Source of the DNA: Synergistales bacterium
GTDB lineage: Bacteria; Synergistota; Synergistia; Synergistales; JAFGMB01
Reading direction: 5' to 3'
Assembly: GCA_963666205.1 (NCBI GenBank)
Contig: OY762654.1
Coordinates: 2,496,001-2,560,000, forward strand
Length of the DNA stretch: 64,000 nt
Under the pieces are notes generated by a model. It ran no database searches, was not told where the DNA came from, and saw only the letters and a list, made by a program, of their open reading frames with translations. This document shows positions 1 to 64,000 of the stretch, one piece after another; position 1 is the first letter of the stretch, and each line of letters starts with the position of its first letter. Position numbers and translations under genes: made by a program.

Positions 1-658
1 TGATAAGGCCCGGGATCTCAAGCTTTTTCTCCAGCATTCCCAGGAGTTTTGATGCTATGGTGACCAGCATCAGGTAGATAAACCCTATCACCAGAAAGAC
101 GAAGGTGAATCTGAAGTATCTGGAAGCAACTATCTTGCCTGCTCCCGTCAGTTCTATGCAGGTAAGCATATAGGCGAGGGAAGAGTACTTGATCAGGTAG
201 ATGATCTCGTTTGAAATACCTGGAACAGCCCTTCTCATGGCCTGGGGCAGTATTATGTTAATTATCGCCTGACGCCTTGTCATGCCCAGGGCAAGAGCTG
301 CTCTCATCTGACCGTATTTTACAGATTGGATAGCTCCTCTGATATATTCAGAATTGTAGGCACCATTACAGATCACAAACCCGATAACAGCTGCGCAGAA
401 AGGGCTGAAGGATATGCCTATGGAAGGCAGTCCGAAATAGATTATGAACAGTAACATAAGGAGAGGACAGCCCTTAAAGATGATCACGTACACTCTGCAG
501 AGAAAAGAGATATACCTGTTTCCGTATACTCTTCCTGTGGCAATAAGTATCCCTGTAACGAACCCGAAGGGAATGGAGCATATTATCAGCTTCAGCGTAA
601 CTACAAGGCCTTCCAGCAGAGGGGGGAGGAGAACATCCTTAAGAAAAGGCATATCCAT
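1..658 (-). CDS. Polar amino-acid ABC transporter permease (3' end runs off the window)
   Basis: Not in the ORF track. ATG at 658 overlaps the ATPase stop codon. Reads [26 protein letters not shown]...FKGCPLLMLLFIIYFGLP, is paralogous to the 1433 permease, and stays open to the window edge. Confidence 0.9.
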   Translation of the reverse strand, partial: MDMPFLKDVLLPPLLEGLVVTLKLIICSIPFGFVTGILIATGRVYGNRYISFLCRVYVIIFKGCPLLMLLFIIYFGLPSIGISFSPFCAAVIGFVICNGAYNSEYIRGAIQSVKYGQMRAALALGMTRRQAIINIILPQAMRRAVPGISNEIIYLIKYSSLAYMLTCIELTGAGKIVASRYFRFTFVFLVIGFIYLMLVTIASKLLGMLEKKLEIPGLI

Positions 659-1446
659 CATTCTTCATCACCCAGTTTATACAGCTCACTCAGCCTGGAG
701 AGGAATTGTTTCGTCCGCTCAAATCTGGGGTTGTTAACGAGCTTTTGGGGAGGGCCGCTCTCGAGGATCCTTCCCTTTTCCATGAATATGATCTCATTAG
801 CCACGGAATATGCGAATCCTATCTCATGGGTAACCACAAGCATGGTCATTCCCCTGAGTGCCAGTTTTTTCATTACTTCAAGCACTTCACCTGTCAGTTC
901 CGGATCCAGAGCTGAAGTAGGTTCGTCAAAGAGCATTACATCCGGATCCATAGCTAGTGCTCTGGCTATGGATACCCTCTGTGCCTGCCCTCCCGATAGT
1001 TCTGCAGGGTAAAGCCCTGCTTGAGCTTCCATACCGACCTGCCTGAGCTCCTCCATTGCTTTTTCAGTGGCCTCTTTCTTCTTCATTCCCCTGACTTTGA
1101 TCAGAGAGATTTCCACGTTCTTTATCGCGGTCAGATGATCGAAGAGATTGAAGTTCTGGAAAACCATGCCCATCTTCTGGCGGTAAATGTTGATGTTCTT
1201 CCCTGAATGGGTCACTTCCTCTCCATGCAGCCACACCCGTCCCCTGTCGGGAAGGGTAAGCTGATTGATACAGCGTAGGAGAGTGCTTTTGCCGGTTCCG
1301 CTTGGGCCTATAAAAACCTTTGTCTGCCCCTTCTGGACTTCGAAGGTAACGCCTTTAAGAACTTCTGTATCTCCATAGGATTTATGTATATCTTCAACTT
1401 TCAGGATCAAATTGTCTTCTGTTTTCATGGGGTCATCTTTCTCCAT
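658..1446 (-). CDS. Polar amino-acid ABC transporter ATP-binding protein (GlnQ-like)
   Basis: Walker A GPSGTGKS, signature LSGGQAQRV, Walker [13 protein letters not shown]. True start may be the ATG at 1428. Confidence 0.95.
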
Positions 1447-2110
1447 TTCCGAATCCTGGTATACGTACTTTCTGCTCCAGGAGGTGAATTATTTTCATTC
1501 CTCCATAATTCAGAAGTATAAATATCACTGCACAGGTCAGGTATAGAGGCATGGGTTTATAGGTTCTTGAAACCACAAGGTTGCCCCTGGTAAGTATTTC
1601 CATAACACCTATGGCATAGGTTACGGCAGAATCTGTAAGAAGAATGGGATATTCGTTAGACCAGCCTGGGAGGGCTATCCTCAACGCCTGGGGGAGGATT
1701 ATGTTCATGATGGCTTTGGCTTTACTCATTCCCAGGGACCGGGCAGCAAGCATCTGTCCTTCACCCAGGGATTGTATGGCTCCCCTGAAAACCTGGGACT
1801 GGTAGGCCGAACTGCGAAGTCCAAGGGCGAGCACCGCGATCATAAAGGCTGAAACATTCAACCCCAGAAGGGGAAAGAGGCCAAAATAAAAAAGGAACAG
1901 AAGGACCAGGTTAGGCAGTCCCCTGAAGAACCAGACATAAAGTGATATAGACCCAGATATCCACCTGTTTCCGTATACTTGTCCCACCGCAAGAGAGAGA
2001 CCTATCACCAGACCCAGGAATAGAGCCTCAAGTACCAGACCCATGGTTACTGCCAATCCCTGAAGAATAAAAGGGAGAGCCTTTATCACCACTGTAATGT
2101 TTTCAGACAT
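1433..2110 (-). CDS. Polar amino-acid ABC transporter permease
   Basis: HisM/GlnP-type FRGLP motif and EAA-like loop [12 protein letters not shown]. Start placed at ATG 2110 (the track ORF starts at 2128). Confidence 0.92.
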
Positions 2111-2130
2111 GAAATTCCACCTTGTCAAAC

Positions 2131-2166
2131 AAAAGCAGGGGATAGGTTGAAACTTCCTTCCCCTGC
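2131..2166 (-). terminator. Hairpin plus U-run between the binding-protein and permease genes
   Basis: GCAGGGGA...TCCCCTGC stem, followed by TTTTG on the minus strand. Confidence 0.6.
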
Positions 2167-2209
2167 CAGGATTCTAATAGTAGGTTATTGTTTAGAATTG
2201 TTCAAGTTG

Positions 2210-2968
2210 TTACATGTCGTATTTTTCTTTAAGTTCCAGCCATTTCGGAGATTTCATGAGCATTGAAAGCCCATCGTTGACCATCTTCTGAAGTTCCGTA
2301 TCTTCTTTTCTCATTGCAACGGCATAGTCCTCTCCGGTGCTTATGGTGCCTATGATCTTCATGTCCTTTCCTTCTATGGCCTTTTCGATCATGATATCAT
2401 CGAACATAACCGATTCCACCCGCCCATTTTCAAGATCCTTGATGGAAAGAGGGAAATTGTCGTAAAGTTTCAGATCATCTTTTGAGAGAAATCCTCCCTT
2501 TACAAGATTATCTTCAAGCCACATAGCTGCTGTAGTTCCCCTCTGGGTACCTACCTTGTTTTTTCCGGCAAGGGCCGTGATCATATTAAGATCCGAATCT
2601 CTTCTTACACATATAGCCTGATTTACTACCCAGTAAATATCAGAGAAAGCTACTACCTTTCTTCTTTCTTCGGAGGCTGTCATTCCTGAATAGATAAGGT
2701 CTATCTTTTTAGCCAGAAGAGCTGGTATGATCCCATCCCATGCTACAGGCTTAACTTCAACTTCAAAACCCATTTTTTCAGCTATCCATTGAACAGATTC
2801 CACGTCAAAGCCAGTGGGTTTCCCGTCTTCACCGATGAATGAGTATGGGGGATAGTCACCATCAATACCGACGACATACTTTTCCGCTGCAATAGCTGAA
2901 CCCGCAAAGACCATACCTGCCATAACCAAAGAACAGAGCGCTAGAAACAATACCTTTTTCCCTTTCAT
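2210..2968 (-). CDS. Amino-acid ABC transporter substrate-binding protein (family 3)
   Basis: Signal peptide, YPPYSF, GFDVE, WDGIIPAL, SGMTASEERRK. GGAGG RBS. Confidence 0.95.
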   Translation of the reverse strand: MKGKKVLFLALCSLVMAGMVFAGSAIAAEKYVVGIDGDYPPYSFIGEDGKPTGFDVESVQWIAEKMGFEVEVKPVAWDGIIPALLAKKIDLIYSGMTASEERRKVVAFSDIYWVVNQAICVRRDSDLNMITALAGKNKVGTQRGTTAAMWLEDNLVKGGFLSKDDLKLYDNFPLSIKDLENGRVESVMFDDIMIEKAIEGKDMKIIGTISTGEDYAVAMRKEDTELQKMVNDGLSMLMKSPKWLELKEKYDM

Positions 2969-3111
2969 GATAACCTCCTGTTATTGTATTGGTATTTCTA
3001 CTGGAAAAGTAAGGAGCCCGGAGAGACTCCTTTTAACATCAGGGTAATGATATAACCAGGAAAATTGAGTCTATTCATCATGCTAAACTGATAGAATAGA
3101 ACCGAGGCAAG

Positions 3112-3140
3112 ATTATATCGAGAAAACAGGACGGTGTCAA
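3112..3140 (-). promoter_or_regulatory. Consensus sigma70 promoter of the ABC operon
   Basis: Minus strand TTGACA (3140-3135), N17, TATAAT (3117-3112); a perfect consensus. Confidence 0.85.
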
Positions 3141-3279
3141 CAGCAGAACATAATAGTCAGATTTCTTTTTTTGGAACCAGTTCTTTCTGCCCAGGATATA
3201 GGAATTCTGCTAAAATCTGATCTGGCCATAAGCATATTCTGTCTTGATTCTCTAGTCGCATTAAAGGAAAATAATTCTT

Positions 3280-4152
3280 ATGATGAAAAAATGCTTTATC
3301 CTGATAATGTTGATATCAAGCATTAATCTTATATGCTCAGCGAGTACTCTTGATGCTTATCCACCAGTGAATATGGAAAGGATCAATACCATCCCGGATC
3401 TTTTACAGACCCATTGGAAGGGACACTTTGACCTTGGAGGTTTTTTTCATTGCGGACCGGTTGCTGCTTCCAATTCTTTTGCCTGGTTCTATCTGATCGG
3501 ATACAGGAATATTTTGCCCGGAGTTTCTGATGTTAATAGCGAACAGATAGCACTGGCTAAAAAACTCGGATCCTACCTGTATATGAACACAGAGTTCAGT
3601 AAAGGCGGGACGACTGCTGAAGGTCTAGTAATGGGGATTGAAAAATATATTTCAGAATGCGGTTACAGGAATTCGACTGTAACTTATGCAGGATGGGATA
3701 CTTTTCACACGAAATATTCAGATCCAGTCCGGATTCCTGATATGACTTTTATCAAGAATGGTTTTGAAAATGCCGGTTCTGTTCTTCTGAATATAGGCTG
3801 GTATGTTTATGATCCAAAGGCAGAAACTTATAACCGGAAAAGTGGCCATTGGGTTACTCTTGCTGGATATGGCATGGATATTTCCGGTCATGTCTGTCCG
3901 GACATCCTGGTAATTCATGATCCTGCGCCATGGGCTGGAAAAGATTTCCAGAATCATTATGTCAGATTTGAAACTATTGATAAAGGAGTACTTGAAGGGC
4001 CTTTTAAGGGACTTCCTGTCGATGGAGGAGGGTTTCTCATTGCCCGTCAGGGTCTTCCAAAGCCAACAGAAAGAGTTATTGGTATTATAGAGGGAGCAGT
4101 TGTCATAAAGATGGAAATACAGTTCCCTTTTTTGAAAAACAGGATAAATTAG
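3280..4152 (+). CDS. Secreted papain-like cysteine peptidase (C39-like)
   Basis: Signal peptide. HCGPVAASN, GHWVTLAGY and VIHDP give a Cys-His-Asp arrangement. Confidence 0.7.
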   Translation: MMKKCFILIMLISSINLICSASTLDAYPPVNMERINTIPDLLQTHWKGHFDLGGFFHCGPVAASNSFAWFYLIGYRNILPGVSDVNSEQIALAKKLGSYLYMNTEFSKGGTTAEGLVMGIEKYISECGYRNSTVTYAGWDTFHTKYSDPVRIPDMTFIKNGFENAGSVLLNIGWYVYDPKAETYNRKSGHWVTLAGYGMDISGHVCPDILVIHDPAPWAGKDFQNHYVRFETIDKGVLEGPFKGLPVDGGGFLIARQGLPKPTERVIGIIEGAVVIKMEIQFPFLKNRIN

Positions 4153-4204
4153 TTGACCAAGGATATATAATAGTCGAGCTTATAGAAGTTTTTCGAGGTG
4201 TCTG

Positions 4205-5245
4205 ATGGATAGATTTCGTGTTCTTGTTTTTCTTATTGCCATAATAGCCCTTGTTGCTGCAGGAGTTGTCCTTAAGGCTGCCAAGGGGGTAATTCTCCCC
4301 CTGATATTTGCCTGGCTTCTTTCCTACCTTTTTACCCCTATTGTACGTTTCATGGAGAAAAAGAAGGTTCCCACCTTTCTCACTATCATCGTTATACTGG
4401 CCCTTTTTCTTGGATTCTGTACTTTAGGTGTTTTCTTTATGAACACAAGGATCCTTGCTTTTGCTTCTGCCTATCCCCGTTATTACGACAGCCTCATATC
4501 TCTGGCCCAGTCCCTGACAGCCAATCTTGATATACCGGCAGAATTCTGGAGCGGTATAAACTGGGGACAGAGAATAGGAGCGTATCTTCTGAGCCTTTCC
4601 GGTTCACTGGTTTCCCTGCTTTCCAACCTTGTTCTGGTGATCATATTCATGGTGTTTATTCTTTCCGGTGCTCCCTATTACAAATATAAGGTTAGAAAGG
4701 CTTTTTCAGAAACCAATACCAATATGGTCATTAACATAATCGAAACCATATCAACTGATATAAGCCGCTATCTGACACTTCAGTTCTTCATAAGTGCCGT
4801 TACCGGTTTTCTTTTCTGGGTTGTTCTTGAGATCGCTGGAGTGGACTTCGCCATAACCTGGGGAGTATTTACATTTGTTCTGAACTTTATTCCTACCATT
4901 GGCTCGATCATAGCAACCATTCCCCCCATACTTCTGGCAGTTGTACAGTTTTATCCCAGCCCCGTTCCCGCTGTTGTCATAACTGTCCTGCTTGTTGCTA
5001 TTCAGCAGGTCATGGGAAACGTATTATCTCCAAAGATCATGGGAGATGAACTGAATCTCAGCCCGGTAGTGATTCTTGTTTCTCTCCTTTTCTGGGGATG
5101 GCTGTGGGGAATAGTAGGAGCGCTTCTTTCCGTTCCAATGCTTTCTGTAATAAAGATAGTCTGTGAAAATATACCTCCTCTTCACCCCATAAGTGTGATG
5201 ATGGGTTCAGGGAAGGCCTATCGCAGAGAATTTAAGAACAAGTAG
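4205..5245 (+). CDS. AI-2E (PerM/TqsA) family transporter
   Basis: Multi-TM protein with LNFIPTIG, PKIMG...LSP and WGWLWGIVGALLSVP. Confidence 0.9.
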   Translation: MDRFRVLVFLIAIIALVAAGVVLKAAKGVILPLIFAWLLSYLFTPIVRFMEKKKVPTFLTIIVILALFLGFCTLGVFFMNTRILAFASAYPRYYDSLISLAQSLTANLDIPAEFWSGINWGQRIGAYLLSLSGSLVSLLSNLVLVIIFMVFILSGAPYYKYKVRKAFSETNTNMVINIIETISTDISRYLTLQFFISAVTGFLFWVVLEIAGVDFAITWGVFTFVLNFIPTIGSIIATIPPILLAVVQFYPSPVPAVVITVLLVAIQQVMGNVLSPKIMGDELNLSPVVILVSLLFWGWLWGIVGALLSVPMLSVIKIVCENIPPLHPISVMMGSGKAYRREFKNK

Positions 5246-5251
5246 ATCCTT

Positions 5252-5785
5252 TCAGTCAAGAAGCCCGAGATATCGGGCTTCTTCTTTTTCTAGAAAAATT
5301 TCAAGGTCATCATCCAGAAAATGAACTACAAGAGCTGTATTCCCCGCCCAATCATTTATTTCTCTTTCCATATAACGTTTGCCGGAGGGGGATTCTCTTA
5401 TCAACCATCCTGCCTGCCTTGCATAACTTTCACTTACCCTGTTTCCCAGTACAGGAGAAAATCTTCTGAAGGAGAATCCTGTAAGTTTAAGCATTGAGTA
5501 GGAAACTCTGCTGTAAAGCAAGCCTGCTTTCCCATATTCATTGACTGAAAAAGCGTTATAGCTCCCTTCGTCAGAAGGTTCCTTTATCTCGTTGATGACC
5601 TCGTTCCTTGTCATTCCGAAAAAAACCCGTGGAAGGTCTTCCCATTTATTCTGGAACAGAAGATAGGATCGGAATTCTTTTACAGGAAAATCTGTTTTTT
5701 TCTTAAAAAAGGCAAAAGCATATACAGTCTGAGCCGAAATTGTGATCAGAGTAGTTATCAGCAACCATGAAAGGATCTTCTTCAT
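5252..5785 (-). CDS. Exported hypothetical protein
   Basis: GGGAGG RBS before ATG 5785 (MKKILSWLLITT..VYA signal peptide). The track ORF extension to 5992 is probably not translated. Confidence 0.7.
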   Translation of the reverse strand: MKKILSWLLITTLITISAQTVYAFAFFKKKTDFPVKEFRSYLLFQNKWEDLPRVFFGMTRNEVINEIKEPSDEGSYNAFSVNEYGKAGLLYSRVSYSMLKLTGFSFRRFSPVLGNRVSESYARQAGWLIRESPSGKRYMEREINDWAGNTALVVHFLDDDLEIFLEKEEARYLGLLD

Positions 5786-6290
5786 CTTGAATTCCTCCCA
5801 AATTAGTTGTGCTGTTTTGCGTACCGGTTTTATATTAAAGCAGGTCAAGGGCAGATTTCTGTGAATAAAGTTATTATACTCCGGATCTGCAGGTAAACTC
5901 CAGAATGTACCTTTTACCCCGGATCGGAACGCCAGAGCAATGTCCTTCACATCTTCATTTGGCATCATGTGATTGTATAATACATAGAACACTTCCTGGG
6001 AATTACATTGTTGTCTTAAGCAATATTTACAGTTTCCTCGGCCTCCACATGTATGTTTCGGTGGACTTTGTAGAATCGATAATATTCAAGGGCGGATGTT
6101 ATGATTAGCAGGATTAAATAGAATCAGCCAGGTTAATTTCGTTTTTTCCCTGTTAAAGCCAGGTATCGGAAAGCAGTTCTTATCCAGATATTCTTTAGGT
6201 TTAAGTGTTTCTTTCGCTGGAGAATAGAATAATGTGTCTGGGTACAATTTATTTTAAAACGGATCTGAATATCCGAAGGGAGGAATTTGA

Positions 6291-7475
6291 GTGATCGATG
6301 TGAGAGAAAGAGCGAAAGCCCTTAACTCCGAACTTGTCAGTTGGAGACGGTATATCCACAAAAACCCCGAAATCCAGTTTGATACTCCTCAAACGGAGGC
6401 TTTCATTACAGAACGTCTTCTTGAAATGGGGATCGACGAGATCTGTAACGGGGTGGCGGGTCATGGCCTGACAGCAATTATCAGAGGTGGACAACCAGGA
6501 AAAGTCCTGGGAATAAGAGCTGATATAGACGCTCTAGACATGAAGGAAGACACCGGTCTTCCCTTTGCCTCCACAAATGGTTACATGCATGCATGCGGTC
6601 ATGATGCACATGCTGCCATGCTTTTAGGTGCAGCCAGGATCCTTTCAGAGTCCAAAAAAGATCTTCGGGGAACTGTCAAACTTATTTTCCAGCCCTTCGA
6701 AGAAGGCGGTAAAGGCGCTCTTGCAATGATCGATGAAGGAGTTCTTGAAAATCCTTCTGTCGATGCTATCATAGGGCTTCACACGGGAACTCTCTGGAAG
6801 GGCCTGGAATCCGGTCAGATCGGTTACCGTTTTGGAAGCTTAATGGCTGGTGCCGACTGGTTCGAGGTCACATTCAAGGGTAAGGGTGCTCATGGGGCAA
6901 CTCCTCATCTCTCAGTGGATCCCATCGCCATGGCCTGTCAGGCAGTTTCGGCCATTCAGATGATCGTCAGCCGCGAAATAAATCCACTTGATTCCGCCGT
7001 TGTGACAGTGGCCCAGATTTCAGGAGGAACAGCCCGGAATATTATATCTCCAACGTGTACTATAGGCGGTACACTGCGTTTTATGGATTTTGAGACACGT
7101 ACAATGTTACAAGAGCGGATAAAGACGATTTGTGAGGACGTGGCTCACTCTATGAGAGGTCATGCTGACGTAGAATTTTCTTATGGCCCGCCTCCTGTGA
7201 TCAATGATCGGGAGATGACCGAAAAGTTAAGACATGTTGCAGTCCATCTTCTGGGCGACGATGCGGTCAGAGAGATCTCCGAGCCTACAATGGGTGGAGA
7301 GGACATGGCCTTTTTCATGGAAAAGGTACCCGGTACTTTCTTCTTTCATCCATCCGGTTTTGGAGAGGGTAAAGATTTTCCCCATCACCACCCCAAGTTC
7401 GATATAAATGAAGAAGTTCTATGGATCGGGTCTGCAGTAATGGCGGATTTTGCCCTTACCTGGCAGGATAAATGA
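6291..7475 (+). CDS. M20D amidohydrolase (N-acyl amino acid hydrolase family)
   Basis: IHKNPE, RADIDAL, MHACGHDAH, FQPFEEG, GGEDMA, HHHPKFD. Confidence 0.93.
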   Translation: MIDVRERAKALNSELVSWRRYIHKNPEIQFDTPQTEAFITERLLEMGIDEICNGVAGHGLTAIIRGGQPGKVLGIRADIDALDMKEDTGLPFASTNGYMHACGHDAHAAMLLGAARILSESKKDLRGTVKLIFQPFEEGGKGALAMIDEGVLENPSVDAIIGLHTGTLWKGLESGQIGYRFGSLMAGADWFEVTFKGKGAHGATPHLSVDPIAMACQAVSAIQMIVSREINPLDSAVVTVAQISGGTARNIISPTCTIGGTLRFMDFETRTMLQERIKTICEDVAHSMRGHADVEFSYGPPPVINDREMTEKLRHVAVHLLGDDAVREISEPTMGGEDMAFFMEKVPGTFFFHPSGFGEGKDFPHHHPKFDINEEVLWIGSAVMADFALTWQDK

Positions 7476-7545
7476 TAAAGAGCCTCTATTATCCCTCAAG
7501 AAGAAAACAGCTGAACACCAACAATTTCCAGGAAGGAGTTTTGTT

Positions 7546-8472
7546 ATGGCGTTGCATATTGAAACACCCCTGATCCAATCCATACCTATAGGCAAGGTTT
7601 CTGGTAGAAAAGTATTTCTCAAGATGGATGCCCTGCAGCCGGCGGGATCATTCAAGCTCAGAGGGATCGGTCGACTCTGTGAGGAAAGGGCGCGGGAAGG
7701 GGCAAAACGCTTTATCGCTCCTTCTGGAGGAAATGCCGGTTACGCGGCCGCCTGGGCTGCCAGAGAACTTGGCCTTTCGGCACTTGTTGTTGTTCCTGAA
7801 ACAACCTCGGAAGAGGCAAAAAACGCCATCAGGGACCTGGGTGGGGAAGTTATGGTGCATGGTTCGAACTGGAATGATTCCAATGAACTGGCCCTCTCCA
7901 TGGTGGCGGAAGATGGACAATCCGCCTACATTCACCCTTATGAAGACCCAGTCATGTGGGACGGGCACGGGACTATCATCGACGAAGCCTTCCGTCAGGG
8001 GCCAAGGCCTGACGCCATTGTGCTTTCTGTAGGTGGAGGCGGCCTTCTTAGTGGAGTAGTTGCTGGAATGGACCGAAATGGATGGAAGGAAGTTCCGGTG
8101 ATAGCTTGTGAAACGGCTGGTGCCGACTGTTTTGCACAAGCTCTTGCAGCTGGTGATGTCGTTGAATTGAAAGGCATAACTTCAGTTGCAACTTCACTGG
8201 GAGCCAAGTCCGTTACGAAGCATGCCCTTGAATTGACTGAAAGCCATAACATACGTTCCTTTGTAGGTTCTGACCGGTCAGCGGTTTCAGCATGCCGTAA
8301 ATTTCTTGATGATCACCGAATACTTGTCGAACCAGCCTGCGGGGTTTCCCTTGCCGCAGTGTACGAAAACAGCCCTTTGCTGGGAGATGCTGAAAAGGTC
8401 CTGGTAATAGTATGTGGAGGTATCGGTATCAGCTCTGCAAAGCTTTCCAGCCTTGAGAAGGCCGTCGGTTAA
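7546..8472 (+). CDS. PLP-dependent L-serine/L-threonine dehydratase
   Basis: QPAGSFKLRG (PLP Lys), SGGNAG, SVGGGGL, VEPACG, IVCGG. GGAAGGAG RBS before ATG 7546. Confidence 0.88.
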   Translation: MALHIETPLIQSIPIGKVSGRKVFLKMDALQPAGSFKLRGIGRLCEERAREGAKRFIAPSGGNAGYAAAWAARELGLSALVVVPETTSEEAKNAIRDLGGEVMVHGSNWNDSNELALSMVAEDGQSAYIHPYEDPVMWDGHGTIIDEAFRQGPRPDAIVLSVGGGGLLSGVVAGMDRNGWKEVPVIACETAGADCFAQALAAGDVVELKGITSVATSLGAKSVTKHALELTESHNIRSFVGSDRSAVSACRKFLDDHRILVEPACGVSLAAVYENSPLLGDAEKVLVIVCGGIGISSAKLSSLEKAVG

Positions 8473-8553
8473 GAGGACTTCTCAAGACTTGTTCCTTGCG
8501 CATGATCCTTGGAAAAGGGTTGTTTTTGCGGACGCAGAACTTTTATATAGCTG

Positions 8554-8607
8554 AAACGATGGGCACCAATGTTTGAGAAAATTATCAAATGTGGTGTCCA
8601 TCGTTTT
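8554..8607. terminator. Long, probably bidirectional terminator hairpin
   Basis: AAACGATGGGCACCA...TGGTGTCCATCGTTT stem between convergent ORFs. Confidence 0.7.
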
Positions 8608-8613
8608 ATTAAA

Positions 8614-8709
8614 TCAACTGTATTTTTTCTCTAATTTCATCTGTATCAGACCATTAAGATCAACCTCCAGATAATTCCATTCAAAGTGATCCCTGTGATG
8701 ATCCAGCAT
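8614..8709 (-). CDS. Putative 31-aa small protein (MLDHHRDHFEWNYLEVDLNGLIQMKLEKKYS)
   Basis: Strong GGGAGGT RBS just upstream of ATG 8709. The stop lies immediately before the 8554-8607 hairpin. Below the track size cut-off. Confidence 0.45.
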   Translation of the reverse strand: MLDHHRDHFEWNYLEVDLNGLIQMKLEKKYS

Positions 8710-8830
8710 GGTTTACCTCCCTAGAGATAGTTTAAAGATTATTTAATTTAGTAGAAATATATTGGAATCGGGAGAATCTTGTATTTAAAGGGAGGGTCGT
8801 ATATGTATGCATAATACGCTTTTTATGTTC

Positions 8831-8858
8831 TTGACAAAGAGTGGGGGTTAAGTAGTAT
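8831..8858 (+). promoter_or_regulatory. sigma70 promoter of tetR
   Basis: TTGACA (8831), N16, TAGTAT (8853). Confidence 0.6.
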
Positions 8859-8875
8859 ATTATATTTAGACAATT

Positions 8876-8891
8876 AACCAATCGATTGATG
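8876..8891. promoter_or_regulatory. Putative TetR operator 1 (autoregulatory)
   Basis: AACCAATCGATTGATG is a 14/16 match to the palindrome AATCAATCGATTGATT and lies between the promoter and RBS. Confidence 0.65.
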
Positions 8892-8901
8892 AGGGATTTC
8901 A

Positions 8902-9516
8902 ATGAAGGAAGACTTAAGGCAAAATTTTATAGATGCAGCAGCCAGATTATTTGCTGAAGAAGGATTTGAAAAGGTGACCATAAGGAAAATCGCCTCTCTG
9001 GCTGGAGGCAATAGTGCCATGATATCCTACTATTTCGGAAATAAATCCGGTCTTTATCTCGAAGTCTTAAGATTTCTCTTTTCAGAATATGATAACAAAT
9101 TGAAAATCATTATTCAGGAAGATAAGGGATCTCTCGGTGAGTTAAAAAGTTTTCTTAAAGCTATTCATAGTCTTTACGAGGAATGCCCCTACTTTACTTC
9201 GATAATTTCTCATGAAAGCGGAAAACCGTCAGATGAATTTAAAAAAGCCCTTGTTGAACATGAAAACAGACATGGAGGAGATTACCTCTGCAATCTTTTA
9301 AGCTCAGGTATAGAATCGGGTGAAATCCGTTCAGATATTGATCCCAAATATATGGCTCGAATTGTAAGTCTTCTTGCAAACTACTTCAAAATAGCAATGG
9401 AACTCCTCGCTATAATGTGTCCACAATGTGATATCAGTACCGAAATTTATTTTGAGCATGTATCAAAAATAATATTTACTGGTCTTGCCAAAGAAAAAAT
9501 AGATAAAACCTCTTGA
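8902..9516 (+). CDS. TetR/AcrR family transcriptional regulator
   Basis: N-terminal HTH AAARLFAEEGFEKVTIRKIA...ISYYFGNKSGLY. Confidence 0.95.
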   Translation: MKEDLRQNFIDAAARLFAEEGFEKVTIRKIASLAGGNSAMISYYFGNKSGLYLEVLRFLFSEYDNKLKIIIQEDKGSLGELKSFLKAIHSLYEECPYFTSIISHESGKPSDEFKKALVEHENRHGGDYLCNLLSSGIESGEIRSDIDPKYMARIVSLLANYFKIAMELLAIMCPQCDISTEIYFEHVSKIIFTGLAKEKIDKTS

Positions 9517-9544
9517 AAAGGGTGTATATTTTTTTTCTTAATTC

Positions 9545-9560
9545 AATCAACCGATTGATT
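9545..9560. promoter_or_regulatory. Putative TetR operator 2, upstream of the dehydrogenase operon
   Basis: AATCAACCGATTGATT is a 15/16 match to the same palindrome. Confidence 0.7.
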
Positions 9561-9609
9561 AATTTTATATAAAATTCAGTCATATGCATTTCGGCATGAT
9601 CGCTTTGGA

Positions 9610-10214
9610 AGGGAGGAAAGAAGATGAAGGAAAGTTTATTTGAGGTTTTAAAAGCGGAGGGATTGACCCATCTGGAGATACATTATGACTGGAAGAATGA
9701 CAAGGTCCTTCTTTATTCAGCGAAGGAATGGGACAAGGATATCAGGTGGAGTGATTATAACAGGAAATTCACCCAATGGTCATTGCTTACAGAAAATGCC
9801 CTTTACTATAACGATAAACAGACTCGGGAACTATTTGATAAAAATGGTCTTACGGGACATCTCGACAAAGTCATAGAGCTTATGAGAAAGGGCAGGCATA
9901 TCCTTCTCGATTGTTATTACTGGGAAAAGGAGGATGTGCGTTTTATCAACAATATCCATAGCGACAGAAAAGGTCTTAACAACCGCAGGTCTTCCCTGGT
10001 AATGGGAGGAATAAGGCGTCACGAACCGGATGAGGATGAGATGGATGTTCTTGTAGATGGAATGAACCTTGGAAGAGGAATGACCTTCAAGAACGTGGCA
10101 GCCCAGCTTCCCATGGGAGGGTGCAAGATAACGGTGCAGATGAAACCTATTGATCTTGAGGATCTTGACCAGGTTGGATTCCTTGCCTATGCCAATGACA
10201 GGACAAGGAACACT
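9610..10214 (+). repeat. Direct repeat block 1 (605 bp), matching 11006-11610
   Basis: Offset 1396 bp. Includes the RBS. Translations of both copies are identical. Confidence 0.9.
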
Positions 10215-10955
10215 GCAGGTCCTGACATGAGATTCCCCACTGAATTAGCAGATGCAGTAAACCGTCATTTCTCGCTCAACTTTGGAGGTGCTCCTCACGG
10301 TCCGTTGGGTGAAAGCGGAAAACCGACAGCCCATGGTACCTACATGGCAGTGAAGCAGGGAGCGAAATTCCTGTGGGGTTCTGAGTCTCTCAAGGGCAAG
10401 AAGATTGCAGTTCAGGGACTTGGAGCGGTGGGTTTCTATCTTGCGGAGGATTATCTCAAGGAGGGAGCGGAGCTCATCGTTTGCGACATGGACGAAAAGG
10501 CCATCAAGGCTCTGAAGGAAGCCCATCCTGAATCTTCAATCGAATCAGTAGACCCGAATGAAATTTATTTTGTGGATGCTGATATTTTCTCACCCTGTGC
10601 CATAGGCGGGATCCTAACGAAGGAACGGATAAAACAGATGAAGTTCAAGCTGATCATGGGTCCGGCAAACAACCAGTTGAAGGCTTCCAGCCAGGAAGAG
10701 GAATACGAGCTTGCCAGAGAGCTGGACAAGGCTGGGATTCTGTTCCAGGTTGCCTGGTGGCACAACGTAGGAGGCGTTATGTCGGGATACGAGGAGTACA
10801 CCAGGAGAGAAAAAGCATCCATGGATGAACTCCTCTCGAGAATCAAAATGATTTGTACAGAAGGAACGAAAAGAAATTTACACGGAGCAAAAGAACGTGG
10901 AATTACTCCTACAGAAATGGCATATAAAACGGTTGAGGACGAAATCTACTGTTAA
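9624..10955 (+). CDS. Glu/Leu/Phe/Val-family amino-acid dehydrogenase, paralog A
   Basis: GGIRR, GMTFKN and GGCK (two conserved Lys), GPDM, QGLGAVG Rossmann motif, PCAIGG, GPANNQL. About 100-aa N-terminal extension relative to typical LeuDH. Confidence 0.9.
   Translation: MKESLFEVLKAEGLTHLEIHYDWKNDKVLLYSAKEWDKDIRWSDYNRKFTQWSLLTENALYYNDKQTRELFDKNGLTGHLDKVIELMRKGRHILLDCYYWEKEDVRFINNIHSDRKGLNNRRSSLVMGGIRRHEPDEDEMDVLVDGMNLGRGMTFKNVAAQLPMGGCKITVQMKPIDLEDLDQVGFLAYANDRTRNTAGPDMRFPTELADAVNRHFSLNFGGAPHGPLGESGKPTAHGTYMAVKQGAKFLWGSESLKGKKIAVQGLGAVGFYLAEDYLKEGAELIVCDMDEKAIKALKEAHPESSIESVDPNEIYFVDADIFSPCAIGGILTKERIKQMKFKLIMGPANNQLKASSQEEEYELARELDKAGILFQVAWWHNVGGVMSGYEEYTRREKASMDELLSRIKMICTEGTKRNLHGAKERGITPTEMAYKTVEDEIYC
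10322..10765 (+). repeat. Direct repeat block 2 (444 bp), matching 11718-12161
   Basis: Offset 1396 bp. Covers the NAD-binding domain. Confidence 0.9.
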
Positions 10956-11019
10956 GAATCAATTTATGCGTGACAGATCAACAGCTGTATTTATTTTTCA
11001 ATAATAGGGAGGAAAGAAG

Positions 11020-12351
11020 ATGAAGGAAAGTTTATTTGAGGTTTTAAAAGCGGAGGGATTGACCCATCTGGAGATACATTATGACTGGAAGAATGACAAG
11101 GTCCTTCTTTATTCAGCGAAGGAATGGGACAAGGATATCAGGTGGAGTGATTATAACAGGAAATTCACCCAATGGTCATTGCTTACAGAAAATGCCCTTT
11201 ACTATAACGATAAACAGACTCGGGAACTATTTGATAAAAATGGTCTTACGGGACATCTCGACAAAGTCATAGAGCTTATGAGAAAGGGCAGGCATATCCT
11301 TCTCGATTGTTATTACTGGGAAAAGGAGGATGTGCGTTTTATCAACAATATCCATAGCGACAGAAAAGGTCTTAACAACCGCAGGTCTTCCCTGGTAATG
11401 GGAGGAATAAGGCGTCACGAACCGGATGAGGATGAGATGGATGTTCTTGTAGATGGAATGAACCTTGGAAGAGGAATGACCTTCAAGAACGTGGCAGCCC
11501 AGCTTCCCATGGGAGGGTGCAAGATAACGGTGCAGATGAAACCTATTGATCTTGAGGATCTTGACCAGGTTGGATTCCTTGCCTATGCCAATGACAGGAC
11601 AAGGAACACTACAGGTCCGGATATGAGATTCCCCACAGAACTCGCAGATGTTATGAAAAAACACTTTTCCCTTCATATTACTGGAGGACCTGAAGGACCT
11701 CTTGGGCCTACAGGTACACCGACAGCCCATGGTACCTACATGGCAGTGAAGCAGGGAGCGAAATTCCTGTGGGGTTCTGAGTCTCTCAAGGGCAAGAAGA
11801 TTGCAGTTCAGGGACTTGGAGCGGTGGGTTTCTATCTTGCGGAGGATTATCTCAAGGAGGGAGCGGAGCTCATCGTTTGCGACATGGACGAAAAGGCCAT
11901 CAAGGCTCTGAAGGAAGCCCATCCTGAATCTTCAATCGAATCAGTAGACCCGAATGAAATTTATTTTGTGGATGCTGATATTTTCTCACCCTGTGCCATA
12001 GGCGGGATCCTAACGAAGGAACGGATAAAACAGATGAAGTTCAAGCTGATCATGGGTCCGGCAAACAACCAGTTGAAGGCTTCCAGCCAGGAAGAGGAAT
12101 ACGAGCTTGCCAGAGAGCTGGACAAGGCTGGGATTCTGTTCCAGGTTGCCTGGTGGCACAATATCGCGGGAGTAATGGCTGGTTATGAAGAATATGTTTA
12201 TCAGGAAGAGGCAAAAAGCGAAGTTCTGATGGAAAAAGTTGGAAAGCTATGTACGGCTCAGACTTGGGAAAATCTGAATAAAGCAAAAGAAAAGGGAATA
12301 ACACCTACAGAAATGGCTTATATGAGTGTGGAGAAAGAAATATACGGATAA
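11020..12351 (+). CDS. Glu/Leu/Phe/Val-family amino-acid dehydrogenase, paralog B
   Basis: Same motifs and length (443 aa) as paralog A. Differs only in about aa 198-233 and the last ~62 aa. Confidence 0.9.
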   Translation: MKESLFEVLKAEGLTHLEIHYDWKNDKVLLYSAKEWDKDIRWSDYNRKFTQWSLLTENALYYNDKQTRELFDKNGLTGHLDKVIELMRKGRHILLDCYYWEKEDVRFINNIHSDRKGLNNRRSSLVMGGIRRHEPDEDEMDVLVDGMNLGRGMTFKNVAAQLPMGGCKITVQMKPIDLEDLDQVGFLAYANDRTRNTTGPDMRFPTELADVMKKHFSLHITGGPEGPLGPTGTPTAHGTYMAVKQGAKFLWGSESLKGKKIAVQGLGAVGFYLAEDYLKEGAELIVCDMDEKAIKALKEAHPESSIESVDPNEIYFVDADIFSPCAIGGILTKERIKQMKFKLIMGPANNQLKASSQEEEYELARELDKAGILFQVAWWHNIAGVMAGYEEYVYQEEAKSEVLMEKVGKLCTAQTWENLNKAKEKGITPTEMAYMSVEKEIYG

Positions 12352-12358
12352 TAATTCA

Positions 12359-12392
12359 ATGTGCCCTGAAATATTCAGGGCACATGTTTTTT
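12359..12392 (+). terminator. Intrinsic terminator after the dehydrogenase pair
   Basis: ATGTGCCCTGAA-ATA-TTCAGGGCACAT followed by GTTTTTT. Confidence 0.8.
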
Positions 12393-12412
12393 AACACACT
12401 ACTTAAGGAGAG

Positions 12413-13726
12413 GTGATCGTAATGGCCGCAACCAGAGAAAAGTTTGGATCAAATATGGGATTTATTTTGTCATCAATCGGATTTGCAGTAGGAGTGGGAA
12501 ATCTGTGGAGGTTTCCCTATCTTGTGGGGCAATATGGAGGAGGCGTATTCCTTGCCTTTTACCTGTTGATGGTTTTTGTTATAGGAATTCCTCTTTTTAC
12601 TCTTGAAATAGCATTGGGGAGTGCGTCACAGAAAAATCCAGTTGGAGCATATAAAACCCTCAAACCAGGAACTCCCTGGTGCATCAATGGTTATTTCAAC
12701 GTATTAGCCATGCAGCTTTTGCTTGGTTATACGATGCCTGTTGCTGGGTGGATCGTAGCATATATTTTCAAGACAGGGACAGGAGTATTTAAAGGAATGC
12801 CTCCAGAGAAGGTTGGAGAATATTTTGGTACTTTCATGTCCAATTCTCCTGAAGTGATTGGCTGGATGTCCATTATTGTCATTGCGGTAGTATTTATTAT
12901 TAGTCAGGGACTGAACAAGGGGCTTGAAAAGGCCAACAAGATCTTTATGCCGGCCCTCTTCATAATGTTGTTCATCCTTATATTCAGAGGTATGACCCTT
13001 CCAGGGGCATCTAAAGGACTTGTGTACTATCTTAAACCGGATATGAGCAAGTTTACCCTGGAGGCAGTCTATGCAGGAATAGGCCAGGCTTTCTTCTCTA
13101 TAGGAGTGGGTATGGCTGCAGGTGTAGTCTTTGGAAGTTATCTTAAAAAGGAAGACAAGAACCTTGTCAAACAGGGAATCATCATTGGGCTTTCTGATAC
13201 TGGTGCGGCATTCCTTGCAGGACTTATGATCTTTCCCGCTGTATTCGCATTCAATCTCGAACCTGCAGGAGGTCCGGGTCTGACGTTTGTTACCATGCCT
13301 AATGTTTTCAATCAGATGCCCATGGGAACCCTCTTTGGAGTAATCTTCTATTTCCTTTTCCTTCTTGCAGCTTTGAGTTCATGGCTAGGAGGAGCAGAGG
13401 CGGTTGCCGCTTTTTACATGGAGGAACTTGGGCTTACCAGAAAGAAAGCAGTGTTGCTTGTTGGGGTGATAATGTTTGGCATAGGTATTGCCGCAGCATA
13501 TTCCATGAAATTCTTCGGAATTGCAGATCAGATCCTGACCAATCTGCTTATCCTCGGAGGATTGATAATTTCAATCTTTGTTGGTTGGGTCTGGGGTGTA
13601 GAAAAGTTTGCAGAAGAAGCCCATATAACAAGTGAAGGGACAGTTAAACTCTGGAGTATTATGCTGAAATATGTCATTCCTGTAATAATAATCCTGTTAG
13701 CCCTTAATACTCATGGAATTATCTAG
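12413..13726 (+). CDS. Na+-dependent amino-acid transporter (NSS/SNF, LeuT/TnaT-like)
   Basis: GFAVGVGNLWRFPY, GQAFFSIGVG, GPGLTFVTMP, LLAALSS. Confidence 0.93.
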   Translation: MIVMAATREKFGSNMGFILSSIGFAVGVGNLWRFPYLVGQYGGGVFLAFYLLMVFVIGIPLFTLEIALGSASQKNPVGAYKTLKPGTPWCINGYFNVLAMQLLLGYTMPVAGWIVAYIFKTGTGVFKGMPPEKVGEYFGTFMSNSPEVIGWMSIIVIAVVFIISQGLNKGLEKANKIFMPALFIMLFILIFRGMTLPGASKGLVYYLKPDMSKFTLEAVYAGIGQAFFSIGVGMAAGVVFGSYLKKEDKNLVKQGIIIGLSDTGAAFLAGLMIFPAVFAFNLEPAGGPGLTFVTMPNVFNQMPMGTLFGVIFYFLFLLAALSSWLGGAEAVAAFYMEELGLTRKKAVLLVGVIMFGIGIAAAYSMKFFGIADQILTNLLILGGLIISIFVGWVWGVEKFAEEAHITSEGTVKLWSIMLKYVIPVIIILLALNTHGII

Positions 13727-13772
13727 ATATATCAAACAGGTATTGAAAGCCAGAGTTTAAGAACATAGAACC

Positions 13773-13807
13773 AGGGAGGTAGGAGATCAAATGCTTACCT
13801 CCCTTTT
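13773..13807 (+). terminator. Terminator-like hairpin between the transporter and iorA copy 1
   Basis: AGGGAGGTAGG...CTTACCTCCCT followed by TTT. Confidence 0.65.
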
Positions 13808-13840
13808 ACTGGAAGAATTTCAACGGAGGTGGAGTAACAG

Positions 13841-15700
13841 TTGAGTAACCGAGCGATATTACTTGGAAATGAGGCGATCGCCCGCGGAATAGTGGAGGCG
13901 GGCTGTCTTGTTGCGACGGCCTATCCGGGGACGCCGTCATCGGAGATACTTCCAGCGGTTGCGAAGTTTGCAGATGAACTGGGTACGAAGACAGCAGTTG
14001 AATGGGGAGCCAACGAGAAGGTAGCCTTCGAGATGGCAGCATCTGCGTCTTTCACCGGGATAAGGACCTGTGCAGTGATGAAACAGGTAGGGCTCAACGT
14101 GGCAGCAGATCCATTCATGAGTGCCGCCCACTTTGACCTTAAGGGCGGAATGCTGCTTGTGGTGGCGGATGATCCCGGCCCCCACAGTTCCCAGACCGAA
14201 CAGGATACCCGTTTCTTTGCCATGTTTGCCAAGGTGCCCTGTTTCGACCCGTCAACGGCAGCAGAGGCGAAGGAGATGGTATTTGACGGGTTTGACCTCT
14301 CGGAGAAGCACAACATAATAACCATACTTCGCCCCAGTGTACGTGTTGACCATTGCCGGCAGGACGTGGAGCTCAAGGAAGTCATATCAGTTGATAATAA
14401 AATGAACTTCGAAAAGGACCCCTCCAGATGGGTCTGCCTACCCGCAAGGGTGAGGGTGAACCATCCCAGGCTGAACGCAAAGCTTGAAGCCATAAGGGAA
14501 GACTTTGAGAGTAGCTACAGTAAGTATAACTATGAAGTTCCCTCGAAGGGAAAGGCAGAACTTGGTATCATCGCGTCCGGAGTATCCTTCTCTATAGTAA
14601 TGGACATTCTCAAATCCTGGGGCAGGGAAGACATCTCCGTCCTCAAGATAGGCACCCCCCATCCATTGCCCCTCAGGATGGTGGATGAGTTCGTAAAAAG
14701 ACATGAAAACGTGGTTGTCATTGAGGAAACATATCCCGTAGTTGAAATGCAGATCCCCGACAGGACAAAGGTCAAGGGAAGATGGAACGGATATGTCCCG
14801 AAAGCAGGGGAACTTCTTCCAGAAGTAATCGAGGAGATAATCCTTAAATGTCTGGGAGAGAAAGCAGCAGCAGGGGGAGCGGATCCGGATCTCAAGGCAG
14901 CCCTAGAGGACCTGGCCATAACGCCCCGCAAGCCCATGCTCTGCCCCGGCTGTCCCCACAGGGCCAGTTTCTTCTCCATCCGCCAGGCCCTTCCCAAGGC
15001 GGTAAATCCCTCTGACATAGGCTGTTACACCCTTGGAGTTAACCAGAAGGGAGTAGACGCCGTAATGGACATGGGAGGATCTGTGACCATGGCATCCGGA
15101 TTCTACCTTGCCCATAAAGTGGCAGGTGAAGACCGTCCCATAGTGACCACCATAGGTGATTCCACCTTCTTCCACATGGGACTGCCCGGCCTGGCAAGTG
15201 CCGTCTACAATAAACATGCCTTTGTTCTGGCTATTCTCGACAACAGCATAACCGCCATGACGGGAGGCCAGTCCCATCCCGGAATAGGAGCCAAGCTCCG
15301 CAAGGGAGAAGAGGGACGGGTAGTGGAGATAGAGGGAGCCTGCAGAGGTTGTGGAGTTAAATATATAAAGGTTATCAAAGCCTACGACATAGAAGAAGGC
15401 AAGGAGACCGTAAAGGAAGCCTGGGAATATGCGAAGGAACATGAAGAGCCTGCAGTGGTGATATTCAAACACCCCTGCATGCTTCTGAGAAGACCCCAGG
15501 AGAAAATACAGGTTTATGTGGATCCGGAGAAATGCATAGGCTGTAAATTCTGCATCAACTTCTTCAACTGTCCCGGTCTTGTCTTCGATGAAGAGAAGAA
15601 GAAGGCTTACATAGATGAACGTTTCTGTGTGCAGTGCGGAGTATGTGAGAACGTATGTCCCCACGGGGCTATCCTCAAGGTAGAAGGGGAGGAGGCATAG
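13841..15700 (+). CDS. iorA: Indolepyruvate:ferredoxin oxidoreductase alpha subunit, copy 1
   Basis: GNEAIARG, YPGTPSSE, MKQVGLNVAAD, CPGCPHR, TPP motif GDSTFFH...LDN, two C-terminal 4Fe-4S motifs. Confidence 0.93.
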   Translation: MSNRAILLGNEAIARGIVEAGCLVATAYPGTPSSEILPAVAKFADELGTKTAVEWGANEKVAFEMAASASFTGIRTCAVMKQVGLNVAADPFMSAAHFDLKGGMLLVVADDPGPHSSQTEQDTRFFAMFAKVPCFDPSTAAEAKEMVFDGFDLSEKHNIITILRPSVRVDHCRQDVELKEVISVDNKMNFEKDPSRWVCLPARVRVNHPRLNAKLEAIREDFESSYSKYNYEVPSKGKAELGIIASGVSFSIVMDILKSWGREDISVLKIGTPHPLPLRMVDEFVKRHENVVVIEETYPVVEMQIPDRTKVKGRWNGYVPKAGELLPEVIEEIILKCLGEKAAAGGADPDLKAALEDLAITPRKPMLCPGCPHRASFFSIRQALPKAVNPSDIGCYTLGVNQKGVDAVMDMGGSVTMASGFYLAHKVAGEDRPIVTTIGDSTFFHMGLPGLASAVYNKHAFVLAILDNSITAMTGGQSHPGIGAKLRKGEEGRVVEIEGACRGCGVKYIKVIKAYDIEEGKETVKEAWEYAKEHEEPAVVIFKHPCMLLRRPQEKIQVYVDPEKCIGCKFCINFFNCPGLVFDEEKKKAYIDERFCVQCGVCENVCPHGAILKVEGEEA

Positions 15701-15703
15701 AAC

Positions 15704-16261
15704 ATGCAGTACGTAATAGTAGGGATCGGAGGGCAGGGTATCCTTTTTTCCAGCAAGGTCCTGGGCAAGGTGGCCCTTTCCAGAAACGAGAACGTGATGG
15801 GCAGTGAAGTACACGGCATGGCCCAGAGGGGCGGATCCGTCATAAGCCATTTCAAGGTGGGAGATTACAGAAGCCCCCTGGTCAAGAGCGGTGATGCAGA
15901 TGTGCTTCTTGCCTTCGACCAGAATGAGGCGGTAAGGAATCTTCATTTTCTGAAAGACGGAGGCAGTCTCGTGGTCAATATATTTGACGAAGAGGCCTTC
16001 AGGAACGAACATCTCTCCAGCTACCTGGAGAAGCACAGTATAAAGGTTCATACAATTATGGGTTATGAAATTCTCAAGGAACATATGGGAGGGAACTTTC
16101 TTTTCCTCAACGTTCTTATCCTGGGAGCTCTCTGCGGAGCAGAGCTGGGAGACATAACCATGGAAGATGTAAAAGGTGCAATAGAGCAGCTTGCACCGGC
16201 TAAATTCAAGGACGCCAACCTTAAAGTCGTAGATCTTGGATATCAGGCCCTTAAGAGTTAG
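15704..16261 (+). CDS. iorB: Indolepyruvate:ferredoxin oxidoreductase beta subunit, copy 1
   Basis: GIGGQG and SEVHGMAQRGGSV. Confidence 0.92.
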   Translation: MQYVIVGIGGQGILFSSKVLGKVALSRNENVMGSEVHGMAQRGGSVISHFKVGDYRSPLVKSGDADVLLAFDQNEAVRNLHFLKDGGSLVVNIFDEEAFRNEHLSSYLEKHSIKVHTIMGYEILKEHMGGNFLFLNVLILGALCGAELGDITMEDVKGAIEQLAPAKFKDANLKVVDLGYQALKS

Positions 16262-16277
16262 TCATAATGTAACTTTC

Positions 16278-16305
16278 AGGGGGAGCCCTTTGCGGCTCCC
16301 CCTTT
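16278..16305 (+). terminator. iorB terminator, copy 1 (loop CTTTGC)
   Basis: AGGGGGAGCC-CTTTGC-GGCTCCCCCT followed by TT. Confidence 0.7.
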
Positions 16306-16620
16306 CCTATTGCATGAGTCGAAATATATAATCAAAAACGAAAAATATGCATAAATGAAAATCTTTAATCAGGCCTGAATCCATTATTCATAAATAATCA
16401 AGAACCAATCGAAGATAACTGGGAAATATGATAACTTTTGGATGGTTAGGGAAAATCTATTTGGCTTATTAAAAGTATATTTAATTCTGGATATGTTTAA
16501 CAATGTCTGTTCAACAAAGATGGTTTCTTCACCAATGGTTGATTCACTTCAAAAGGCCATAAAAAAAGAGGTTACCGAAATTGACTAACTAATCTTAATA
16601 ACCTCATTCATTCCTAGAAA

Positions 16621-16708
16621 TGGCGGAGGGCAGAGGATTCGAACCCCTGAGAGCTTGCACCCTAATTGATTTCAAGTCAACCGCCTTCGACCACTCGGCC
16701 AGCCCTCC
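16621..16708 (-). tRNA. tRNA-Ser(UGA)
   Basis: Reverse complement GGAGGGCTGGCCGAGTGG...GTTGA-CT-TGA-AA-TCAAT, long variable arm, GGTTCGAATCC, encoded CCA; 88 nt. Confidence 0.95.
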
Positions 16709-16718
16709 GTGCCGATAT

Positions 16719-16747
16719 ATTATATACACCCTTTCTGAAATAGCCAA
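16719..16747 (-). promoter_or_regulatory. Promoter of tRNA-Ser
   Basis: Minus strand TTGGCT, N17, TATAAT. Confidence 0.6.
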
Positions 16748-16830
16748 GTCTTTTTTCCAAAAATAATTATTCCAACATGTATAATTATTATCAATAACAA
16801 GCTAATTTTCTCTCCAGGGAGGTTTTATGC

Positions 16831-17244
16831 ATGGATCTTGAAAAAATTGCAGAAAAATATCTTTGCTCCGGTGGTTCAGTAGCTGTTATAGGGGCTTCGA
16901 CAAAGAAAGAAAGAACTTCCTTCAGGATAGTTGAGTTTCTCAAAGAGCGTGGTGTGACTGTCTTTCCCGTTAACCCTTCTTATATGGGCCAGGAAATTGC
17001 AGGGTCTTCCTTTTTTGCTTCCATAAACGATATTGAGAAAGAACTGGATATTGTTGATATCGTTGTCTCACCCAAATTTCAGGGGGAAATTGAGGAGGAT
17101 CTTATAAACCTTGGTTATAAGCCGGTAGTCTGGTTCCAGCCTGGGGCAGAAAATACGGAATTGGAAAAATCTCTTTCGGGAAAGGGATTTACCGTTGTCA
17201 GGGATGCATGCATCATGGTTGTTCAGGATCTTTATTGTTCGTAG
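16831..17244 (+). CDS. CoA-binding protein (YccU/YneT-like)
   Basis: VAVIGAS...FPVNP...VWFQPGAEN...DACIMV. Confidence 0.9.
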   Translation: MDLEKIAEKYLCSGGSVAVIGASTKKERTSFRIVEFLKERGVTVFPVNPSYMGQEIAGSSFFASINDIEKELDIVDIVVSPKFQGEIEEDLINLGYKPVVWFQPGAENTELEKSLSGKGFTVVRDACIMVVQDLYCS

Positions 17245-17248
17245 TTTA

Positions 17249-17290
17249 AAAAGAGTCAGAAAGAATTGAATTAAACATTCTGACTCTTTT
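17249..17290. terminator. Bidirectional terminator hairpin
   Basis: AAAAGAGTCAGAA...TTCTGACTCTTTT. Confidence 0.7.
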
Positions 17291-17354
17291 CTATTTGTCT
17301 TATCTATAGTATATAATCATAATCAGATCATCCGTTCGATTAGGAGGAGTTCCC

Positions 17355-17795
17355 TTGCCCCTTGAAGTAGTGATCTGCAGGCGTGTTCGTTACGGAGAAA
17401 CAGACCAGATGGGTGTAGCCTATTATGCCAATTACCTTACCTGGTTTGAGATCGGCCGGACTGAGTTCTGCCGGGAACTTGGAAGGCCCTATTCGTTCTG
17501 GGAAAAGGAAGGGATATTCCTTCCTGTAGTTGAAGCACACTGCAGATACAAACGCCCAGCCATGTATGATGACGAGATCCTTATCAGAACAGGTATAACC
17601 AGTCTAAAAAAATACAGTCTCCAGTTCCAGTGTCACATTGCGAAAAAGAATGACGGGAAGGTCCTTGCTGAAGGATGGACCCGTCATGGTATCGTTGATA
17701 GAGAAGGCAAGTTGATAAAGGGGGCCAATCTATTTATGGATTGGGTCAGAAGTGTGATCGAAAACGATAACGGAGGTGGAGTAACAGTTGAGTAA
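17355..17795 (+). CDS. Acyl-CoA thioesterase (YbgC/4HBT hot-dog family)
   Basis: RVRYGETDQMGVAYYANYLTWFEIGRTE. Stop overlaps the iorA copy 2 start. Confidence 0.92.
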   Translation: MPLEVVICRRVRYGETDQMGVAYYANYLTWFEIGRTEFCRELGRPYSFWEKEGIFLPVVEAHCRYKRPAMYDDEILIRTGITSLKKYSLQFQCHIAKKNDGKVLAEGWTRHGIVDREGKLIKGANLFMDWVRSVIENDNGGGVTVE

Positions 17796-19647
17796 CCGAG
17801 CGATATTACTTGGAAATGAGGCGATCGCCCGCGGAATAGTGGAGGCGGGCTGTCTTGTTGCGACGGCCTATCCGGGGACGCCGTCATCGGAGATACTTCC
17901 AGCGGTTGCGAAGTTTGCAGATGAACTGGGTACGAAGACAGCAGTTGAATGGGGAGCCAACGAGAAGGTAGCCTTCGAGATGGCAGCATCTGCGTCTTTC
18001 ACCGGGATAAGGACCTGTGCAGTGATGAAACAGGTAGGGCTCAACGTGGCAGCAGATCCATTCATGAGTGCCGCCCACTTTGACCTTAAGGGCGGAATGC
18101 TGCTTGTGGTGGCGGATGATCCCGGCCCCCACAGTTCCCAGACCGAACAGGATACCCGTTTCTTTGCCATGTTTGCCAAGGTGCCCTGTTTCGACCCGTC
18201 AACGGCAGCAGAGGCGAAGGAGATGGTATTTGACGGGTTTGACCTCTCGGAGAAGCACAACATAATAACCATACTTCGCCCCAGTGTACGTGTTGACCAT
18301 TGCCGGCAGGACGTGGAGCTCAAGGAAGTCATATCAGTTGATAATAAAATGAACTTCGAAAAGGACCCCTCCAGATGGGTCTGCCTACCCGCAAGGGTGA
18401 GGGTGAACCATCCCAGGCTGAACGCAAAGCTTGAAGCCATAAGGGAAGACTTTGAGAGTAGCTACAGTAAGTATAACTATGAAGTTCCCTCGAAGGGAAA
18501 GGCAGAACTTGGTATCATCGCGTCCGGAGTATCCTTCTCTATAGTAATGGACATTCTCAAATCCTGGGGCAGGGAAGACATCTCCGTCCTCAAGATAGGC
18601 ACCCCCCATCCATTGCCCCTCAGGATGGTGGATGAGTTCGTAAAAAGACATGAAAACGTGGTTGTCATTGAGGAAACATATCCCGTAGTTGAAATGCAGA
18701 TCCCCGACAGGACAAAGGTCAAGGGAAGATGGAACGGATATGTCCCGAAAGCAGGGGAACTTCTTCCAGAAGTAATCGAGGAGATAATCCTTAAATGTCT
18801 GGGAGAGAAAGCAGCAGCAGGGGGAGCGGATCCGGATCTCAAGGCAGCCCTAGAGGACCTGGCCATAACGCCCCGCAAGCCCATGCTCTGCCCCGGCTGT
18901 CCCCACAGGGCCAGTTTCTTCTCCATCCGCCAGGCCCTTCCCAAGGCGGTAAATCCCTCTGACATAGGCTGTTACACCCTTGGAGTTAACCAGAAGGGAG
19001 TAGACGCCGTAATGGACATGGGAGGATCTGTGACCATGGCATCCGGATTCTACCTTGCCCATAAAGTGGCAGGTGAAGACCGTCCCATAGTGACCACCAT
19101 AGGTGATTCCACCTTCTTCCACATGGGACTGCCCGGCCTGGCAAGTGCCGTCTACAATAAACATGCCTTTGTTCTGGCTATTCTCGACAACAGCATAACC
19201 GCCATGACGGGAGGCCAGTCCCATCCCGGAATAGGAGCCAAGCTCCGCAAGGGAGAAGAGGGACGGGTAGTGGAGATAGAGGGAGCCTGCAGAGGTTGTG
19301 GAGTTAAATATATAAAGGTTATCAAAGCCTACGACATAGAAGAAGGCAAGGAGACCGTAAAGGAAGCCTGGGAATATGCGAAGGAACATGAAGAGCCTGC
19401 AGTGGTGATATTCAAACACCCCTGCATGCTTCTGAGAAGACCCCAGGAGAAAATACAGGTTTATGTGGATCCGGAGAAATGCATAGGCTGTAAATTCTGC
19501 ATCAACTTCTTCAACTGTCCCGGTCTTGTCTTCGATGAAGAGAAGAAGAAGGCTTACATAGATGAACGTTTCTGTGTGCAGTGCGGAGTATGTGAGAACG
19601 TATGTCCCCACGGGGCTATCCTCAAGGTAGAAGGGGAGGAGGCATAG
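17788..19647 (+). CDS. iorA: Indolepyruvate:ferredoxin oxidoreductase alpha subunit, copy 2
   Basis: Protein identical to 13841-15700. Confidence 0.93.
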   Translation: MSNRAILLGNEAIARGIVEAGCLVATAYPGTPSSEILPAVAKFADELGTKTAVEWGANEKVAFEMAASASFTGIRTCAVMKQVGLNVAADPFMSAAHFDLKGGMLLVVADDPGPHSSQTEQDTRFFAMFAKVPCFDPSTAAEAKEMVFDGFDLSEKHNIITILRPSVRVDHCRQDVELKEVISVDNKMNFEKDPSRWVCLPARVRVNHPRLNAKLEAIREDFESSYSKYNYEVPSKGKAELGIIASGVSFSIVMDILKSWGREDISVLKIGTPHPLPLRMVDEFVKRHENVVVIEETYPVVEMQIPDRTKVKGRWNGYVPKAGELLPEVIEEIILKCLGEKAAAGGADPDLKAALEDLAITPRKPMLCPGCPHRASFFSIRQALPKAVNPSDIGCYTLGVNQKGVDAVMDMGGSVTMASGFYLAHKVAGEDRPIVTTIGDSTFFHMGLPGLASAVYNKHAFVLAILDNSITAMTGGQSHPGIGAKLRKGEEGRVVEIEGACRGCGVKYIKVIKAYDIEEGKETVKEAWEYAKEHEEPAVVIFKHPCMLLRRPQEKIQVYVDPEKCIGCKFCINFFNCPGLVFDEEKKKAYIDERFCVQCGVCENVCPHGAILKVEGEEA

Positions 19648-19650
19648 AAC

Positions 19651-20208
19651 ATGCAGTACGTAATAGTAGGGATCGGAGGGCAGGGTATCCTTTTTTCCAG
19701 CAAGGTCCTGGGCAAGGTGGCCCTTTCCAGAAACGAGAACGTGATGGGCAGTGAAGTACACGGCATGGCCCAGAGGGGCGGATCCGTCATAAGCCATTTC
19801 AAGGTGGGAGATTACAGAAGCCCCCTGGTCAAGAGCGGTGATGCAGATGTGCTTCTTGCCTTCGACCAGAATGAGGCGGTAAGGAATCTTCATTTTCTGA
19901 AAGACGGAGGCAGTCTCGTGGTCAATATATTTGACGAAGAGGCCTTCAGGAACGAACATCTCTCCAGCTACCTGGAGAAGCACAGTATAAAGGTTCATAC
20001 AATTATGGGTTATGAAATTCTCAAGGAACATATGGGAGGGAACTTTCTTTTCCTCAACGTTCTTATCCTGGGAGCTCTCTGCGGAGCAGAGCTGGGAGAC
20101 ATAACCATGGAAGATGTAAAAGGTGCAATAGAGCAGCTTGCACCGGCTAAATTCAAGGACGCCAACCTTAAAGTCGTAGATCTTGGATATCAGGCCCTTA
20201 AGAGTTAG
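19651..20208 (+). CDS. iorB: Indolepyruvate:ferredoxin oxidoreductase beta subunit, copy 2
   Basis: Protein identical to 15704-16261. Confidence 0.92.
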   Translation: MQYVIVGIGGQGILFSSKVLGKVALSRNENVMGSEVHGMAQRGGSVISHFKVGDYRSPLVKSGDADVLLAFDQNEAVRNLHFLKDGGSLVVNIFDEEAFRNEHLSSYLEKHSIKVHTIMGYEILKEHMGGNFLFLNVLILGALCGAELGDITMEDVKGAIEQLAPAKFKDANLKVVDLGYQALKS

Positions 20209-20734
20209 TCATAATGTAACTTTCAGGGGGAGCCGTAAAGGGCTCCCCCTTTCCTATTGCAGGAAAGCCTTTACCCTGGTCGAAACGTTACTAGTTCTTT
20301 CTATCATCACATCTATGGTTGGCGTCCTTCTTCTTTCAGCGCATTCTTCATGGTTGGAACCAGGTAATGAAAAGGCAGTTGCCAGGGAGGCAGAATATTT
20401 CTCCAGATGGGTGGACAATATTGTTTTAAAGGCCTGTCTGAACAAACGTTCTTTCCAATTCATTTATTTACCCTGTTCTACACCTGTTTCAAAGATCTAT
20501 GTAAAATGGCCTTATAACAACAGTATGGAAGTTTATGATTCAGAGGGAAAGTGTTATTTTACAGTGAGAGGAAGCAGTGTTACACAGGCTACATACAGTC
20601 CACAGTGGCACACCATCTCTCCAGGGTTTACCCTTAAGGCAGTGGTGTCTCCTTCAAAGACCGGGGCAGTCAAGTATGTAAGGATATCGCCATACTCTCT
20701 GGTCTCTGTGACTGATGATCCGCCCCTTTACTGA
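20183..20734 (+). CDS. Type IV (pseudo)pilin-like protein; start uncertain
   Basis: Class III signal RKA|FTLVE (Glu+5) plus a hydrophobic helix from 20270. The only upstream in-frame start is TTG 20183, inside iorB. Confidence 0.7.
   Translation: MDIRPLRVSHNVTFRGSRKGLPLSYCRKAFTLVETLLVLSIITSMVGVLLLSAHSSWLEPGNEKAVAREAEYFSRWVDNIVLKACLNKRSFQFIYLPCSTPVSKIYVKWPYNNSMEVYDSEGKCYFTVRGSSVTQATYSPQWHTISPGFTLKAVVSPSKTGAVKYVRISPYSLVSVTDDPPLY
20225..20252 (+). terminator. iorB terminator, copy 2 (loop GTAAAG)
   Basis: AGGGGGAGCC-GTAAAG-GGCTCCCCCT followed by TT. Confidence 0.7.
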
Positions 20735-20845
20735 TTGCAGTTTTCAAATGTAAAGTGTATAACTTATAAAGTTTAATTCACAATTCTCTGATAAGATTAA
20801 TTAATGACGGATATATCTGCAGAGTTTCTGAAGGGAGTTTTATTA

Positions 20846-21367
20846 ATGGCAGCAACTGTTGCAAAGCCATGGTGGCGTGAGACTATAGAGACTGTTCTGT
20901 GGGCTCTGGTAATAGCTCTGATATTACGGACTTTTGTGATACAGGCATTCTGGATCCCAAGCAGATCCATGGTCCCAACCCTGCAGGTAAATGACAGGGT
21001 TCTGGTGGCCAAATTCTGGTACCATGTCCAGCCACCAGAAAGAGGGCAGATATTTGTTTTCAAGTATCCTGTTGATCCCAAGAGGGATTTTGTAAAACGG
21101 ATCATAGGTCTTCCTGGAGATACTCTCGCCATAAAGGATGGAATTGTTTATATCAACAATGAACCTATTCCGGAGGAGTATGTTAAATTCCATGATTCTT
21201 ATTCTATGGATCCAATTGATATTCCTGAAGACAGCTTTTTTGCGATGGGCGATAACCGGCCTAATTCGGCAGATAGCCGTTTCTGGGGATTTGTTCCGAA
21301 AAAAAATATTCGGGGTCCCGTATTTTTTCGATATTGGCCTTTGAACAGGATAGGTATGGTGGAATAG
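20846..21367 (+). CDS. lepB: Signal peptidase I
   Basis: IPSRSMVPTL, FVKRIIGLPGD, MGDNRPNSADSRFWG. Start placed at ATG 20846 after AAGGGAG. Confidence 0.93.
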   Translation: MAATVAKPWWRETIETVLWALVIALILRTFVIQAFWIPSRSMVPTLQVNDRVLVAKFWYHVQPPERGQIFVFKYPVDPKRDFVKRIIGLPGDTLAIKDGIVYINNEPIPEEYVKFHDSYSMDPIDIPEDSFFAMGDNRPNSADSRFWGFVPKKNIRGPVFFRYWPLNRIGMVE

Positions 21368-21368
21368 T

Positions 21369-22226
21369 TTGTCCAGAACTGTCTGGTACCCCGGCCATAT
21401 GGCTAAAGGTAAAAGAAAACTGGAAGAGCTGGCCGGTAAACTGGATCTGATCATTGAAGTTAGAGATGCAAGAGCTCCAGGGGTGACTTCCTCTCCTATG
21501 ATAGGACAGTTATCTCGGATAAAGCCCGTATGGTACATTCTCTCCAAAAGTGATCTTGCAGATGAGGATAGCACCCGAGAATGGATTTCTTTCCTGAGGA
21601 AGAAAAAACAGAAGGTGTGGGCCTGTGATCTTCTTAAAGGCAGGATCGATGTGGTCAAAAAAGCAATACTTGAAAAAAAACCATCTCACCGGGAGATACG
21701 ACTGGCAGTAGTTGGTATTCCTAATGTTGGGAAATCCATTTTCCTGAATCTTCTGGTAGGTAAAAAATCAGCACCGGTTGGAGGAATTCCCGGCATTACA
21801 AGGGGTGTTTCCTGGTATAAGGGACAGGGGTTTCTGGTTGTGGATTCTCCTGGTATTCTGGATCCGAAATCGGGTGATATGGTCCATAAGTGTCTGGCGT
21901 GGCTCGGGTCAAGTAAAGTTGACGTTATTGGGGGTTATGACCTTCTGGGCATGGAACTTCTGGATTATATAAAAATCAAAGGATTGTGGCCAATGATTGA
22001 ACGGTCATGGAATATCCCCTTTCAGCAGGAGGACACTCTGGTTTCCCTGGAAAGGGTGGGAAGAAGGCTGGGATGCCTTGTTTCAGGAGGAGAGGTTAAC
22101 CTTGAAATGGCTGGCAGACGCCTGATAGATTCTTTCAGTACGGGAAAACTCGGCAGGCTGACCCTGGAACTTCCAGGCGAAACCAATATCTGGGATGAAG
22201 AAGATCATGATAGCCGGAGTCGATGA
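21369..22226 (+). CDS. rbgA: Ribosome biogenesis GTPase RbgA/YlqF
   Basis: WYPGHMAK, DARAP, GIPNVGKS, DSPG. Confidence 0.93.
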   Translation: MSRTVWYPGHMAKGKRKLEELAGKLDLIIEVRDARAPGVTSSPMIGQLSRIKPVWYILSKSDLADEDSTREWISFLRKKKQKVWACDLLKGRIDVVKKAILEKKPSHREIRLAVVGIPNVGKSIFLNLLVGKKSAPVGGIPGITRGVSWYKGQGFLVVDSPGILDPKSGDMVHKCLAWLGSSKVDVIGGYDLLGMELLDYIKIKGLWPMIERSWNIPFQQEDTLVSLERVGRRLGCLVSGGEVNLEMAGRRLIDSFSTGKLGRLTLELPGETNIWDEEDHDSRSR

Positions 22227-22770
22227 AGCAGGGCGAGGCCCTCTCGCCGGACCTGTTGTTGCTGCTGCCGTTGTTTTAACTGAAATACAGAAAAAAACCC
22301 TTCAGAATATGGGGTTGACTGATTCAAAAAAATTATCCCCGAAAAAAAGAGAGAAAATCATGGCAGCCATGCTTGATATGGGTGTTGTGTGGAGAGCACA
22401 GGCTGCTTCAAATTTCAGGATAGACAGGATGAATATCCTGCAGGCATCACTCTGGGCCATGGGAAAGGCTGTTGACGGCCTTCCCTGTATTTTTTCCAGG
22501 GTGATCGTTGATGGAACTTTTGAAATTCCGCATCTCCCTTTTGCTCAGGAGGCTCTTCCCAGGGCAGATCTTCTGGTCCCGGAAGTGGCTGCTGCCTCTG
22601 TCTTTGCAAAGGTATTAAGGGATCGTGTCATGGTGGTTCTTGACAGGTTGTATCCCGGGTACGGTTTTGCCAAACACAAGGGATATCCTACTAAAGATCA
22701 TACGGAAGCCCTTGCAAGACTGGGAGTTTCCTCTGTGCACAGGTTATCCTTTTCCTGGAAAAAACAGTAA
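22195..22770 (+). CDS. rnhB: Ribonuclease HII
   Basis: GVDEAGRGPLAGPV, DSKKL, AAASVFAKVLRD, HKGYPT. Confidence 0.95.
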   Translation: MKKIMIAGVDEAGRGPLAGPVVAAAVVLTEIQKKTLQNMGLTDSKKLSPKKREKIMAAMLDMGVVWRAQAASNFRIDRMNILQASLWAMGKAVDGLPCIFSRVIVDGTFEIPHLPFAQEALPRADLLVPEVAAASVFAKVLRDRVMVVLDRLYPGYGFAKHKGYPTKDHTEALARLGVSSVHRLSFSWKKQ

Positions 22771-22887
22771 AAGACTTTAGAACTGTTTCAAGAAGAAGTT
22801 TTAAGAGGACTCGGAATTTAACAGGTTCCTCTCCCCATTTTTCTGTTCAAAAGGGTAAATGAATTCTTTTCATCGAGGTGGATTCGC

Positions 22888-23256
22888 ATGGCCGATCATC
22901 TTTTACTTGGTAAGTGGGGAGAAGATCTTGCCGAAAAGAAGTTAAAGGAACAGGGGTGGAAGATCCTCGGGAGAAATATTTCCTTTAAAGGCGGAGAACT
23001 TGACATCGTAGCGAGAGATAAGAAGGAACTCGTGATTGTGGAAGTGCGGACCCGTACCTTTGGGAAAATAATGCCTCCCGAGTGTTCTGTGGGCCCGGAT
23101 AAATTGAGAAAACTTGTCCGGACCGGTCAGTATTATGTCCTCAAGAACAAATGGGAAGGGCCATGGAGAATTGATCTTATAGCGATCACGGTAGAAGAAA
23201 ATGAAAATGTGAGGATCGAACATTTCCCCGACATTACATACGGAGGTGCCTACTGA
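22888..23256 (+). CDS. yraN: YraN family nuclease
   Basis: GKWGED, GELDIVA, VEVRTR, RIDLIAI. Confidence 0.9.
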   Translation: MADHLLLGKWGEDLAEKKLKEQGWKILGRNISFKGGELDIVARDKKELVIVEVRTRTFGKIMPPECSVGPDKLRKLVRTGQYYVLKNKWEGPWRIDLIAITVEENENVRIEHFPDITYGGAY

Positions 23257-24758
23257 TGAACGCTGTTCTAGGGGTAACGTTAAAAGGCGTTGATGCCATA
23301 AAGGTTGAAGTTGAGGTTGAAATAACAGGCGGTCTATTTGCAATTTCAATAGTTGGCCTTCCGGATGCTGCAGTTAGGGAATCAAAGGAGAGGGTTCGTG
23401 CTGCACTGAGAACCATGGGTATCCCCATTCGTGGAAGAGTTGCTGTTAATCTGGCTCCTGCCGACCTTCCCAAGGAAGGTGCCCTTCTAGACCTTCCAAT
23501 TGCAGTAGGGATGGCAAAAAGCACAGGGGCCCTCAGTTTTTCAAGACCCTCTGTCTTTATGGGAGAACTTGCCCTTGACGGAAGGTTGCGTGCAGTCAGG
23601 GGAGCGGTTCCTGCAGCCATAATGGCAAGAGAAAAGGGACTGGACCTTTTCATTCCTGAAGGCAATGCCCATGAAGTGTCGCTGGTACATGGAGTGAATG
23701 CCTTTAAAGTTCCGGACCTGAGGTCTCTTATCGATTATTTTCGTGGTGATGTAGAACTTCAGAGAGTCAAGAATGACTTTAAGGCTGAGAAACAGAAAAA
23801 AATAGAACCGGATTTTTCTGATATCAAGGGTCAGGCTGCTGCAAAGAGAGCTCTTGAAATCGCAGCAGCGGGTCATCATAACGTTCTGCTTATCGGTTCG
23901 CCCGGAAGTGGGAAAACCCTTCTTGCCCGGGCTCTTCGAGGCATATTGCCACCCCTGTCAGATGAAGAACTGATGGAAGTAATGTTAGTCAGGAGTACGG
24001 TTGGTATCAGATGCAGTAAAGGAAGGGAGCGCCCCTTTCGACCCATCCACCATACCGCCAGTGCAGTGGCTATTTGTGGTGGAGGTACAAATCTGAGGCC
24101 TGGCGAGATCAGTCTTGCTCATAGAGGAGTTCTTTTCCTGGATGAGTTCACAGAGTTCAGAAGAGACCTTCTTGAATCGTTGAGACAACCCCTTGAAGAT
24201 GGAGAGATAGTGGTAAGCCGCTCTGCAGGTTCTGTGACCTACCCTGCACAGGTCCTCCTGGCAGTAGCCTGTAATCCCTGTCCGTGTGGATGGTTTGGAG
24301 ATCCGGTGGAACAGTGCAGATGTTCCTCCAATGAGATAGAGAGGTATCAGAAAAAACTCTCGGGTCCGATCCTTGACCGTATTGATCTATATGTTCCCGT
24401 GCCCAGACTTACTCCTGAAGAACTATTGAGCCTTGAAGGGAAATGTGGAGAAAACAGTGAGACTATAAGGGAAAGGGTATGCAGGGCAAGGTCCCTTCAG
24501 TTAGAAAGGTGGTCCGATATCGGATCAGGCTCAAATTCTGAACTTCCGGAAAAGATCCTGAGGACCCGCCTCGGTCTTTCACGGGATGCAAGGTCTTTTC
24601 TTGGAAGTGTAGCTGGTACACTGAAGCTCTCAGGAAGAGGTATCAGTAGAGTTCTCAAAGTGTCCCGTACCATCGCTGATCTGGATAGTGCTGTGGAAAT
24701 CTCAACAGCCCATATATCCGAAGCCCTGGCTTACAGGCAGACTGGATTTCTTTCATGA
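23256..24758 (+). CDS. comM: ComM/YifB Mg-chelatase-like AAA+ helicase
   Basis: IVGLPD..VRES, NLAPADLPKEG, GSPGSGKT, PGEISLAHRGVLFLDE, NPCPCG. Confidence 0.93.
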   Translation: MNAVLGVTLKGVDAIKVEVEVEITGGLFAISIVGLPDAAVRESKERVRAALRTMGIPIRGRVAVNLAPADLPKEGALLDLPIAVGMAKSTGALSFSRPSVFMGELALDGRLRAVRGAVPAAIMAREKGLDLFIPEGNAHEVSLVHGVNAFKVPDLRSLIDYFRGDVELQRVKNDFKAEKQKKIEPDFSDIKGQAAAKRALEIAAAGHHNVLLIGSPGSGKTLLARALRGILPPLSDEELMEVMLVRSTVGIRCSKGRERPFRPIHHTASAVAICGGGTNLRPGEISLAHRGVLFLDEFTEFRRDLLESLRQPLEDGEIVVSRSAGSVTYPAQVLLAVACNPCPCGWFGDPVEQCRCSSNEIERYQKKLSGPILDRIDLYVPVPRLTPEELLSLEGKCGENSETIRERVCRARSLQLERWSDIGSGSNSELPEKILRTRLGLSRDARSFLGSVAGTLKLSGRGISRVLKVSRTIADLDSAVEISTAHISEALAYRQTGFLS

Positions 24759-25861
24759 AAAGAGAAGGACTTGCACTTTTACTTCTCAATGCATGTGAAA
24801 GTCTGGATAAGAGGATTCTGGATATCCTGGAAAATGAAGAGGTAAGTCTTGACAGTTTCTGGGAAGAAGGACCTGATCTGTGGAAAAAGCTTCCATTAAG
24901 TGACAATATCAGATCTAAACTGATTCAATTAAAGAATGATGGCTGGGTTGAAGCAGAATGCGAAAGATGCGGCCTCCTTGGTATAAAGGTGTTAACTATC
25001 CTTGATGATCTTTATCCTGAAAGGCTCAGGGAAACTCCATGGGCTCCATTGATCCTTTATGTAAAGGGACAGTGGCCTCTCTCGGGTTCCTTTGTTGGTG
25101 TTGTGGGAACCCGGAGATGTTCTTCATATGCATTTCGAGTAGCCCATTCCCTTGGAGCAGAACTTGCTCGCTCTGGTGTGATCCCCGTTAGCGGGGGAGC
25201 AAAGGGAATAGATGGCGCAGTACATTCAGGCGCTATTGATTCCAATGGTCCTACTGTCGCGATCCTTGGAACAGGGGTGGATAAAGTATATCCGAGAGGG
25301 CATGAAAGACTATTTGATAATATAACCGGGGAAGGTTGCTTATTGAGTGAATATCCCCTTGGTACAGGTCCTTCCAACTGGAGGTTCCCAAAAAGAAACA
25401 GGATCATTTCTGCCATTTCTGAAAAACTTGTAGTAGTAGAGGCGCCTGTAAAAAGTGGTGCCATGATCACGGCCAGATATGCCATGGAACTCGGTCGTGA
25501 AGTCTGGGCAGTACCTGGTCGTATTGATGAGAATGTAGCCAGGGGATCCAATGGATTGATCTATGATGGAGCTTATCCCCTTGTTGAAATAAAATATTTC
25601 ATGGATTCATTATCCGGGGGGCAGCTTGACTTTTTTCCTGAGGGCAATTCTGGCATGAACATAACCGGTATGAGCGATGATCAGGTTCGAATAATCTATC
25701 TGCTACGTGAAAAAGGAGAGCGCACAGTTGACAACATCGTATCTGAATGTAAAATGAGCGCCGCTGAGGTTTTAAATTCTCTGGGGCTTCTGCTTGCGAG
25801 GGGGGATGTTTATCCTTCCGGTCCCGGGAGATGGAGTGCCTCATTAAAAAATAAATTTTAA
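24755..25861 (+). CDS. dprA: DNA-processing protein DprA
   Basis: VVGTRRCS, SGGAKGIDGAVH, FPKRNRIISA, VVEAPVKSGAMITA, AVPG. Confidence 0.95.
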   Translation: MKREGLALLLLNACESLDKRILDILENEEVSLDSFWEEGPDLWKKLPLSDNIRSKLIQLKNDGWVEAECERCGLLGIKVLTILDDLYPERLRETPWAPLILYVKGQWPLSGSFVGVVGTRRCSSYAFRVAHSLGAELARSGVIPVSGGAKGIDGAVHSGAIDSNGPTVAILGTGVDKVYPRGHERLFDNITGEGCLLSEYPLGTGPSNWRFPKRNRIISAISEKLVVVEAPVKSGAMITARYAMELGREVWAVPGRIDENVARGSNGLIYDGAYPLVEIKYFMDSLSGGQLDFFPEGNSGMNITGMSDDQVRIIYLLREKGERTVDNIVSECKMSAAEVLNSLGLLLARGDVYPSGPGRWSASLKNKF

Positions 25862-25871
25862 ATCCTTATTA

Positions 25872-26162
25872 ATGAGAGGAATAGTAATCATGGTGCCAAG
25901 GATAATGCATGATCTTGAAAGACAGTATCTTACCCTTGATGCGCAGGGTATCATATACACGGCTCTTCTGGAAGAAGAGATCTCACAGGAAGTTGCCGAA
26001 ATAGTGATCAACGAGGCTGTTAATATTGGACAATTGAAGCACGCGAAGGTAGACGGAGACCTTATGAGAGATCTTATATTTCTTATAGAGGCTGAAAAAA
26101 GTGGAGGGAACAGTGATTTTTTCCCCAACCAGGGTTCCGGAATGAATAGACCTGTTTGTTAG
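25872..26162 (+). CDS. Short Smg/DUF494-like protein
   Basis: Lies between dprA and topA. RIMHDLERQYLTLDAQG resembles the Smg C-terminal half. Confidence 0.55.
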   Translation: MRGIVIMVPRIMHDLERQYLTLDAQGIIYTALLEEEISQEVAEIVINEAVNIGQLKHAKVDGDLMRDLIFLIEAEKSGGNSDFFPNQGSGMNRPVC

Positions 26163-26173
26163 GGAGGATCCAG

Positions 26174-28342
26174 ATGGCAAAGACTACTGTGAAGAAAACA
26201 AAATCCACCAGTAAGAGCGCAAAAGGTAAAACTCTTGTGGTGGTGGAGTCGCCAACCAAAGCCCATACTCTTTCGAAAATCCTTGGATCCCGTTATATGG
26301 TCAAGGCCAGTATCGGCCACATACGTGATCTGCCTAAAAGCCGTATGGCTATAGATATAGATAATGATTTTCAACCAGAATATATCATTGTAAAAGGTAA
26401 GGCAAAATTGAAAAACGAACTTGTTAAAGCTGCTTCGGAATGTGAGAAGGTACTTCTCGCATCTGACCCTGACAGGGAGGGAGAGGCTATTGCCTGGCAT
26501 CTTGCGGATATTCTTGGAGTAGGGACGGAATCTTCCTCCAGGATAAGGATATACGAGATCACATCCAAGGCTGTAAAGGAAGCTGTTAACAATCCGGAAC
26601 CAATAGATATGAATAAGGTTAATGCACAACAGGCAAGGCGTATCCTGGACAGACTGGTAGGTTATACCCTGAGTCCTCTCCTATGGAAAAAGATCAGGTA
26701 CGGGCTTTCTGCGGGAAGAGTACAGTCAGTAGCACTAACCCTTATTTGTGACAGGGAAAAGGAGATCCAGGCTTTTATTCCCAGAGAATATTGGGTTGTC
26801 ACCGTTAATGCTTCAAGTGAAGATGGACGTGTGTACTCCCTAAAGGTCGAAAGTCTTGAAGGAAAATCTCTTCTGAAAGATGGTAAACCCTTTCTCGTTT
26901 CTAATGCAGAAGAAGCCGAAAAGATAGCACTGGAGATCTCCAGAAATGAAGTAATAGTTACTGGTTTCAATACTAAAACCAGTAACAGAAACGCCCTTCC
27001 TCCCTTTAAGACCAGTACCCTTCAACAGGAGGCAGCAAGAAGACTTTCCTTTTCCCCAAGGCGGACCATGAGGATAGCCCAGTCTCTTTTCGAAGGAGTT
27101 GCAGTACCAGGAAGGGGAACAACCGGGCTTATTACCTATATGAGAACTGACAGCCTCAGGCTTGCTCCTGAAGCCCTATCAATGGCCAGAAATTTTATTT
27201 CCAGCAGTTTTTCAGAAAAATATCTGCCGGAGAAACCTAACTTCTTTTCCTCAAAGGGAAGATCCCAGGATGCTCATGAAGCCATAAGACCTACTGATGT
27301 TACCCTTACTCCCGAATTTCTTGAGGATGTTCTTAACAAAGACCAGCACAAACTTTACTCGATAATATGGAAAAGATATCTCGCTTCGCAGATGGCACCT
27401 GCAGTGGTAGCCAGCAGTAGTCTTGATGCTGAAAGCGGGCCCTATGGTCTTCGTCAGACGGGAGCAAGTCTTATCTTTGATGGCTGGAGTGCTGTATGGC
27501 CTCTGGATCTCAAAGATGAAAGTCTCCCGATCGCTGAGACGGGGGAAAATCTGACTGTAGATTCTGTGGAAAAGGATCAGCGTTTCACTAAACCTCCTGT
27601 TCGCTATTCCGAAGCAAGATTGATAAAAACTCTGGAAGATAAGGGTGTTGGCCGTCCCTCCACCTATGCCACGATCGTTGAGACCCTTTATGACAGGGAC
27701 TATGTGGAAAAAGATGAAAATAAAAGGCTTATGCCAACTCCTCTGGGTATGACAGTTGATGGATTTCTTCTCAAGTATTTCAATGAGCAGAGCTCCTCTG
27801 CTATTGTAGATGTCAGCTTTACGGCCAGGATGGAAGAGAACCTTGATGATATTGAAGACAACAACAGGCAGTGGCTTGGTGTTATCTCTGACTTCTGGAA
27901 CGACTTCAGTAAAACAATGGATGTTGCTGAAAAGGCGGAGCGGGTTGCTCTGCCCCCCCCTGAGCCTATAGGTGAAGATTGCCCTGAGTGTGGAGAACCT
28001 CTGGTAAAGAAAAGAGGTAGATTTGGTGAATTCATTGCATGTTCGGGATACCCGAAGTGCAGATTCAGCAGGCCAATCCTGGACAAGATCGGTGTCAAGT
28101 GCCCCAAGTGCGGAGATACTGAGGGTGGCGAGGTAATAAAACGCAGAAGTAAAAAAGGCAAAAGAAGGACATTTTACGGATGCTCCCGCTATCCTGAGTG
28201 TGATTTCGTTTCCTGGGATGCTCCAACAGGGGATAATTGTCCTGAATGTGGTGGACCTATGTTCAAAAAACCTGGGAAAAAACATCCGATATGCCCGGAA
28301 TGTGGATCTGAAAAGGTGAAAAATACCGATAATGAAAAGTAA
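26174..28342 (+). CDS. topA: DNA topoisomerase I
   Basis: VVESPTKA, GHIRDLP, DPDREGEAI, SAGRVQS, LITYMRTDS, C-terminal Zn ribbons. Start ATG 26174 after GGAGG. Confidence 0.97.
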   Translation: MAKTTVKKTKSTSKSAKGKTLVVVESPTKAHTLSKILGSRYMVKASIGHIRDLPKSRMAIDIDNDFQPEYIIVKGKAKLKNELVKAASECEKVLLASDPDREGEAIAWHLADILGVGTESSSRIRIYEITSKAVKEAVNNPEPIDMNKVNAQQARRILDRLVGYTLSPLLWKKIRYGLSAGRVQSVALTLICDREKEIQAFIPREYWVVTVNASSEDGRVYSLKVESLEGKSLLKDGKPFLVSNAEEAEKIALEISRNEVIVTGFNTKTSNRNALPPFKTSTLQQEAARRLSFSPRRTMRIAQSLFEGVAVPGRGTTGLITYMRTDSLRLAPEALSMARNFISSSFSEKYLPEKPNFFSSKGRSQDAHEAIRPTDVTLTPEFLEDVLNKDQHKLYSIIWKRYLASQMAPAVVASSSLDAESGPYGLRQTGASLIFDGWSAVWPLDLKDESLPIAETGENLTVDSVEKDQRFTKPPVRYSEARLIKTLEDKGVGRPSTYATIVETLYDRDYVEKDENKRLMPTPLGMTVDGFLLKYFNEQSSSAIVDVSFTARMEENLDDIEDNNRQWLGVISDFWNDFSKTMDVAEKAERVALPPPEPIGEDCPECGEPLVKKRGRFGEFIACSGYPKCRFSRPILDKIGVKCPKCGDTEGGEVIKRRSKKGKRRTFYGCSRYPECDFVSWDAPTGDNCPECGGPMFKKPGKKHPICPECGSEKVKNTDNEK

Positions 28343-29660
28343 TATTTACCCCCAAACCGTAACAGTAGTAGGTGGAGGTCTGGCTGGAAGCGAGGCAGCA
28401 TGGCAACTGGCAACCAAAGGTATACGTGTTCTTCTTTATGAAATGAGACCGCTGTCTTTCACTCCGGCCCACCAGACCGGGAAATTTGCAGAACTTGTTT
28501 GCAGTAACTCTCTGGGTGCTGATGCCTTGACGAGTCCCGGAGGGATACTCAAGGCAGAAATGAGGAAGATGAATAGTCTGATAATGGATTGTGCCGATCA
28601 TTCCTCCGTTCCTGCGGGGAATGCCCTGGCAGTAGATAGAGAGATCTTTGCTGATCTTGTTACAGAAAAGATCTCTACTCATCCTTTGATCACTGTCGAA
28701 AGGAAAAACTGTATTTCCATCCCTGAGGGACCATCAATAATCGCTACGGGTCCCCTTACCAGCCCTGAATTTTCAAAAGAACTAAGTTCTTTAACAGGAG
28801 GAGAATATCTTTATTTTTTCGATGCGGTAGCTCCGGTTATTCTGCTCGAATCTGTTGATATGGACAAGGCTTTCTGGGGAGGAAGATATGGAAGGGGAAA
28901 TGATTACCTAAATTGTCCGATGAACGAAGATGAATATGATGCATTTCAGGAAGCTCTCATATCTGCAGAGGTAGCCCCGAGACATGAGTTTGAACGGGAT
29001 CTTCGTTATTTCGAGGGATGTCTTCCCATTGAGATCATAGCCTCGAGAGGTAAGGATACACTGCGTTTCGGACCTCTGAAACCTGTTGGACTTCCGGACC
29101 CATCTACAGGTAAAGAAGCTTTTGCTGTTGTTCAGCTAAGACAGGACAACAGGGAAGGAACTCTTTATAACATGGTGGGATTTCAGACAAACCTCAAATG
29201 GGGAGAACAGGAGAAAGTTTTAAGAATGATCCCTGCCCTTGCTCATGCTGAATTTGCCCGTCTTGGAGTGATGCACAGAAACATATATGTAAATGCTCCC
29301 ATTGTTCTGGATCAATATCTCAGGCTTAAGGCCCGGAATGATGTTTTTCTTGCAGGCCAGATAACAGGTGTGGAAGGTTACATGGAAAGTTCTGCCATGG
29401 GACTTGTTGCTGGTCTTAATATGACTGCATTCCTTATGGATAGGGAGATGCTCAGCTGGCCCCGTGAAACTGCTATTGGTTCCCTTCTGAATTATCTCTC
29501 TGATGCGGACCCTGAATCTTTCAGACCCATGAACGTTAACCTTGGAATCCTTCCCAAACTTGAGATGAAGATCCGGAAACGCCCGGAAAGATGCCAGGCT
29601 GTTGCCGAAAGGGCTTGCGGAGCCCTGGATCGTTTCATCGCTTCACTAGAGCAAAATTAA
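28332..29660 (+). CDS. trmFO: Folate/FAD-dependent tRNA m5U54 methyltransferase
   Basis: GGGLAGSEAAWQ, AELVCSNSL, FEGCLPIE, AGQITGVEGY. Confidence 0.96.
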   Translation: MKSNIYPQTVTVVGGGLAGSEAAWQLATKGIRVLLYEMRPLSFTPAHQTGKFAELVCSNSLGADALTSPGGILKAEMRKMNSLIMDCADHSSVPAGNALAVDREIFADLVTEKISTHPLITVERKNCISIPEGPSIIATGPLTSPEFSKELSSLTGGEYLYFFDAVAPVILLESVDMDKAFWGGRYGRGNDYLNCPMNEDEYDAFQEALISAEVAPRHEFERDLRYFEGCLPIEIIASRGKDTLRFGPLKPVGLPDPSTGKEAFAVVQLRQDNREGTLYNMVGFQTNLKWGEQEKVLRMIPALAHAEFARLGVMHRNIYVNAPIVLDQYLRLKARNDVFLAGQITGVEGYMESSAMGLVAGLNMTAFLMDREMLSWPRETAIGSLLNYLSDADPESFRPMNVNLGILPKLEMKIRKRPERCQAVAERACGALDRFIASLEQN

Positions 29661-29774
29661 CTCTATTGTTATCCTTCCTGTTTTCTTCCTCGAATAGTTT
29701 ATGTTCAAAATTCTGGCAAAACTTTATTATTCGACAGTTTCGAATAGTAGTGAGAATCTAGAAAATAGTGTAAA

Positions 29775-30671
29775 ATGATGTCTATGGAAGAAAAATTATC
29801 AGCAAAGGTGGATTCTTTCCTTAATCATCTAAGAGTTGGGATGAAATCCTCAGAACATACCGTTACGAACTATGCTGTGGATCTTTCCCAGTTTATGGAT
29901 TATCTGGATAATGAAGGTGTTAAGGAACCTGATGAAATAACCAGGCAGCATATTCGTTCCTTTATAAGAGATATTCTGGGTTTCGGTTACGCCAGAACCT
30001 CCGCTGCAAGGAAACTGTCAGCGATCAAGGGATGGCTCGTTTACCTGATGGACAGGGGAGAGATCGGATCTGATCCATCAATGGGGATCAGGGGGCCCAA
30101 GTTGCCATCTGTCCTTCCCAGGGCTCTTCCCAGGGAAGATGTTTCCATGATGCTTGAAAAGGGTGTCGAAGGTGAAAATTTCCATAGAGACAGAGCAGTA
30201 CTCGAACTTTTATATGGTAGCGGTTTAAGAATTGCAGAGGTCGCCTCGATACGTTGGGGTGATCTCGATGTTGTTGAGAGGTGGATCCGGATAAAGGGCA
30301 AGGGTAACAAGGAAAGAATAGTGCCCTTGGGATCTTATTCTATAAAGGCTCTTGAAGAATGGAAGCAATGTCCTTCCGAACCAGGAGAATTTCTTTTTCC
30401 AGGAAGGAATGGAGGACATATAACAGTAAGAACGATTTCCCGCATAGTGAAAAAAGCTGCAATGAGAGTGGGTTTATCCGGAGTTACCCCACACATGCTC
30501 AGACACAGTTTTGCTACCCATATGCTTGAGGGAGGGGCCTCCCTGAGGGTTCTTCAGGAACTATTGGGTCACGAAAGTCTTGCTACGACCCAGAGGTATC
30601 TTACTGTAACAGCAGAACATCTTAAGAAAAGTTACCTTGAAGCCCATCCACGGGCTGGAGGAGAGGATTGA
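29775..30671 (+). CDS. xerC: Tyrosine recombinase XerC (CodV)
   Basis: [40 protein letters not shown]; trmFO-xerC-hslVU-codY synteny. Confidence 0.9.
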
Positions 30672-30672
30672 T

Positions 30673-31203
30673 TTGTTCAAAGGCACTACCATTTTGTGTG
30701 TGAGGAAAGGAAATCAGGTAGCCATGGCCGGTGATGGCCAGGTTACCTTGGGAGAACAGATTATAAAAGCCGGAGCTCGTAAGGTCAGACGCCTTTACGA
30801 CGGGAATGTCCTGGCAGGGTTCGCCGGAAGTACGGCTGATGCCATGACCCTTATGGAAAGATTTGAAAAAAGACTTGACGAATACAGCGGCAACCTTATG
30901 AGAGCTGCGGTTGAAATGGTTAAGGATTGGAGGATGGATCGTGCCCTGAGGAGACTTGAAGCCATGATGCTTGTCGCTGATGGAGAACAGACCCTTCTTC
31001 TTTCAGGTGCAGGTGATATTCTGGAACCTGAGAATAATGTTGCTGCTATAGGTTCTGGAGCAGGGTTTGCCCTGTCTTCTGCCAGGGCATTTATGGAAGG
31101 AAGCGACTGGGCTGCTGAAAGGATAGCCAGGAGGTCCATAGAGCTTGCTTCCGAGATCTGTATTTATACGGATAATGTTGTAACAGTGGAGGTGTTGGGC
31201 TGA
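30673..31203 (+). CDS. hslV: ATP-dependent protease subunit HslV
   Basis: [33 protein letters not shown]. Start placed at TTG 30673. Confidence 0.95.
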
Positions 31204-32621
31204 TGTCTATAATGACTGAAATGGGCCTTACTCCATCAAGCATCGTTGAATTTCTGGATCGATACATTGTAGGCCAGGATAAGGCCAAGAGAGCTGTTGC
31301 CATTGCATTGAGGAACCGCATTCGGAGAAGAATGCTTCCTGAGGAAATGGCTAGAGAAATTGCGCCTAAGAATATTCTGATGGTAGGGCCTACCGGGGTC
31401 GGAAAAACAGAGATCGCCAGAAGACTTGCAGAACTTGTAAAGGCTCCATTTGTGAAGGTAGAGGCTACCAAGTTTACCGAAGTGGGTTATGTGGGTAGAG
31501 ATGTCGAATCCATTATCCGGGATCTCACTGAAGCCTCCATTCAGATGGTCAAGAAGCATAAAATGGAAGAAGTCCAGGTTCAGGCTGCTGAATTGGCTGA
31601 ACAGAGGTTAGTCGATTTTCTCCTTCCACAACCCAAAAAGAGATCGATGGTCCCTGATTTTATGAAGGTTTTTACCGGGGGGGAACAGGAGAAGGTGAAA
31701 GAGGAAGAAGAACCAGGAGTGGAAGAGGAAGACAGAATCAGAGAATCCACGAGGAACAAGCTTTTTGCCATGTTACGGGCTGGGAAATTTGATGATAGAG
31801 AAGTGGAGATAGAGGTCCAGGAGAGTTCTCAGATGGGCATTCCCATACTTGGGGGAGCTGGCCTTGATTCGATGGGCATCGATATTGGTGAGATGCTGGG
31901 AGGAATGCTTCCCAAAAAGACAAAGAGAAGAAGAATGAAAGTTTCTCAGGCAAGACGGGTTATTCAGTCCGAAGAAGCAGAGAAACTCATCGATATGGAA
32001 GAGGTTACACGGATCGCCCTTGAAAAGGTGCAGCAGGAGGGGATCGTTTTTCTCGATGAGATAGATAAAGTTGTGGCTAGAGGATCTGCGGGAGGCCCTG
32101 ATGTAAGCAGGGAAGGAGTTCAGAGAGATCTTCTACCGGTCGTAGAGGGGTGTCCTGTCCAGACAAAATATGGGACTGTCCATACGGACCATATTCTTTT
32201 TATAAGTGCTGGAGCATTTCAGAAGGTAAAACCCTCAGATCTTGTTCCGGAACTCCAGGGTCGCTTCCCCATAAGGGTTGAATTGCAGGCTCTTTCGAAA
32301 GAAGATCTTTCAAAGATACTTGTGGAGCCCGAGAATAGTCTGATAAAGCAGTATCAGGCTCTTCTGGGAACCGAGAAGATAAATCTGGTGTTTACAGATG
32401 ATGGCATCAGAGCTATATCTCTATTTGCAGAAAAAATAAACCATGAAATGGAGAATATTGGTGCAAGAAGATTGCATACAATGATAGAACAGCTTCTGGA
32501 AGATATAAGCTTCAATGCTCCTGAGCATGAAGATGAAACTCTTTCTATAGATGAAGCTTTTGTTAATGACAAACTGGGATCTCTGGTTAAAGATACGGAT
32601 ATACGCAGATATCTGCTCTAA
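31203..32621 (+). CDS. hslU: ATP-dependent protease ATPase HslU
   Basis: [48 protein letters not shown]-terminal RYLL. Confidence 0.97.
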
Positions 32622-32657
32622 CTATTAAATTATTAATTTTCAGGAGGGATTTGTACA

Positions 32658-33491
32658 ATGGTAAAGGAAGAAAAAAACATGTTAAACGACAGCCATATAA
32701 TAGATGAAGGTCACGAGATGAGGGATCTTCTGGAAAAGACAAGGCTTGTCGGAAGGGCCCTTCAGAGTAGGAGAGAAGGGACCAAGCCTGATTACAGTAA
32801 ACTTGCCAAGCTTCTATGTGAGTTTATGACCGCTAATGTTTATATTATCAACAGGGATGGGCGTATCCTGGGGCATTCCTGGATAACTGAATACCGCTCC
32901 AATACGATCCTGCAATTTCTGCACAATGGATTTATGCCTGAAAGCTTTGTTGAAAAAATGAACCAGCACAGGGAATCATACATCAGTGAAACTGATGGTT
33001 ACCTTTTTGATGATGTAGATACTGGCAATACGCCGGAAAAACATCTACTTTATGTACCCATCTATGGCTCGGCAGAGCGTCTGGGAACTCTATTCCTCGT
33101 CCGTTTCTTCGATCTTTTCACTACAAAGGATCTTATCCTTGCTGAATACCTTGCTACCCTTGTGGGAATTGAAATACTTCATGACAGGACGAGAAGTATT
33201 GAAGAGAGAGCGAGAGAAAGGCTTGTTGTACAGATGGCCATGCGAGCCCTTTCGTATTCGGAAGTAGAATCTGTCAAGCATATAATCAAAGAACTTGGAA
33301 CCTATGAAGGGGTAGTTATCGCAAGTAGAGTAGCAGATAGAGTCGGTGTTACAAGAAGTGTGATAGTAAATGCCTTGAGAAAGCTGGAAAGTGCTGGCAT
33401 AATTGAGAGTAGAAGTCTGGGTATGAAGGGCACATTCATCAAAGTCCTGAGTCCCCTGTTTGTTGAAGAACTGGGTATTTTCAACGATTAA
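32658..33491 (+). CDS. codY: GTP/BCAA-sensing pleiotropic regulator CodY
   Basis: LSYSE, ASRVADRVGVTRSVIVNALRKLESAGIIESRSLGMKGT. Confidence 0.96.
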   Translation: MVKEEKNMLNDSHIIDEGHEMRDLLEKTRLVGRALQSRREGTKPDYSKLAKLLCEFMTANVYIINRDGRILGHSWITEYRSNTILQFLHNGFMPESFVEKMNQHRESYISETDGYLFDDVDTGNTPEKHLLYVPIYGSAERLGTLFLVRFFDLFTTKDLILAEYLATLVGIEILHDRTRSIEERARERLVVQMAMRALSYSEVESVKHIIKELGTYEGVVIASRVADRVGVTRSVIVNALRKLESAGIIESRSLGMKGTFIKVLSPLFVEELGIFND

Positions 33492-33589
33492 TTTCAGGAA
33501 CAGAAAAAATTTCTTTCTGTCTGACAAGAGGTTTAAAGGGGTATATCCATGTGCTGGTCTGAAAAAACATTATTCACCCGACGATATTC

Positions 33590-33598
33590 TGGTATAAT
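33590..33598 (+). promoter_or_regulatory. Extended -10 promoter upstream of the S1-domain gene
   Basis: TG-G-TATAAT. Confidence 0.55.
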
Positions 33599-33765
33599 TC
33601 CCCTAATAGTCCCTTTTCGCCAATTCCTGAAGGAATTATACGTCTGGTTTATATGGCCGGAGGTGGTATGTCCATAGTGTAAACCGTCTTTGACTATTGG
33701 ATTTTCTGTTGATCATCATTAAAGATCCTGTATTTTTATTTTTCAGTTGGAGGTTCGATTTTCAC

Positions 33766-34209
33766 ATGTTAGAAGAGAAAGTTCAAAATAACTTACCCGT
33801 CGAAGTGGGAGAAGTTGTTGAATGTACGGTGGAGCAGGTCATGCCATATGGTGCTTTTGTGCGCCTTGCATCGGGGCAAAAAGGAATGATCCACATTTCG
33901 GAGCTGTCTTACAAGTACGTAAAAAAAGTAGAGGATGTTATAAACGCTAATGAAAAAATATCCGCCAAGATCATCAAAGTGGATGAGAAGGGACGGATAG
34001 ATCTCTCTATCAAACAGATGGAAGAGCCGCCTTCAAGGTCCACAAGGCCGCCCCGAGCGCCCCGTAAGGAGCCTGTTAGTTCAGGTCCGGAAAGTTTTGA
34101 AAAAAAGCTGTCTTCCTTTATGAAGGTCAGTGAGATGAAGATAGCAGATATCAACAACAGGGCGAATAATGCAAGATCGGGAAAGAAAAGGCCGAAGAAA
34201 CCCAAATGA
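33766..34209 (+). CDS. Single S1-domain RNA-binding protein (YabR/GSP13-like)
   Basis: VEVGEVVECTVEQVMPYGAFV...GMIHISELS...RIDLSIK...SFEKKLSSFMK. ATG 33766 follows GGAGG. Confidence 0.88.
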   Translation: MLEEKVQNNLPVEVGEVVECTVEQVMPYGAFVRLASGQKGMIHISELSYKYVKKVEDVINANEKISAKIIKVDEKGRIDLSIKQMEEPPSRSTRPPRAPRKEPVSSGPESFEKKLSSFMKVSEMKIADINNRANNARSGKKRPKKPK

Positions 34210-34826
34210 ATCATTATATGACGAACAGAAAAAGGGGCGAAAGCCCCCTTTTTTGTCCTTCCCGGTCGACTCCCCCGGATATCGAGGCTATAAAAAGACA
34301 GATGGAAAAACGCAACTTTTCCCCATCCATTATAGTTGCAACAGCCAAACGATGTATCTGGGGTTTCCCTCAGGTCATAATATGCAGACCGGTTTTCAGA
34401 CTTAAACCCTTTCCCACTACTTTCTGGCTTACATGTCCCTGGCTTGTTAAAAAATGTGGAGAATGGGAATCCCGAGGTGGGGTCAAATCCCTTGAACTAT
34501 TCATGTTGAACAGAAAAGAAACATGGTCTGAATATAACATGTACCTAAGAACAATAAGAATGTCCCTTCTTTCCCGGGGAGAAAGAAAATTTCTTAGAAT
34601 TTACGAGAGGAACAAGTGGGAAAGCCTAAACCGTTCGATAATAGGGGGAATAAGGGAAAACACAACGCCGACAATGAAGTGTCTTCATCTTCAGGTGGGA
34701 GCATGGCTTGCTCTGGGCTTCCATCCGGGTGGTAAATGGCTTGTGAAACATTTCCCCTTCGTAAATTGTGATAGTGCATGTGATTTCCCCTGCGGCAGTT
34801 GTGGAAAACACAGGAGAGGAAAATAA
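34206..34826 (+). CDS. DUF501 family protein
   Basis: RCIWGFPQV, PFPTTFWLTCPWL, ESRGGV, KCLH; adjacent to ppx. Confidence 0.8.
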   Translation: MNHYMTNRKRGESPLFCPSRSTPPDIEAIKRQMEKRNFSPSIIVATAKRCIWGFPQVIICRPVFRLKPFPTTFWLTCPWLVKKCGEWESRGGVKSLELFMLNRKETWSEYNMYLRTIRMSLLSRGERKFLRIYERNKWESLNRSIIGGIRENTTPTMKCLHLQVGAWLALGFHPGGKWLVKHFPFVNCDSACDFPCGSCGKHRRGK

Positions 34827-34827
34827 T

Positions 34828-35733
34828 TTGATATTTGCTTCTGTCGATATAGGTTCTAATTCTGTAAGGCACCTGGTAGTTGAAGAAAATAATGGAAGAT
34901 TACATTATCTTTCCTCTTCTTCCCAAATTACCAGAATAACCGAAGGAATTAGAGAAGGTAATACTATGCTTCTGGATCATGCTGTTTCCAGGACCCTTAA
35001 TGCTGTATCGAAAGTCATAAAAGAACTGGATCACTATGGCATTCCCTGTGAAAATAGATTTCTTTTCGCTACGGAATCTCTTCGTGCTGCCTCCAACAGC
35101 CATGCTGTTATCAGAAGAATTGAGGAAGTAGCGGGTATCCATCTGGATGTGCTGTCAGGAGAAGAAGAAGCAAGGAGGAGTTTCAGGGGGGCAGTTTCTT
35201 CATTCGGGTGTGATTCGGTTGTTTTTGACCTTGGTGGAGGAAGCCTAGAGATCTGTACCTCAAATGGAGGTATTTCCTTTCCCCTCGGGGCAGTTAGAAT
35301 GACTAATATGTTCGGTCATGACTCTTCTGGATTGAGAGAATATGTACGAGCTACCTTGAATGGTCTGGATATTGGTTCTGACAGAAGGATAGTCGGGCTT
35401 GGAGGGACTTCTTCCTCCATCGCGATGATGTTGAAACGCATACCTGTAGAGGCCTATTCGCCCTCTAAGATCCATGGATCTGAGATAAAACATTCAGACC
35501 TGATTAAACTGGCAACCCTTTTCAGGAAACCGTTTACAGAAAGAATTGGCGTGATCGGTCTTGACCCCCGCCGAGCTGATATAATACTGGCAGGGATTGT
35601 TACAATCACCACATTGGTAGAATTTCTTGAAGTGTCATCATATATCCATAGTGAGACAGATCTATTATGGGGAACCATAATGGAAATCCTTGAAGAAAGA
35701 ACTATACTGTTTGAGGAGATAAGTTTCCAGTGA
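34828..35733 (+). CDS. ppx: Ppx/GppA family phosphatase
   Basis: VDIGSNS, ATESLRAASN, LSGEEEA, DLGGGSLE, GLGGT, RADIILAG. Start placed at TTG 34828. Confidence 0.88.
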   Translation: MIFASVDIGSNSVRHLVVEENNGRLHYLSSSSQITRITEGIREGNTMLLDHAVSRTLNAVSKVIKELDHYGIPCENRFLFATESLRAASNSHAVIRRIEEVAGIHLDVLSGEEEARRSFRGAVSSFGCDSVVFDLGGGSLEICTSNGGISFPLGAVRMTNMFGHDSSGLREYVRATLNGLDIGSDRRIVGLGGTSSSIAMMLKRIPVEAYSPSKIHGSEIKHSDLIKLATLFRKPFTERIGVIGLDPRRADIILAGIVTITTLVEFLEVSSYIHSETDLLWGTIMEILEERTILFEEISFQ

Positions 35734-35790
35734 TAAAAAGATTTTGATATTTTCTTGAAGTTATTTTATAAATATAGTTAGATTCAACTC

Positions 35791-35819
35791 TTGACACACA
35801 AGGCTACCATGTATATACT
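35791..35819 (+). promoter_or_regulatory. tRNA operon promoter
   Basis: TTGACA, N17, TATACT, with an AT-rich upstream region. Confidence 0.8.
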
Positions 35820-35834
35820 TTTCGAGCTTGATAT

Positions 35835-35910
35835 GAGCCGTTAGCTCAGCTGGCAGAGCACCGGACTTTTAATCCGGGTGTCGTGGGTTCGAATCCCACA
35901 CGGCTCACCA
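35835..35910 (+). tRNA. tRNA-Lys(UUU)
   Basis: 76 nt; CCGGA-CT-TTT-AA-TCCGG anticodon arm, GGTTCGAATCC, CCA. Confidence 0.96.
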
Positions 35911-35917
35911 CTAAAGC

Positions 35918-35993
35918 GGTCCCATCGTCCAGAGGCCTAGGACACAGCCCTTTCAAGGCTGCGACACGGGTTCGAATCCCGTTGGGACCGCCA
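35918..35993 (+). tRNA. tRNA-Glu(UUC)
   Basis: 76 nt; CAGCC-CT-TTC-AA-GGCTG, CCA. Confidence 0.96.
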
Positions 35994-36016
35994 TTTTTTT
36001 ATCATAATACGAAAAC

Positions 36017-36092
36017 GCCGGTGTAGCTCAGCTGGTAGAGCAGCGCACTCGTAATGCGCAGGTCGGCGGTTCAAGTCCGCCCGCCGGCTCCA
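36017..36092 (+). tRNA. tRNA-Thr(CGU)
   Basis: 76 nt; GCGCA-CT-CGT-AA-TGCGC, CCA. Confidence 0.96.
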
Positions 36093-36106
36093 TCCTTGAA
36101 TTCCAG

Positions 36107-36136
36107 GTCACTCTGTACAGAGAGTGACTTTTTTTT
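36107..36136 (+). terminator. tRNA operon terminator
   Basis: GTCACTCT-GTACAG-AGAGTGAC followed by T8. Confidence 0.85.
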
Positions 36137-36199
36137 ATGGATAAAAAGATTCTCCTTTCTATTGTTGATCGATAAGGTTCTGAGACAAGGAGGCCTGTT

Positions 36200-36853
36200 T
36201 TGCTTTTAAAACGATTAATGCTTGTCCGTCATGGAGAAACAGACTGGAACAGTTCCATGAAATATCAGGGTTCGAGCAACATCCCCCTTAATGCTGTCGG
36301 CAGGGAACAGGCTCGCAGAACATCACTGAGATTGGCCGGAGGCTTATGGGAACGGATAATTTCAAGTCCCCAGGCAAGGGCGATGGAAACATCGAAGATA
36401 ATTGCCGGATCTCTGCTGAACGGAAATACAGTCCAGATTCACCCCGCTCTTTCCGAGATAGGTTTTGGAGCCTGGGAGGGAATGTCTGTTACGCAAATAG
36501 AGGAAAAATATGGGAAATACTACCACAGGTGGCGAGAAGACCCCTCTCGATACACCCCCCCGGGGGGTGAGTGCTTTCACCATGCCCTGCATAGAGTTTC
36601 CAATGCTTTCAATGAGATGCTTTCATTGGATGCAGAGAGGATACTTGTCATATGTCACGGTGGTACCATACGCCTGACCCTGGTCCATCTGCTTGGAATG
36701 GATCCGTCCCTTGTATGGAGAATGAAAATAAACAATTGTTCTCTTTCAGGGATCGATGTCTGGGAAAGGGGATCTTCCCTTGCGTTTTTAAACGATCAGT
36801 TACATATCCTTGCCGATGAAAATACACTTACATCTTTACCGATCCCTTTTTAG
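36200..36853 (+). CDS. Histidine phosphatase (CobC/phosphoglycerate mutase-like)
   Basis: LVRHGETDWN, SSPQARA, EIGFGAWEG, CHGGTI. Confidence 0.92.
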   Translation: MLLKRLMLVRHGETDWNSSMKYQGSSNIPLNAVGREQARRTSLRLAGGLWERIISSPQARAMETSKIIAGSLLNGNTVQIHPALSEIGFGAWEGMSVTQIEEKYGKYYHRWREDPSRYTPPGGECFHHALHRVSNAFNEMLSLDAERILVICHGGTIRLTLVHLLGMDPSLVWRMKINNCSLSGIDVWERGSSLAFLNDQLHILADENTLTSLPIPF

Positions 36854-36879
36854 ACATTATGTGCTCATACTGTTAAAAT
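36851..36879 (+). promoter_or_regulatory. Promoter of the sigma-factor/envelope cluster
   Basis: TAGACA, N17, TAAAAT, with an extended-10 TG. Confidence 0.6.
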
Positions 36880-36924
36880 AGTTGAGGTTTTTGGTCATCA
36901 TCGATCCTTTTATGGAGGGTTGTC

Positions 36925-37518
36925 ATGCATAATCCGTCCGATAAACAAGATACCAGCGCCAATCTGTCCCTCGAAGAAGAAACCTCCCTGTGGCTCAGGG
37001 CCAGTGAAGGAGATGAAAAGGCAAGAGAGGAATTAATACTTGCTTATCGCCCGCTGGTTTTCTGGATGGCAAAAAAATTCACTGTATCCAACTCTATTTT
37101 CCCTGACCTTATTCAGGAAGGCATGATTGCCCTTATCAGGGCTGTTGACAAGTTTGACCCCGCCAGAAAATCCCGCTTTACCACTTATTCTTTTTACAGG
37201 ATCAAGGGACAGATGGTCAATTTTATTCAGAGAAAGGAATCACGAGCTCCATGTCCTGTTGATGAATCTCTAATGGATTTGAGAGATCCCTTTTCTCCAG
37301 ATAAGATCGATGATCTCATTTCTATAAGTCAAGGCCTGAAAGTATTACCGGAAAGGGAAGCCGAAGTGATTTCTTCAATGGTTATACAGGGCAGGGAGGC
37401 GAAAGAGATCGCTTTCAATAAAGGGATGGATTTGAGCCATGTTTATAGATTAAAAAGAAAGGGTATTTTCCGACTGAGAAATTGGTTGGGACTTGAAGAT
37501 GCCAAAAAAGAAACCTAA
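36925..37518 (+). CDS. Alternative sigma-70 family factor (regions 2 and 4 only)
   Basis: DLIQEGMIALIRAVDKFDP..FTTYSFYRIKG; LPEREAEVI...EIA...HVYRLKRKG. Confidence 0.88.
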   Translation: MHNPSDKQDTSANLSLEEETSLWLRASEGDEKAREELILAYRPLVFWMAKKFTVSNSIFPDLIQEGMIALIRAVDKFDPARKSRFTTYSFYRIKGQMVNFIQRKESRAPCPVDESLMDLRDPFSPDKIDDLISISQGLKVLPEREAEVISSMVIQGREAKEIAFNKGMDLSHVYRLKRKGIFRLRNWLGLEDAKKET

Positions 37519-37564
37519 ATGGTGATAAAGATGAGGTAGTACCAGGCTTTTTGTTTTTTGGGGA

Positions 37565-38215
37565 GTGATCTTGATGGATAAACAGATCAGAAAGGTCCAA
37601 AAATGGCTTGAAAGATGCCTCATTGCTTGTAGATCAGGTTCCTGGGAGAATGCTCTTGCCGAAATGGAATGTGCTAATGCAGAGATGGAAATGGCTCGTA
37701 AGGAGCTGTGGTCAATTGTTGAAAATCAGGAAAAGAATGACAGAGCCAGGTTTTGCAACCTTCTCGCCAATGCAACCAGAGCCGGAGTACTTGCTCTCCT
37801 GATAATCTTTGCTTCTGCCATGCCATTATCCAGACTTAACATGAGCAGTGTTTTACCGGAAATTGGCCGTGATAACCATATTGTCGAGTTCATAAACGAT
37901 GAAGAGGAAGTGCTCCTCCAAGCATTGAGAAATAGTTTAAGTGAAAATGGATTCAGGGAATCAACCTTTACTGATCAGGGTCAGTCGACTATCATTAGAC
38001 AGGCTGACATGGACCCTGGTTCAGAGAAAGAAAAAGGGAACGCTCTTTCTCCTTCTGGAGCCGTAACCTCACCCGCCGTTACTGCCAACAATGGCGAGAC
38101 AGTAAAACCTCCTGAGCAATCACTGACTCTGGAAAGTCTTATCGCTCTTGTTCAGATAGGTGAGGAAGCTCTCAGAGAATCAGAGCCTGCAATAAAGATT
38201 CAAAGACAGAGATAA
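37565..38215 (+). CDS. Hypothetical single-pass membrane protein
   Basis: About 70-aa N-terminal helical domain, TM segment AGVLALLIIFASAM, low-complexity C-terminal part. Confidence 0.7.
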   Translation: MILMDKQIRKVQKWLERCLIACRSGSWENALAEMECANAEMEMARKELWSIVENQEKNDRARFCNLLANATRAGVLALLIIFASAMPLSRLNMSSVLPEIGRDNHIVEFINDEEEVLLQALRNSLSENGFRESTFTDQGQSTIIRQADMDPGSEKEKGNALSPSGAVTSPAVTANNGETVKPPEQSLTLESLIALVQIGEEALRESEPAIKIQRQR

Positions 38216-38242
38216 CCCTTTGCGGGGAAGGAGAGGAATTTT

Positions 38243-39991
38243 TTGAAACGAAGTATCTTATTTCTTGGAGTTATTATATGTTTTATGGCCTTTACACAGG
38301 CTTTTGCAGCGGAACCTGTCGTTTCTGCGGTCAATGTAGAGGGTAATGAAAAAGTGGTATCCGAACATATTCTTGCAGTCGTTAATACAAAGATCGGGGA
38401 GTTCCTGGAGCAGGAGCAGATAAAGACAGATGTTGAGGCCATATATGATCTTGGTTTCTTCTCCTTCGTTGATGTAAAGTTTGCCCCTCTGGCTGGAGGA
38501 GTGGAAGTTGTCTTTCAGGTCAAGGAAAATCCGGTAGTGGAAGAAATAAGATTTGAGGGCAATACTGTTTATTCTGATGAAGAACTTATGGAACTGGTAT
38601 TTACTACCCCGGGTTCTATCTTCAACAGAGTGTTTTTCCGCCACGATCTCCAGCGGATCAAGGAAAAGTACGATAAGGACGGTTATGTTCTTACCAAGAT
38701 AGCAGATGTTGGTATCGAAGGCGGTATTATCAATGTTACGTTAATAGAACCAACAATAGGCGAAATAATCATACAGGGTAATACCAAGACCAAGACCAGG
38801 GTAATTGAACGTTATATTACCTTGAAAAAGGGAGATCTCTTTAATAGCACTCTTTTACGCCATTCTATAAACAAGATCAATGCTCTCGGATTTTTTGAGG
38901 ATGTCAGCGTGGGATTTGAAGCTTCTGAAGATCCAGATGCAACCAATATTATTGTCACAGTACAGGAAGCCAAGACTGGAAATATAGGCTTTACCATCGG
39001 GCACGGTAGCAGCAGTGGCTGGAGCGGTGGAGTAAGTTATGGCGATTCGAACTGGAAAGGTCTTGCCCAGAAGTTCGAAGTTGGTTTTGAACTTGGTGAC
39101 GATGAACAGTATTGGGCTTCATATTCCCAACCCTACATGGATAGTGATATCTATTCCTGGAAAGTTGGAGTCTATATGAGGGATTGGAGTGAAAGAGAAT
39201 ACTGGGATGATGGTGTCGAACAGTTTGATTACGATGAGGATAAAACCGGAGGCTATGTGGGTTTCGGCAAAAAATTCCCCAATGATGATAAATTAAGCTG
39301 GTTCCTTACCCTCGACTGGAGAGATACGGAAATTTCAAACATTGTCTCTGTTGATGCAACAGAAGAAGAGATAGAAAATATCCTGAGGGAAGAATTCATT
39401 GACGGAACTGTTTTTTCTACCCTGTTGACAGTGACGAATAATAATATCAATCCATACTTATCCTATAAGCACGGCGATGTTGAAGATCTGAATATTGAAA
39501 AGGCATGGGAAGTACTTGGTGGGGAGTATGATTTTACCAAGTACTGGTTTACAGTGAGATATTATATGCCTGTTTTCGGTCTGGGGGATATTATTGATGC
39601 CCAGATAGGTGATGAAGATAATCCAGCTATTATTGCCGCAAGATTGAGGGCCGGTTTTTCTTCAGGAGAAGTCCCCTTTGCCGAGCAGTATGAAGTGGGA
39701 GGTTCCAGAACTCTGAGAGGATACGAAGATGATGAGTTTGAAGGAGATGAGATGCTCCTTGGAAATCTTGAATTCCGTGTTCCCATAGATAAGAACTTTG
39801 GTGTGGTATTCTTTTACGATATAGGTAATGCATGGGATAACAACCTGGGTGAAAGTTTCAGTTTCTCAGACCTTTATGATTCCTATGGTTTTGGTATAAG
39901 GGTCAAAACACCTCTGGGGAATCTCAGGGTCGACTACGGTGAAGGAGAATTTGAATCCAAAACTCACTTCGGTTTTGGAGACATGTTCTAG
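38243..39991 (+). CDS. bamA: Omp85/BamA outer-membrane assembly factor (about 3 POTRA domains)
   Basis: Signal peptide, POTRA motifs (VEGN, LGFFS, FEGN, IQGN, LGFFEDV), loop-6 LRGY, C-terminal F. Confidence 0.9.
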   Translation: MKRSILFLGVIICFMAFTQAFAAEPVVSAVNVEGNEKVVSEHILAVVNTKIGEFLEQEQIKTDVEAIYDLGFFSFVDVKFAPLAGGVEVVFQVKENPVVEEIRFEGNTVYSDEELMELVFTTPGSIFNRVFFRHDLQRIKEKYDKDGYVLTKIADVGIEGGIINVTLIEPTIGEIIIQGNTKTKTRVIERYITLKKGDLFNSTLLRHSINKINALGFFEDVSVGFEASEDPDATNIIVTVQEAKTGNIGFTIGHGSSSGWSGGVSYGDSNWKGLAQKFEVGFELGDDEQYWASYSQPYMDSDIYSWKVGVYMRDWSEREYWDDGVEQFDYDEDKTGGYVGFGKKFPNDDKLSWFLTLDWRDTEISNIVSVDATEEEIENILREEFIDGTVFSTLLTVTNNNINPYLSYKHGDVEDLNIEKAWEVLGGEYDFTKYWFTVRYYMPVFGLGDIIDAQIGDEDNPAIIAARLRAGFSSGEVPFAEQYEVGGSRTLRGYEDDEFEGDEMLLGNLEFRVPIDKNFGVVFFYDIGNAWDNNLGESFSFSDLYDSYGFGIRVKTPLGNLRVDYGEGEFESKTHFGFGDMF

Positions 39992-40007
39992 TAAAAAGGA
40001 GATATAT

Positions 40008-41246
40008 ATGGGAATTAGACCTTGGGCTGCAGCGCTTTTTGTCGCTGTGGCCCTTGTTTCTGTTTCAGTTTCCACCACATATGCTTCTGTGACTGCAACT
40101 GGGTTCCCTCAATGGCTTAAACCCGTTGCAGAAAAGACCCTCAATGCCGTCTGGTCGGAAATCCAGGTTTCTGATTCAGGCCTTGACAAGGTGGAGACTC
40201 TTCGGATTGTAGCCCCCAAACTGTTAAGGGGTTATGGAATATCTTCCATTGACAAAAAGGGTCAGGAGGTCTTTGTATCTTTCAGAAGCCTGGAAACAGT
40301 TGAATGGGATGTGAAAATATCTTTTCCAAAACTGACTGAACAAGGCCTGAAGTGGTTTTACGATGATGTGAATGGCATAGAACGGGAACTTTTATCTTTT
40401 GTCAAAGAGATTCCGCTGGATGGCCTTGGTTGGGCAGATCACTCACTAAGAGAGGTTATCCTCCTTACTGTAAACAGAAGATTAGCTGGTTGGGATCCTG
40501 ATATACTGATAAAACTTGATGGATCAAAGGCAACTTTACAAATTGGATTTACACCTCGTCCCCCCCTTATACTTGCTCTTGATCCGGTAATCGATTCCGG
40601 TTCTATTCCAATAATTCTTCAGAACAGACTGAAAGAGAGCATCCTTACCGGTCAATCAGGCCTTATAGGGCTTCCTGTAGCCTGGTCTGAGCAGCATAAA
40701 GCAGAAATAGAAGAAGAGATCCAGGCCTTTCTTCTCCAACGTAATACTGTAGAAAGAGCCAGGGCAAGGGTCAATGTTGATTTTTCTCCAGAGCAGATCT
40801 CTAAACTTAATGCAAGTGTTGAAAGTTCAAAATATAGTCTTTATGCCTGGTTTGCGGCTTATGTTGGTACTGATGAAAAATATGGAGAACTGGGGATACA
40901 TCTTGGAAGACGTGCCCGGATCTTTCCTGACTGGAATGTCGAGCTTTATGGAGAATTTCTTACAGAACTGAATGATCTGGATATAGAAACAAGATGGGGC
41001 CTTATCTGGTCTCCATTCGATCGAATATGGGTGGGAGCTGAATATTCAACTTTAGATGATGATATATGGTGGAGGTTTGTCTACCAGGGGGGATATAACA
41101 AGCCCTATTTTACCTGGCGATATAGCGACAGGTCCAACCATGACTGGGGACTTGGCTGGAAGGTCAACCAGTATTTTTCCCTTGAGCTCCATTATGATGA
41201 CAGGGACGATGACTCTTTGAGTCTTAAGGTGATTAACAATCTTTAG
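40008..41246 (+). CDS. Uncharacterised exported protein with an aromatic beta-rich C-terminus
   Basis: AAGGAG RBS, signal peptide, and last ~140 aa of alternating amphipathic strands. Confidence 0.75.
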   Translation: MGIRPWAAALFVAVALVSVSVSTTYASVTATGFPQWLKPVAEKTLNAVWSEIQVSDSGLDKVETLRIVAPKLLRGYGISSIDKKGQEVFVSFRSLETVEWDVKISFPKLTEQGLKWFYDDVNGIERELLSFVKEIPLDGLGWADHSLREVILLTVNRRLAGWDPDILIKLDGSKATLQIGFTPRPPLILALDPVIDSGSIPIILQNRLKESILTGQSGLIGLPVAWSEQHKAEIEEEIQAFLLQRNTVERARARVNVDFSPEQISKLNASVESSKYSLYAWFAAYVGTDEKYGELGIHLGRRARIFPDWNVELYGEFLTELNDLDIETRWGLIWSPFDRIWVGAEYSTLDDDIWWRFVYQGGYNKPYFTWRYSDRSNHDWGLGWKVNQYFSLELHYDDRDDDSLSLKVINNL

Positions 41247-41250
41247 GGGG

Positions 41251-42303
41251 GTGTGTCCCATTCGCTCTTTCTGTGAAATAACAACATTGGGGAAACTGGC
41301 TGCCAGAGTCGGAGGAAAGGTCCATGGCCCCGAAGATGAAATTGTATCAGGAATCAGTATACCCTCAGAGTCAGGGAAAGATGTTATCTGTGTAATCTGG
41401 TCCCAGAAGGAACTTGGTAAAGTAGCTGATGAATCTCTTATAGTTGCTCCTGAGGGGTTCTTTTCTCCATCCAGAAAAGGTATAGAAATAAAAGATCCAA
41501 GGGCTGCCCTGGCGGAGTTGCTGTCAATGGTAATACATAGTCCGGTTTCAGCTTTCGGAATACATCCCTCCGCGGTGGTTTCTGAAAGCGCAAAGGTGGA
41601 CCCTTCTGTTTTGATAGGTCCCAATTGTATTGTTGCCGAAAACGCTGTTATAGCTTCCGGTGCTGTCCTGGAAGGGAATGTATATATAGGCAGGGACGTC
41701 CATGTGGGAGCGGATTCTTTTATCGAGCCGGGAGCGGTTATATATCATGAAACTTTTATTGGGAAAAAGGCAGTAATTCATGCCAATAGTGTCATAGGTG
41801 TTGACGGGTTTGGTTTTATTCCATCATCTGATGGCGCGGAGCCGATAAAGATACCGCAGGTCGGAAGGGTCATCATAGGTGATAATGTAGAGATCGGTGC
41901 ATGTTGTACAGTGGACAGAGGAACTCTGGGTGACACTGTTATCCGTGATGGGGTTAAAACAGATGATCATGTTCATATTGGCCATAATACTGATATCGGC
42001 AGGGGTTGCCTCCTGGTTGCCCAGACAGGGATCGCTGGAAGTTCTGTTCTTGAAGACAGCGTGATTATGGCAGCTCGAAGTGGCACAGCGGATCACGTAA
42101 GGGTTGGGAAAGGAGCCCAGGTAGCCGCTATGGGAGGAGCCATAAAGGATGTTCCCCCTGGTGCCGTGGTTTCCGGTTTTCCTGCCCGTGATCACAGAAA
42201 GAACTATAGAACTCTGGCCATGATCCAGAAACTTCCAGAGCTTTTCCAGAAAGTGAAGACCCTGGAAAAGATCCTTTCCAGTCTGGATAAGGGAGATAAA
42301 TAA
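41251..42303 (+). CDS. lpxD: UDP-3-O-acylglucosamine N-acyltransferase
   Basis: Hexapeptide repeats, GVDGFGF, KIPQVG, VDRGTLGDT, HIGHN. Confidence 0.95.
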   Translation: MCPIRSFCEITTLGKLAARVGGKVHGPEDEIVSGISIPSESGKDVICVIWSQKELGKVADESLIVAPEGFFSPSRKGIEIKDPRAALAELLSMVIHSPVSAFGIHPSAVVSESAKVDPSVLIGPNCIVAENAVIASGAVLEGNVYIGRDVHVGADSFIEPGAVIYHETFIGKKAVIHANSVIGVDGFGFIPSSDGAEPIKIPQVGRVIIGDNVEIGACCTVDRGTLGDTVIRDGVKTDDHVHIGHNTDIGRGCLLVAQTGIAGSSVLEDSVIMAARSGTADHVRVGKGAQVAAMGGAIKDVPPGAVVSGFPARDHRKNYRTLAMIQKLPELFQKVKTLEKILSSLDKGDK

Positions 42304-42307
42304 TATA

Positions 42308-43147
42308 TTGAGATATCGAAAAACTTTAAAAGAAGCGGTCTCTTTCGAAGGAACAGGTCTTCATACAGGCGAAAGATCCCGGATAATCCTTAAGCCGAGC
42401 AGTGGAAATGGTTATTCATTCAATTTTATGAAATCCACGTTTTCCCTTGCAGATGCATCTTTCAGCGGTGATGGCCGGGGTACGGTACTGCATTTTCCAG
42501 GAGGAATAAGACTTGGAACAGTGGAGCACCTTCTTGCTGCTCTGAGGGGGTGCGGAGTCGATGATGTGGAGATCTGTGTTGAAAAGGGAATCGAGGTCCC
42601 TTCCCTTGATGGAAGCGCAAGATCTTATGCTGATCTCCTCAACAGGACTGGTTTTCTTGAAAAAAAAGAATACGTAAAGCCTTTAACCATTGCTTTTCCT
42701 GTGGGGGTGGATCTGGAAGAACAGGGAAGCTCTATCTTTGCCTTTCCTTCTTCATCTTTCAGGATAACCTATGTTATCGACTATGAAAACAGGATGATCG
42801 GAACCCAGATGAAAAGTCTGGAAGTTTCTCCAGAGACTTTCCTGAATGAGATCGCATCTGCACGGACCTTTGCCCTGGAGGAAGATATGGATAGTCTGAG
42901 ACAAATGGGTCTTGCCAGGGGAGGCGATCTTTCCAATGCTATCCTTGTGAAGGAAGAGGAAGTCCTGACAGAGGGAGGACTCAGGTTCAAAGATGAGTTT
43001 GTAAGACATAAAATCCTGGATCTTATCGGAGATCTTGCCATTCTTGATGGGCCACCATGTTTCCATGTAGTTTGTTTCAGGGGAGGACATTCACTGCACC
43101 TAAGGCTGGCCCGGAAACTTATCAGAAAAAAGGGAATAAACCTATAA
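42308..43147 (+). CDS. lpxC: UDP-3-O-acyl-GlcNAc deacetylase
   Basis: GTGLHTG, TVEHLLAA, LDGSA, EIASARTF, RHKILDLIGDL, GH. Confidence 0.96.
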   Translation: MRYRKTLKEAVSFEGTGLHTGERSRIILKPSSGNGYSFNFMKSTFSLADASFSGDGRGTVLHFPGGIRLGTVEHLLAALRGCGVDDVEICVEKGIEVPSLDGSARSYADLLNRTGFLEKKEYVKPLTIAFPVGVDLEEQGSSIFAFPSSSFRITYVIDYENRMIGTQMKSLEVSPETFLNEIASARTFALEEDMDSLRQMGLARGGDLSNAILVKEEEVLTEGGLRFKDEFVRHKILDLIGDLAILDGPPCFHVVCFRGGHSLHLRLARKLIRKKGINL

Positions 43148-43162
43148 AAGGAGTGACCTTAG

Positions 43163-43606
43163 ATGATACTGGATATACACAAGATCCTTGATTCTTTACC
43201 TCATAGATATCCCCTGCTGCTTGTGGACAGGATAATCGATTTTGAGAATGGACGGATCAAAGGATTGAAGAATGTAACAATAAATGAACCCTTCTTCCAG
43301 GGACATTTCCCGGGAGAACCTGTAATGCCGGGAGTTCTTATCCTTGAAGCTATGGGACAGGTAGCTGCAATGATGATAGTTGCGGATCCCGAGCTTCAAG
43401 GTATGGTTACATATCTCACTGGTATAGAAAAGGCAAGATTCCGAAGACCTGTAAGACCTGGTGACCAGCTTATAACAACGGCAGAAATAACAAAACGCAG
43501 AGGCCGGGTCGGGAAAGTTCATGCTTTTTCAACTGTTGATGGAGATCTGGCAGCTGAAGGTGACTACAGTTTCCTTGTGGCCAGAAGCCTGAACCTGGAG
43601 GAGTAG
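43163..43606 (+). CDS. fabZ: 3-hydroxyacyl-ACP dehydratase
   Basis: LPHRYPLLLVDRI, FFQGHFP..PVMPGVLILEAMGQ. Confidence 0.96.
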   Translation: MILDIHKILDSLPHRYPLLLVDRIIDFENGRIKGLKNVTINEPFFQGHFPGEPVMPGVLILEAMGQVAAMMIVADPELQGMVTYLTGIEKARFRRPVRPGDQLITTAEITKRRGRVGKVHAFSTVDGDLAAEGDYSFLVARSLNLEE

Positions 43607-43611
43607 AAGAT

Positions 43612-44424
43612 ATGACAGTGGAAATTCATCCGACCGCTTTAGTATCGTCCAAAGCAGAGATTGAAGATGGGGTGAGGATAGGACCTTACTGTGTTGTCTC
43701 GGATAAAGTAAGAATAGGAGCCGGCACAGAACTGAAAGCCTTTGTTTCTGTCCATGACTATGTCGAAATGGGACATGGCTGTAATGTCTATGAAAATACT
43801 GTTCTTGGAGGGGATCCTCAGGATAGGGATTTCAAGGGAGAAGAAACATGGGTCCTTATCGGAAACAATAATATTATAAGAGAAAATGTAACCATAAACC
43901 GTTCTACAGGAGAGGGTTCCTGTACCTCTGTAGGGAATGACTGTTTTCTCATGGAAGGAGTTCATCTCGCCCACAATGTCAAAATAGGCAATAACGTAAC
44001 CATTGCCAACAAAGCTGGTTTTGCGGGACATTCATCAGTTGGAGATAATGCTGTTATAGGCGGGATAGCCGGGGTTCATCAGTTTGTCAGGATAGGAAGG
44101 CTCTGCATGGTTGGCGGCCTCTCCAAAATAGTGAAGGATATACCTCCTTTTATGCTTGTAGATGGACACCCTGGCAGGATCTTCGGAATCAACAGGGTTG
44201 GCCTCAAAAGAGCCGGTTATGATGCTTCCCATCGATCGGCTGTCAAATCTTTATATAAATCACTCTACCATTCGGGACTTCCATTCAGAAAGGCTATTTC
44301 CGAAATAGAGGAAACAATGTCAGGTAATCCCTTTACGGATGAAATCCTTGATTTTCTCAGGGGTTCAAAAAGAGGCGTGGAATTCTGGCCCAAAGTTATT
44401 ATTAACTCATCAGGTAATGATTAA
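43612..44424 (+). CDS. lpxA: UDP-GlcNAc O-acyltransferase
   Basis: IHPTALV, GDPQD, IRENVTI, HLAHN, GVHQF, KDIPPF, INRVGLKR. Confidence 0.96.
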   Translation: MTVEIHPTALVSSKAEIEDGVRIGPYCVVSDKVRIGAGTELKAFVSVHDYVEMGHGCNVYENTVLGGDPQDRDFKGEETWVLIGNNNIIRENVTINRSTGEGSCTSVGNDCFLMEGVHLAHNVKIGNNVTIANKAGFAGHSSVGDNAVIGGIAGVHQFVRIGRLCMVGGLSKIVKDIPPFMLVDGHPGRIFGINRVGLKRAGYDASHRSAVKSLYKSLYHSGLPFRKAISEIEETMSGNPFTDEILDFLRGSKRGVEFWPKVIINSSGND

Positions 44425-44914
44425 ACTCCTTGTACTCGACGTAGATGGCACCCTCACTGACGGTGGAGTCTACATCGACGGTAGTGGCATCGAATTTAAA
44501 AGGTTCGACATTCAGGATGGAATGGGTATTGTCCTTCTGCAGAAGAGTTCTGTCCATGTAGCTATAATAAGCGGCCGTTACTCAAAGGCTACGCAACTGA
44601 GAGCAAAAGAACTTGGTATTTCTTTGCTCTATAACGGTGTTCTGAATAAACTGAGAGTTCTTCAAGATCTTGCGGAGGAATTGGATGTTTCAAGAGAGGA
44701 AATAGCCTTCGCAGGTGATGACGTAAATGATATAGACTGCATGGAATGGGCAGGTCTGGGCTTTGCTGTGGCAAATGCCAGGCCTGCTGTAAAAAAGACA
44801 GCGGACCATGTTACTTCCTCTCAGGGTGGTCATGGTGCTGTTCGTGAGATCTGCGAAAAAATACTTTATATGAACAGCCTAGCCTTTCAGGAGAATATCA
44901 ATGAGAATGTCTAA
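44417..44914 (+). CDS. kdsC: Kdo-8-phosphate phosphatase (HAD)
   Basis: LDVDGTLTDG, FDIQDG, GDDVND, GGHGAVRE. Start ATG 44417. Confidence 0.93.
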   Translation: MIKLLVLDVDGTLTDGGVYIDGSGIEFKRFDIQDGMGIVLLQKSSVHVAIISGRYSKATQLRAKELGISLLYNGVLNKLRVLQDLAEELDVSREEIAFAGDDVNDIDCMEWAGLGFAVANARPAVKKTADHVTSSQGGHGAVREICEKILYMNSLAFQENINENV

Positions 44915-46004
44915 AAGTATGATTCTGGACAGATACATAATAAAAGAACTTTCTGGATCATTCTTTTTTGGTGTTATGTCATTCACTGTTATCATGGTCG
45001 CTGGTGACCTGCTTTTTGATATCGCAGACCTGATAATCGAAAAGGGTGTATCATTCTGGGTCGTAGCCAGGCTTTTCACTTATAAACTGCCTTCAGTGAT
45101 AACGCTTACCCTGCCGATGGCATGTCTCCTTTCAACCTTGCTTAGTTTTGGGAGACTCTCGGCCAATAGTGAACTCATAGCCCTTAAAGCATCAGGAGTC
45201 GCCTTTCAGAGGATAATAAGACCTGTCATCATTTCCGCTTTTTTCATTGGCGCAGTTGCCCTTATATTCAATGAGACCGTCGTTCCAATGGCAAACAGGG
45301 CGGCCGATAACATTATGCGCTATGAAGTCGCAAAAGAAAGGCCATCCCTACTTAAGGAAAGGATCTTTCTACGCGAAGAAAGTGGAGGCCGCCTTAACCG
45401 TGTTATTTACATCAACATGCTTAAACCTCGCCTTGGAATAATGAGTGAGATCCTTATTCAGGAATTTGAAAAGGGACATTTGAGAAAGATAACCACTGCG
45501 GAAAAGGGCATTTGGAAAAATGGAGAATGGACTTTGGAGCAGGGAGAAGTGTTCGATGTCACATCTGATGGTAAGGTTAATATTCTCTACAAGTTCAAAA
45601 ATCAGAAGATATCACTGGAGCTTAATCCAGGTCAGGTGGCCAGCGCATCCCGTGATCCGGAAGATATGGGTCTCTTTGAGCTTTCTGCCCATATAAATCT
45701 TCTCAAGTCCCAGGGAGCGAATCTCCTGCCTTTAAAAGTGATGTATCATCTGAGATTAGCAATTCCATGGGCTACACTTGTTCTGGCCCTTGTCGGGGCG
45801 GCACTGGGTGTAAGGCCGCAACGGACAGGACCTGGTGTCGGTTTTGGGTTGAGCATCATTATTGTTTTTGCTTACTATGTTGTTATGTCCATCTGCCGGG
45901 CACTTGGTCAGGCAGGTGGCCTTCCTCCATTTCTGGCTGCCTGGCTTCCCAATATTATCTTTTTGTTTTTTGGGACTTTTCTTGCCCGAAGGGTAAATTA
46001 TTAA
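44901..46004 (+). CDS. LptF/LptG family LPS export permease
   Basis: ILDRYIIKE, LPMACLLSTL, SELIALKASG, AAWLPN. Confidence 0.9.
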   Translation: MRMSKSMILDRYIIKELSGSFFFGVMSFTVIMVAGDLLFDIADLIIEKGVSFWVVARLFTYKLPSVITLTLPMACLLSTLLSFGRLSANSELIALKASGVAFQRIIRPVIISAFFIGAVALIFNETVVPMANRAADNIMRYEVAKERPSLLKERIFLREESGGRLNRVIYINMLKPRLGIMSEILIQEFEKGHLRKITTAEKGIWKNGEWTLEQGEVFDVTSDGKVNILYKFKNQKISLELNPGQVASASRDPEDMGLFELSAHINLLKSQGANLLPLKVMYHLRLAIPWATLVLALVGAALGVRPQRTGPGVGFGLSIIIVFAYYVVMSICRALGQAGGLPPFLAAWLPNIIFLFFGTFLARRVNY

Positions 46005-46032
46005 AATATTATTATTTAAAAGGTAGGAAAAA

Positions 46033-46830
46033 ATGAAAGAAAAGATCGCTTTGATTGCCGGTGAGGGAAGCCTGCCCCTGGAAATATGCAGGAGTCTGAC
46101 ATCCAGGTCCTTTAATTGTGTCGTTTATTCCCTGAGAGCAGATAATTCGGAGTTCAAAACAATGGACATCGAAATACGTTCTTTGCAGAGTCTGGATTTT
46201 GCGGGAATTATAGGCGATATCAAGCACAGCGGTATTGTTTCTGTAATTCTTGCGGGGATGGTTCCCAAAAGCCTGATCTACAAACCTGAGGTACTGGATG
46301 ATCTTGGCAGGGAAATGCTCTCTAGACTTAAGATCAAAGATGACCACAGCTTATTGGGAATGATAATTGCTACCTTTGAGGATCTGGGCCTCCATGTTAT
46401 TCCATACAGGGATCTTATTCCGGACCTTTTGGCTAATCCAGGCAATATCGGTGGAAGAGTACCCACCCCTGCGGAGCAAGAAGATATCCATTATGGAGTC
46501 GAAATAATGAAGAAACTGCTTCCTCTTTCCTTTGGTCAGACCGTTGTTATTTCTGATGGATCGGTGGTTGCAGTCGAGGCCATGGAAGGGACAGATGAAA
46601 CCTTGAAAAGGGCAGAAACTCTTAGTCGGGGTGGGGTTGTGGTCAAGATGATGAAGCCTGGACAGGACGAAAGGTTTGATCTTCCAACGGTTGGGATAAC
46701 AACTCTTGAAAATATGAAAAGATCAGGGTTGACCTGTCTTGCTGTTGAGGCGGATAAAACAATCATCCTTGATAAGGAAAGCTTCTGTGAGCTTGCCTCG
46801 ATGTTCGATATTGCAGTAGTAGGTATTTAG
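46033..46830 (+). CDS. lpxI: UDP-2,3-diacylglucosamine hydrolase
   Basis: LIAGEGSLP, GQTVV, AVEAMEGTD, KPGQDERFDLPTVG. Confidence 0.93.
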   Translation: MKEKIALIAGEGSLPLEICRSLTSRSFNCVVYSLRADNSEFKTMDIEIRSLQSLDFAGIIGDIKHSGIVSVILAGMVPKSLIYKPEVLDDLGREMLSRLKIKDDHSLLGMIIATFEDLGLHVIPYRDLIPDLLANPGNIGGRVPTPAEQEDIHYGVEIMKKLLPLSFGQTVVISDGSVVAVEAMEGTDETLKRAETLSRGGVVVKMMKPGQDERFDLPTVGITTLENMKRSGLTCLAVEADKTIILDKESFCELASMFDIAVVGI

Positions 46831-46832
46831 AA

Positions 46833-47951
46833 TTGTCTATATTTTTGAGCTGTGGAGAAGTTTCAGGTGATAATTACCTCGCCCTTCTTATCAAGTCTCT
46901 TAAAGAAAATGGTTTCAATGGGACCTTATGGGGAATGCTTGGTCCACAGTCAGAAAGAGCAGGCGGTGTAAGTGTCTGGAGCTATCATGAACTTCACCTT
47001 ATGGGGATCCTGGAAGTTCTACCGTCAATTCCACGATTGATCAGATTGAAAAATGTCATGGTCAGGAAAATTCTTTCAGATTTGCCAGAGACAGTAGTTG
47101 TGGTTGATAGTCCCGATTTTCACCTTCCCCTGGTTAAATCTCTGCGTCGGGCAGGTTTTTCGGGTGCTATTGTGTATCTTGTTCCACCCACTGTTTGGGC
47201 CTGGAGGGAAGGCCGATGTTCGATTCTGGCTGAGCACTGTGATCTCTGCCTCCCCCTTCTTTCCTTTGAGAACGACTTTCTTCTCGACAAAGGAGTTAAA
47301 AGTAAATGGAAAGGCCATCCCATGCTTGAAAGCCTTAAGGACTTTACTCCTCCCACAGGAATAGTAAAAGAGGAAGAGAGAGCTGCCACAATAACTCTTC
47401 TCCCGGGGAGCAGGCCTGGCGAAATCAAAAAGCATCTCCCGGTTCTATTGGAATGTGCTTCCAGGATCAGAGACCTCTCGCTGAAACCTGTTTTTTCAAT
47501 ATCTTCAACTTTACCCGAGGATCTTAAAAGAGATATGAAGAAAAAAATCAGTCCATGGGATTTCTATGAGGGATCAGGCAGGGATATTATGTCTCTTTCC
47601 AGGGCTGTTATCGGAGTCAGCGGAACCGTGTCTGTCGAATCAATGCTCCTCGACAGATTCATGATCGTGATTTACAGAGGAGCCTCTTTTTCATGGTTTA
47701 TTTATAAACTCCTTATCTCTGCTCCCTATATTTCGATTCCGAATATAATGGCTGATGAAATGATCTTTCCGGAATACCTTCAACAGGATGTTAATGTGGA
47801 TAATATTATCGAAAGCCTGAAGAAGTATGTTTTTGATGAAAGTTATCGTGTCCGGGTTCATGAAATACTCGGTGATCTCAAGGATAGAATGGGCGCAGAA
47901 GGGGCTTCTGATTTCTGGGCCCGCTCCATACTTGAGATATCAGGACAATGA
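46833..47951 (+). CDS. lpxB: Lipid-A-disaccharide synthase
   Basis: CGEVSGD, VDSPDFH, PTVWAWR, GHP, LLPGSRPGE, SGTVSVE, ISIPN. Confidence 0.93.
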   Translation: MSIFLSCGEVSGDNYLALLIKSLKENGFNGTLWGMLGPQSERAGGVSVWSYHELHLMGILEVLPSIPRLIRLKNVMVRKILSDLPETVVVVDSPDFHLPLVKSLRRAGFSGAIVYLVPPTVWAWREGRCSILAEHCDLCLPLLSFENDFLLDKGVKSKWKGHPMLESLKDFTPPTGIVKEEERAATITLLPGSRPGEIKKHLPVLLECASRIRDLSLKPVFSISSTLPEDLKRDMKKKISPWDFYEGSGRDIMSLSRAVIGVSGTVSVESMLLDRFMIVIYRGASFSWFIYKLLISAPYISIPNIMADEMIFPEYLQQDVNVDNIIESLKKYVFDESYRVRVHEILGDLKDRMGAEGASDFWARSILEISGQ

Positions 47952-49054
47952 AAAAAGTTATCATCCTGTCAAATGGTCCGGGTGAAGTGTGGGGCTGGGC
48001 TCGACCTCTCGCTGCTGAATTGAAGAGAAGAGGGTACTATGTGATCCTGTGGCTTTTACCCTGTCAGTTTTCCAGTGGTAATGAAAAAGCGCTTTGCAGA
48101 TTTATTGAATCGGATGAGATCCATGGACCTTGCGGAACTATTAAAACCCTTCACGATTTCAGGAGAGCAAAAGGCGATCTCGTTATCCAGCTGGGTGGAG
48201 ATCTGCTTTTTGGAAGGGGCCTGGCCGGTTTTTTAAATAAACCTTTAATATGTTATGCTTATGGACCTAAAAAAGGGATGGATAAATGTAAAGTACTTCT
48301 TTCCGCTTTTGAATGGATGGCAGAGAGTATCAACCGAAAAACAGGATCTCCAGTTGAACTTGTTGGAGATCTTACTCTGGATGCCCTGAAAATGGATTCG
48401 GGAGAGAACCCCTGGGAGACTGGAAAAGGAACCAGGATTGCCCTTTTTCCAGGAAGCAGACCCAAAATCAGAGAAAAAGCCAGATTCTTTCTCGCAGAAA
48501 TGGTAGTGGAACTTCGGAGAGAATTGCCGGATCTCCAGGTAATAACTCCATTTCTCCCCGATGTAACTGAAGATGAAAAAAAGCAATGGGAAGATATGGG
48601 TCTTGCTCCTACAATTTCAGGATCAAGGGCTGTCCTTGAAAGTGCCCATATGGCTGTAACTCAACCAGGAACGAACAATTTTGAAATAATGCATATGGGA
48701 ACGCCTGCAATTGTTGCTTTGCCCTTTGATTTTCTGGAACTTGTTCCCCTCTCGGGAATAAAGGGTATGGTTGTATCTTTACCCGGGGTAGGTCCCTGGG
48801 TAAAGAGGAAATGGCTTCGAAGGATGGACAGGTACACAGGCTATCTTAGCTGGCCAAACCGGATGGCGGGTAAAGAGATCATGACAGAAATACGGGGAGA
48901 CCTATCCCCTTATGATCTGAGTCACAGTATCCTTTCCCTGCTTTCTGAAAGGCAGAAACTGCAAAAGCAGAGGCAGGAACTGTTGTCTATGAGCCGCAGG
49001 TCCCCCTTAAAAGCCTCTCATAATATATGTGAAGTAGTTGAAAGGTTGGTTTAA
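47948..49054 (+). CDS. Divergent LpxB-like GT-B glycosyltransferase
   Basis: SNGPGE N-terminal motif, LGGDL, VGDL, LFPGSR, QPGTN, SWPN. Confidence 0.75.
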   Translation: MKKVIILSNGPGEVWGWARPLAAELKRRGYYVILWLLPCQFSSGNEKALCRFIESDEIHGPCGTIKTLHDFRRAKGDLVIQLGGDLLFGRGLAGFLNKPLICYAYGPKKGMDKCKVLLSAFEWMAESINRKTGSPVELVGDLTLDALKMDSGENPWETGKGTRIALFPGSRPKIREKARFFLAEMVVELRRELPDLQVITPFLPDVTEDEKKQWEDMGLAPTISGSRAVLESAHMAVTQPGTNNFEIMHMGTPAIVALPFDFLELVPLSGIKGMVVSLPGVGPWVKRKWLRRMDRYTGYLSWPNRMAGKEIMTEIRGDLSPYDLSHSILSLLSERQKLQKQRQELLSMSRRSPLKASHNICEVVERLV

Positions 49055-49059
49055 CTGTA

Positions 49060-50814
49060 ATGGCTTCTCGAAAAAGTGTCTATCTAAGACTTTTAAAATA
49101 TGTAAGACCCTATATGAATCGTGTTTTTTCGGCGCTTGGGTGTATGATACTTGCCTCAGTGTTTACTGTTGTTCCTCCCTGGCTTCTGAAAAATGTTGTT
49201 GATGATGTGCTTATAGAAAAAAACATGGTAATTCTGAATGTTCTGGCTATTGGGCTTGTTTTCCTTTTTGTTGGGAAGGCAGTTGCGAGTTATGGTCACC
49301 AGTACCTTATGAATTGGGTAGGACAGCACGTGGTGATGGATCTCAGGTTAAGTCTTTATCAGCATATGCAGAAATTATCAATGAGATATATTTATGGCAA
49401 ACGGGTCGGAGAGCTCATGTCGAGGATAACCAATGACGTAATGATACTCCAGACCATGGTAACAACGGTTGTGGTTGACCTTGTTGTTCAGGGAGTTACC
49501 TTTCTTGGAATGTTGACTTTCATGATCTATATCAACTGGAAACTGACTTTATTGACCTTCTGTGTTCTTCCCCTTGCTGCAATGCTTCTAAACAGGGCCT
49601 CCAGTAAACTGCGTGTTGTGGGCCATGATATCCAGGAGCAGTTGGCAATGCTTTCTGCCACCGCCCAGGAGGCACTTTCCGCAATAAGAATAGTCCTTTC
49701 CTTTGCAACTGAAGAGGAGGAGGCCCTCAGATTTAAAAAACAGAATTTACTTAATTTCCGTGCTCTGATGAAAAGAACACAGTTGCAGGCTGCTCTTTCC
49801 GGGATAATAGAGGTTGTCCTTATCGGATCCCTTGCCCTGATCCTCTGGGTCGGAGGTCGTGAGGTAGTCCGGGGGAAATCAACTCCGGGGGAACTTATCG
49901 CCTTTCTGAGTTACCTTGGTTTCCTGGTTCAGCCTATAAGGGTTTATACAAGAGTGATAAGTAATATGCAGCATGGGCTTGCGGCCTGTGACCGGATATT
50001 CAGCCTTCTTGATACTCCCGTCGAAGTCCTCCCACCTGTAGATCCGATCTATCTTTCTTCTATGAAGGGCAGCATCTCTTTTGAGAATGTGTGGTTCTGT
50101 TATGAACCTGGTCAATGGATTCTTAAGGGGGTAACGCTTGAAGCTCTTCCTGGAGAAAATATTGCAATTGTGGGGCCAACAGGAGTAGGTAAATCAACTC
50201 TTATGGATTTCATTCCCAGGTTTTATGATCCACAGAAGGGTAAGATCAAAATTGATGGACATGACGTTCGTTCTCTGGATCTGAAAACACTCCGAAAACA
50301 GATCGGCATAGTACCCCAGGATCCTGTCCTGATGAAGGGATCTATAGCCTTTAATATTTCTTATGGCCTTGATGGAATAGACATGGTAGCTGTTCAGAAT
50401 GCAGCTGAAATAGCAGGAATAGATGATTTTATAGGTAGTCTCCCTCAAGGTTACGACACAGAGATCGGAGAGAGGGGAGTTACATTGAGTGGGGGACAGC
50501 GTCAGAGGATAGCCATAGCAAGGGCAATAATTCGTGACCCACGGATACTTATCATGGATGAGGCAACTTCTTCACTGGATATGGCTGTTGAGAGGAAGAT
50601 CCAGGAGGCCATGCGAAAAGCAACAGAAGGAAGGACATCTTTTATAATCGCCCATCGGCTGTCTACGATCAAGGATGCAGATAGAATAATAGTAATAGAT
50701 GAAGGCAAAGTTGTCGAAGAAGGAAGCCATGATGAATTGATAAAGACCGACGGATTATATAACCATCTATACAGACTTCAGTTTGGCGAAAATGATGAAA
50801 AATCTTGTTCGTGA
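49060..50814 (+). CDS. msbA: Lipid A flippase MsbA-type ABC exporter
   Basis: TM domain plus GPTGVGKS, LSGGQRQR, DEATS; sits in the lipid A cluster. Confidence 0.88.
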   Translation: MASRKSVYLRLLKYVRPYMNRVFSALGCMILASVFTVVPPWLLKNVVDDVLIEKNMVILNVLAIGLVFLFVGKAVASYGHQYLMNWVGQHVVMDLRLSLYQHMQKLSMRYIYGKRVGELMSRITNDVMILQTMVTTVVVDLVVQGVTFLGMLTFMIYINWKLTLLTFCVLPLAAMLLNRASSKLRVVGHDIQEQLAMLSATAQEALSAIRIVLSFATEEEEALRFKKQNLLNFRALMKRTQLQAALSGIIEVVLIGSLALILWVGGREVVRGKSTPGELIAFLSYLGFLVQPIRVYTRVISNMQHGLAACDRIFSLLDTPVEVLPPVDPIYLSSMKGSISFENVWFCYEPGQWILKGVTLEALPGENIAIVGPTGVGKSTLMDFIPRFYDPQKGKIKIDGHDVRSLDLKTLRKQIGIVPQDPVLMKGSIAFNISYGLDGIDMVAVQNAAEIAGIDDFIGSLPQGYDTEIGERGVTLSGGQRQRIAIARAIIRDPRILIMDEATSSLDMAVERKIQEAMRKATEGRTSFIIAHRLSTIKDADRIIVIDEGKVVEEGSHDELIKTDGLYNHLYRLQFGENDEKSCS

Positions 50815-53047
50815 TTATCTTGAATTTGCAAGAGGTGAAAAAAAAATCAGTCTCTGGTCTATCCTTATACCTCTGGGGCTTCTGACAAGATTTATTGTCA
50901 GGATAAGGACCTTTCTTTATGATCATGGGATTCTTCCCAGTTTTGAGACACCTATTCCGGTGATAAGTGTTGGTAACATTACTTTTGGAGGAACGAACAA
51001 GACTCCCTTTGTTGAAATGCTTGCGACAAACCTGCAAAGATCCGGTTTGAGAGTTGGAATTGTAAGCAGGGGGTATGGCGGAAATACTTTGGCCCCGGTT
51101 CTTCTGAAAGGGAATAATGCTTCAAGGGATCTGGTCGGGGATGAGCCCCTGCTTCTTTCTTCCAGGCTTGAAAATATACCGATAGCTGTCTCAAAGGACA
51201 GGATAAAAGATGTGGATCTATTGCGCCGGGAAGGTGTCCATTTAATACTGGCTGATGATGCCTTTCAGCATCGCCGCCTGGGAAGGGATGTTGACATAGT
51301 GCTTGTGGATGCCCTGTGTCCCTTTGGTAACGGGCAGTTCTCTCCGTCGGGGATACTTCGGGAGATCCCGGATTCCGTGAAAAGGGCGGATATAGTGGTT
51401 ATAACCAAATCCGACCAGGTGGAGAAGTGTGTTCTTGAAGATCTGAAAAGAAAACTTCTTAAGTGGGTCCCTTCCGATAAACTATTCTGTTCAAAACTGG
51501 AGATCACTTCCTGGTCCATATGGGATGATTCATGGAAAAATCTGAACAGGACAAACCCTGAGGGACTGAAGGTCGTGGCATTTTCTGCCATAGGGAGTCC
51601 TGACAGCTTTATCCGTTCACTTAAAGATAATGGCCTGGTGGTCTTACAGGAAAATCTATTTAAGGATCATCACAGGTTTTCCATTAGTGAGATAATGGAA
51701 ATGTCTGAATCTCTTGATTCTCTTAACGGGGATCTTCTTGCATGTACTGAAAAGGATATCTTTAACCTGCCTGAAGACCTTGGTGGGAAATACCGTTTTC
51801 TTGTTCCCAGAATATCTACCGTTATAGATAATGAAACACAATTTTATAATGTCATATCCGAATGTTTACGTCCCCGGATAGTAGTAACGTCAAATGGTTT
51901 TGGGGAAGATTCAATAGGGGCTCTTCTTGCTGCCAGGATACAGAAAAGATTCCCTCTGGCCAGGGTTTCCGGTTTTCCCATAGTAGGGCTTGGTGAACAT
52001 TACTCCAGGAAAAATATCGAGGTTATATCATGTCCTCATATCTCCCCCACGGGTGGAGTGATAAAGTATAGTGCTAGAGCCTTTTTTCAGGATATCAGGG
52101 CTGGACTTGTAAAAAATATCATAAGCCAGATTAAGGCATGGAAGATTCTCAGATGGAAGGTCCGTACTGTCGTATGTGTTGGTGACGTGTATCTTCTGTT
52201 GCAGACCCTGATCGGACAGGGTCAGGTTCCATTGCTTGTTGCGACTGCTAAAACGGTGTATCTGACAGGTCACTGGAAACTTGAGCAGTTTATACTGAAA
52301 CATCGTTGCAGACGGGTCTGGACCCGTGATGCAGAAACGGCACAGGAGCTTTTAAATTCTGGAGCTGATGCGGTCTTTAACGGTAATCCGATCATGGATC
52401 TTATAGAGGACAGCAGTGAAGGGAATGACCCCTGGCCGGCTGGTTCCTCCAGGAGGATATTGCTTCTCCCCGGGAGCAGGGCCAGAGCTTACGGGGATGT
52501 GGGGCTCCTGCTTGATGCGGCTGTTATCCTTAATCGTAGATTTTCCTCCAGTTTTGTCGCTGTCGTTGCCCCCACTCTGGATGTTAAAAAGATCCTCTCC
52601 ATGAATCCAGGGTGGAACAAACTTGAGTCTGAACCCTGTGTCATCGAAAGAGAGGGTGTGAAGGTCCTTCTTTACAAGGGATCACTTGTTGATGCAGCCC
52701 GTAATGCGGAGATCCTTCTAGGTCTTGGGGGTACTGCAAACCAGGTCTGTGCCGGATTGGGAGTTCCAGTTGTTTCTATATTGGAAAAGGGAAAGCTTGT
52801 TCAGAAAAAACTTCTTGGAGATTCAGAACTGCTTGTAAAAGCAGCCCCGGATGCCCTTGCAGAGGCAGCAGTAAGGATCCTTTCAGAACCTGAACTTGGA
52901 TCATGGATGTCAAGGGCTGGCAAAGTTCGGCTTGGTTGTCCGGGAGCACTGGAAAATGTGGTTGAATATCTGGATTCCAACCTGGGGTGGAATCTCAGGT
53001 CTCAGGTTTATTCGCAGCTTTGCTCTTTTTTCAGTTTAAGGAACTGA
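50783..53047 (+). CDS. lpxK: Tetraacyldisaccharide 4'-kinase fused to a C-terminal LpxB-related GT-B domain
   Basis: N-terminus has SVGNITFGGTNKTP, SRGYG, GDEP, DDAFQH, DHH, TEKD. C-terminal ~390 aa has SNGFGED, VGDV, GNPIMD, LLPGSR, GTANQ. Confidence 0.88.
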   Translation: MAKMMKNLVRDYLEFARGEKKISLWSILIPLGLLTRFIVRIRTFLYDHGILPSFETPIPVISVGNITFGGTNKTPFVEMLATNLQRSGLRVGIVSRGYGGNTLAPVLLKGNNASRDLVGDEPLLLSSRLENIPIAVSKDRIKDVDLLRREGVHLILADDAFQHRRLGRDVDIVLVDALCPFGNGQFSPSGILREIPDSVKRADIVVITKSDQVEKCVLEDLKRKLLKWVPSDKLFCSKLEITSWSIWDDSWKNLNRTNPEGLKVVAFSAIGSPDSFIRSLKDNGLVVLQENLFKDHHRFSISEIMEMSESLDSLNGDLLACTEKDIFNLPEDLGGKYRFLVPRISTVIDNETQFYNVISECLRPRIVVTSNGFGEDSIGALLAARIQKRFPLARVSGFPIVGLGEHYSRKNIEVISCPHISPTGGVIKYSARAFFQDIRAGLVKNIISQIKAWKILRWKVRTVVCVGDVYLLLQTLIGQGQVPLLVATAKTVYLTGHWKLEQFILKHRCRRVWTRDAETAQELLNSGADAVFNGNPIMDLIEDSSEGNDPWPAGSSRRILLLPGSRARAYGDVGLLLDAAVILNRRFSSSFVAVVAPTLDVKKILSMNPGWNKLESEPCVIEREGVKVLLYKGSLVDAARNAEILLGLGGTANQVCAGLGVPVVSILEKGKLVQKKLLGDSELLVKAAPDALAEAAVRILSEPELGSWMSRAGKVRLGCPGALENVVEYLDSNLGWNLRSQVYSQLCSFFSLRN

Positions 53048-53100
53048 TCTTTATAAATGATTAATATCAGAATTCAATCTGGTTGTGGAGATGGTGTTTG

Positions 53101-53961
53101 ATGACAAATGTTATTGATATCGGTGATTTCAAGATAGGTTCAGGACCATTGACAATTATAGCGGGCCCATGTTCTCTGGAAAATTTTGAAATATCCCTTG
53201 AAATCGCTTCAACGGTAAGGGATATCTGCTGTGGGGTAGGCATGAACTTCATTTTCAAGGCTTCCTTTGACAAGGCCAACAGGACATCCATAGACAGTTA
53301 CAGGGGCCCGGGACTTGAAAAGGGGTTGGAATGGCTCGGCGATATCCGGTCCAGACTGAATGTACCCGTTCTTACAGATATTCATGAACCATGGCAGGCC
53401 GCCCCTGTTTCAGAAATCGTGGATGTTCTTCAGATACCAGCTTTTCTGTGCAGACAGACTGATCTCCTTGTATCAGCCTCAAAAACGGGGAAACCTCTGA
53501 ATATCAAAAAAGCTCAATTCCTTTCACCACAGGATATGACTTCTGTGGTGAAAAAATGTACTGAAAGCGGCAACAGTAAGATAATGCTTTGTGAAAGGGG
53601 AACAACCCTGGGCTATAATCAACTCGTGGTTGACATGAGGTCACTCTCCCTGATGAGAGAACTCGGATGTCCCGTGGTATTCGATGCTACCCATAGTGTG
53701 CAGATGCCGGGCGGCAAAGGTTCAAGTTCAGGTGGTGACAGAAGATTTGTTCTTCCATTGGCAAGGGCAGCTGTAGCTATAGGTATCGATGCCCTGTTCA
53801 TTGAAACCCATCCAATGCCTGAAAAGGCCCTGAGTGATGGCCCTAACATGGTGCCTCTTGAAAAACTCGAGTATCTTTTGAGACAGATCAGAGACATAGA
53901 TGAGTTGGTCAAAAGAAATATAGGCATCAGTGACCTCAATTGGACTGGAGGAAAAGAGTAA
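53101..53961 (+). CDS. kdsA: Kdo-8-phosphate synthase
   Basis: [44 protein letters not shown]. Confidence 0.96.
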
Positions 53962-54968
53962 TGGTCTGCCTTCCCAGGGAAAGAGCCTGTAGAGAGCTCG
54001 AAGATGCAGATCTTCTGAATATTGGCAGGTCAGTCCTTGAAATGGAAGCCCGGGAGATAACAAGGGCTTCTCACAGGCTTGGCAAAGAACTTGTCGAAGC
54101 CGCAAGGCTTATCCAGGGGTGCAGGGGGAGGCTTGTAGTTGTAGGAATGGGCAAATCCGGTCTTATTGGCAGAAAGATCGCTGCAACTCTGGCTTCACTT
54201 GGAACCCCTTCTTTTTTCCTTCATGCTGCAGAAGGAGCTCATGGTGATCTCGGCATGGTATGCCGGGAAGACATTGGCCTTTTTATCAGTCATAGTGGGA
54301 AAACACAGGAGCTTCTCAAACTTCTTCCTTTTTTCAGCAGATTGGGTGCTCCTATAATTGCAATTTCTGGCGATAGCCTTTCTCCATTGGCAAAGAATGC
54401 TGATATCTACCTCGATTCCGGGATAGAAAGAGAGGCTGATCCTTTGAATCTGGCCCCGACTTCAAGCACAACTGTTCAACTGGCCATAGGTGACGCCCTT
54501 GCTGGCATGGTCACTGAGATGAAAAATCTTCAGAGAGAGGATTTTGCTCTTTTTCATCCAGCAGGTAGCCTGGGAAAGATGCTCCTCCTTCGAGTACAGG
54601 ATCTTATGGGTAAAGGAGAGCATCTTCCGGTTGTAAGACTGGATGCTACAGTGGGAGAGGCTCTTTTCGAGATAACGAGCAAAGGATATGGCGCAACAGT
54701 CGTTGTTGACGAAAAGGGAGATCTTGCCGGTATTTTCACGGATGGTGATCTGAGACGCCTCATGGAAAAAGATGGTTGTACATGTATGGAAGAAAAGATA
54801 GAGCTTGTTATGACAAGATCTCCAAAGGTCATAGAACCCCGGAAACTTGCAGCTGAAGCTGTCAGAATTATGGAACAGAATGAAATATCTGTGCTGATCG
54901 TAATAGAGGGGAATCAACCTGCAGGGATAATACACCTTCATGAATTGTTGAAAGCAGGGGTGGCATAA
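53961..54968 (+). CDS. kdsD: Arabinose-5-phosphate isomerase (SIS plus CBS domains)
   Basis: GMGKSG, HGDLG, EADPLNLAPTSST, FHPAGSLG, GIFTDGDLRR. Confidence 0.95.
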   Translation: MVCLPRERACRELEDADLLNIGRSVLEMEAREITRASHRLGKELVEAARLIQGCRGRLVVVGMGKSGLIGRKIAATLASLGTPSFFLHAAEGAHGDLGMVCREDIGLFISHSGKTQELLKLLPFFSRLGAPIIAISGDSLSPLAKNADIYLDSGIEREADPLNLAPTSSTTVQLAIGDALAGMVTEMKNLQREDFALFHPAGSLGKMLLLRVQDLMGKGEHLPVVRLDATVGEALFEITSKGYGATVVVDEKGDLAGIFTDGDLRRLMEKDGCTCMEEKIELVMTRSPKVIEPRKLAAEAVRIMEQNEISVLIVIEGNQPAGIIHLHELLKAGVA

Positions 54969-54972
54969 ACTG

Positions 54973-56226
54973 TTGATAACTATTTACAGGCTCCTGATAT
55001 CATTCCTTTATTTTCTGACATATCCCTATCTCGCAAAAAAGTACAGGGATGGATTAAATGAACGTAGGGGTCTATACAGCAACGATTTTAAAAGTTTCGT
55101 AAAGGGAAAACGTCCCCTCTGGGTTCATGCCGTATCAGTAGGAGAGGTTCAGTCTGCATCTTCCTTTATACATGAATTCATAAATGGTGATATCTCCAAT
55201 CCGGTAGTACTTTCCACTACTACCCACACAGGAAGGGAAATGTCAGAAAAGCTTCTCTCTATTAAGATCAGCCGTCACTTTTATTATCCATGGGATATAC
55301 CCTGGATCGTAAAGAGAGCGGTTGATACAATAGAACCAGTAGCATATGTTGTAATGGAAACAGAAATATGGCCCAATATCCTTTATGAAATGAAGCGTCA
55401 GGGAATACCTTCGTTTCTTGTAAATGGAAGATTTTCTGATAATTCCTTCGAGAAACGGAAGGGTAAGGCTAATTTCTGGAGGGATGTTCTCTCCCTCTTC
55501 ACACTGATAATGGTGAGGGAGCAGGAGGATTGCAATAAACTCAGGATGCTGGGAGTCCCTCCGGAAAAGATAAAACTCACAGGTGACTGCAAGGTCGATG
55601 CGCTCATCAATAGGGGCAGAGAAATTGATCTTACCAATGTTCGTAAGATAGTGGGAACAGGCAAACCTCTTTTTCTGGCAGGAAGTACCCATACTGGAGA
55701 AGATGAGGTTGTCCTTGAGGCTTTCGGAATGATCCGTCGGAATTCTCCCGAGGCGAAACTTGTTCTTGTCCCCCGTCACCCGGAGAGATCTGAGAGGGTT
55801 GCCGAACTTGCCGGGAAGTATGGACAGACAACTCTGTTGTCGGAGAATAGCGGTCCTGGATGGGATATTATGGTTATAGATCAAATAGGGCACTTATTCG
55901 AATTTTACGGAGTTGCCGATGCGGCCTTTGTAGGGGGCAGCATCGTTCCAAAGGGGGGCCAGAACCTTATGGAACCTGCCCTTTTTGGAGTTCCAGTGAC
56001 CCATGGCCCTCATATGGAGGATTTCCGGGAAGCATCCTCAAGATTGGGGAGTCTCGGAGTTGCCAGAGTTGTCAGAACGGCAGAAGATCTGTCTGCAAAA
56101 TGGGTTGAAGACATAGCTGAATCCAGAAAAGAAGCAGTCAGGGAGAATTGCAGAACCTTTTTTGAGGAACACAGCGGGGCTTCCTCCAGGTCCTGGCAGT
56201 TGATAAAAGATCATATTTCCTTATAG
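54973..56226 (+). CDS. waaA: Kdo transferase
   Basis: WVHAVSVGE, METEIWPN, AGSTHTGE, VPRHPER, VGGS..GGQNLMEPA. Confidence 0.95.
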   Translation: MITIYRLLISFLYFLTYPYLAKKYRDGLNERRGLYSNDFKSFVKGKRPLWVHAVSVGEVQSASSFIHEFINGDISNPVVLSTTTHTGREMSEKLLSIKISRHFYYPWDIPWIVKRAVDTIEPVAYVVMETEIWPNILYEMKRQGIPSFLVNGRFSDNSFEKRKGKANFWRDVLSLFTLIMVREQEDCNKLRMLGVPPEKIKLTGDCKVDALINRGREIDLTNVRKIVGTGKPLFLAGSTHTGEDEVVLEAFGMIRRNSPEAKLVLVPRHPERSERVAELAGKYGQTTLLSENSGPGWDIMVIDQIGHLFEFYGVADAAFVGGSIVPKGGQNLMEPALFGVPVTHGPHMEDFREASSRLGSLGVARVVRTAEDLSAKWVEDIAESRKEAVRENCRTFFEEHSGASSRSWQLIKDHISL

Positions 56227-56240
56227 GAAGGGGAATTATT

Positions 56241-57463
56241 ATGCAGATCAACTATGAACTTTTAAATGTTTTTTATGAGGGTCTGGATGAAAGATCCCGT
56301 AATAGTCTTGATGAAGCGGTAGCAAAGATCGTCAGGGTAAAGGAAAAGGGCGGCAAGGTAATGGTGGCGACCGAAGCGGACCGAATATTCATGAAGGAGT
56401 TACTACCCTTATTGCCGAGCTCATGGATAAAGGTATAGTTGATAGTGTTACCACCAGTTCTGCCGTGATAGGCCATGAAATGGCAGGTTCCCTCGACAGG
56501 GTCAAAATGGTTGATGCATCTGAGCTTGCTTTTGATGAAAAATTTATGCCCAGAGGGAATGTCTTTGAATTTACACAGCTTTCAGAAGATGAGATCAACG
56601 ACCTGAAAAAAGAGATTGTTCTTGACCTGGACCTACTGGAGAGGGGAAGCCGGATCGACGGTAATGTGATAATAAAGGCAGCAGGTAACATGGCCTATCC
56701 CATGGGCATGAGGACAGAAGCAGTCGCATCAGAAATACTCTCTATTGCCAGGACCTACGGTCTTCCCTTTGAAGAAGTGGCAGGATGGGGAGCAGATAAA
56801 AGATCAATGATAGGTGCAGGTTCCAGAAAAGGCATTCCTGTCCTTGTCAGCGTTCCACAGATGATAGGTTCAGGTAACGTAGGTCTTTCCATTGGAGACA
56901 GTATTCCTGTTTCACAGCGATGTATGCGCATTTCCCGTATGCTTGAGGAAGCAGATGTGATAATAGAATCTGCAGTGGCCCTAACCCAGGAGATACATGA
57001 TGGTCCTTTTGAATGTTATACGGGCCACGGTATATGGTCCTGGTGGAACGGTATCCATACTTACAGCCTTAAAGAGAAGTCTCTTATCCGGATCGATCTG
57101 GATGAAAACCTGAGAAAAGCTCAGGATGTTCAAAAAGAGAACAGTATGATACAGGAAGCCATAAACAAGGGTCTTCCCAAGACCAAGATATCCAGGATAC
57201 CCTTCCGAATGGAGATGTCCGCCTTTGCGAGGCATGAGGGGAGCATTCCCATAATCGGCGATATAGGTCAGGTCTGGCCCTTAATTGCTGTAAAAGTAGC
57301 GGAAGCTCTTAAGGTATCCCTTGATTTTATGAGTTATTCCCAGGAAACAGAGGATGGGAAAAGGATGAGGGAATGGATAGTAAGAGAGATTAAACCCTTT
57401 GACAGACAGCTACTCAGGCAAAGAGCTGAGGAATATAAGCTCGCTATTTCCAATAGAGGATAA
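56241..57463 (+). pseudogene. Deoxyhypusine-synthase-like (DHS fold) protein, split by an apparent 1-nt deletion near 56373
   Basis: Inserting one G (ACC G[G]A AGC GGA CCG AAT) fuses ORFs 56241-56438 and 56423-57463 into 407 aa reading KVMVATGSGPNIHEGVTTLIAELMDKGIVDSVTTSSAVIGHE. May be a sequencing error. Confidence 0.7.
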
Positions 57464-57574
57464 AACTTGAGCCGGCAACTGTCTTGCCTTTGGACAGGGC
57501 TGTGATACCATAATTCGAGATATCACAATTGCAAGTATCTTTCTTCCGGAAAGATACTTTGGCATGTCTTTCTT

Positions 57575-57606
57575 AGAGGGCGGGGCTTGAAATGGTCCCG
57601 CTCTTT
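57575..57606 (+). terminator. Terminator-like hairpin directly before the ELM1-family gene
   Basis: AGAGGGCGGGGC...GTCCCGCTCTTT followed by CCTT. Confidence 0.55.
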
Positions 57607-57624
57607 CCTTGAGGAAGTGACCTG

Positions 57625-58788
57625 ATGTATTCGGATCTTTCTTTAATAATAATTCTTAACGAGGGGATAAGGGGTCATCTGAGCCAGACCAGAGGTGTAG
57701 CCCACTGGCTTGCTGAATTGACGGGAGCCCGGATAACAGAGATCAAAGTGCCCGACCTTGCCGGATGGAGAAGGTTCTGGCAATTGAAAGTAAAGGCAAG
57801 ATCCCTTCGAAACTGGAGCATTCCGGAATGTGAAAAATGGCTTATTGATTCGGGAGGACGAGCCCTACTCGATGATCTTGCTTTAGAACTCGATCTTGCA
57901 GATGGAAAGGAAAAGGGGTGTATCCTTCTCTCTGCCGGTAATACTCCAGCTCCTTTCAACCTTGCTCTTGGGAGAACATTAGGTGTTAGAAGGGCTGTAT
58001 TAATGACTCCTTCTGTGATAGGAACAGATCCTTTTGATTTTGCCATCATTCCCGAACACGATTTTCCTCAACTGACTGACAACGTTTTAACCACTCTTGG
58101 TGCTCCCAACTGTATAATTCCAGATGAACTTGAGAAGAAGGGGAAAGAGCTTATTCATGATTTCCCTTCAGGAGATAGCGCATCCTGGGGAGTACTTATC
58201 GGTGGAGATACTGCAAATTACAGTATTGATCCTGAATGGATCAGAATAAACATCGGGGCATTACTTGAAGTATCCTTTGAAAGGGGAGCAGGTCTTTATA
58301 TAACGACCTCCAGAAGAACGAGTAAGGAAGCAGAAAGGGCTCTTGAAGAAATTACACGAGATAGGGAGAATGTCAGAATGAACCTTATTGCCTCGCGGGA
58401 TTCCCGTAATCCAGTTCCGGGGATACTTGGTCTGTGTACCCGGATCTTCTGCACCGAAGATTCTGTATCTATGCTTTCAGAGGCAGTTACTTCCGGTAAA
58501 GATATATTCCTTCTGAGGGTCAGAAAAAGAAGAGGTATTAGAATGCTTCTTGGGAAAATGACCAGACTTCTTGTCGATGCCCGATTTCTTCCTCTTTCCA
58601 GTCTCTGGGGGTTTTACAGGTTTGAGTTCATGAGGCAGAGGCTAATTAAAAAAGGTCTTATGGTTGAAATGCCTCCAGAAATAGACAAATGGACGGAAAT
58701 CATCTCGGCTGATATCAATAAAAGCAAGTTTGAATTCAATGAAGCAAAGCGTTCAGCTGAATGGATCCTGAAGAGGTTGAATGGATGA
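57625..58788 (+). CDS. ELM1/GtrOC1-family putative glycosyltransferase
   Basis: GHLSQTRG, IPEHD, LIGG, TTSRRT, NPVPGILG, TEDSVSMLSEA. Confidence 0.8.
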   Translation: MYSDLSLIIILNEGIRGHLSQTRGVAHWLAELTGARITEIKVPDLAGWRRFWQLKVKARSLRNWSIPECEKWLIDSGGRALLDDLALELDLADGKEKGCILLSAGNTPAPFNLALGRTLGVRRAVLMTPSVIGTDPFDFAIIPEHDFPQLTDNVLTTLGAPNCIIPDELEKKGKELIHDFPSGDSASWGVLIGGDTANYSIDPEWIRINIGALLEVSFERGAGLYITTSRRTSKEAERALEEITRDRENVRMNLIASRDSRNPVPGILGLCTRIFCTEDSVSMLSEAVTSGKDIFLLRVRKRRGIRMLLGKMTRLLVDARFLPLSSLWGFYRFEFMRQRLIKKGLMVEMPPEIDKWTEIISADINKSKFEFNEAKRSAEWILKRLNG

Positions 58789-59792
58789 ATATAATTCAGA
58801 TCCTTCCTGAATTCCATGAAGGGGGAGTGGAAAGACATGTACTCTGGCTTTCCAATGCTCTCGCTGACAGGGGGCATAGGGTCCTGGTAGTATCTGCTGG
58901 CGGGAAATTACTGTCTTATCTTTCAGGCGTAGAAAATCTGTCCCTGCCCGTTCATCTGAAAAATCCCCTTACTGCATATTATTCTGCACGTATCTTATCC
59001 AGATTGGCAAAGAAGGATAACTGGGAGATCATCCATGCCCACTCAAGGGTGCCAGCATGGATATCCTGGTGGACATCCAGTTTTTGCAATATCCCATGGA
59101 TAGTCACCTGTCATGCGAATTATTCCCTGAACATCGGGCTGAAGCCATATAAAAATGCATGGGCTGCCATATGTGTCAGTTCCTCTGTAAGAGAACATAT
59201 GGAGGCTTTTTTACCCTTTAATTCACGTGTCATTTCAAATGGGCTGCCGGAACCTGAGTTGATTTGGAACGGTCCTGATAATGATAAGATCCCGACTCAA
59301 ATATTGTTTATCGGCAGACTTACCAGAATCAAGGGTGTAGATATACTGTTGGAGGCTCTTGGTGCACTATCTCCTTTTGAATGGCACCTCGATATCGTTG
59401 GTGATGGTCCTATGCGAACAGAATTGGAGACTTTATCCCAATCTCTGGGACTTTCTTCCAGGGTGATTTTTCATGGCTTCAGGGAAGATACAGACGAATG
59501 GATGAGGAAATGTTCTTTCATGATATTCCCCTCCAGGAATGAGGGGATGCCTTTAACCCTTTGTCGGGCCATTCAGATGAAGGTTCCATTTATTGCTTCA
59601 GATATACCTCCAATTCGTGAGATCGTTACTGAAGAAAGTGTTTTGTTTTCTTCAGGTTTTTCTGTAGATCTTGCCGCAAAACTTTCGGCGATCCTTGAAG
59701 GAAAATTTAATCTGGTTCATGTGGACTCCTCGAGGATCCTGAATATTTCTGAAATGGTGGACAATGTAGAGGAAGTCTATAGTTCGCTGTAG
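58785..59792 (+). CDS. GT4 family glycosyltransferase
   Basis: GGVER, HAHSR, IGRLTRIKG, EGMPLTLC. Confidence 0.9.
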   Translation: MNIIQILPEFHEGGVERHVLWLSNALADRGHRVLVVSAGGKLLSYLSGVENLSLPVHLKNPLTAYYSARILSRLAKKDNWEIIHAHSRVPAWISWWTSSFCNIPWIVTCHANYSLNIGLKPYKNAWAAICVSSSVREHMEAFLPFNSRVISNGLPEPELIWNGPDNDKIPTQILFIGRLTRIKGVDILLEALGALSPFEWHLDIVGDGPMRTELETLSQSLGLSSRVIFHGFREDTDEWMRKCSFMIFPSRNEGMPLTLCRAIQMKVPFIASDIPPIREIVTEESVLFSSGFSVDLAAKLSAILEGKFNLVHVDSSRILNISEMVDNVEEVYSSL

Positions 59793-59891
59793 AAGTACCA
59801 GTTGTTGAAGGTTCTATGGTTATAATGTCTATTATGAACAGTTTACCTGTCTTTCAGGTAGAATGGTCCTTTTCAAGAGGAGGTTTTCCAT

Positions 59892-60947
59892 TTGAAAGTT
59901 CTCCATTATGTAAATGAAAATATCCTGTCATGGGCTAACCCCTTTCTTCAACTGTTACAATACTTCAACGGAATGGGGATAGAAAATGTTCTTCTTTGCC
60001 CCCCTGGGGGGACGCTGTCGGAAAAGGCTTCCATTTATGGCGTTGAGGTCCTGTATTATGAACCTAAATTCTCATCTCTGCCCGGCCTATGCAGAGGTTT
60101 TGGAAAGATGGCACGATCTGTAAATCCCGATATTATACATACCCGCCTTTCCTCTGCTGCATTTATAGCATCTGAATGGAAACACATAACAGGTTGTCCT
60201 GTCCTTTCAACGGTGGATAAATATGCAAAACTGAAATATTATCTTAAGTCAGATCACCTCGTAGCTGTTTCGAACGGTGTAAAGGACTGGTTTGTTAAGA
60301 GTGGATATCCGGAAGAGAAGATGAGTGTCATTGGGAACCCCTTGGACCTTTCCTTTTATGAACCGGTTATGAATGTACGGGAAAGGATCAGGTCTGAAGA
60401 GGGGATATCCACAGGCACTAAAATTATTCTCGGTGCTGGCCGGTTTGTGGACTGGAAAGGATTTGACATCCTTTTAAAGGCGTCTGAAAAGGCACTGGAG
60501 GGATCGGATTTTATCATCTGGCTGGCAGGCGATGGGCCTGAAAAAACCGTTCTTGAATCCTATGTGGCTTCCTCTCCTGTATTAAGCGAACATGTAAAAT
60601 TCTGGGGTTTTGTTCATGATATACGTCCATTCCTATGGGCCTCTGATCTTTTTATCCTTCCATCCAGCAAGCCTGAACCGTTCGGATTGGTCCTGCTTGA
60701 AGCCATGGCTTGTGGTCTTCCTGTAATAGCAACATCTGCAGGCGGTCCCATTGATATCGTATCTGATGATACGGGCTGGCTGGTGCCTCCCGGAGATGTT
60801 AAATCACTTTGTTCTACCATACAGAAGGCCCTGAAAGATCCCGAATTTAAATTAAAGGGATCAGCCTCCCTTAAAAGGGCTTCCCGGTTCGATGTCAAAA
60901 CAATAGGGGATGAATATATTCAAAAATACAGATCCCTGATCAATTGA
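59892..60947 (+). CDS. GT4 family glycosyltransferase
   Basis: AGRFVDWKG, EPFGLVLLEAMACG. Confidence 0.92.
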   Translation: MKVLHYVNENILSWANPFLQLLQYFNGMGIENVLLCPPGGTLSEKASIYGVEVLYYEPKFSSLPGLCRGFGKMARSVNPDIIHTRLSSAAFIASEWKHITGCPVLSTVDKYAKLKYYLKSDHLVAVSNGVKDWFVKSGYPEEKMSVIGNPLDLSFYEPVMNVRERIRSEEGISTGTKIILGAGRFVDWKGFDILLKASEKALEGSDFIIWLAGDGPEKTVLESYVASSPVLSEHVKFWGFVHDIRPFLWASDLFILPSSKPEPFGLVLLEAMACGLPVIATSAGGPIDIVSDDTGWLVPPGDVKSLCSTIQKALKDPEFKLKGSASLKRASRFDVKTIGDEYIQKYRSLIN

Positions 60948-61003
60948 CATACATTATTGCCTGTTGGTCCATATTACTTTCAGTGTAATGCTGCTGATGG
61001 AGG

Positions 61004-62047
61004 GTGAAAGTGATTATTCGGAATAGGTCTGATCATAGACTGCCACAGGAGGGCGATAAACTCCTTATCGTTAAATATAGTGCTCTGGGGGATGTTGTCG
61101 GGGCTACTTCTGTCGCCAGATGTCTTAAGCATCACTACCCCTTCCTCCATATATCATGGCTTGTTAATGGGGAAAATGCAGAGCTCATTAAAGATCAGCC
61201 CTTTATCGATGAACTGGTCATCTGGTCCAGGTCATGCGGGATAAAGAGCTTTCTCAGTTTGTTAAGAGATGTAAGAACAAGAGAGTACGATTGGCTGCTG
61301 GATCTGCAGTGGGTTGACAGAAGTTCTCTTATATCCCTTCTATCCTGTGCCGGTTTTAAAGTCGGATATCATAAAAGTCTTAAAAAGATATATGACTGGA
61401 CTCCTGGAAAAGAATGGGCGGATAATAAACCTCTTCTTCAGAGACAGGCCGTCGTTGCTGCTGGCCTTGGAGTGAATGACTGTCATCTCTTTCCTCCAGC
61501 CCTGAGGATCCCTGAGCCTGAAAAAAAATCAGCAGATATCCTTATTGGTCATTCAGGAGAACCCAGAGTAATGGCCATAATAGGTGCGAGCAAAGAAATA
61601 AAAACCTGGCCTATGAAAAACTGGCTGGATTTTCTGAACAAAATAGTAGAAATTGGTTGGATCCCTGTTATAGTGGGGCATCTGCAAAGAGAAATGGATA
61701 TGGCAGATGAATTAGAGAAAGCCTTGAATACGGAAAAAATCGTCAATATGACCGGAAAACTCACACTCCGGGAACTGGCATCTGTTGTTTCCTGTTGCGA
61801 TCTTGTCGTGGGGGGAGATAGCGGTCCTACCCATATCGCAAATGCAATTGGTATTCCTACAGTTGCAATATTCGGACCGACATGTCCTGAAACGGTCTTT
61901 CCTAAAGGTCCAAAGACTTTCATCTTAAAGGCTAAATGTCCTGATCAGGGTTGTAACAACTGGAATTGTACAGATTATGCAGGATGTCTTGGAAGTGTCA
62001 GTGCGGAAGAAGTACTGGAACTTTTGAACCTGAAAGGAATTATCTGA
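61004..62047 (+). CDS. GT9 family (heptosyltransferase-like) glycosyltransferase
   Basis: SALGDVV, KTWP, GDSGPTHIA, FGPT. Confidence 0.9.
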   Translation: MKVIIRNRSDHRLPQEGDKLLIVKYSALGDVVGATSVARCLKHHYPFLHISWLVNGENAELIKDQPFIDELVIWSRSCGIKSFLSLLRDVRTREYDWLLDLQWVDRSSLISLLSCAGFKVGYHKSLKKIYDWTPGKEWADNKPLLQRQAVVAAGLGVNDCHLFPPALRIPEPEKKSADILIGHSGEPRVMAIIGASKEIKTWPMKNWLDFLNKIVEIGWIPVIVGHLQREMDMADELEKALNTEKIVNMTGKLTLRELASVVSCCDLVVGGDSGPTHIANAIGIPTVAIFGPTCPETVFPKGPKTFILKAKCPDQGCNNWNCTDYAGCLGSVSAEEVLELLNLKGII

Positions 62048-62386
62048 GTCCATGAATAGGTTGGGACTTTTAATATAGCTTGATAGGAAAATGTATCATA
62101 GGGTAGAGGATATCTCCATGACTGTGAAGAAGTGGCCTGGTTATAATGTTCACCTTTATTTCTTTCTGAGAGTATTGTTCAATTGAAAATAACCTTTATA
62201 CATGATAATTTTTTTCTGGAAACTGAATGAATTTACAGATAGCTATCCTGGATATGGATCAGAAGGCAATGTTTCCGCATCTATCACTATATATGCTGTT
62301 CTTATGCGCCCTACAGGTTTATCTTTACTCCATGGTTAAACAGGTTGTCAGTAAGTTATTCCCTTTAAAGAATTATATAAGGTAGA

Positions 62387-63454
62387 TTGACTGTTCCTGT
62401 TTCAAAAGAACTGGAGGAAATTATTGTGAGGATTGACAGGAAAAGGGTACGAAAGGTTCTTATAATTGGATTATCATGCCTTGGAGATATGCTCCTTACT
62501 ACGGCAGCCCTGTGGAACCTCAGACTTTACCTTGGGGAAGATGCGTATTTTACCCTTTGGGTTCCTCCCAGGGCTATCCCTGCAGTAAAAGGAGACCCTT
62601 TATGGGATGCCGTAGAACCCTACGACAGGGGGGGAGAATATTCAGGCTTTATGGGCAGGATAAGGGCAATTCAAAAGATCCGGCAAGGGAAATACGACCT
62701 CATCCTTGACCTTAGGGCAACCCTGCTTCCTTTATTCAGCGGAGCCAGGTATGCACCTCTTTGGGGGCTCAGAGAGGTCTTTCTCCCCAAATCCATTCAC
62801 GAAGCTGAGCGCAACCTTTATGTTATCGGGAAATTGGGTGTTCCACTGGTACAGAGAAATCTGAGGTTTTTTATATCGGATGAAGTTCAGAATGACATCT
62901 GTAAAAATTATCCCCAACTGAGAAATAGACAAAGAGAAGCTCCCTTCATTGTATTTAATCCTGGAGGAAACAGCGGATATCCATCCAAATGCTGGCCTGT
63001 CAAGTCATTCGCAGAGCTGGGAAATATCCTCGTAAAAAGGTACAATGCCTTAATAGGTGTAATAGGTTATTCCAGCACCGAAGAAAAGACCGCGAGGGAG
63101 ATACTGGATGAACTGCCTGAAAAGAGCCGGCTGGATCTTGCAGGACAGCAGACAGACTTTCAACGGCTTTCTGCAATTCTTGGGTCTGCTGACCTTTTTG
63201 TAACCAATGATACTGGAACAATACATCTTGCGAGCGCAGTAGGTGTACCAACTGTCGGACTCTACGGCCCGTCACGGCCGGAGAGATATGGCCCATGGGG
63301 AAACCGGCACAGGATAGTTATTCCGGACCTTCCCTGTGCCCCCTGCAGGGGTAGAGGATGCATATCGGGTATTGAGGATTGCATGAGCCATATATCCGTA
63401 AACATGGTTTTTTCTTCCTGTAAGGAACTGTTACAAGATTTTTATCAGACATAA
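62387..63454 (+). CDS. GT9 family (heptosyltransferase-like) glycosyltransferase
   Basis: SCLGDML, KCWP, NDTGTIHLA, YGPS, CAPC. Confidence 0.9.
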   Translation: MTVPVSKELEEIIVRIDRKRVRKVLIIGLSCLGDMLLTTAALWNLRLYLGEDAYFTLWVPPRAIPAVKGDPLWDAVEPYDRGGEYSGFMGRIRAIQKIRQGKYDLILDLRATLLPLFSGARYAPLWGLREVFLPKSIHEAERNLYVIGKLGVPLVQRNLRFFISDEVQNDICKNYPQLRNRQREAPFIVFNPGGNSGYPSKCWPVKSFAELGNILVKRYNALIGVIGYSSTEEKTAREILDELPEKSRLDLAGQQTDFQRLSAILGSADLFVTNDTGTIHLASAVGVPTVGLYGPSRPERYGPWGNRHRIVIPDLPCAPCRGRGCISGIEDCMSHISVNMVFSSCKELLQDFYQT

Positions 63455-63473
63455 GATCCGGGAGGTACAGGGA

Positions 63474-64000
63474 ATGTATATAGTTACAGGTGGAATGGGG
63501 TTTATTGGCAGTAACATTGTCAAAGAACTGAATAACAGAGGTATCGATGATATTCTCGTGGTAGATAATGCCGGATCAGGGGATAAATTCCTTAATCTCT
63601 GCGATCTACAGATAGCAGATTATATGGACAGGGAAGAATTCCGCTATCAGCTGGAGAATGACCTTTTCAGCTATGGAGTGGATGCCATTTTTCACCAGGG
63701 TGCCTGTGCTGTTACTACTGAACGTAATGGTAACTATATGCTGGAAAACAACTTTACATTTTCAAAGGTCCTCTTTGATTTCTCAATACAGATGAAGATA
63801 CCCTTCATATATGCCTCCAGTGCTGCTGTTTATGGTAACAATACCGTTTTCGTGGAAGAGCCGGTCAATGAAAACCCGATAAATGTCTACGGTTATTCAA
63901 AACTTCTTTTTGATCAGTATGTCAGGAAAAACCTTTATCGTGCCGAATCAACCGTGGCAGGCCTCAGATATTTCAATGTGTTCGGTCCGGGAGAATACCA
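63474..64000 (+). CDS. hldD: ADP-L-glycero-D-manno-heptose 6-epimerase (partial, runs off the window)
   Basis: Not in the track. GGGAGG RBS; MYIVTGGMGFIGSN, FHQGAC, YASSAAVYG, PINVYGYSK, LRYFNVFGPGEY. Confidence 0.93.
   Translation, partial: MYIVTGGMGFIGSNIVKELNNRGIDDILVVDNAGSGDKFLNLCDLQIADYMDREEFRYQLENDLFSYGVDAIFHQGACAVTTERNGNYMLENNFTFSKVLFDFSIQMKIPFIYASSAAVYGNNTVFVEEPVNENPINVYGYSKLLFDQYVRKNLYRAESTVAGLRYFNVFGPGEY

Follow-up and report, generated by a model that had tools for sequence, protein, structure and literature searches.

The lipid A operon of a Synergistales bacterium encodes, in addition to canonical LpxB, two orphan GT-B domains, a divergent LpxB paralog (hereafter B2) and a domain of the TIGR03492 family fused in frame to LpxK. 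We favor, at about even confidence, a reading in which B2 and TIGR03492 are co-inherited, nucleotide-sugar-dependent GT-B glycosyltransferases that act at the lipid A stage as a late module independent of Kdo, and the pair probably marks an undescribed route to finishing lipid A. A literature search found no papers on the biochemistry of either the B2 or the TIGR03492 family.

Operon organization and the LpxK::TIGR03492 fusion

The ORF coordinates in the window (the whole 64,000-nucleotide stretch analyzed) give the gene order lpxB, B2, msbA, LpxK::TIGR03492, with the following features:

46833..47951, + strand: lpxB (ORF 1), 372 aa, canonical lipid-A-disaccharide synthase
47948..49054, + strand: B2 (ORF 2), 368 aa, divergent LpxB paralog of the SNGPGE type
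49060..50814, + strand: msbA-like ABC exporter gene (ORF 3), 584 aa, flanked by the two orphan genes
50783..53047, + strand: LpxK::TIGR03492 (ORF 4), 754 aa, one ORF
50783..51874, + strand: LpxK domain, aa 1-364 of the 754-aa ORF, tetraacyldisaccharide 4'-kinase
51875..53047, + strand: TIGR03492-type GT-B domain, aa 365-754, SNG[FHY]GED type, in-frame fusion to LpxK

The ATG of B2 overlaps the TGA of lpxB (ATGA), 5 nt separate the B2 stop from the msbA start, and the 3' end of msbA is overlapped by the lpxK ORF. The lpxB product scored 244.2 bits over aa 3-338 with PF02684 in a Pfam search and 187.6 bits with TIGR00215 in an NCBIfam search (cut-off 190.25); it harbors the motifs GEVSGD, DSPDF, LLPGSR, SGTVSVE and IPN, and clusters with the LpxB rows of a quick tree (support 99). 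The msbA-like protein carries ABC_membrane and ABC_tran domains and matches TIGR02203 (MsbA_lipidA) with 526 bits, under the cut-off of 602, and its gene has the same position in 5 Synergistaceae loci, G077 and G002. The LpxK domain matches PF02606 (268.9 bits over aa 26-359) and TIGR00682 (205.8 bits, cut-off 91.95), and aligns with Aquifex aeolicus LpxK (4EHW, E 4.8e-30) including the GDEP, DDxFQH and DH motifs.

The LpxK::TIGR03492 query (P0003) was matched in 116 of 121 Synergistota genomes, and by our own count the match was uninterrupted and full length in 103 Synergistota genomes, starting no later than residue 42 and ending no earlier than residue 731. Two further contigs span the junction at 51875, one from an independent strain labeled as another organism (89 differences, no gaps) and one, gap-free, from a metatranscriptome (RNA library). 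These phylum-wide full-length matches and the two independent contigs across the junction exclude an artefact of assembly as the source of the fusion; the concern of a preliminary description of this DNA, that it might be unique to the assembly, is thus answered by its occurrence throughout the phylum. Among the named matches, the fusion was found in Synergistota only.

Sequence and predicted structure of the two orphan domains

B2 matches PF02684 weakly, with 35.8 bits confined to aa 128-258, and reaches 27.8 bits with TIGR00215 (cut-off 190); no dedicated family model matched it in Pfam or NCBIfam, and its N-terminal acceptor domain gave no match to LpxB models. Among solved structures, E. 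coli LpxB (5W8S, E 1.3e-16) is nearest to it in sequence, and the quick tree likewise groups it with LpxB as closest relative (support 84). The protein carries the motifs SNGPGE, FPGSR, PGTN and WPN, and invariant residues in a 42-sequence alignment (A2) are N9, P11, G12, E13, P20, G44, E46, G83, G84, S170, R171, G241, N304 and E314. In the alignment to E. coli LpxB, B2 keeps PGSR (equivalent to P198-R201), T242/E246 (T277/E281) and P303-N304 (N316), the roles of the E. coli residues equivalent to PGSR, T242/E246 and N304 being those given in the excerpted text of PMC5785501. The AF2 model of B2 has a GT-B fold (pLDDT 95.6).

TIGR03492 ("lipid-A-disaccharide synthase-related protein") matches aa 368-732 of ORF 4 over its full length (model positions 2-394 of 396) with 209.9 bits, just below the cut-off of 219.2, and the quick tree places the domain within the TIGR03492 group (support 99). 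It contains the motifs SNGFGED, GNPIMD, LLPGSR and GGTA and all family-invariant residues of alignment A3 (numbered within the domain: E11, D104, E137, R151, D152, N171, D175, P199, S201, R202, G286 and T287); PGSR, GT and several invariant acidic residues are kept across the family. Its AF2 model also has a GT-B fold (pLDDT 91.2). The closest solved sequence relatives of TIGR03492 are UDP-GlcNAc 2-epimerases (7VZA, E 9e-11), with LpxB at E 0.29, and in fold comparisons epimerases top the lists of both models (Z about 25-26). Aligned with each other from end to end, the two families give an hhalign probability of 97.2% (E 4e-11, 325 columns), and on this sequence evidence they are sister families retaining LpxB-type nucleotide-binding motifs.

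The ORFs lie where the preliminary description had placed them, and the motifs it quoted are all present in B2 and the C-terminal domain. Its statement that the operon encodes three LpxB-fold domains holds in terms of the GT-B fold, but not by sequence, in which the third domain is nearest to UDP-GlcNAc 2-epimerases. In light of the confident GT-B models, and of the retention of PGSR, T/E and PN in B2 and of PGSR, GT and acidic residues in TIGR03492, both are likely active enzymes, presumably transferases.

Co-inheritance and genomic context

Across 284 genomes in four samples, within each of which the genomes are related (with no kinship given for three samples), 221 harbor both B2 and TIGR03492, 56 harbor neither, and 7 harbor only one. 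Each orphan is present in 116 of the 121 Synergistota genomes (B2 by the A1 profile); 114 of them have the two together, 3 lack both and 4 have a single one. In the sample of Eremiobacterota, the phylum of the Eremiobacteraeota-labeled MAG, TIGR03492 was found in 61/61 genomes and B2 in 59/61. The same 40 of 61 cyanobacterial genomes contain both and the remaining 21 contain neither, in agreement with the statement in the preliminary description that SNGHGED- and SNGPGE-type proteins occur in cyanobacteria. The order sample of Halanaerobiales (n = 41) comprises 8 genomes with both, 1 with B2 only and 32 with neither, and the 8-9 pair-bearing genomes may be a single clade and represent one evolutionary event. 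Maritalea porphyrae has TIGR03492 without B2. Deinococcus radiodurans harbors TIGR03492 above its cut-off, and the LpxB, LpxK and WaaA models gave no match there, indicating that the family is not strictly bound to lipid A; it can function in the absence of B2 and, apparently, of lipid A as well.

All six fetched Eremiobacterota loci have the order lpxC-fabZ-oxidoreductase-lpxA-lpxB-B2-methyltransferase-x-metallophosphoesterase-TIGR03492, and Eremiobacterota clusters encode a GnnA-like oxidoreductase; Pfam and NCBIfam searches found none in the window cluster. LpxB and B2 are fused in proteins P0278 and P0358, and at locus L016 an LpxB::B2 fusion adjoins TIGR03492. In Halanaerobiales, msbA, TIGR03492 and a WaaL-like gene are grouped with B2 upstream, and an Armatimonadetes MAG has the order B2-msbA...WaaL-like-GT2-TIGR03492. 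Picocyanobacterial TIGR03492 genes have no lipid A neighbors within 8 kb.

These loci bear out part of what the preliminary description had proposed from the window. The position around msbA recurs in the Halanaerobiales and Armatimonadetes loci, where an MsbA-like gene adjoins TIGR03492 or B2, and adjacency or fusion of lpxB and B2 with TIGR03492 nearby is seen again in the lipid A clusters of a second phylum. The fusion, the operon and the lipid A clusters elsewhere support the view that both extra domains are members of old, uncharacterised families with a link to the lipid A disaccharide/lipid IVA stage; the interpretation as a whole is upheld in part.

Complementarity with LpxK and WaaA

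Profiling against lpxK and waaA, proposed in the preliminary description, revealed a complementary distribution that it had not foreseen. Among the 41 Halanaerobiales genomes, none of the 9 with B2 and/or TIGR03492 has LpxK or WaaA, and none of the 30 with LpxK and/or WaaA has B2 or TIGR03492; LpxB is retained in 3 of 4 tested genomes of this order that have the orphans and lack LpxK/WaaA. LpxK was found in 0/61 genomes of the Eremiobacterota sample and, by PF02606, in 0/5 Eremiobacterota genomes. It was also undetected in two Synechococcus, Spirulina, Maritalea and one Halanaerobiales MAG (0/5), as was WaaA in two Synechococcus, Spirulina, Maritalea and Eremiobacterota G181 (0/5); the Eremiobacterota WaaA result covers 2 genomes, and the cyanobacterial LpxK/WaaA result the Synechococcus and Spirulina genomes. 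The excerpted text of Opiyo et al. 2010 (PMC3087551) limits the cyanobacterial gene set to lpxA/C/D/B and describes an LPS devoid of Kdo, heptose and phosphate. Since the pair is found outside Synergistota where LpxK and WaaA were not detected, its distribution favors an alternative late pathway over an added decoration. Synergistota, however, carry LpxK, WaaA, KdsA/C/D and heptosyltransferases beside the pair. In that phylum the pair therefore cannot be a simple replacement for LpxK/WaaA, and phosphate or Kdo would stand in the way of a role at the 4' or 6' position.

Proposed function and alternatives

For both enzymes we infer transferase activity, a lipid A intermediate as acceptor, the donor, the site of attachment and the sequence of steps. 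B2 and TIGR03492 would act at the lipid A disaccharide/lipid IVA stage, on the cytoplasmic side of the inner membrane, after LpxB and before the product is flipped by MsbA, each probably attaching a sugar to the lipid A backbone, most likely from UDP-sugar donors. B2 is translationally coupled to LpxB in Synergistota, and the joining of the TIGR03492 enzyme to membrane-anchored LpxK suggests that both act on the same intermediate. The late module may fill the place of LpxK/WaaA in Eremiobacterota, cyanobacteria and part of Halanaerobiales, with both routes presumably kept in Synergistota.

It is unlikely that the pair instead makes or extends another membrane glycolipid, for export through the MsbA-like pump, with genes that simply ride along in envelope clusters. 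The D. radiodurans protein, the location of the gene outside lipid A clusters in picocyanobacteria and Maritalea, the fusion of B2 to GT2 domains (P0333, P0316) and the score of the window MsbA-like protein under the equivalog cut-off would all fit such a lipid; yet B2 is linked to canonical LpxB by translational coupling or fusion, the LpxK::TIGR03492 fusion runs throughout a phylum, both orphans lie among lpxC, lpxA, lpxB and lpxD in 6/6 Eremiobacterota loci, and the complementarity of the pair is specific to LpxK/WaaA. The epimerase relatives and fold matches of TIGR03492, and the lead of epimerases in the B2 list, raise the possibility, which we judge unlikely, that one or both are epimerase- or hydrolase-kind GT-B enzymes acting on UDP-2,3-diacylglucosamine or another UDP-sugar, and could for example supply LpxB with an acceptor that lacks phosphate or with an unusual donor. 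Phosphate-free cyanobacterial LPS, made with four enzymes and no LpxH according to the same excerpt (PMC3087551), would leave such an acceptor-making step vacant. However, PF02350 (Epimerase_2) matches neither window protein at E ≤0.01, ordinary GT-B transferases follow closely in the fold lists (Z 22-24 versus 26), the B2 sequence is nearer to LpxB, a true transferase, and LpxI is already present in Synergistota, as is a metallophosphoesterase in Eremiobacterota clusters.

Non-catalytic or regulatory pseudo-LpxB subunits, pairing with LpxB and LpxK to scaffold lipid A assembly or control flux, appear quite improbable: E. coli LpxB is a dimer with swapped C-termini (excerpt of PMC5785501), and the natural LpxB::B2 and LpxK::TIGR03492 fusions indicate that the proteins sit together, but both families keep their nucleotide-binding and putative catalytic motifs invariant from one phylum to the next, and TIGR03492 exists where LpxK is missing and, in Deinococcus and Maritalea, where there is no B2 or LpxB to partner it. 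We regard as highly improbable that B2 is a second LpxB isozyme whose product is also the beta-1',6 disaccharide but whose substrates are variants such as diamino sugars or other acyl chains. Its kinship with LpxB and the GnnA-like oxidoreductase of Eremiobacterota would agree with this, but the acceptor domain of B2 matches no LpxB model, and its constant companion is TIGR03492, not gnn-like genes, such an oxidoreductase being absent from the window cluster.

Comparison with known systems

WaaA (Kdo transferase) is also a GT-B enzyme but has no sequence family in common with the pair, whose presence outside Synergistota is accompanied by WaaA absence. LpxK is a P-loop kinase and no glycosyltransferase; compared with A. 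aeolicus LpxK (4EHW/4EHX), the N-terminal domain of ORF 4 is a regular LpxK, although the Walker A motif GGSGKTS is GGTNKTP in Synergistota LpxK, with Asn replacing Gly before the lysine. The C-terminal domain is a full-length member of TIGR03492, an NCBIfam hypothetical equivalog, and is here fused to LpxK, whereas standalone members elsewhere occur in genomes without detected LpxK. Unlike in the UDP-GlcNAc 2-epimerases (WecB/MnaA; 7VZA, 1F6D, 3OT5), the PGSR loop of the pair is LpxB-like. E. coli LpxB (PF02684, TIGR00215; 5W8S/5W8X), of CAZy family GT19, has its GT-B fold in common with B2; TIGR03492 is still more distant from it than B2 (E 0.29). The N-terminal motif is GExSGD in LpxB and NGPGE in B2, which retains the PGSR pyrophosphate loop, the T...E ribose/phosphate pair and the PN of the swapped C-terminal segment.

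Organization of the lipid A operon

ORF calling together with a Pfam/NCBIfam scan revealed that positions 41251-56226 (+) constitute a single, tightly packed lipid A/Kdo operon with the order lpxD, lpxC, fabZ, lpxA, kdsC, lptF/G-type permease, lpxI, lpxB, a divergent lpxB paralog of the SNGPGE type (B2, 368 aa), msbA, an lpxK fusion, kdsA, kdsD and waaA. A sigma factor gene, a BamA-like gene and a 435-aa ORF lie upstream, and a 346-aa ORF, an Elm1-like protein, two GT4, two GT9 and an epimerase are encoded downstream; two LpxL-type acyltransferases and a third GT9 are found outside the window in the same genome. The canonical lipid A pathway is apparently complete, and both B2 and the C-terminal domain of the LpxK fusion, a domain of the TIGR03492 type, are therefore extra. 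The coordinates of the preliminary description proved exact, and every motif quoted there is present. The features of the central region are as follows.

46033-46830, + strand: LpxI, 118.8 bits against an NCBIfam equivalog cut-off of 400
46833-47951, + strand: lpxB, PF02684 244.2 bits
47948-49054, + strand: B2, weak partial PF02684 match of 35.8 bits
49060-50814, + strand: msbA, 526 bits against an NCBIfam equivalog cut-off of 602
50783-53047, + strand: LpxK::TIGR03492 ORF, 754 aa, with LpxK at aa 26-359 and TIGR03492 at aa 368-732

Start and stop codons overlap at the lpxB-B2 boundary (ATGA), the B2 stop is separated from the msbA start by 5 nt, and the msbA and lpxK ORFs also overlap, at the msbA end. 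LpxI and MsbA give good Pfam domain matches with scores far under the NCBIfam equivalog cut-offs, indicating divergent versions. The Elm1-like protein (57625-58788; PF06258, 157.8 bits) is encoded just after waaA, inside the LPS core cluster, and received no named match in the NCBIfam scan. The ORFs at 56423-57463 (346 aa, after waaA) and 39939-41246 (435 aa, between the BamA-like gene and lpxD) had neither a Pfam/NCBIfam match nor a meaningful match in a PDB sequence search.

Relationship of B2 to LpxB

The ORF at 46833-47951 passes as LpxB, exceeding the PF02684 cut-off (22.6 bits) over aa 3-338 and scoring 187.6 with TIGR00215, marginally below the cut-off of 190.25. B2 fails this LpxB equivalog test (TIGR00215, 27.8 bits vs 190.25), and its PF02684 match is limited to aa 128-258. 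The nearest solved sequence to the B2 profile is that of E. coli LpxB (5W8S, E 1.3e-16), and P198-R201, T277, E281 and N316 of the E. coli enzyme align with PGSR, T242/E246 and P303-N304 of B2. In LpxB, the PGSR loop, the T...E pair and the PN motif are described as elements of pyrophosphate/ribose binding and of the swapped C-terminal dimer segment (PMC5785501). The counterpart of the E. coli base D98 is probably D85 in QLGGD, outside the aligned stretch. Residues invariant in B2 across phyla (N9, P11, G12, E13 ... G83, G84 ... S170, R171 ... G241 ... N304, E314) are all present in the window protein. Among 1.84 billion cluster representatives, the B2 profile matched 3434 at E <=0.001 and 373 at E <=1e-30.

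In one large family of the phylum (e.g. genomes G051 and G107), B2 is far more divergent (~170-190 bits, ~420-aa ORFs), resembles out-of-phylum B2 and does not adjoin the lpxK fusion. Two proteins (P0333, P0316), one of them from an Eremiobacteraeota-labelled MAG, join a B2-type domain to a GT2 glycosyltransferase domain, in either order.

The LpxK::TIGR03492 fusion

The first 364 residues of the fusion ORF pass as LpxK (TIGR00682, 205.8 vs a cut-off of 91.95). GDEP, DDAFQH and DH of this domain align with A. aeolicus LpxK; its Walker A motif (near aa 64-75) reads GGTNKTP rather than the GGSGKTS of A. aeolicus, Asn replacing Gly before the lysine. GGTNKTP was found in all 12 pattern-matching phylum loci (11 relatives and the window's genome) of the 13 scanned; one locus (L003) missed the pattern. 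The C-terminal portion (aa 365-754) scores 209.9 bits against the TIGR03492 cut-off of 219.2, covers positions 2-394 of the 396 in the model and falls within the family group in a quick tree (support 99). All residues invariant in the TIGR03492-family alignment (E11, D104, E137, R151, D152, N171, D175, P199, S201, R202, G286, T287) are present in the domain.

The fusion is real and old. The closest named relatives are Synergistaceae/Synergistota, and the possibility that the fusion is unique to one assembly is dismissed by matches to the 754-aa query (P0003) in 116 of 121 phylum genomes (all except G053, G117, G120, G003 and G008). In 103 genomes the match is uninterrupted, beginning at or before residue 42 and ending at or after residue 731, and in nine more it spans the domain junction but is cut or split; two genomes have the LpxK part alone, at contig ends, and two (G077, G006) the C-terminal domain alone, the query finding the LpxK part nowhere in either genome. 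In G077, a class-level relative, the order lpxB-B2-msbA-TIGR03492 is kept (contig C12, 6579-12391) with the last gene unfused. A remnant of LpxK in this protein was considered and rejected, as its ~135-aa N-terminal extension has no LpxK similarity. The fused form is present in G002, from a different lineage of the phylum.

Contigs from public sequencing runs provided further copies. One run carries the whole stretch with 3 differences and may be the source of the window DNA itself; in a second run, which belongs to a separate study and bears another organism's label, 47558-53047 is present gap-free with 89 differences. A marine-sediment DNA contig (51389-51936) and a metatranscriptome contig (51106-52100) are both gap-free across the junction at 51875, the latter being no proof of transcription since an RNA library can hold DNA.

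Fold and phylogeny of the two domains

AF2 models of B2 (pLDDT 95.6) and the TIGR03492 domain (pLDDT 91.2) are both confident GT-B folds; both domains pass the GT-B superfamily test, with Foldseek/VIA matches of Z 21-26 over the whole length. The top Foldseek match was LpxB in the case of B2 and epimerases in that of the TIGR03492 domain. VIA-align returned epimerases at Z ~26 for both models, together with numerous ordinary GT-B transferases scoring Z 22-24. Given this shallow gradient, LpxB-like and epimerase-like proteins are not separable, and the fold therefore leaves the activity undecided. The relationship between B2 and TIGR03492 extends from end to end and takes in the N-terminal NGxGE motif (hhalign 97.2%, E 4e-11, 325 columns).

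In the quick maximum-likelihood tree (64 rows, unrooted, and thus giving no order of events), LpxB and TIGR03492 each separate with support 99, and B2 forms one group for 22 of its 24 rows, grouping with LpxB at support 84; the two stray rows (the L016 fusion and L028) are badly cut sequences on long branches. Within every family, sequences cluster by phylum, consistent with long vertical inheritance and not with recent transfer. ESM Atlas taxon leads were Synergistota, Bacillota, Pseudomonadota and Margulisiibacteriota; no Deinococcus or cyanobacterial names were among the matches of a TIGR03492-family profile search.

Co-inheritance and genomic context in other phyla

B2 and TIGR03492 travel together. 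Genomes within each sample are related and the counts below are not independent; for Synergistota they derive from B2 and P0003 searches (116/121 each), P0003 including the LpxK part.

Occurrence of B2 and TIGR03492 in four genome samples
Synergistota (n=121): both 114, B2 only 2, TIGR03492 only 2, neither 3
Phylum of the Eremiobacteraeota-labelled MAG, Eremiobacterota (n=61): both 59, B2 only 0, TIGR03492 only 2, neither 0
Phylum of Synechococcus RCC307 (n=61): both 40, B2 only 0, TIGR03492 only 0, neither 21
Order of a Halanaerobiales-labelled MAG (n=41): both 8, B2 only 1, TIGR03492 only 0, neither 32
Total (n=284): both 221, B2 only 3, TIGR03492 only 4, neither 56

The 21 cyanobacterial-sample genomes with neither gene are all 1.6-2.5 Mb in size; a reading of them as Prochlorococcus with TIGR03492 but no B2 was rejected, TIGR03492 being absent there too. 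Adjacent type-II reaction-centre genes occur in 4/61 genomes of the Eremiobacterota sample. Exceptions to the pairing are Maritalea porphyrae, an alphaproteobacterium with TIGR03492 in which B2 was not found, and Deinococcus radiodurans, a named control positive for TIGR03492 and negative for PF02684.

In lineages other than Synergistota, the pair was seen in genomes that yielded neither LpxK nor WaaA, a negative that holds for the models and assemblies used. In the Halanaerobiales sample, LpxK was detected in 28 of 41 genomes, the WaaA N-domain in 28 and either in 30. B2/TIGR03492 occurred in 0/30 of the latter and LpxK/WaaA in 0/9 genomes carrying B2 and/or TIGR03492, a complementarity to be read with the possibility that the pair-bearers are a single clade; two genomes had none of the four, and LpxB was found in three of four pair-bearing genomes tested. 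LpxK was found in 0/61 genomes of the Eremiobacterota sample (Pfam model 0/5) and in none of two Synechococcus, Spirulina, Maritalea and one Halanaerobiales MAG (0/5). Similarly, WaaA was found in none of two Synechococcus, Spirulina, Maritalea and Eremiobacterota G181 (0/5), nor in genome G121; searches of M. porphyrae for LpxK and the WaaA N-domain were both negative. The named control Synechococcus elongatus was positive for TIGR03492 and LpxB and negative for LpxK and WaaA. According to Opiyo et al. 2010 (PMC3087551), cyanobacteria have only lpxA, lpxC, lpxD and lpxB, and their LPS is without Kdo, heptose and phosphate.

The Eremiobacterota gene order, seen in 6/6 loci, is lpxC-fabZ-GFO/MocA oxidoreductase-lpxA-lpxB-B2-PEMT/ICMT-like methyltransferase-small ORF-metallophosphoesterase-TIGR03492. 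In both loci checked (L022, L026), B2 begins directly at the lpxB stop, and several genomes of the phylum encode a single LpxB::B2 protein of ~815-845 aa adjoining TIGR03492. The genes between B2 and TIGR03492 (L022, 7786-9594; L026, 3079-4405) specify an LmtA-like (PEMT/ICMT) methyltransferase, a small ORF and a calcineurin-like metallophosphoesterase, which may perform an LpxH/LpxG-type step. In three Halanaerobiales MAGs, msbA is followed directly by TIGR03492 and a Wzy_C/WaaL-like gene, with B2 ~5 kb upstream beside an ArnT-like GT-C, two GT2 and GtrA; an Armatimonadetes MAG has the order B2-msbA...WaaL-like-GT2-TIGR03492. In M. porphyrae, LpxB is present and TIGR03492 adjoins a DUF374 (LpxJ-family) gene; this TIGR03492 is a long-branched sequence placed close to those of Eremiobacterota. 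No lipid A neighbours were found within 8 kb of picocyanobacterial TIGR03492.

Discussion

On the most economical explanation, B2 and TIGR03492 would be transferases that depend on nucleotide sugars and act at the lipid A stage. The pair would make up a late module independent of Kdo, working at the cytoplasmic face between LpxB and export. The pathway neighbours beside which each domain works are indicated by the naturally occurring fusions LpxB::B2 and LpxK::TIGR03492. The cases of Deinococcus and Maritalea, and the cyanobacterial genes that lack lipid A neighbours, speak against a role confined to lipid A. The TIGR03492 domain may alternatively have a nucleotide-sugar-processing role, as suggested by its epimerase-like affinities: its profile is closest to UDP-GlcNAc 2-epimerases (7VZA, E 9e-11), with LpxB at E 0.29. 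This kinship was seen in the profile-to-PDB comparison only, the epimerase model PF02350 matching neither window protein at E <=0.01.

Under the transferase reading, Synergistota stand out in retaining the canonical late enzymes alongside the pair. It follows that the products there have to tolerate a 4'-phosphate and Kdo, unless two forms of lipid A are made. A bolder proposal, which we consider unlikely, is that the pair represents the missing enzymes of a second, Kdo-independent lipid A finish, with TIGR03492 replacing LpxK and B2 replacing WaaA in cyanobacteria, described as having a four-enzyme pathway only, and in those Eremiobacterota, Halanaerobiales and Maritalea genomes that yielded no LpxK or WaaA, and with Synergistota as a hybrid. 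TIGR03492 would then put a sugar, not a phosphate, on the distal glucosamine, and B2 would start the core by an LpxB-like beta-1,6 transfer to the 6' hydroxyl; the Synergistota hybrid would run both routes, its two 4'-end enzymes fused.

In databases, both families are unnamed or "LpxB-related" proteins only. A search of full-text literature outside subscription journals returned no paper on either family and no description of a phylum-wide LpxK::TIGR03492 fusion, of the co-inheritance or of the complementarity to LpxK/WaaA; neither family is mentioned in the accessible parts of PMC5007114 and PMC13721041.

The way in which diderms devoid of LpxK, WaaA and Kdo, cyanobacteria among them, finish and extend their lipid A became a question once their LPS proved to lack Kdo, heptose and phosphate (PMC3087551). 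The locus and the comparative pattern name two specific candidates, conserved, co-inherited and tied by natural fusions to LpxB and LpxK, and the question is therefore directly testable in tractable organisms, among them Synechococcus, Synechocystis and cultured Synergistota. The answer bears on outer membrane evolution in Terrabacteria and on the LPS structure and immune activity of gut and oral Synergistota. With respect to known systems, the two families belong among the GT-B enzymes of envelope glycolipid synthesis.
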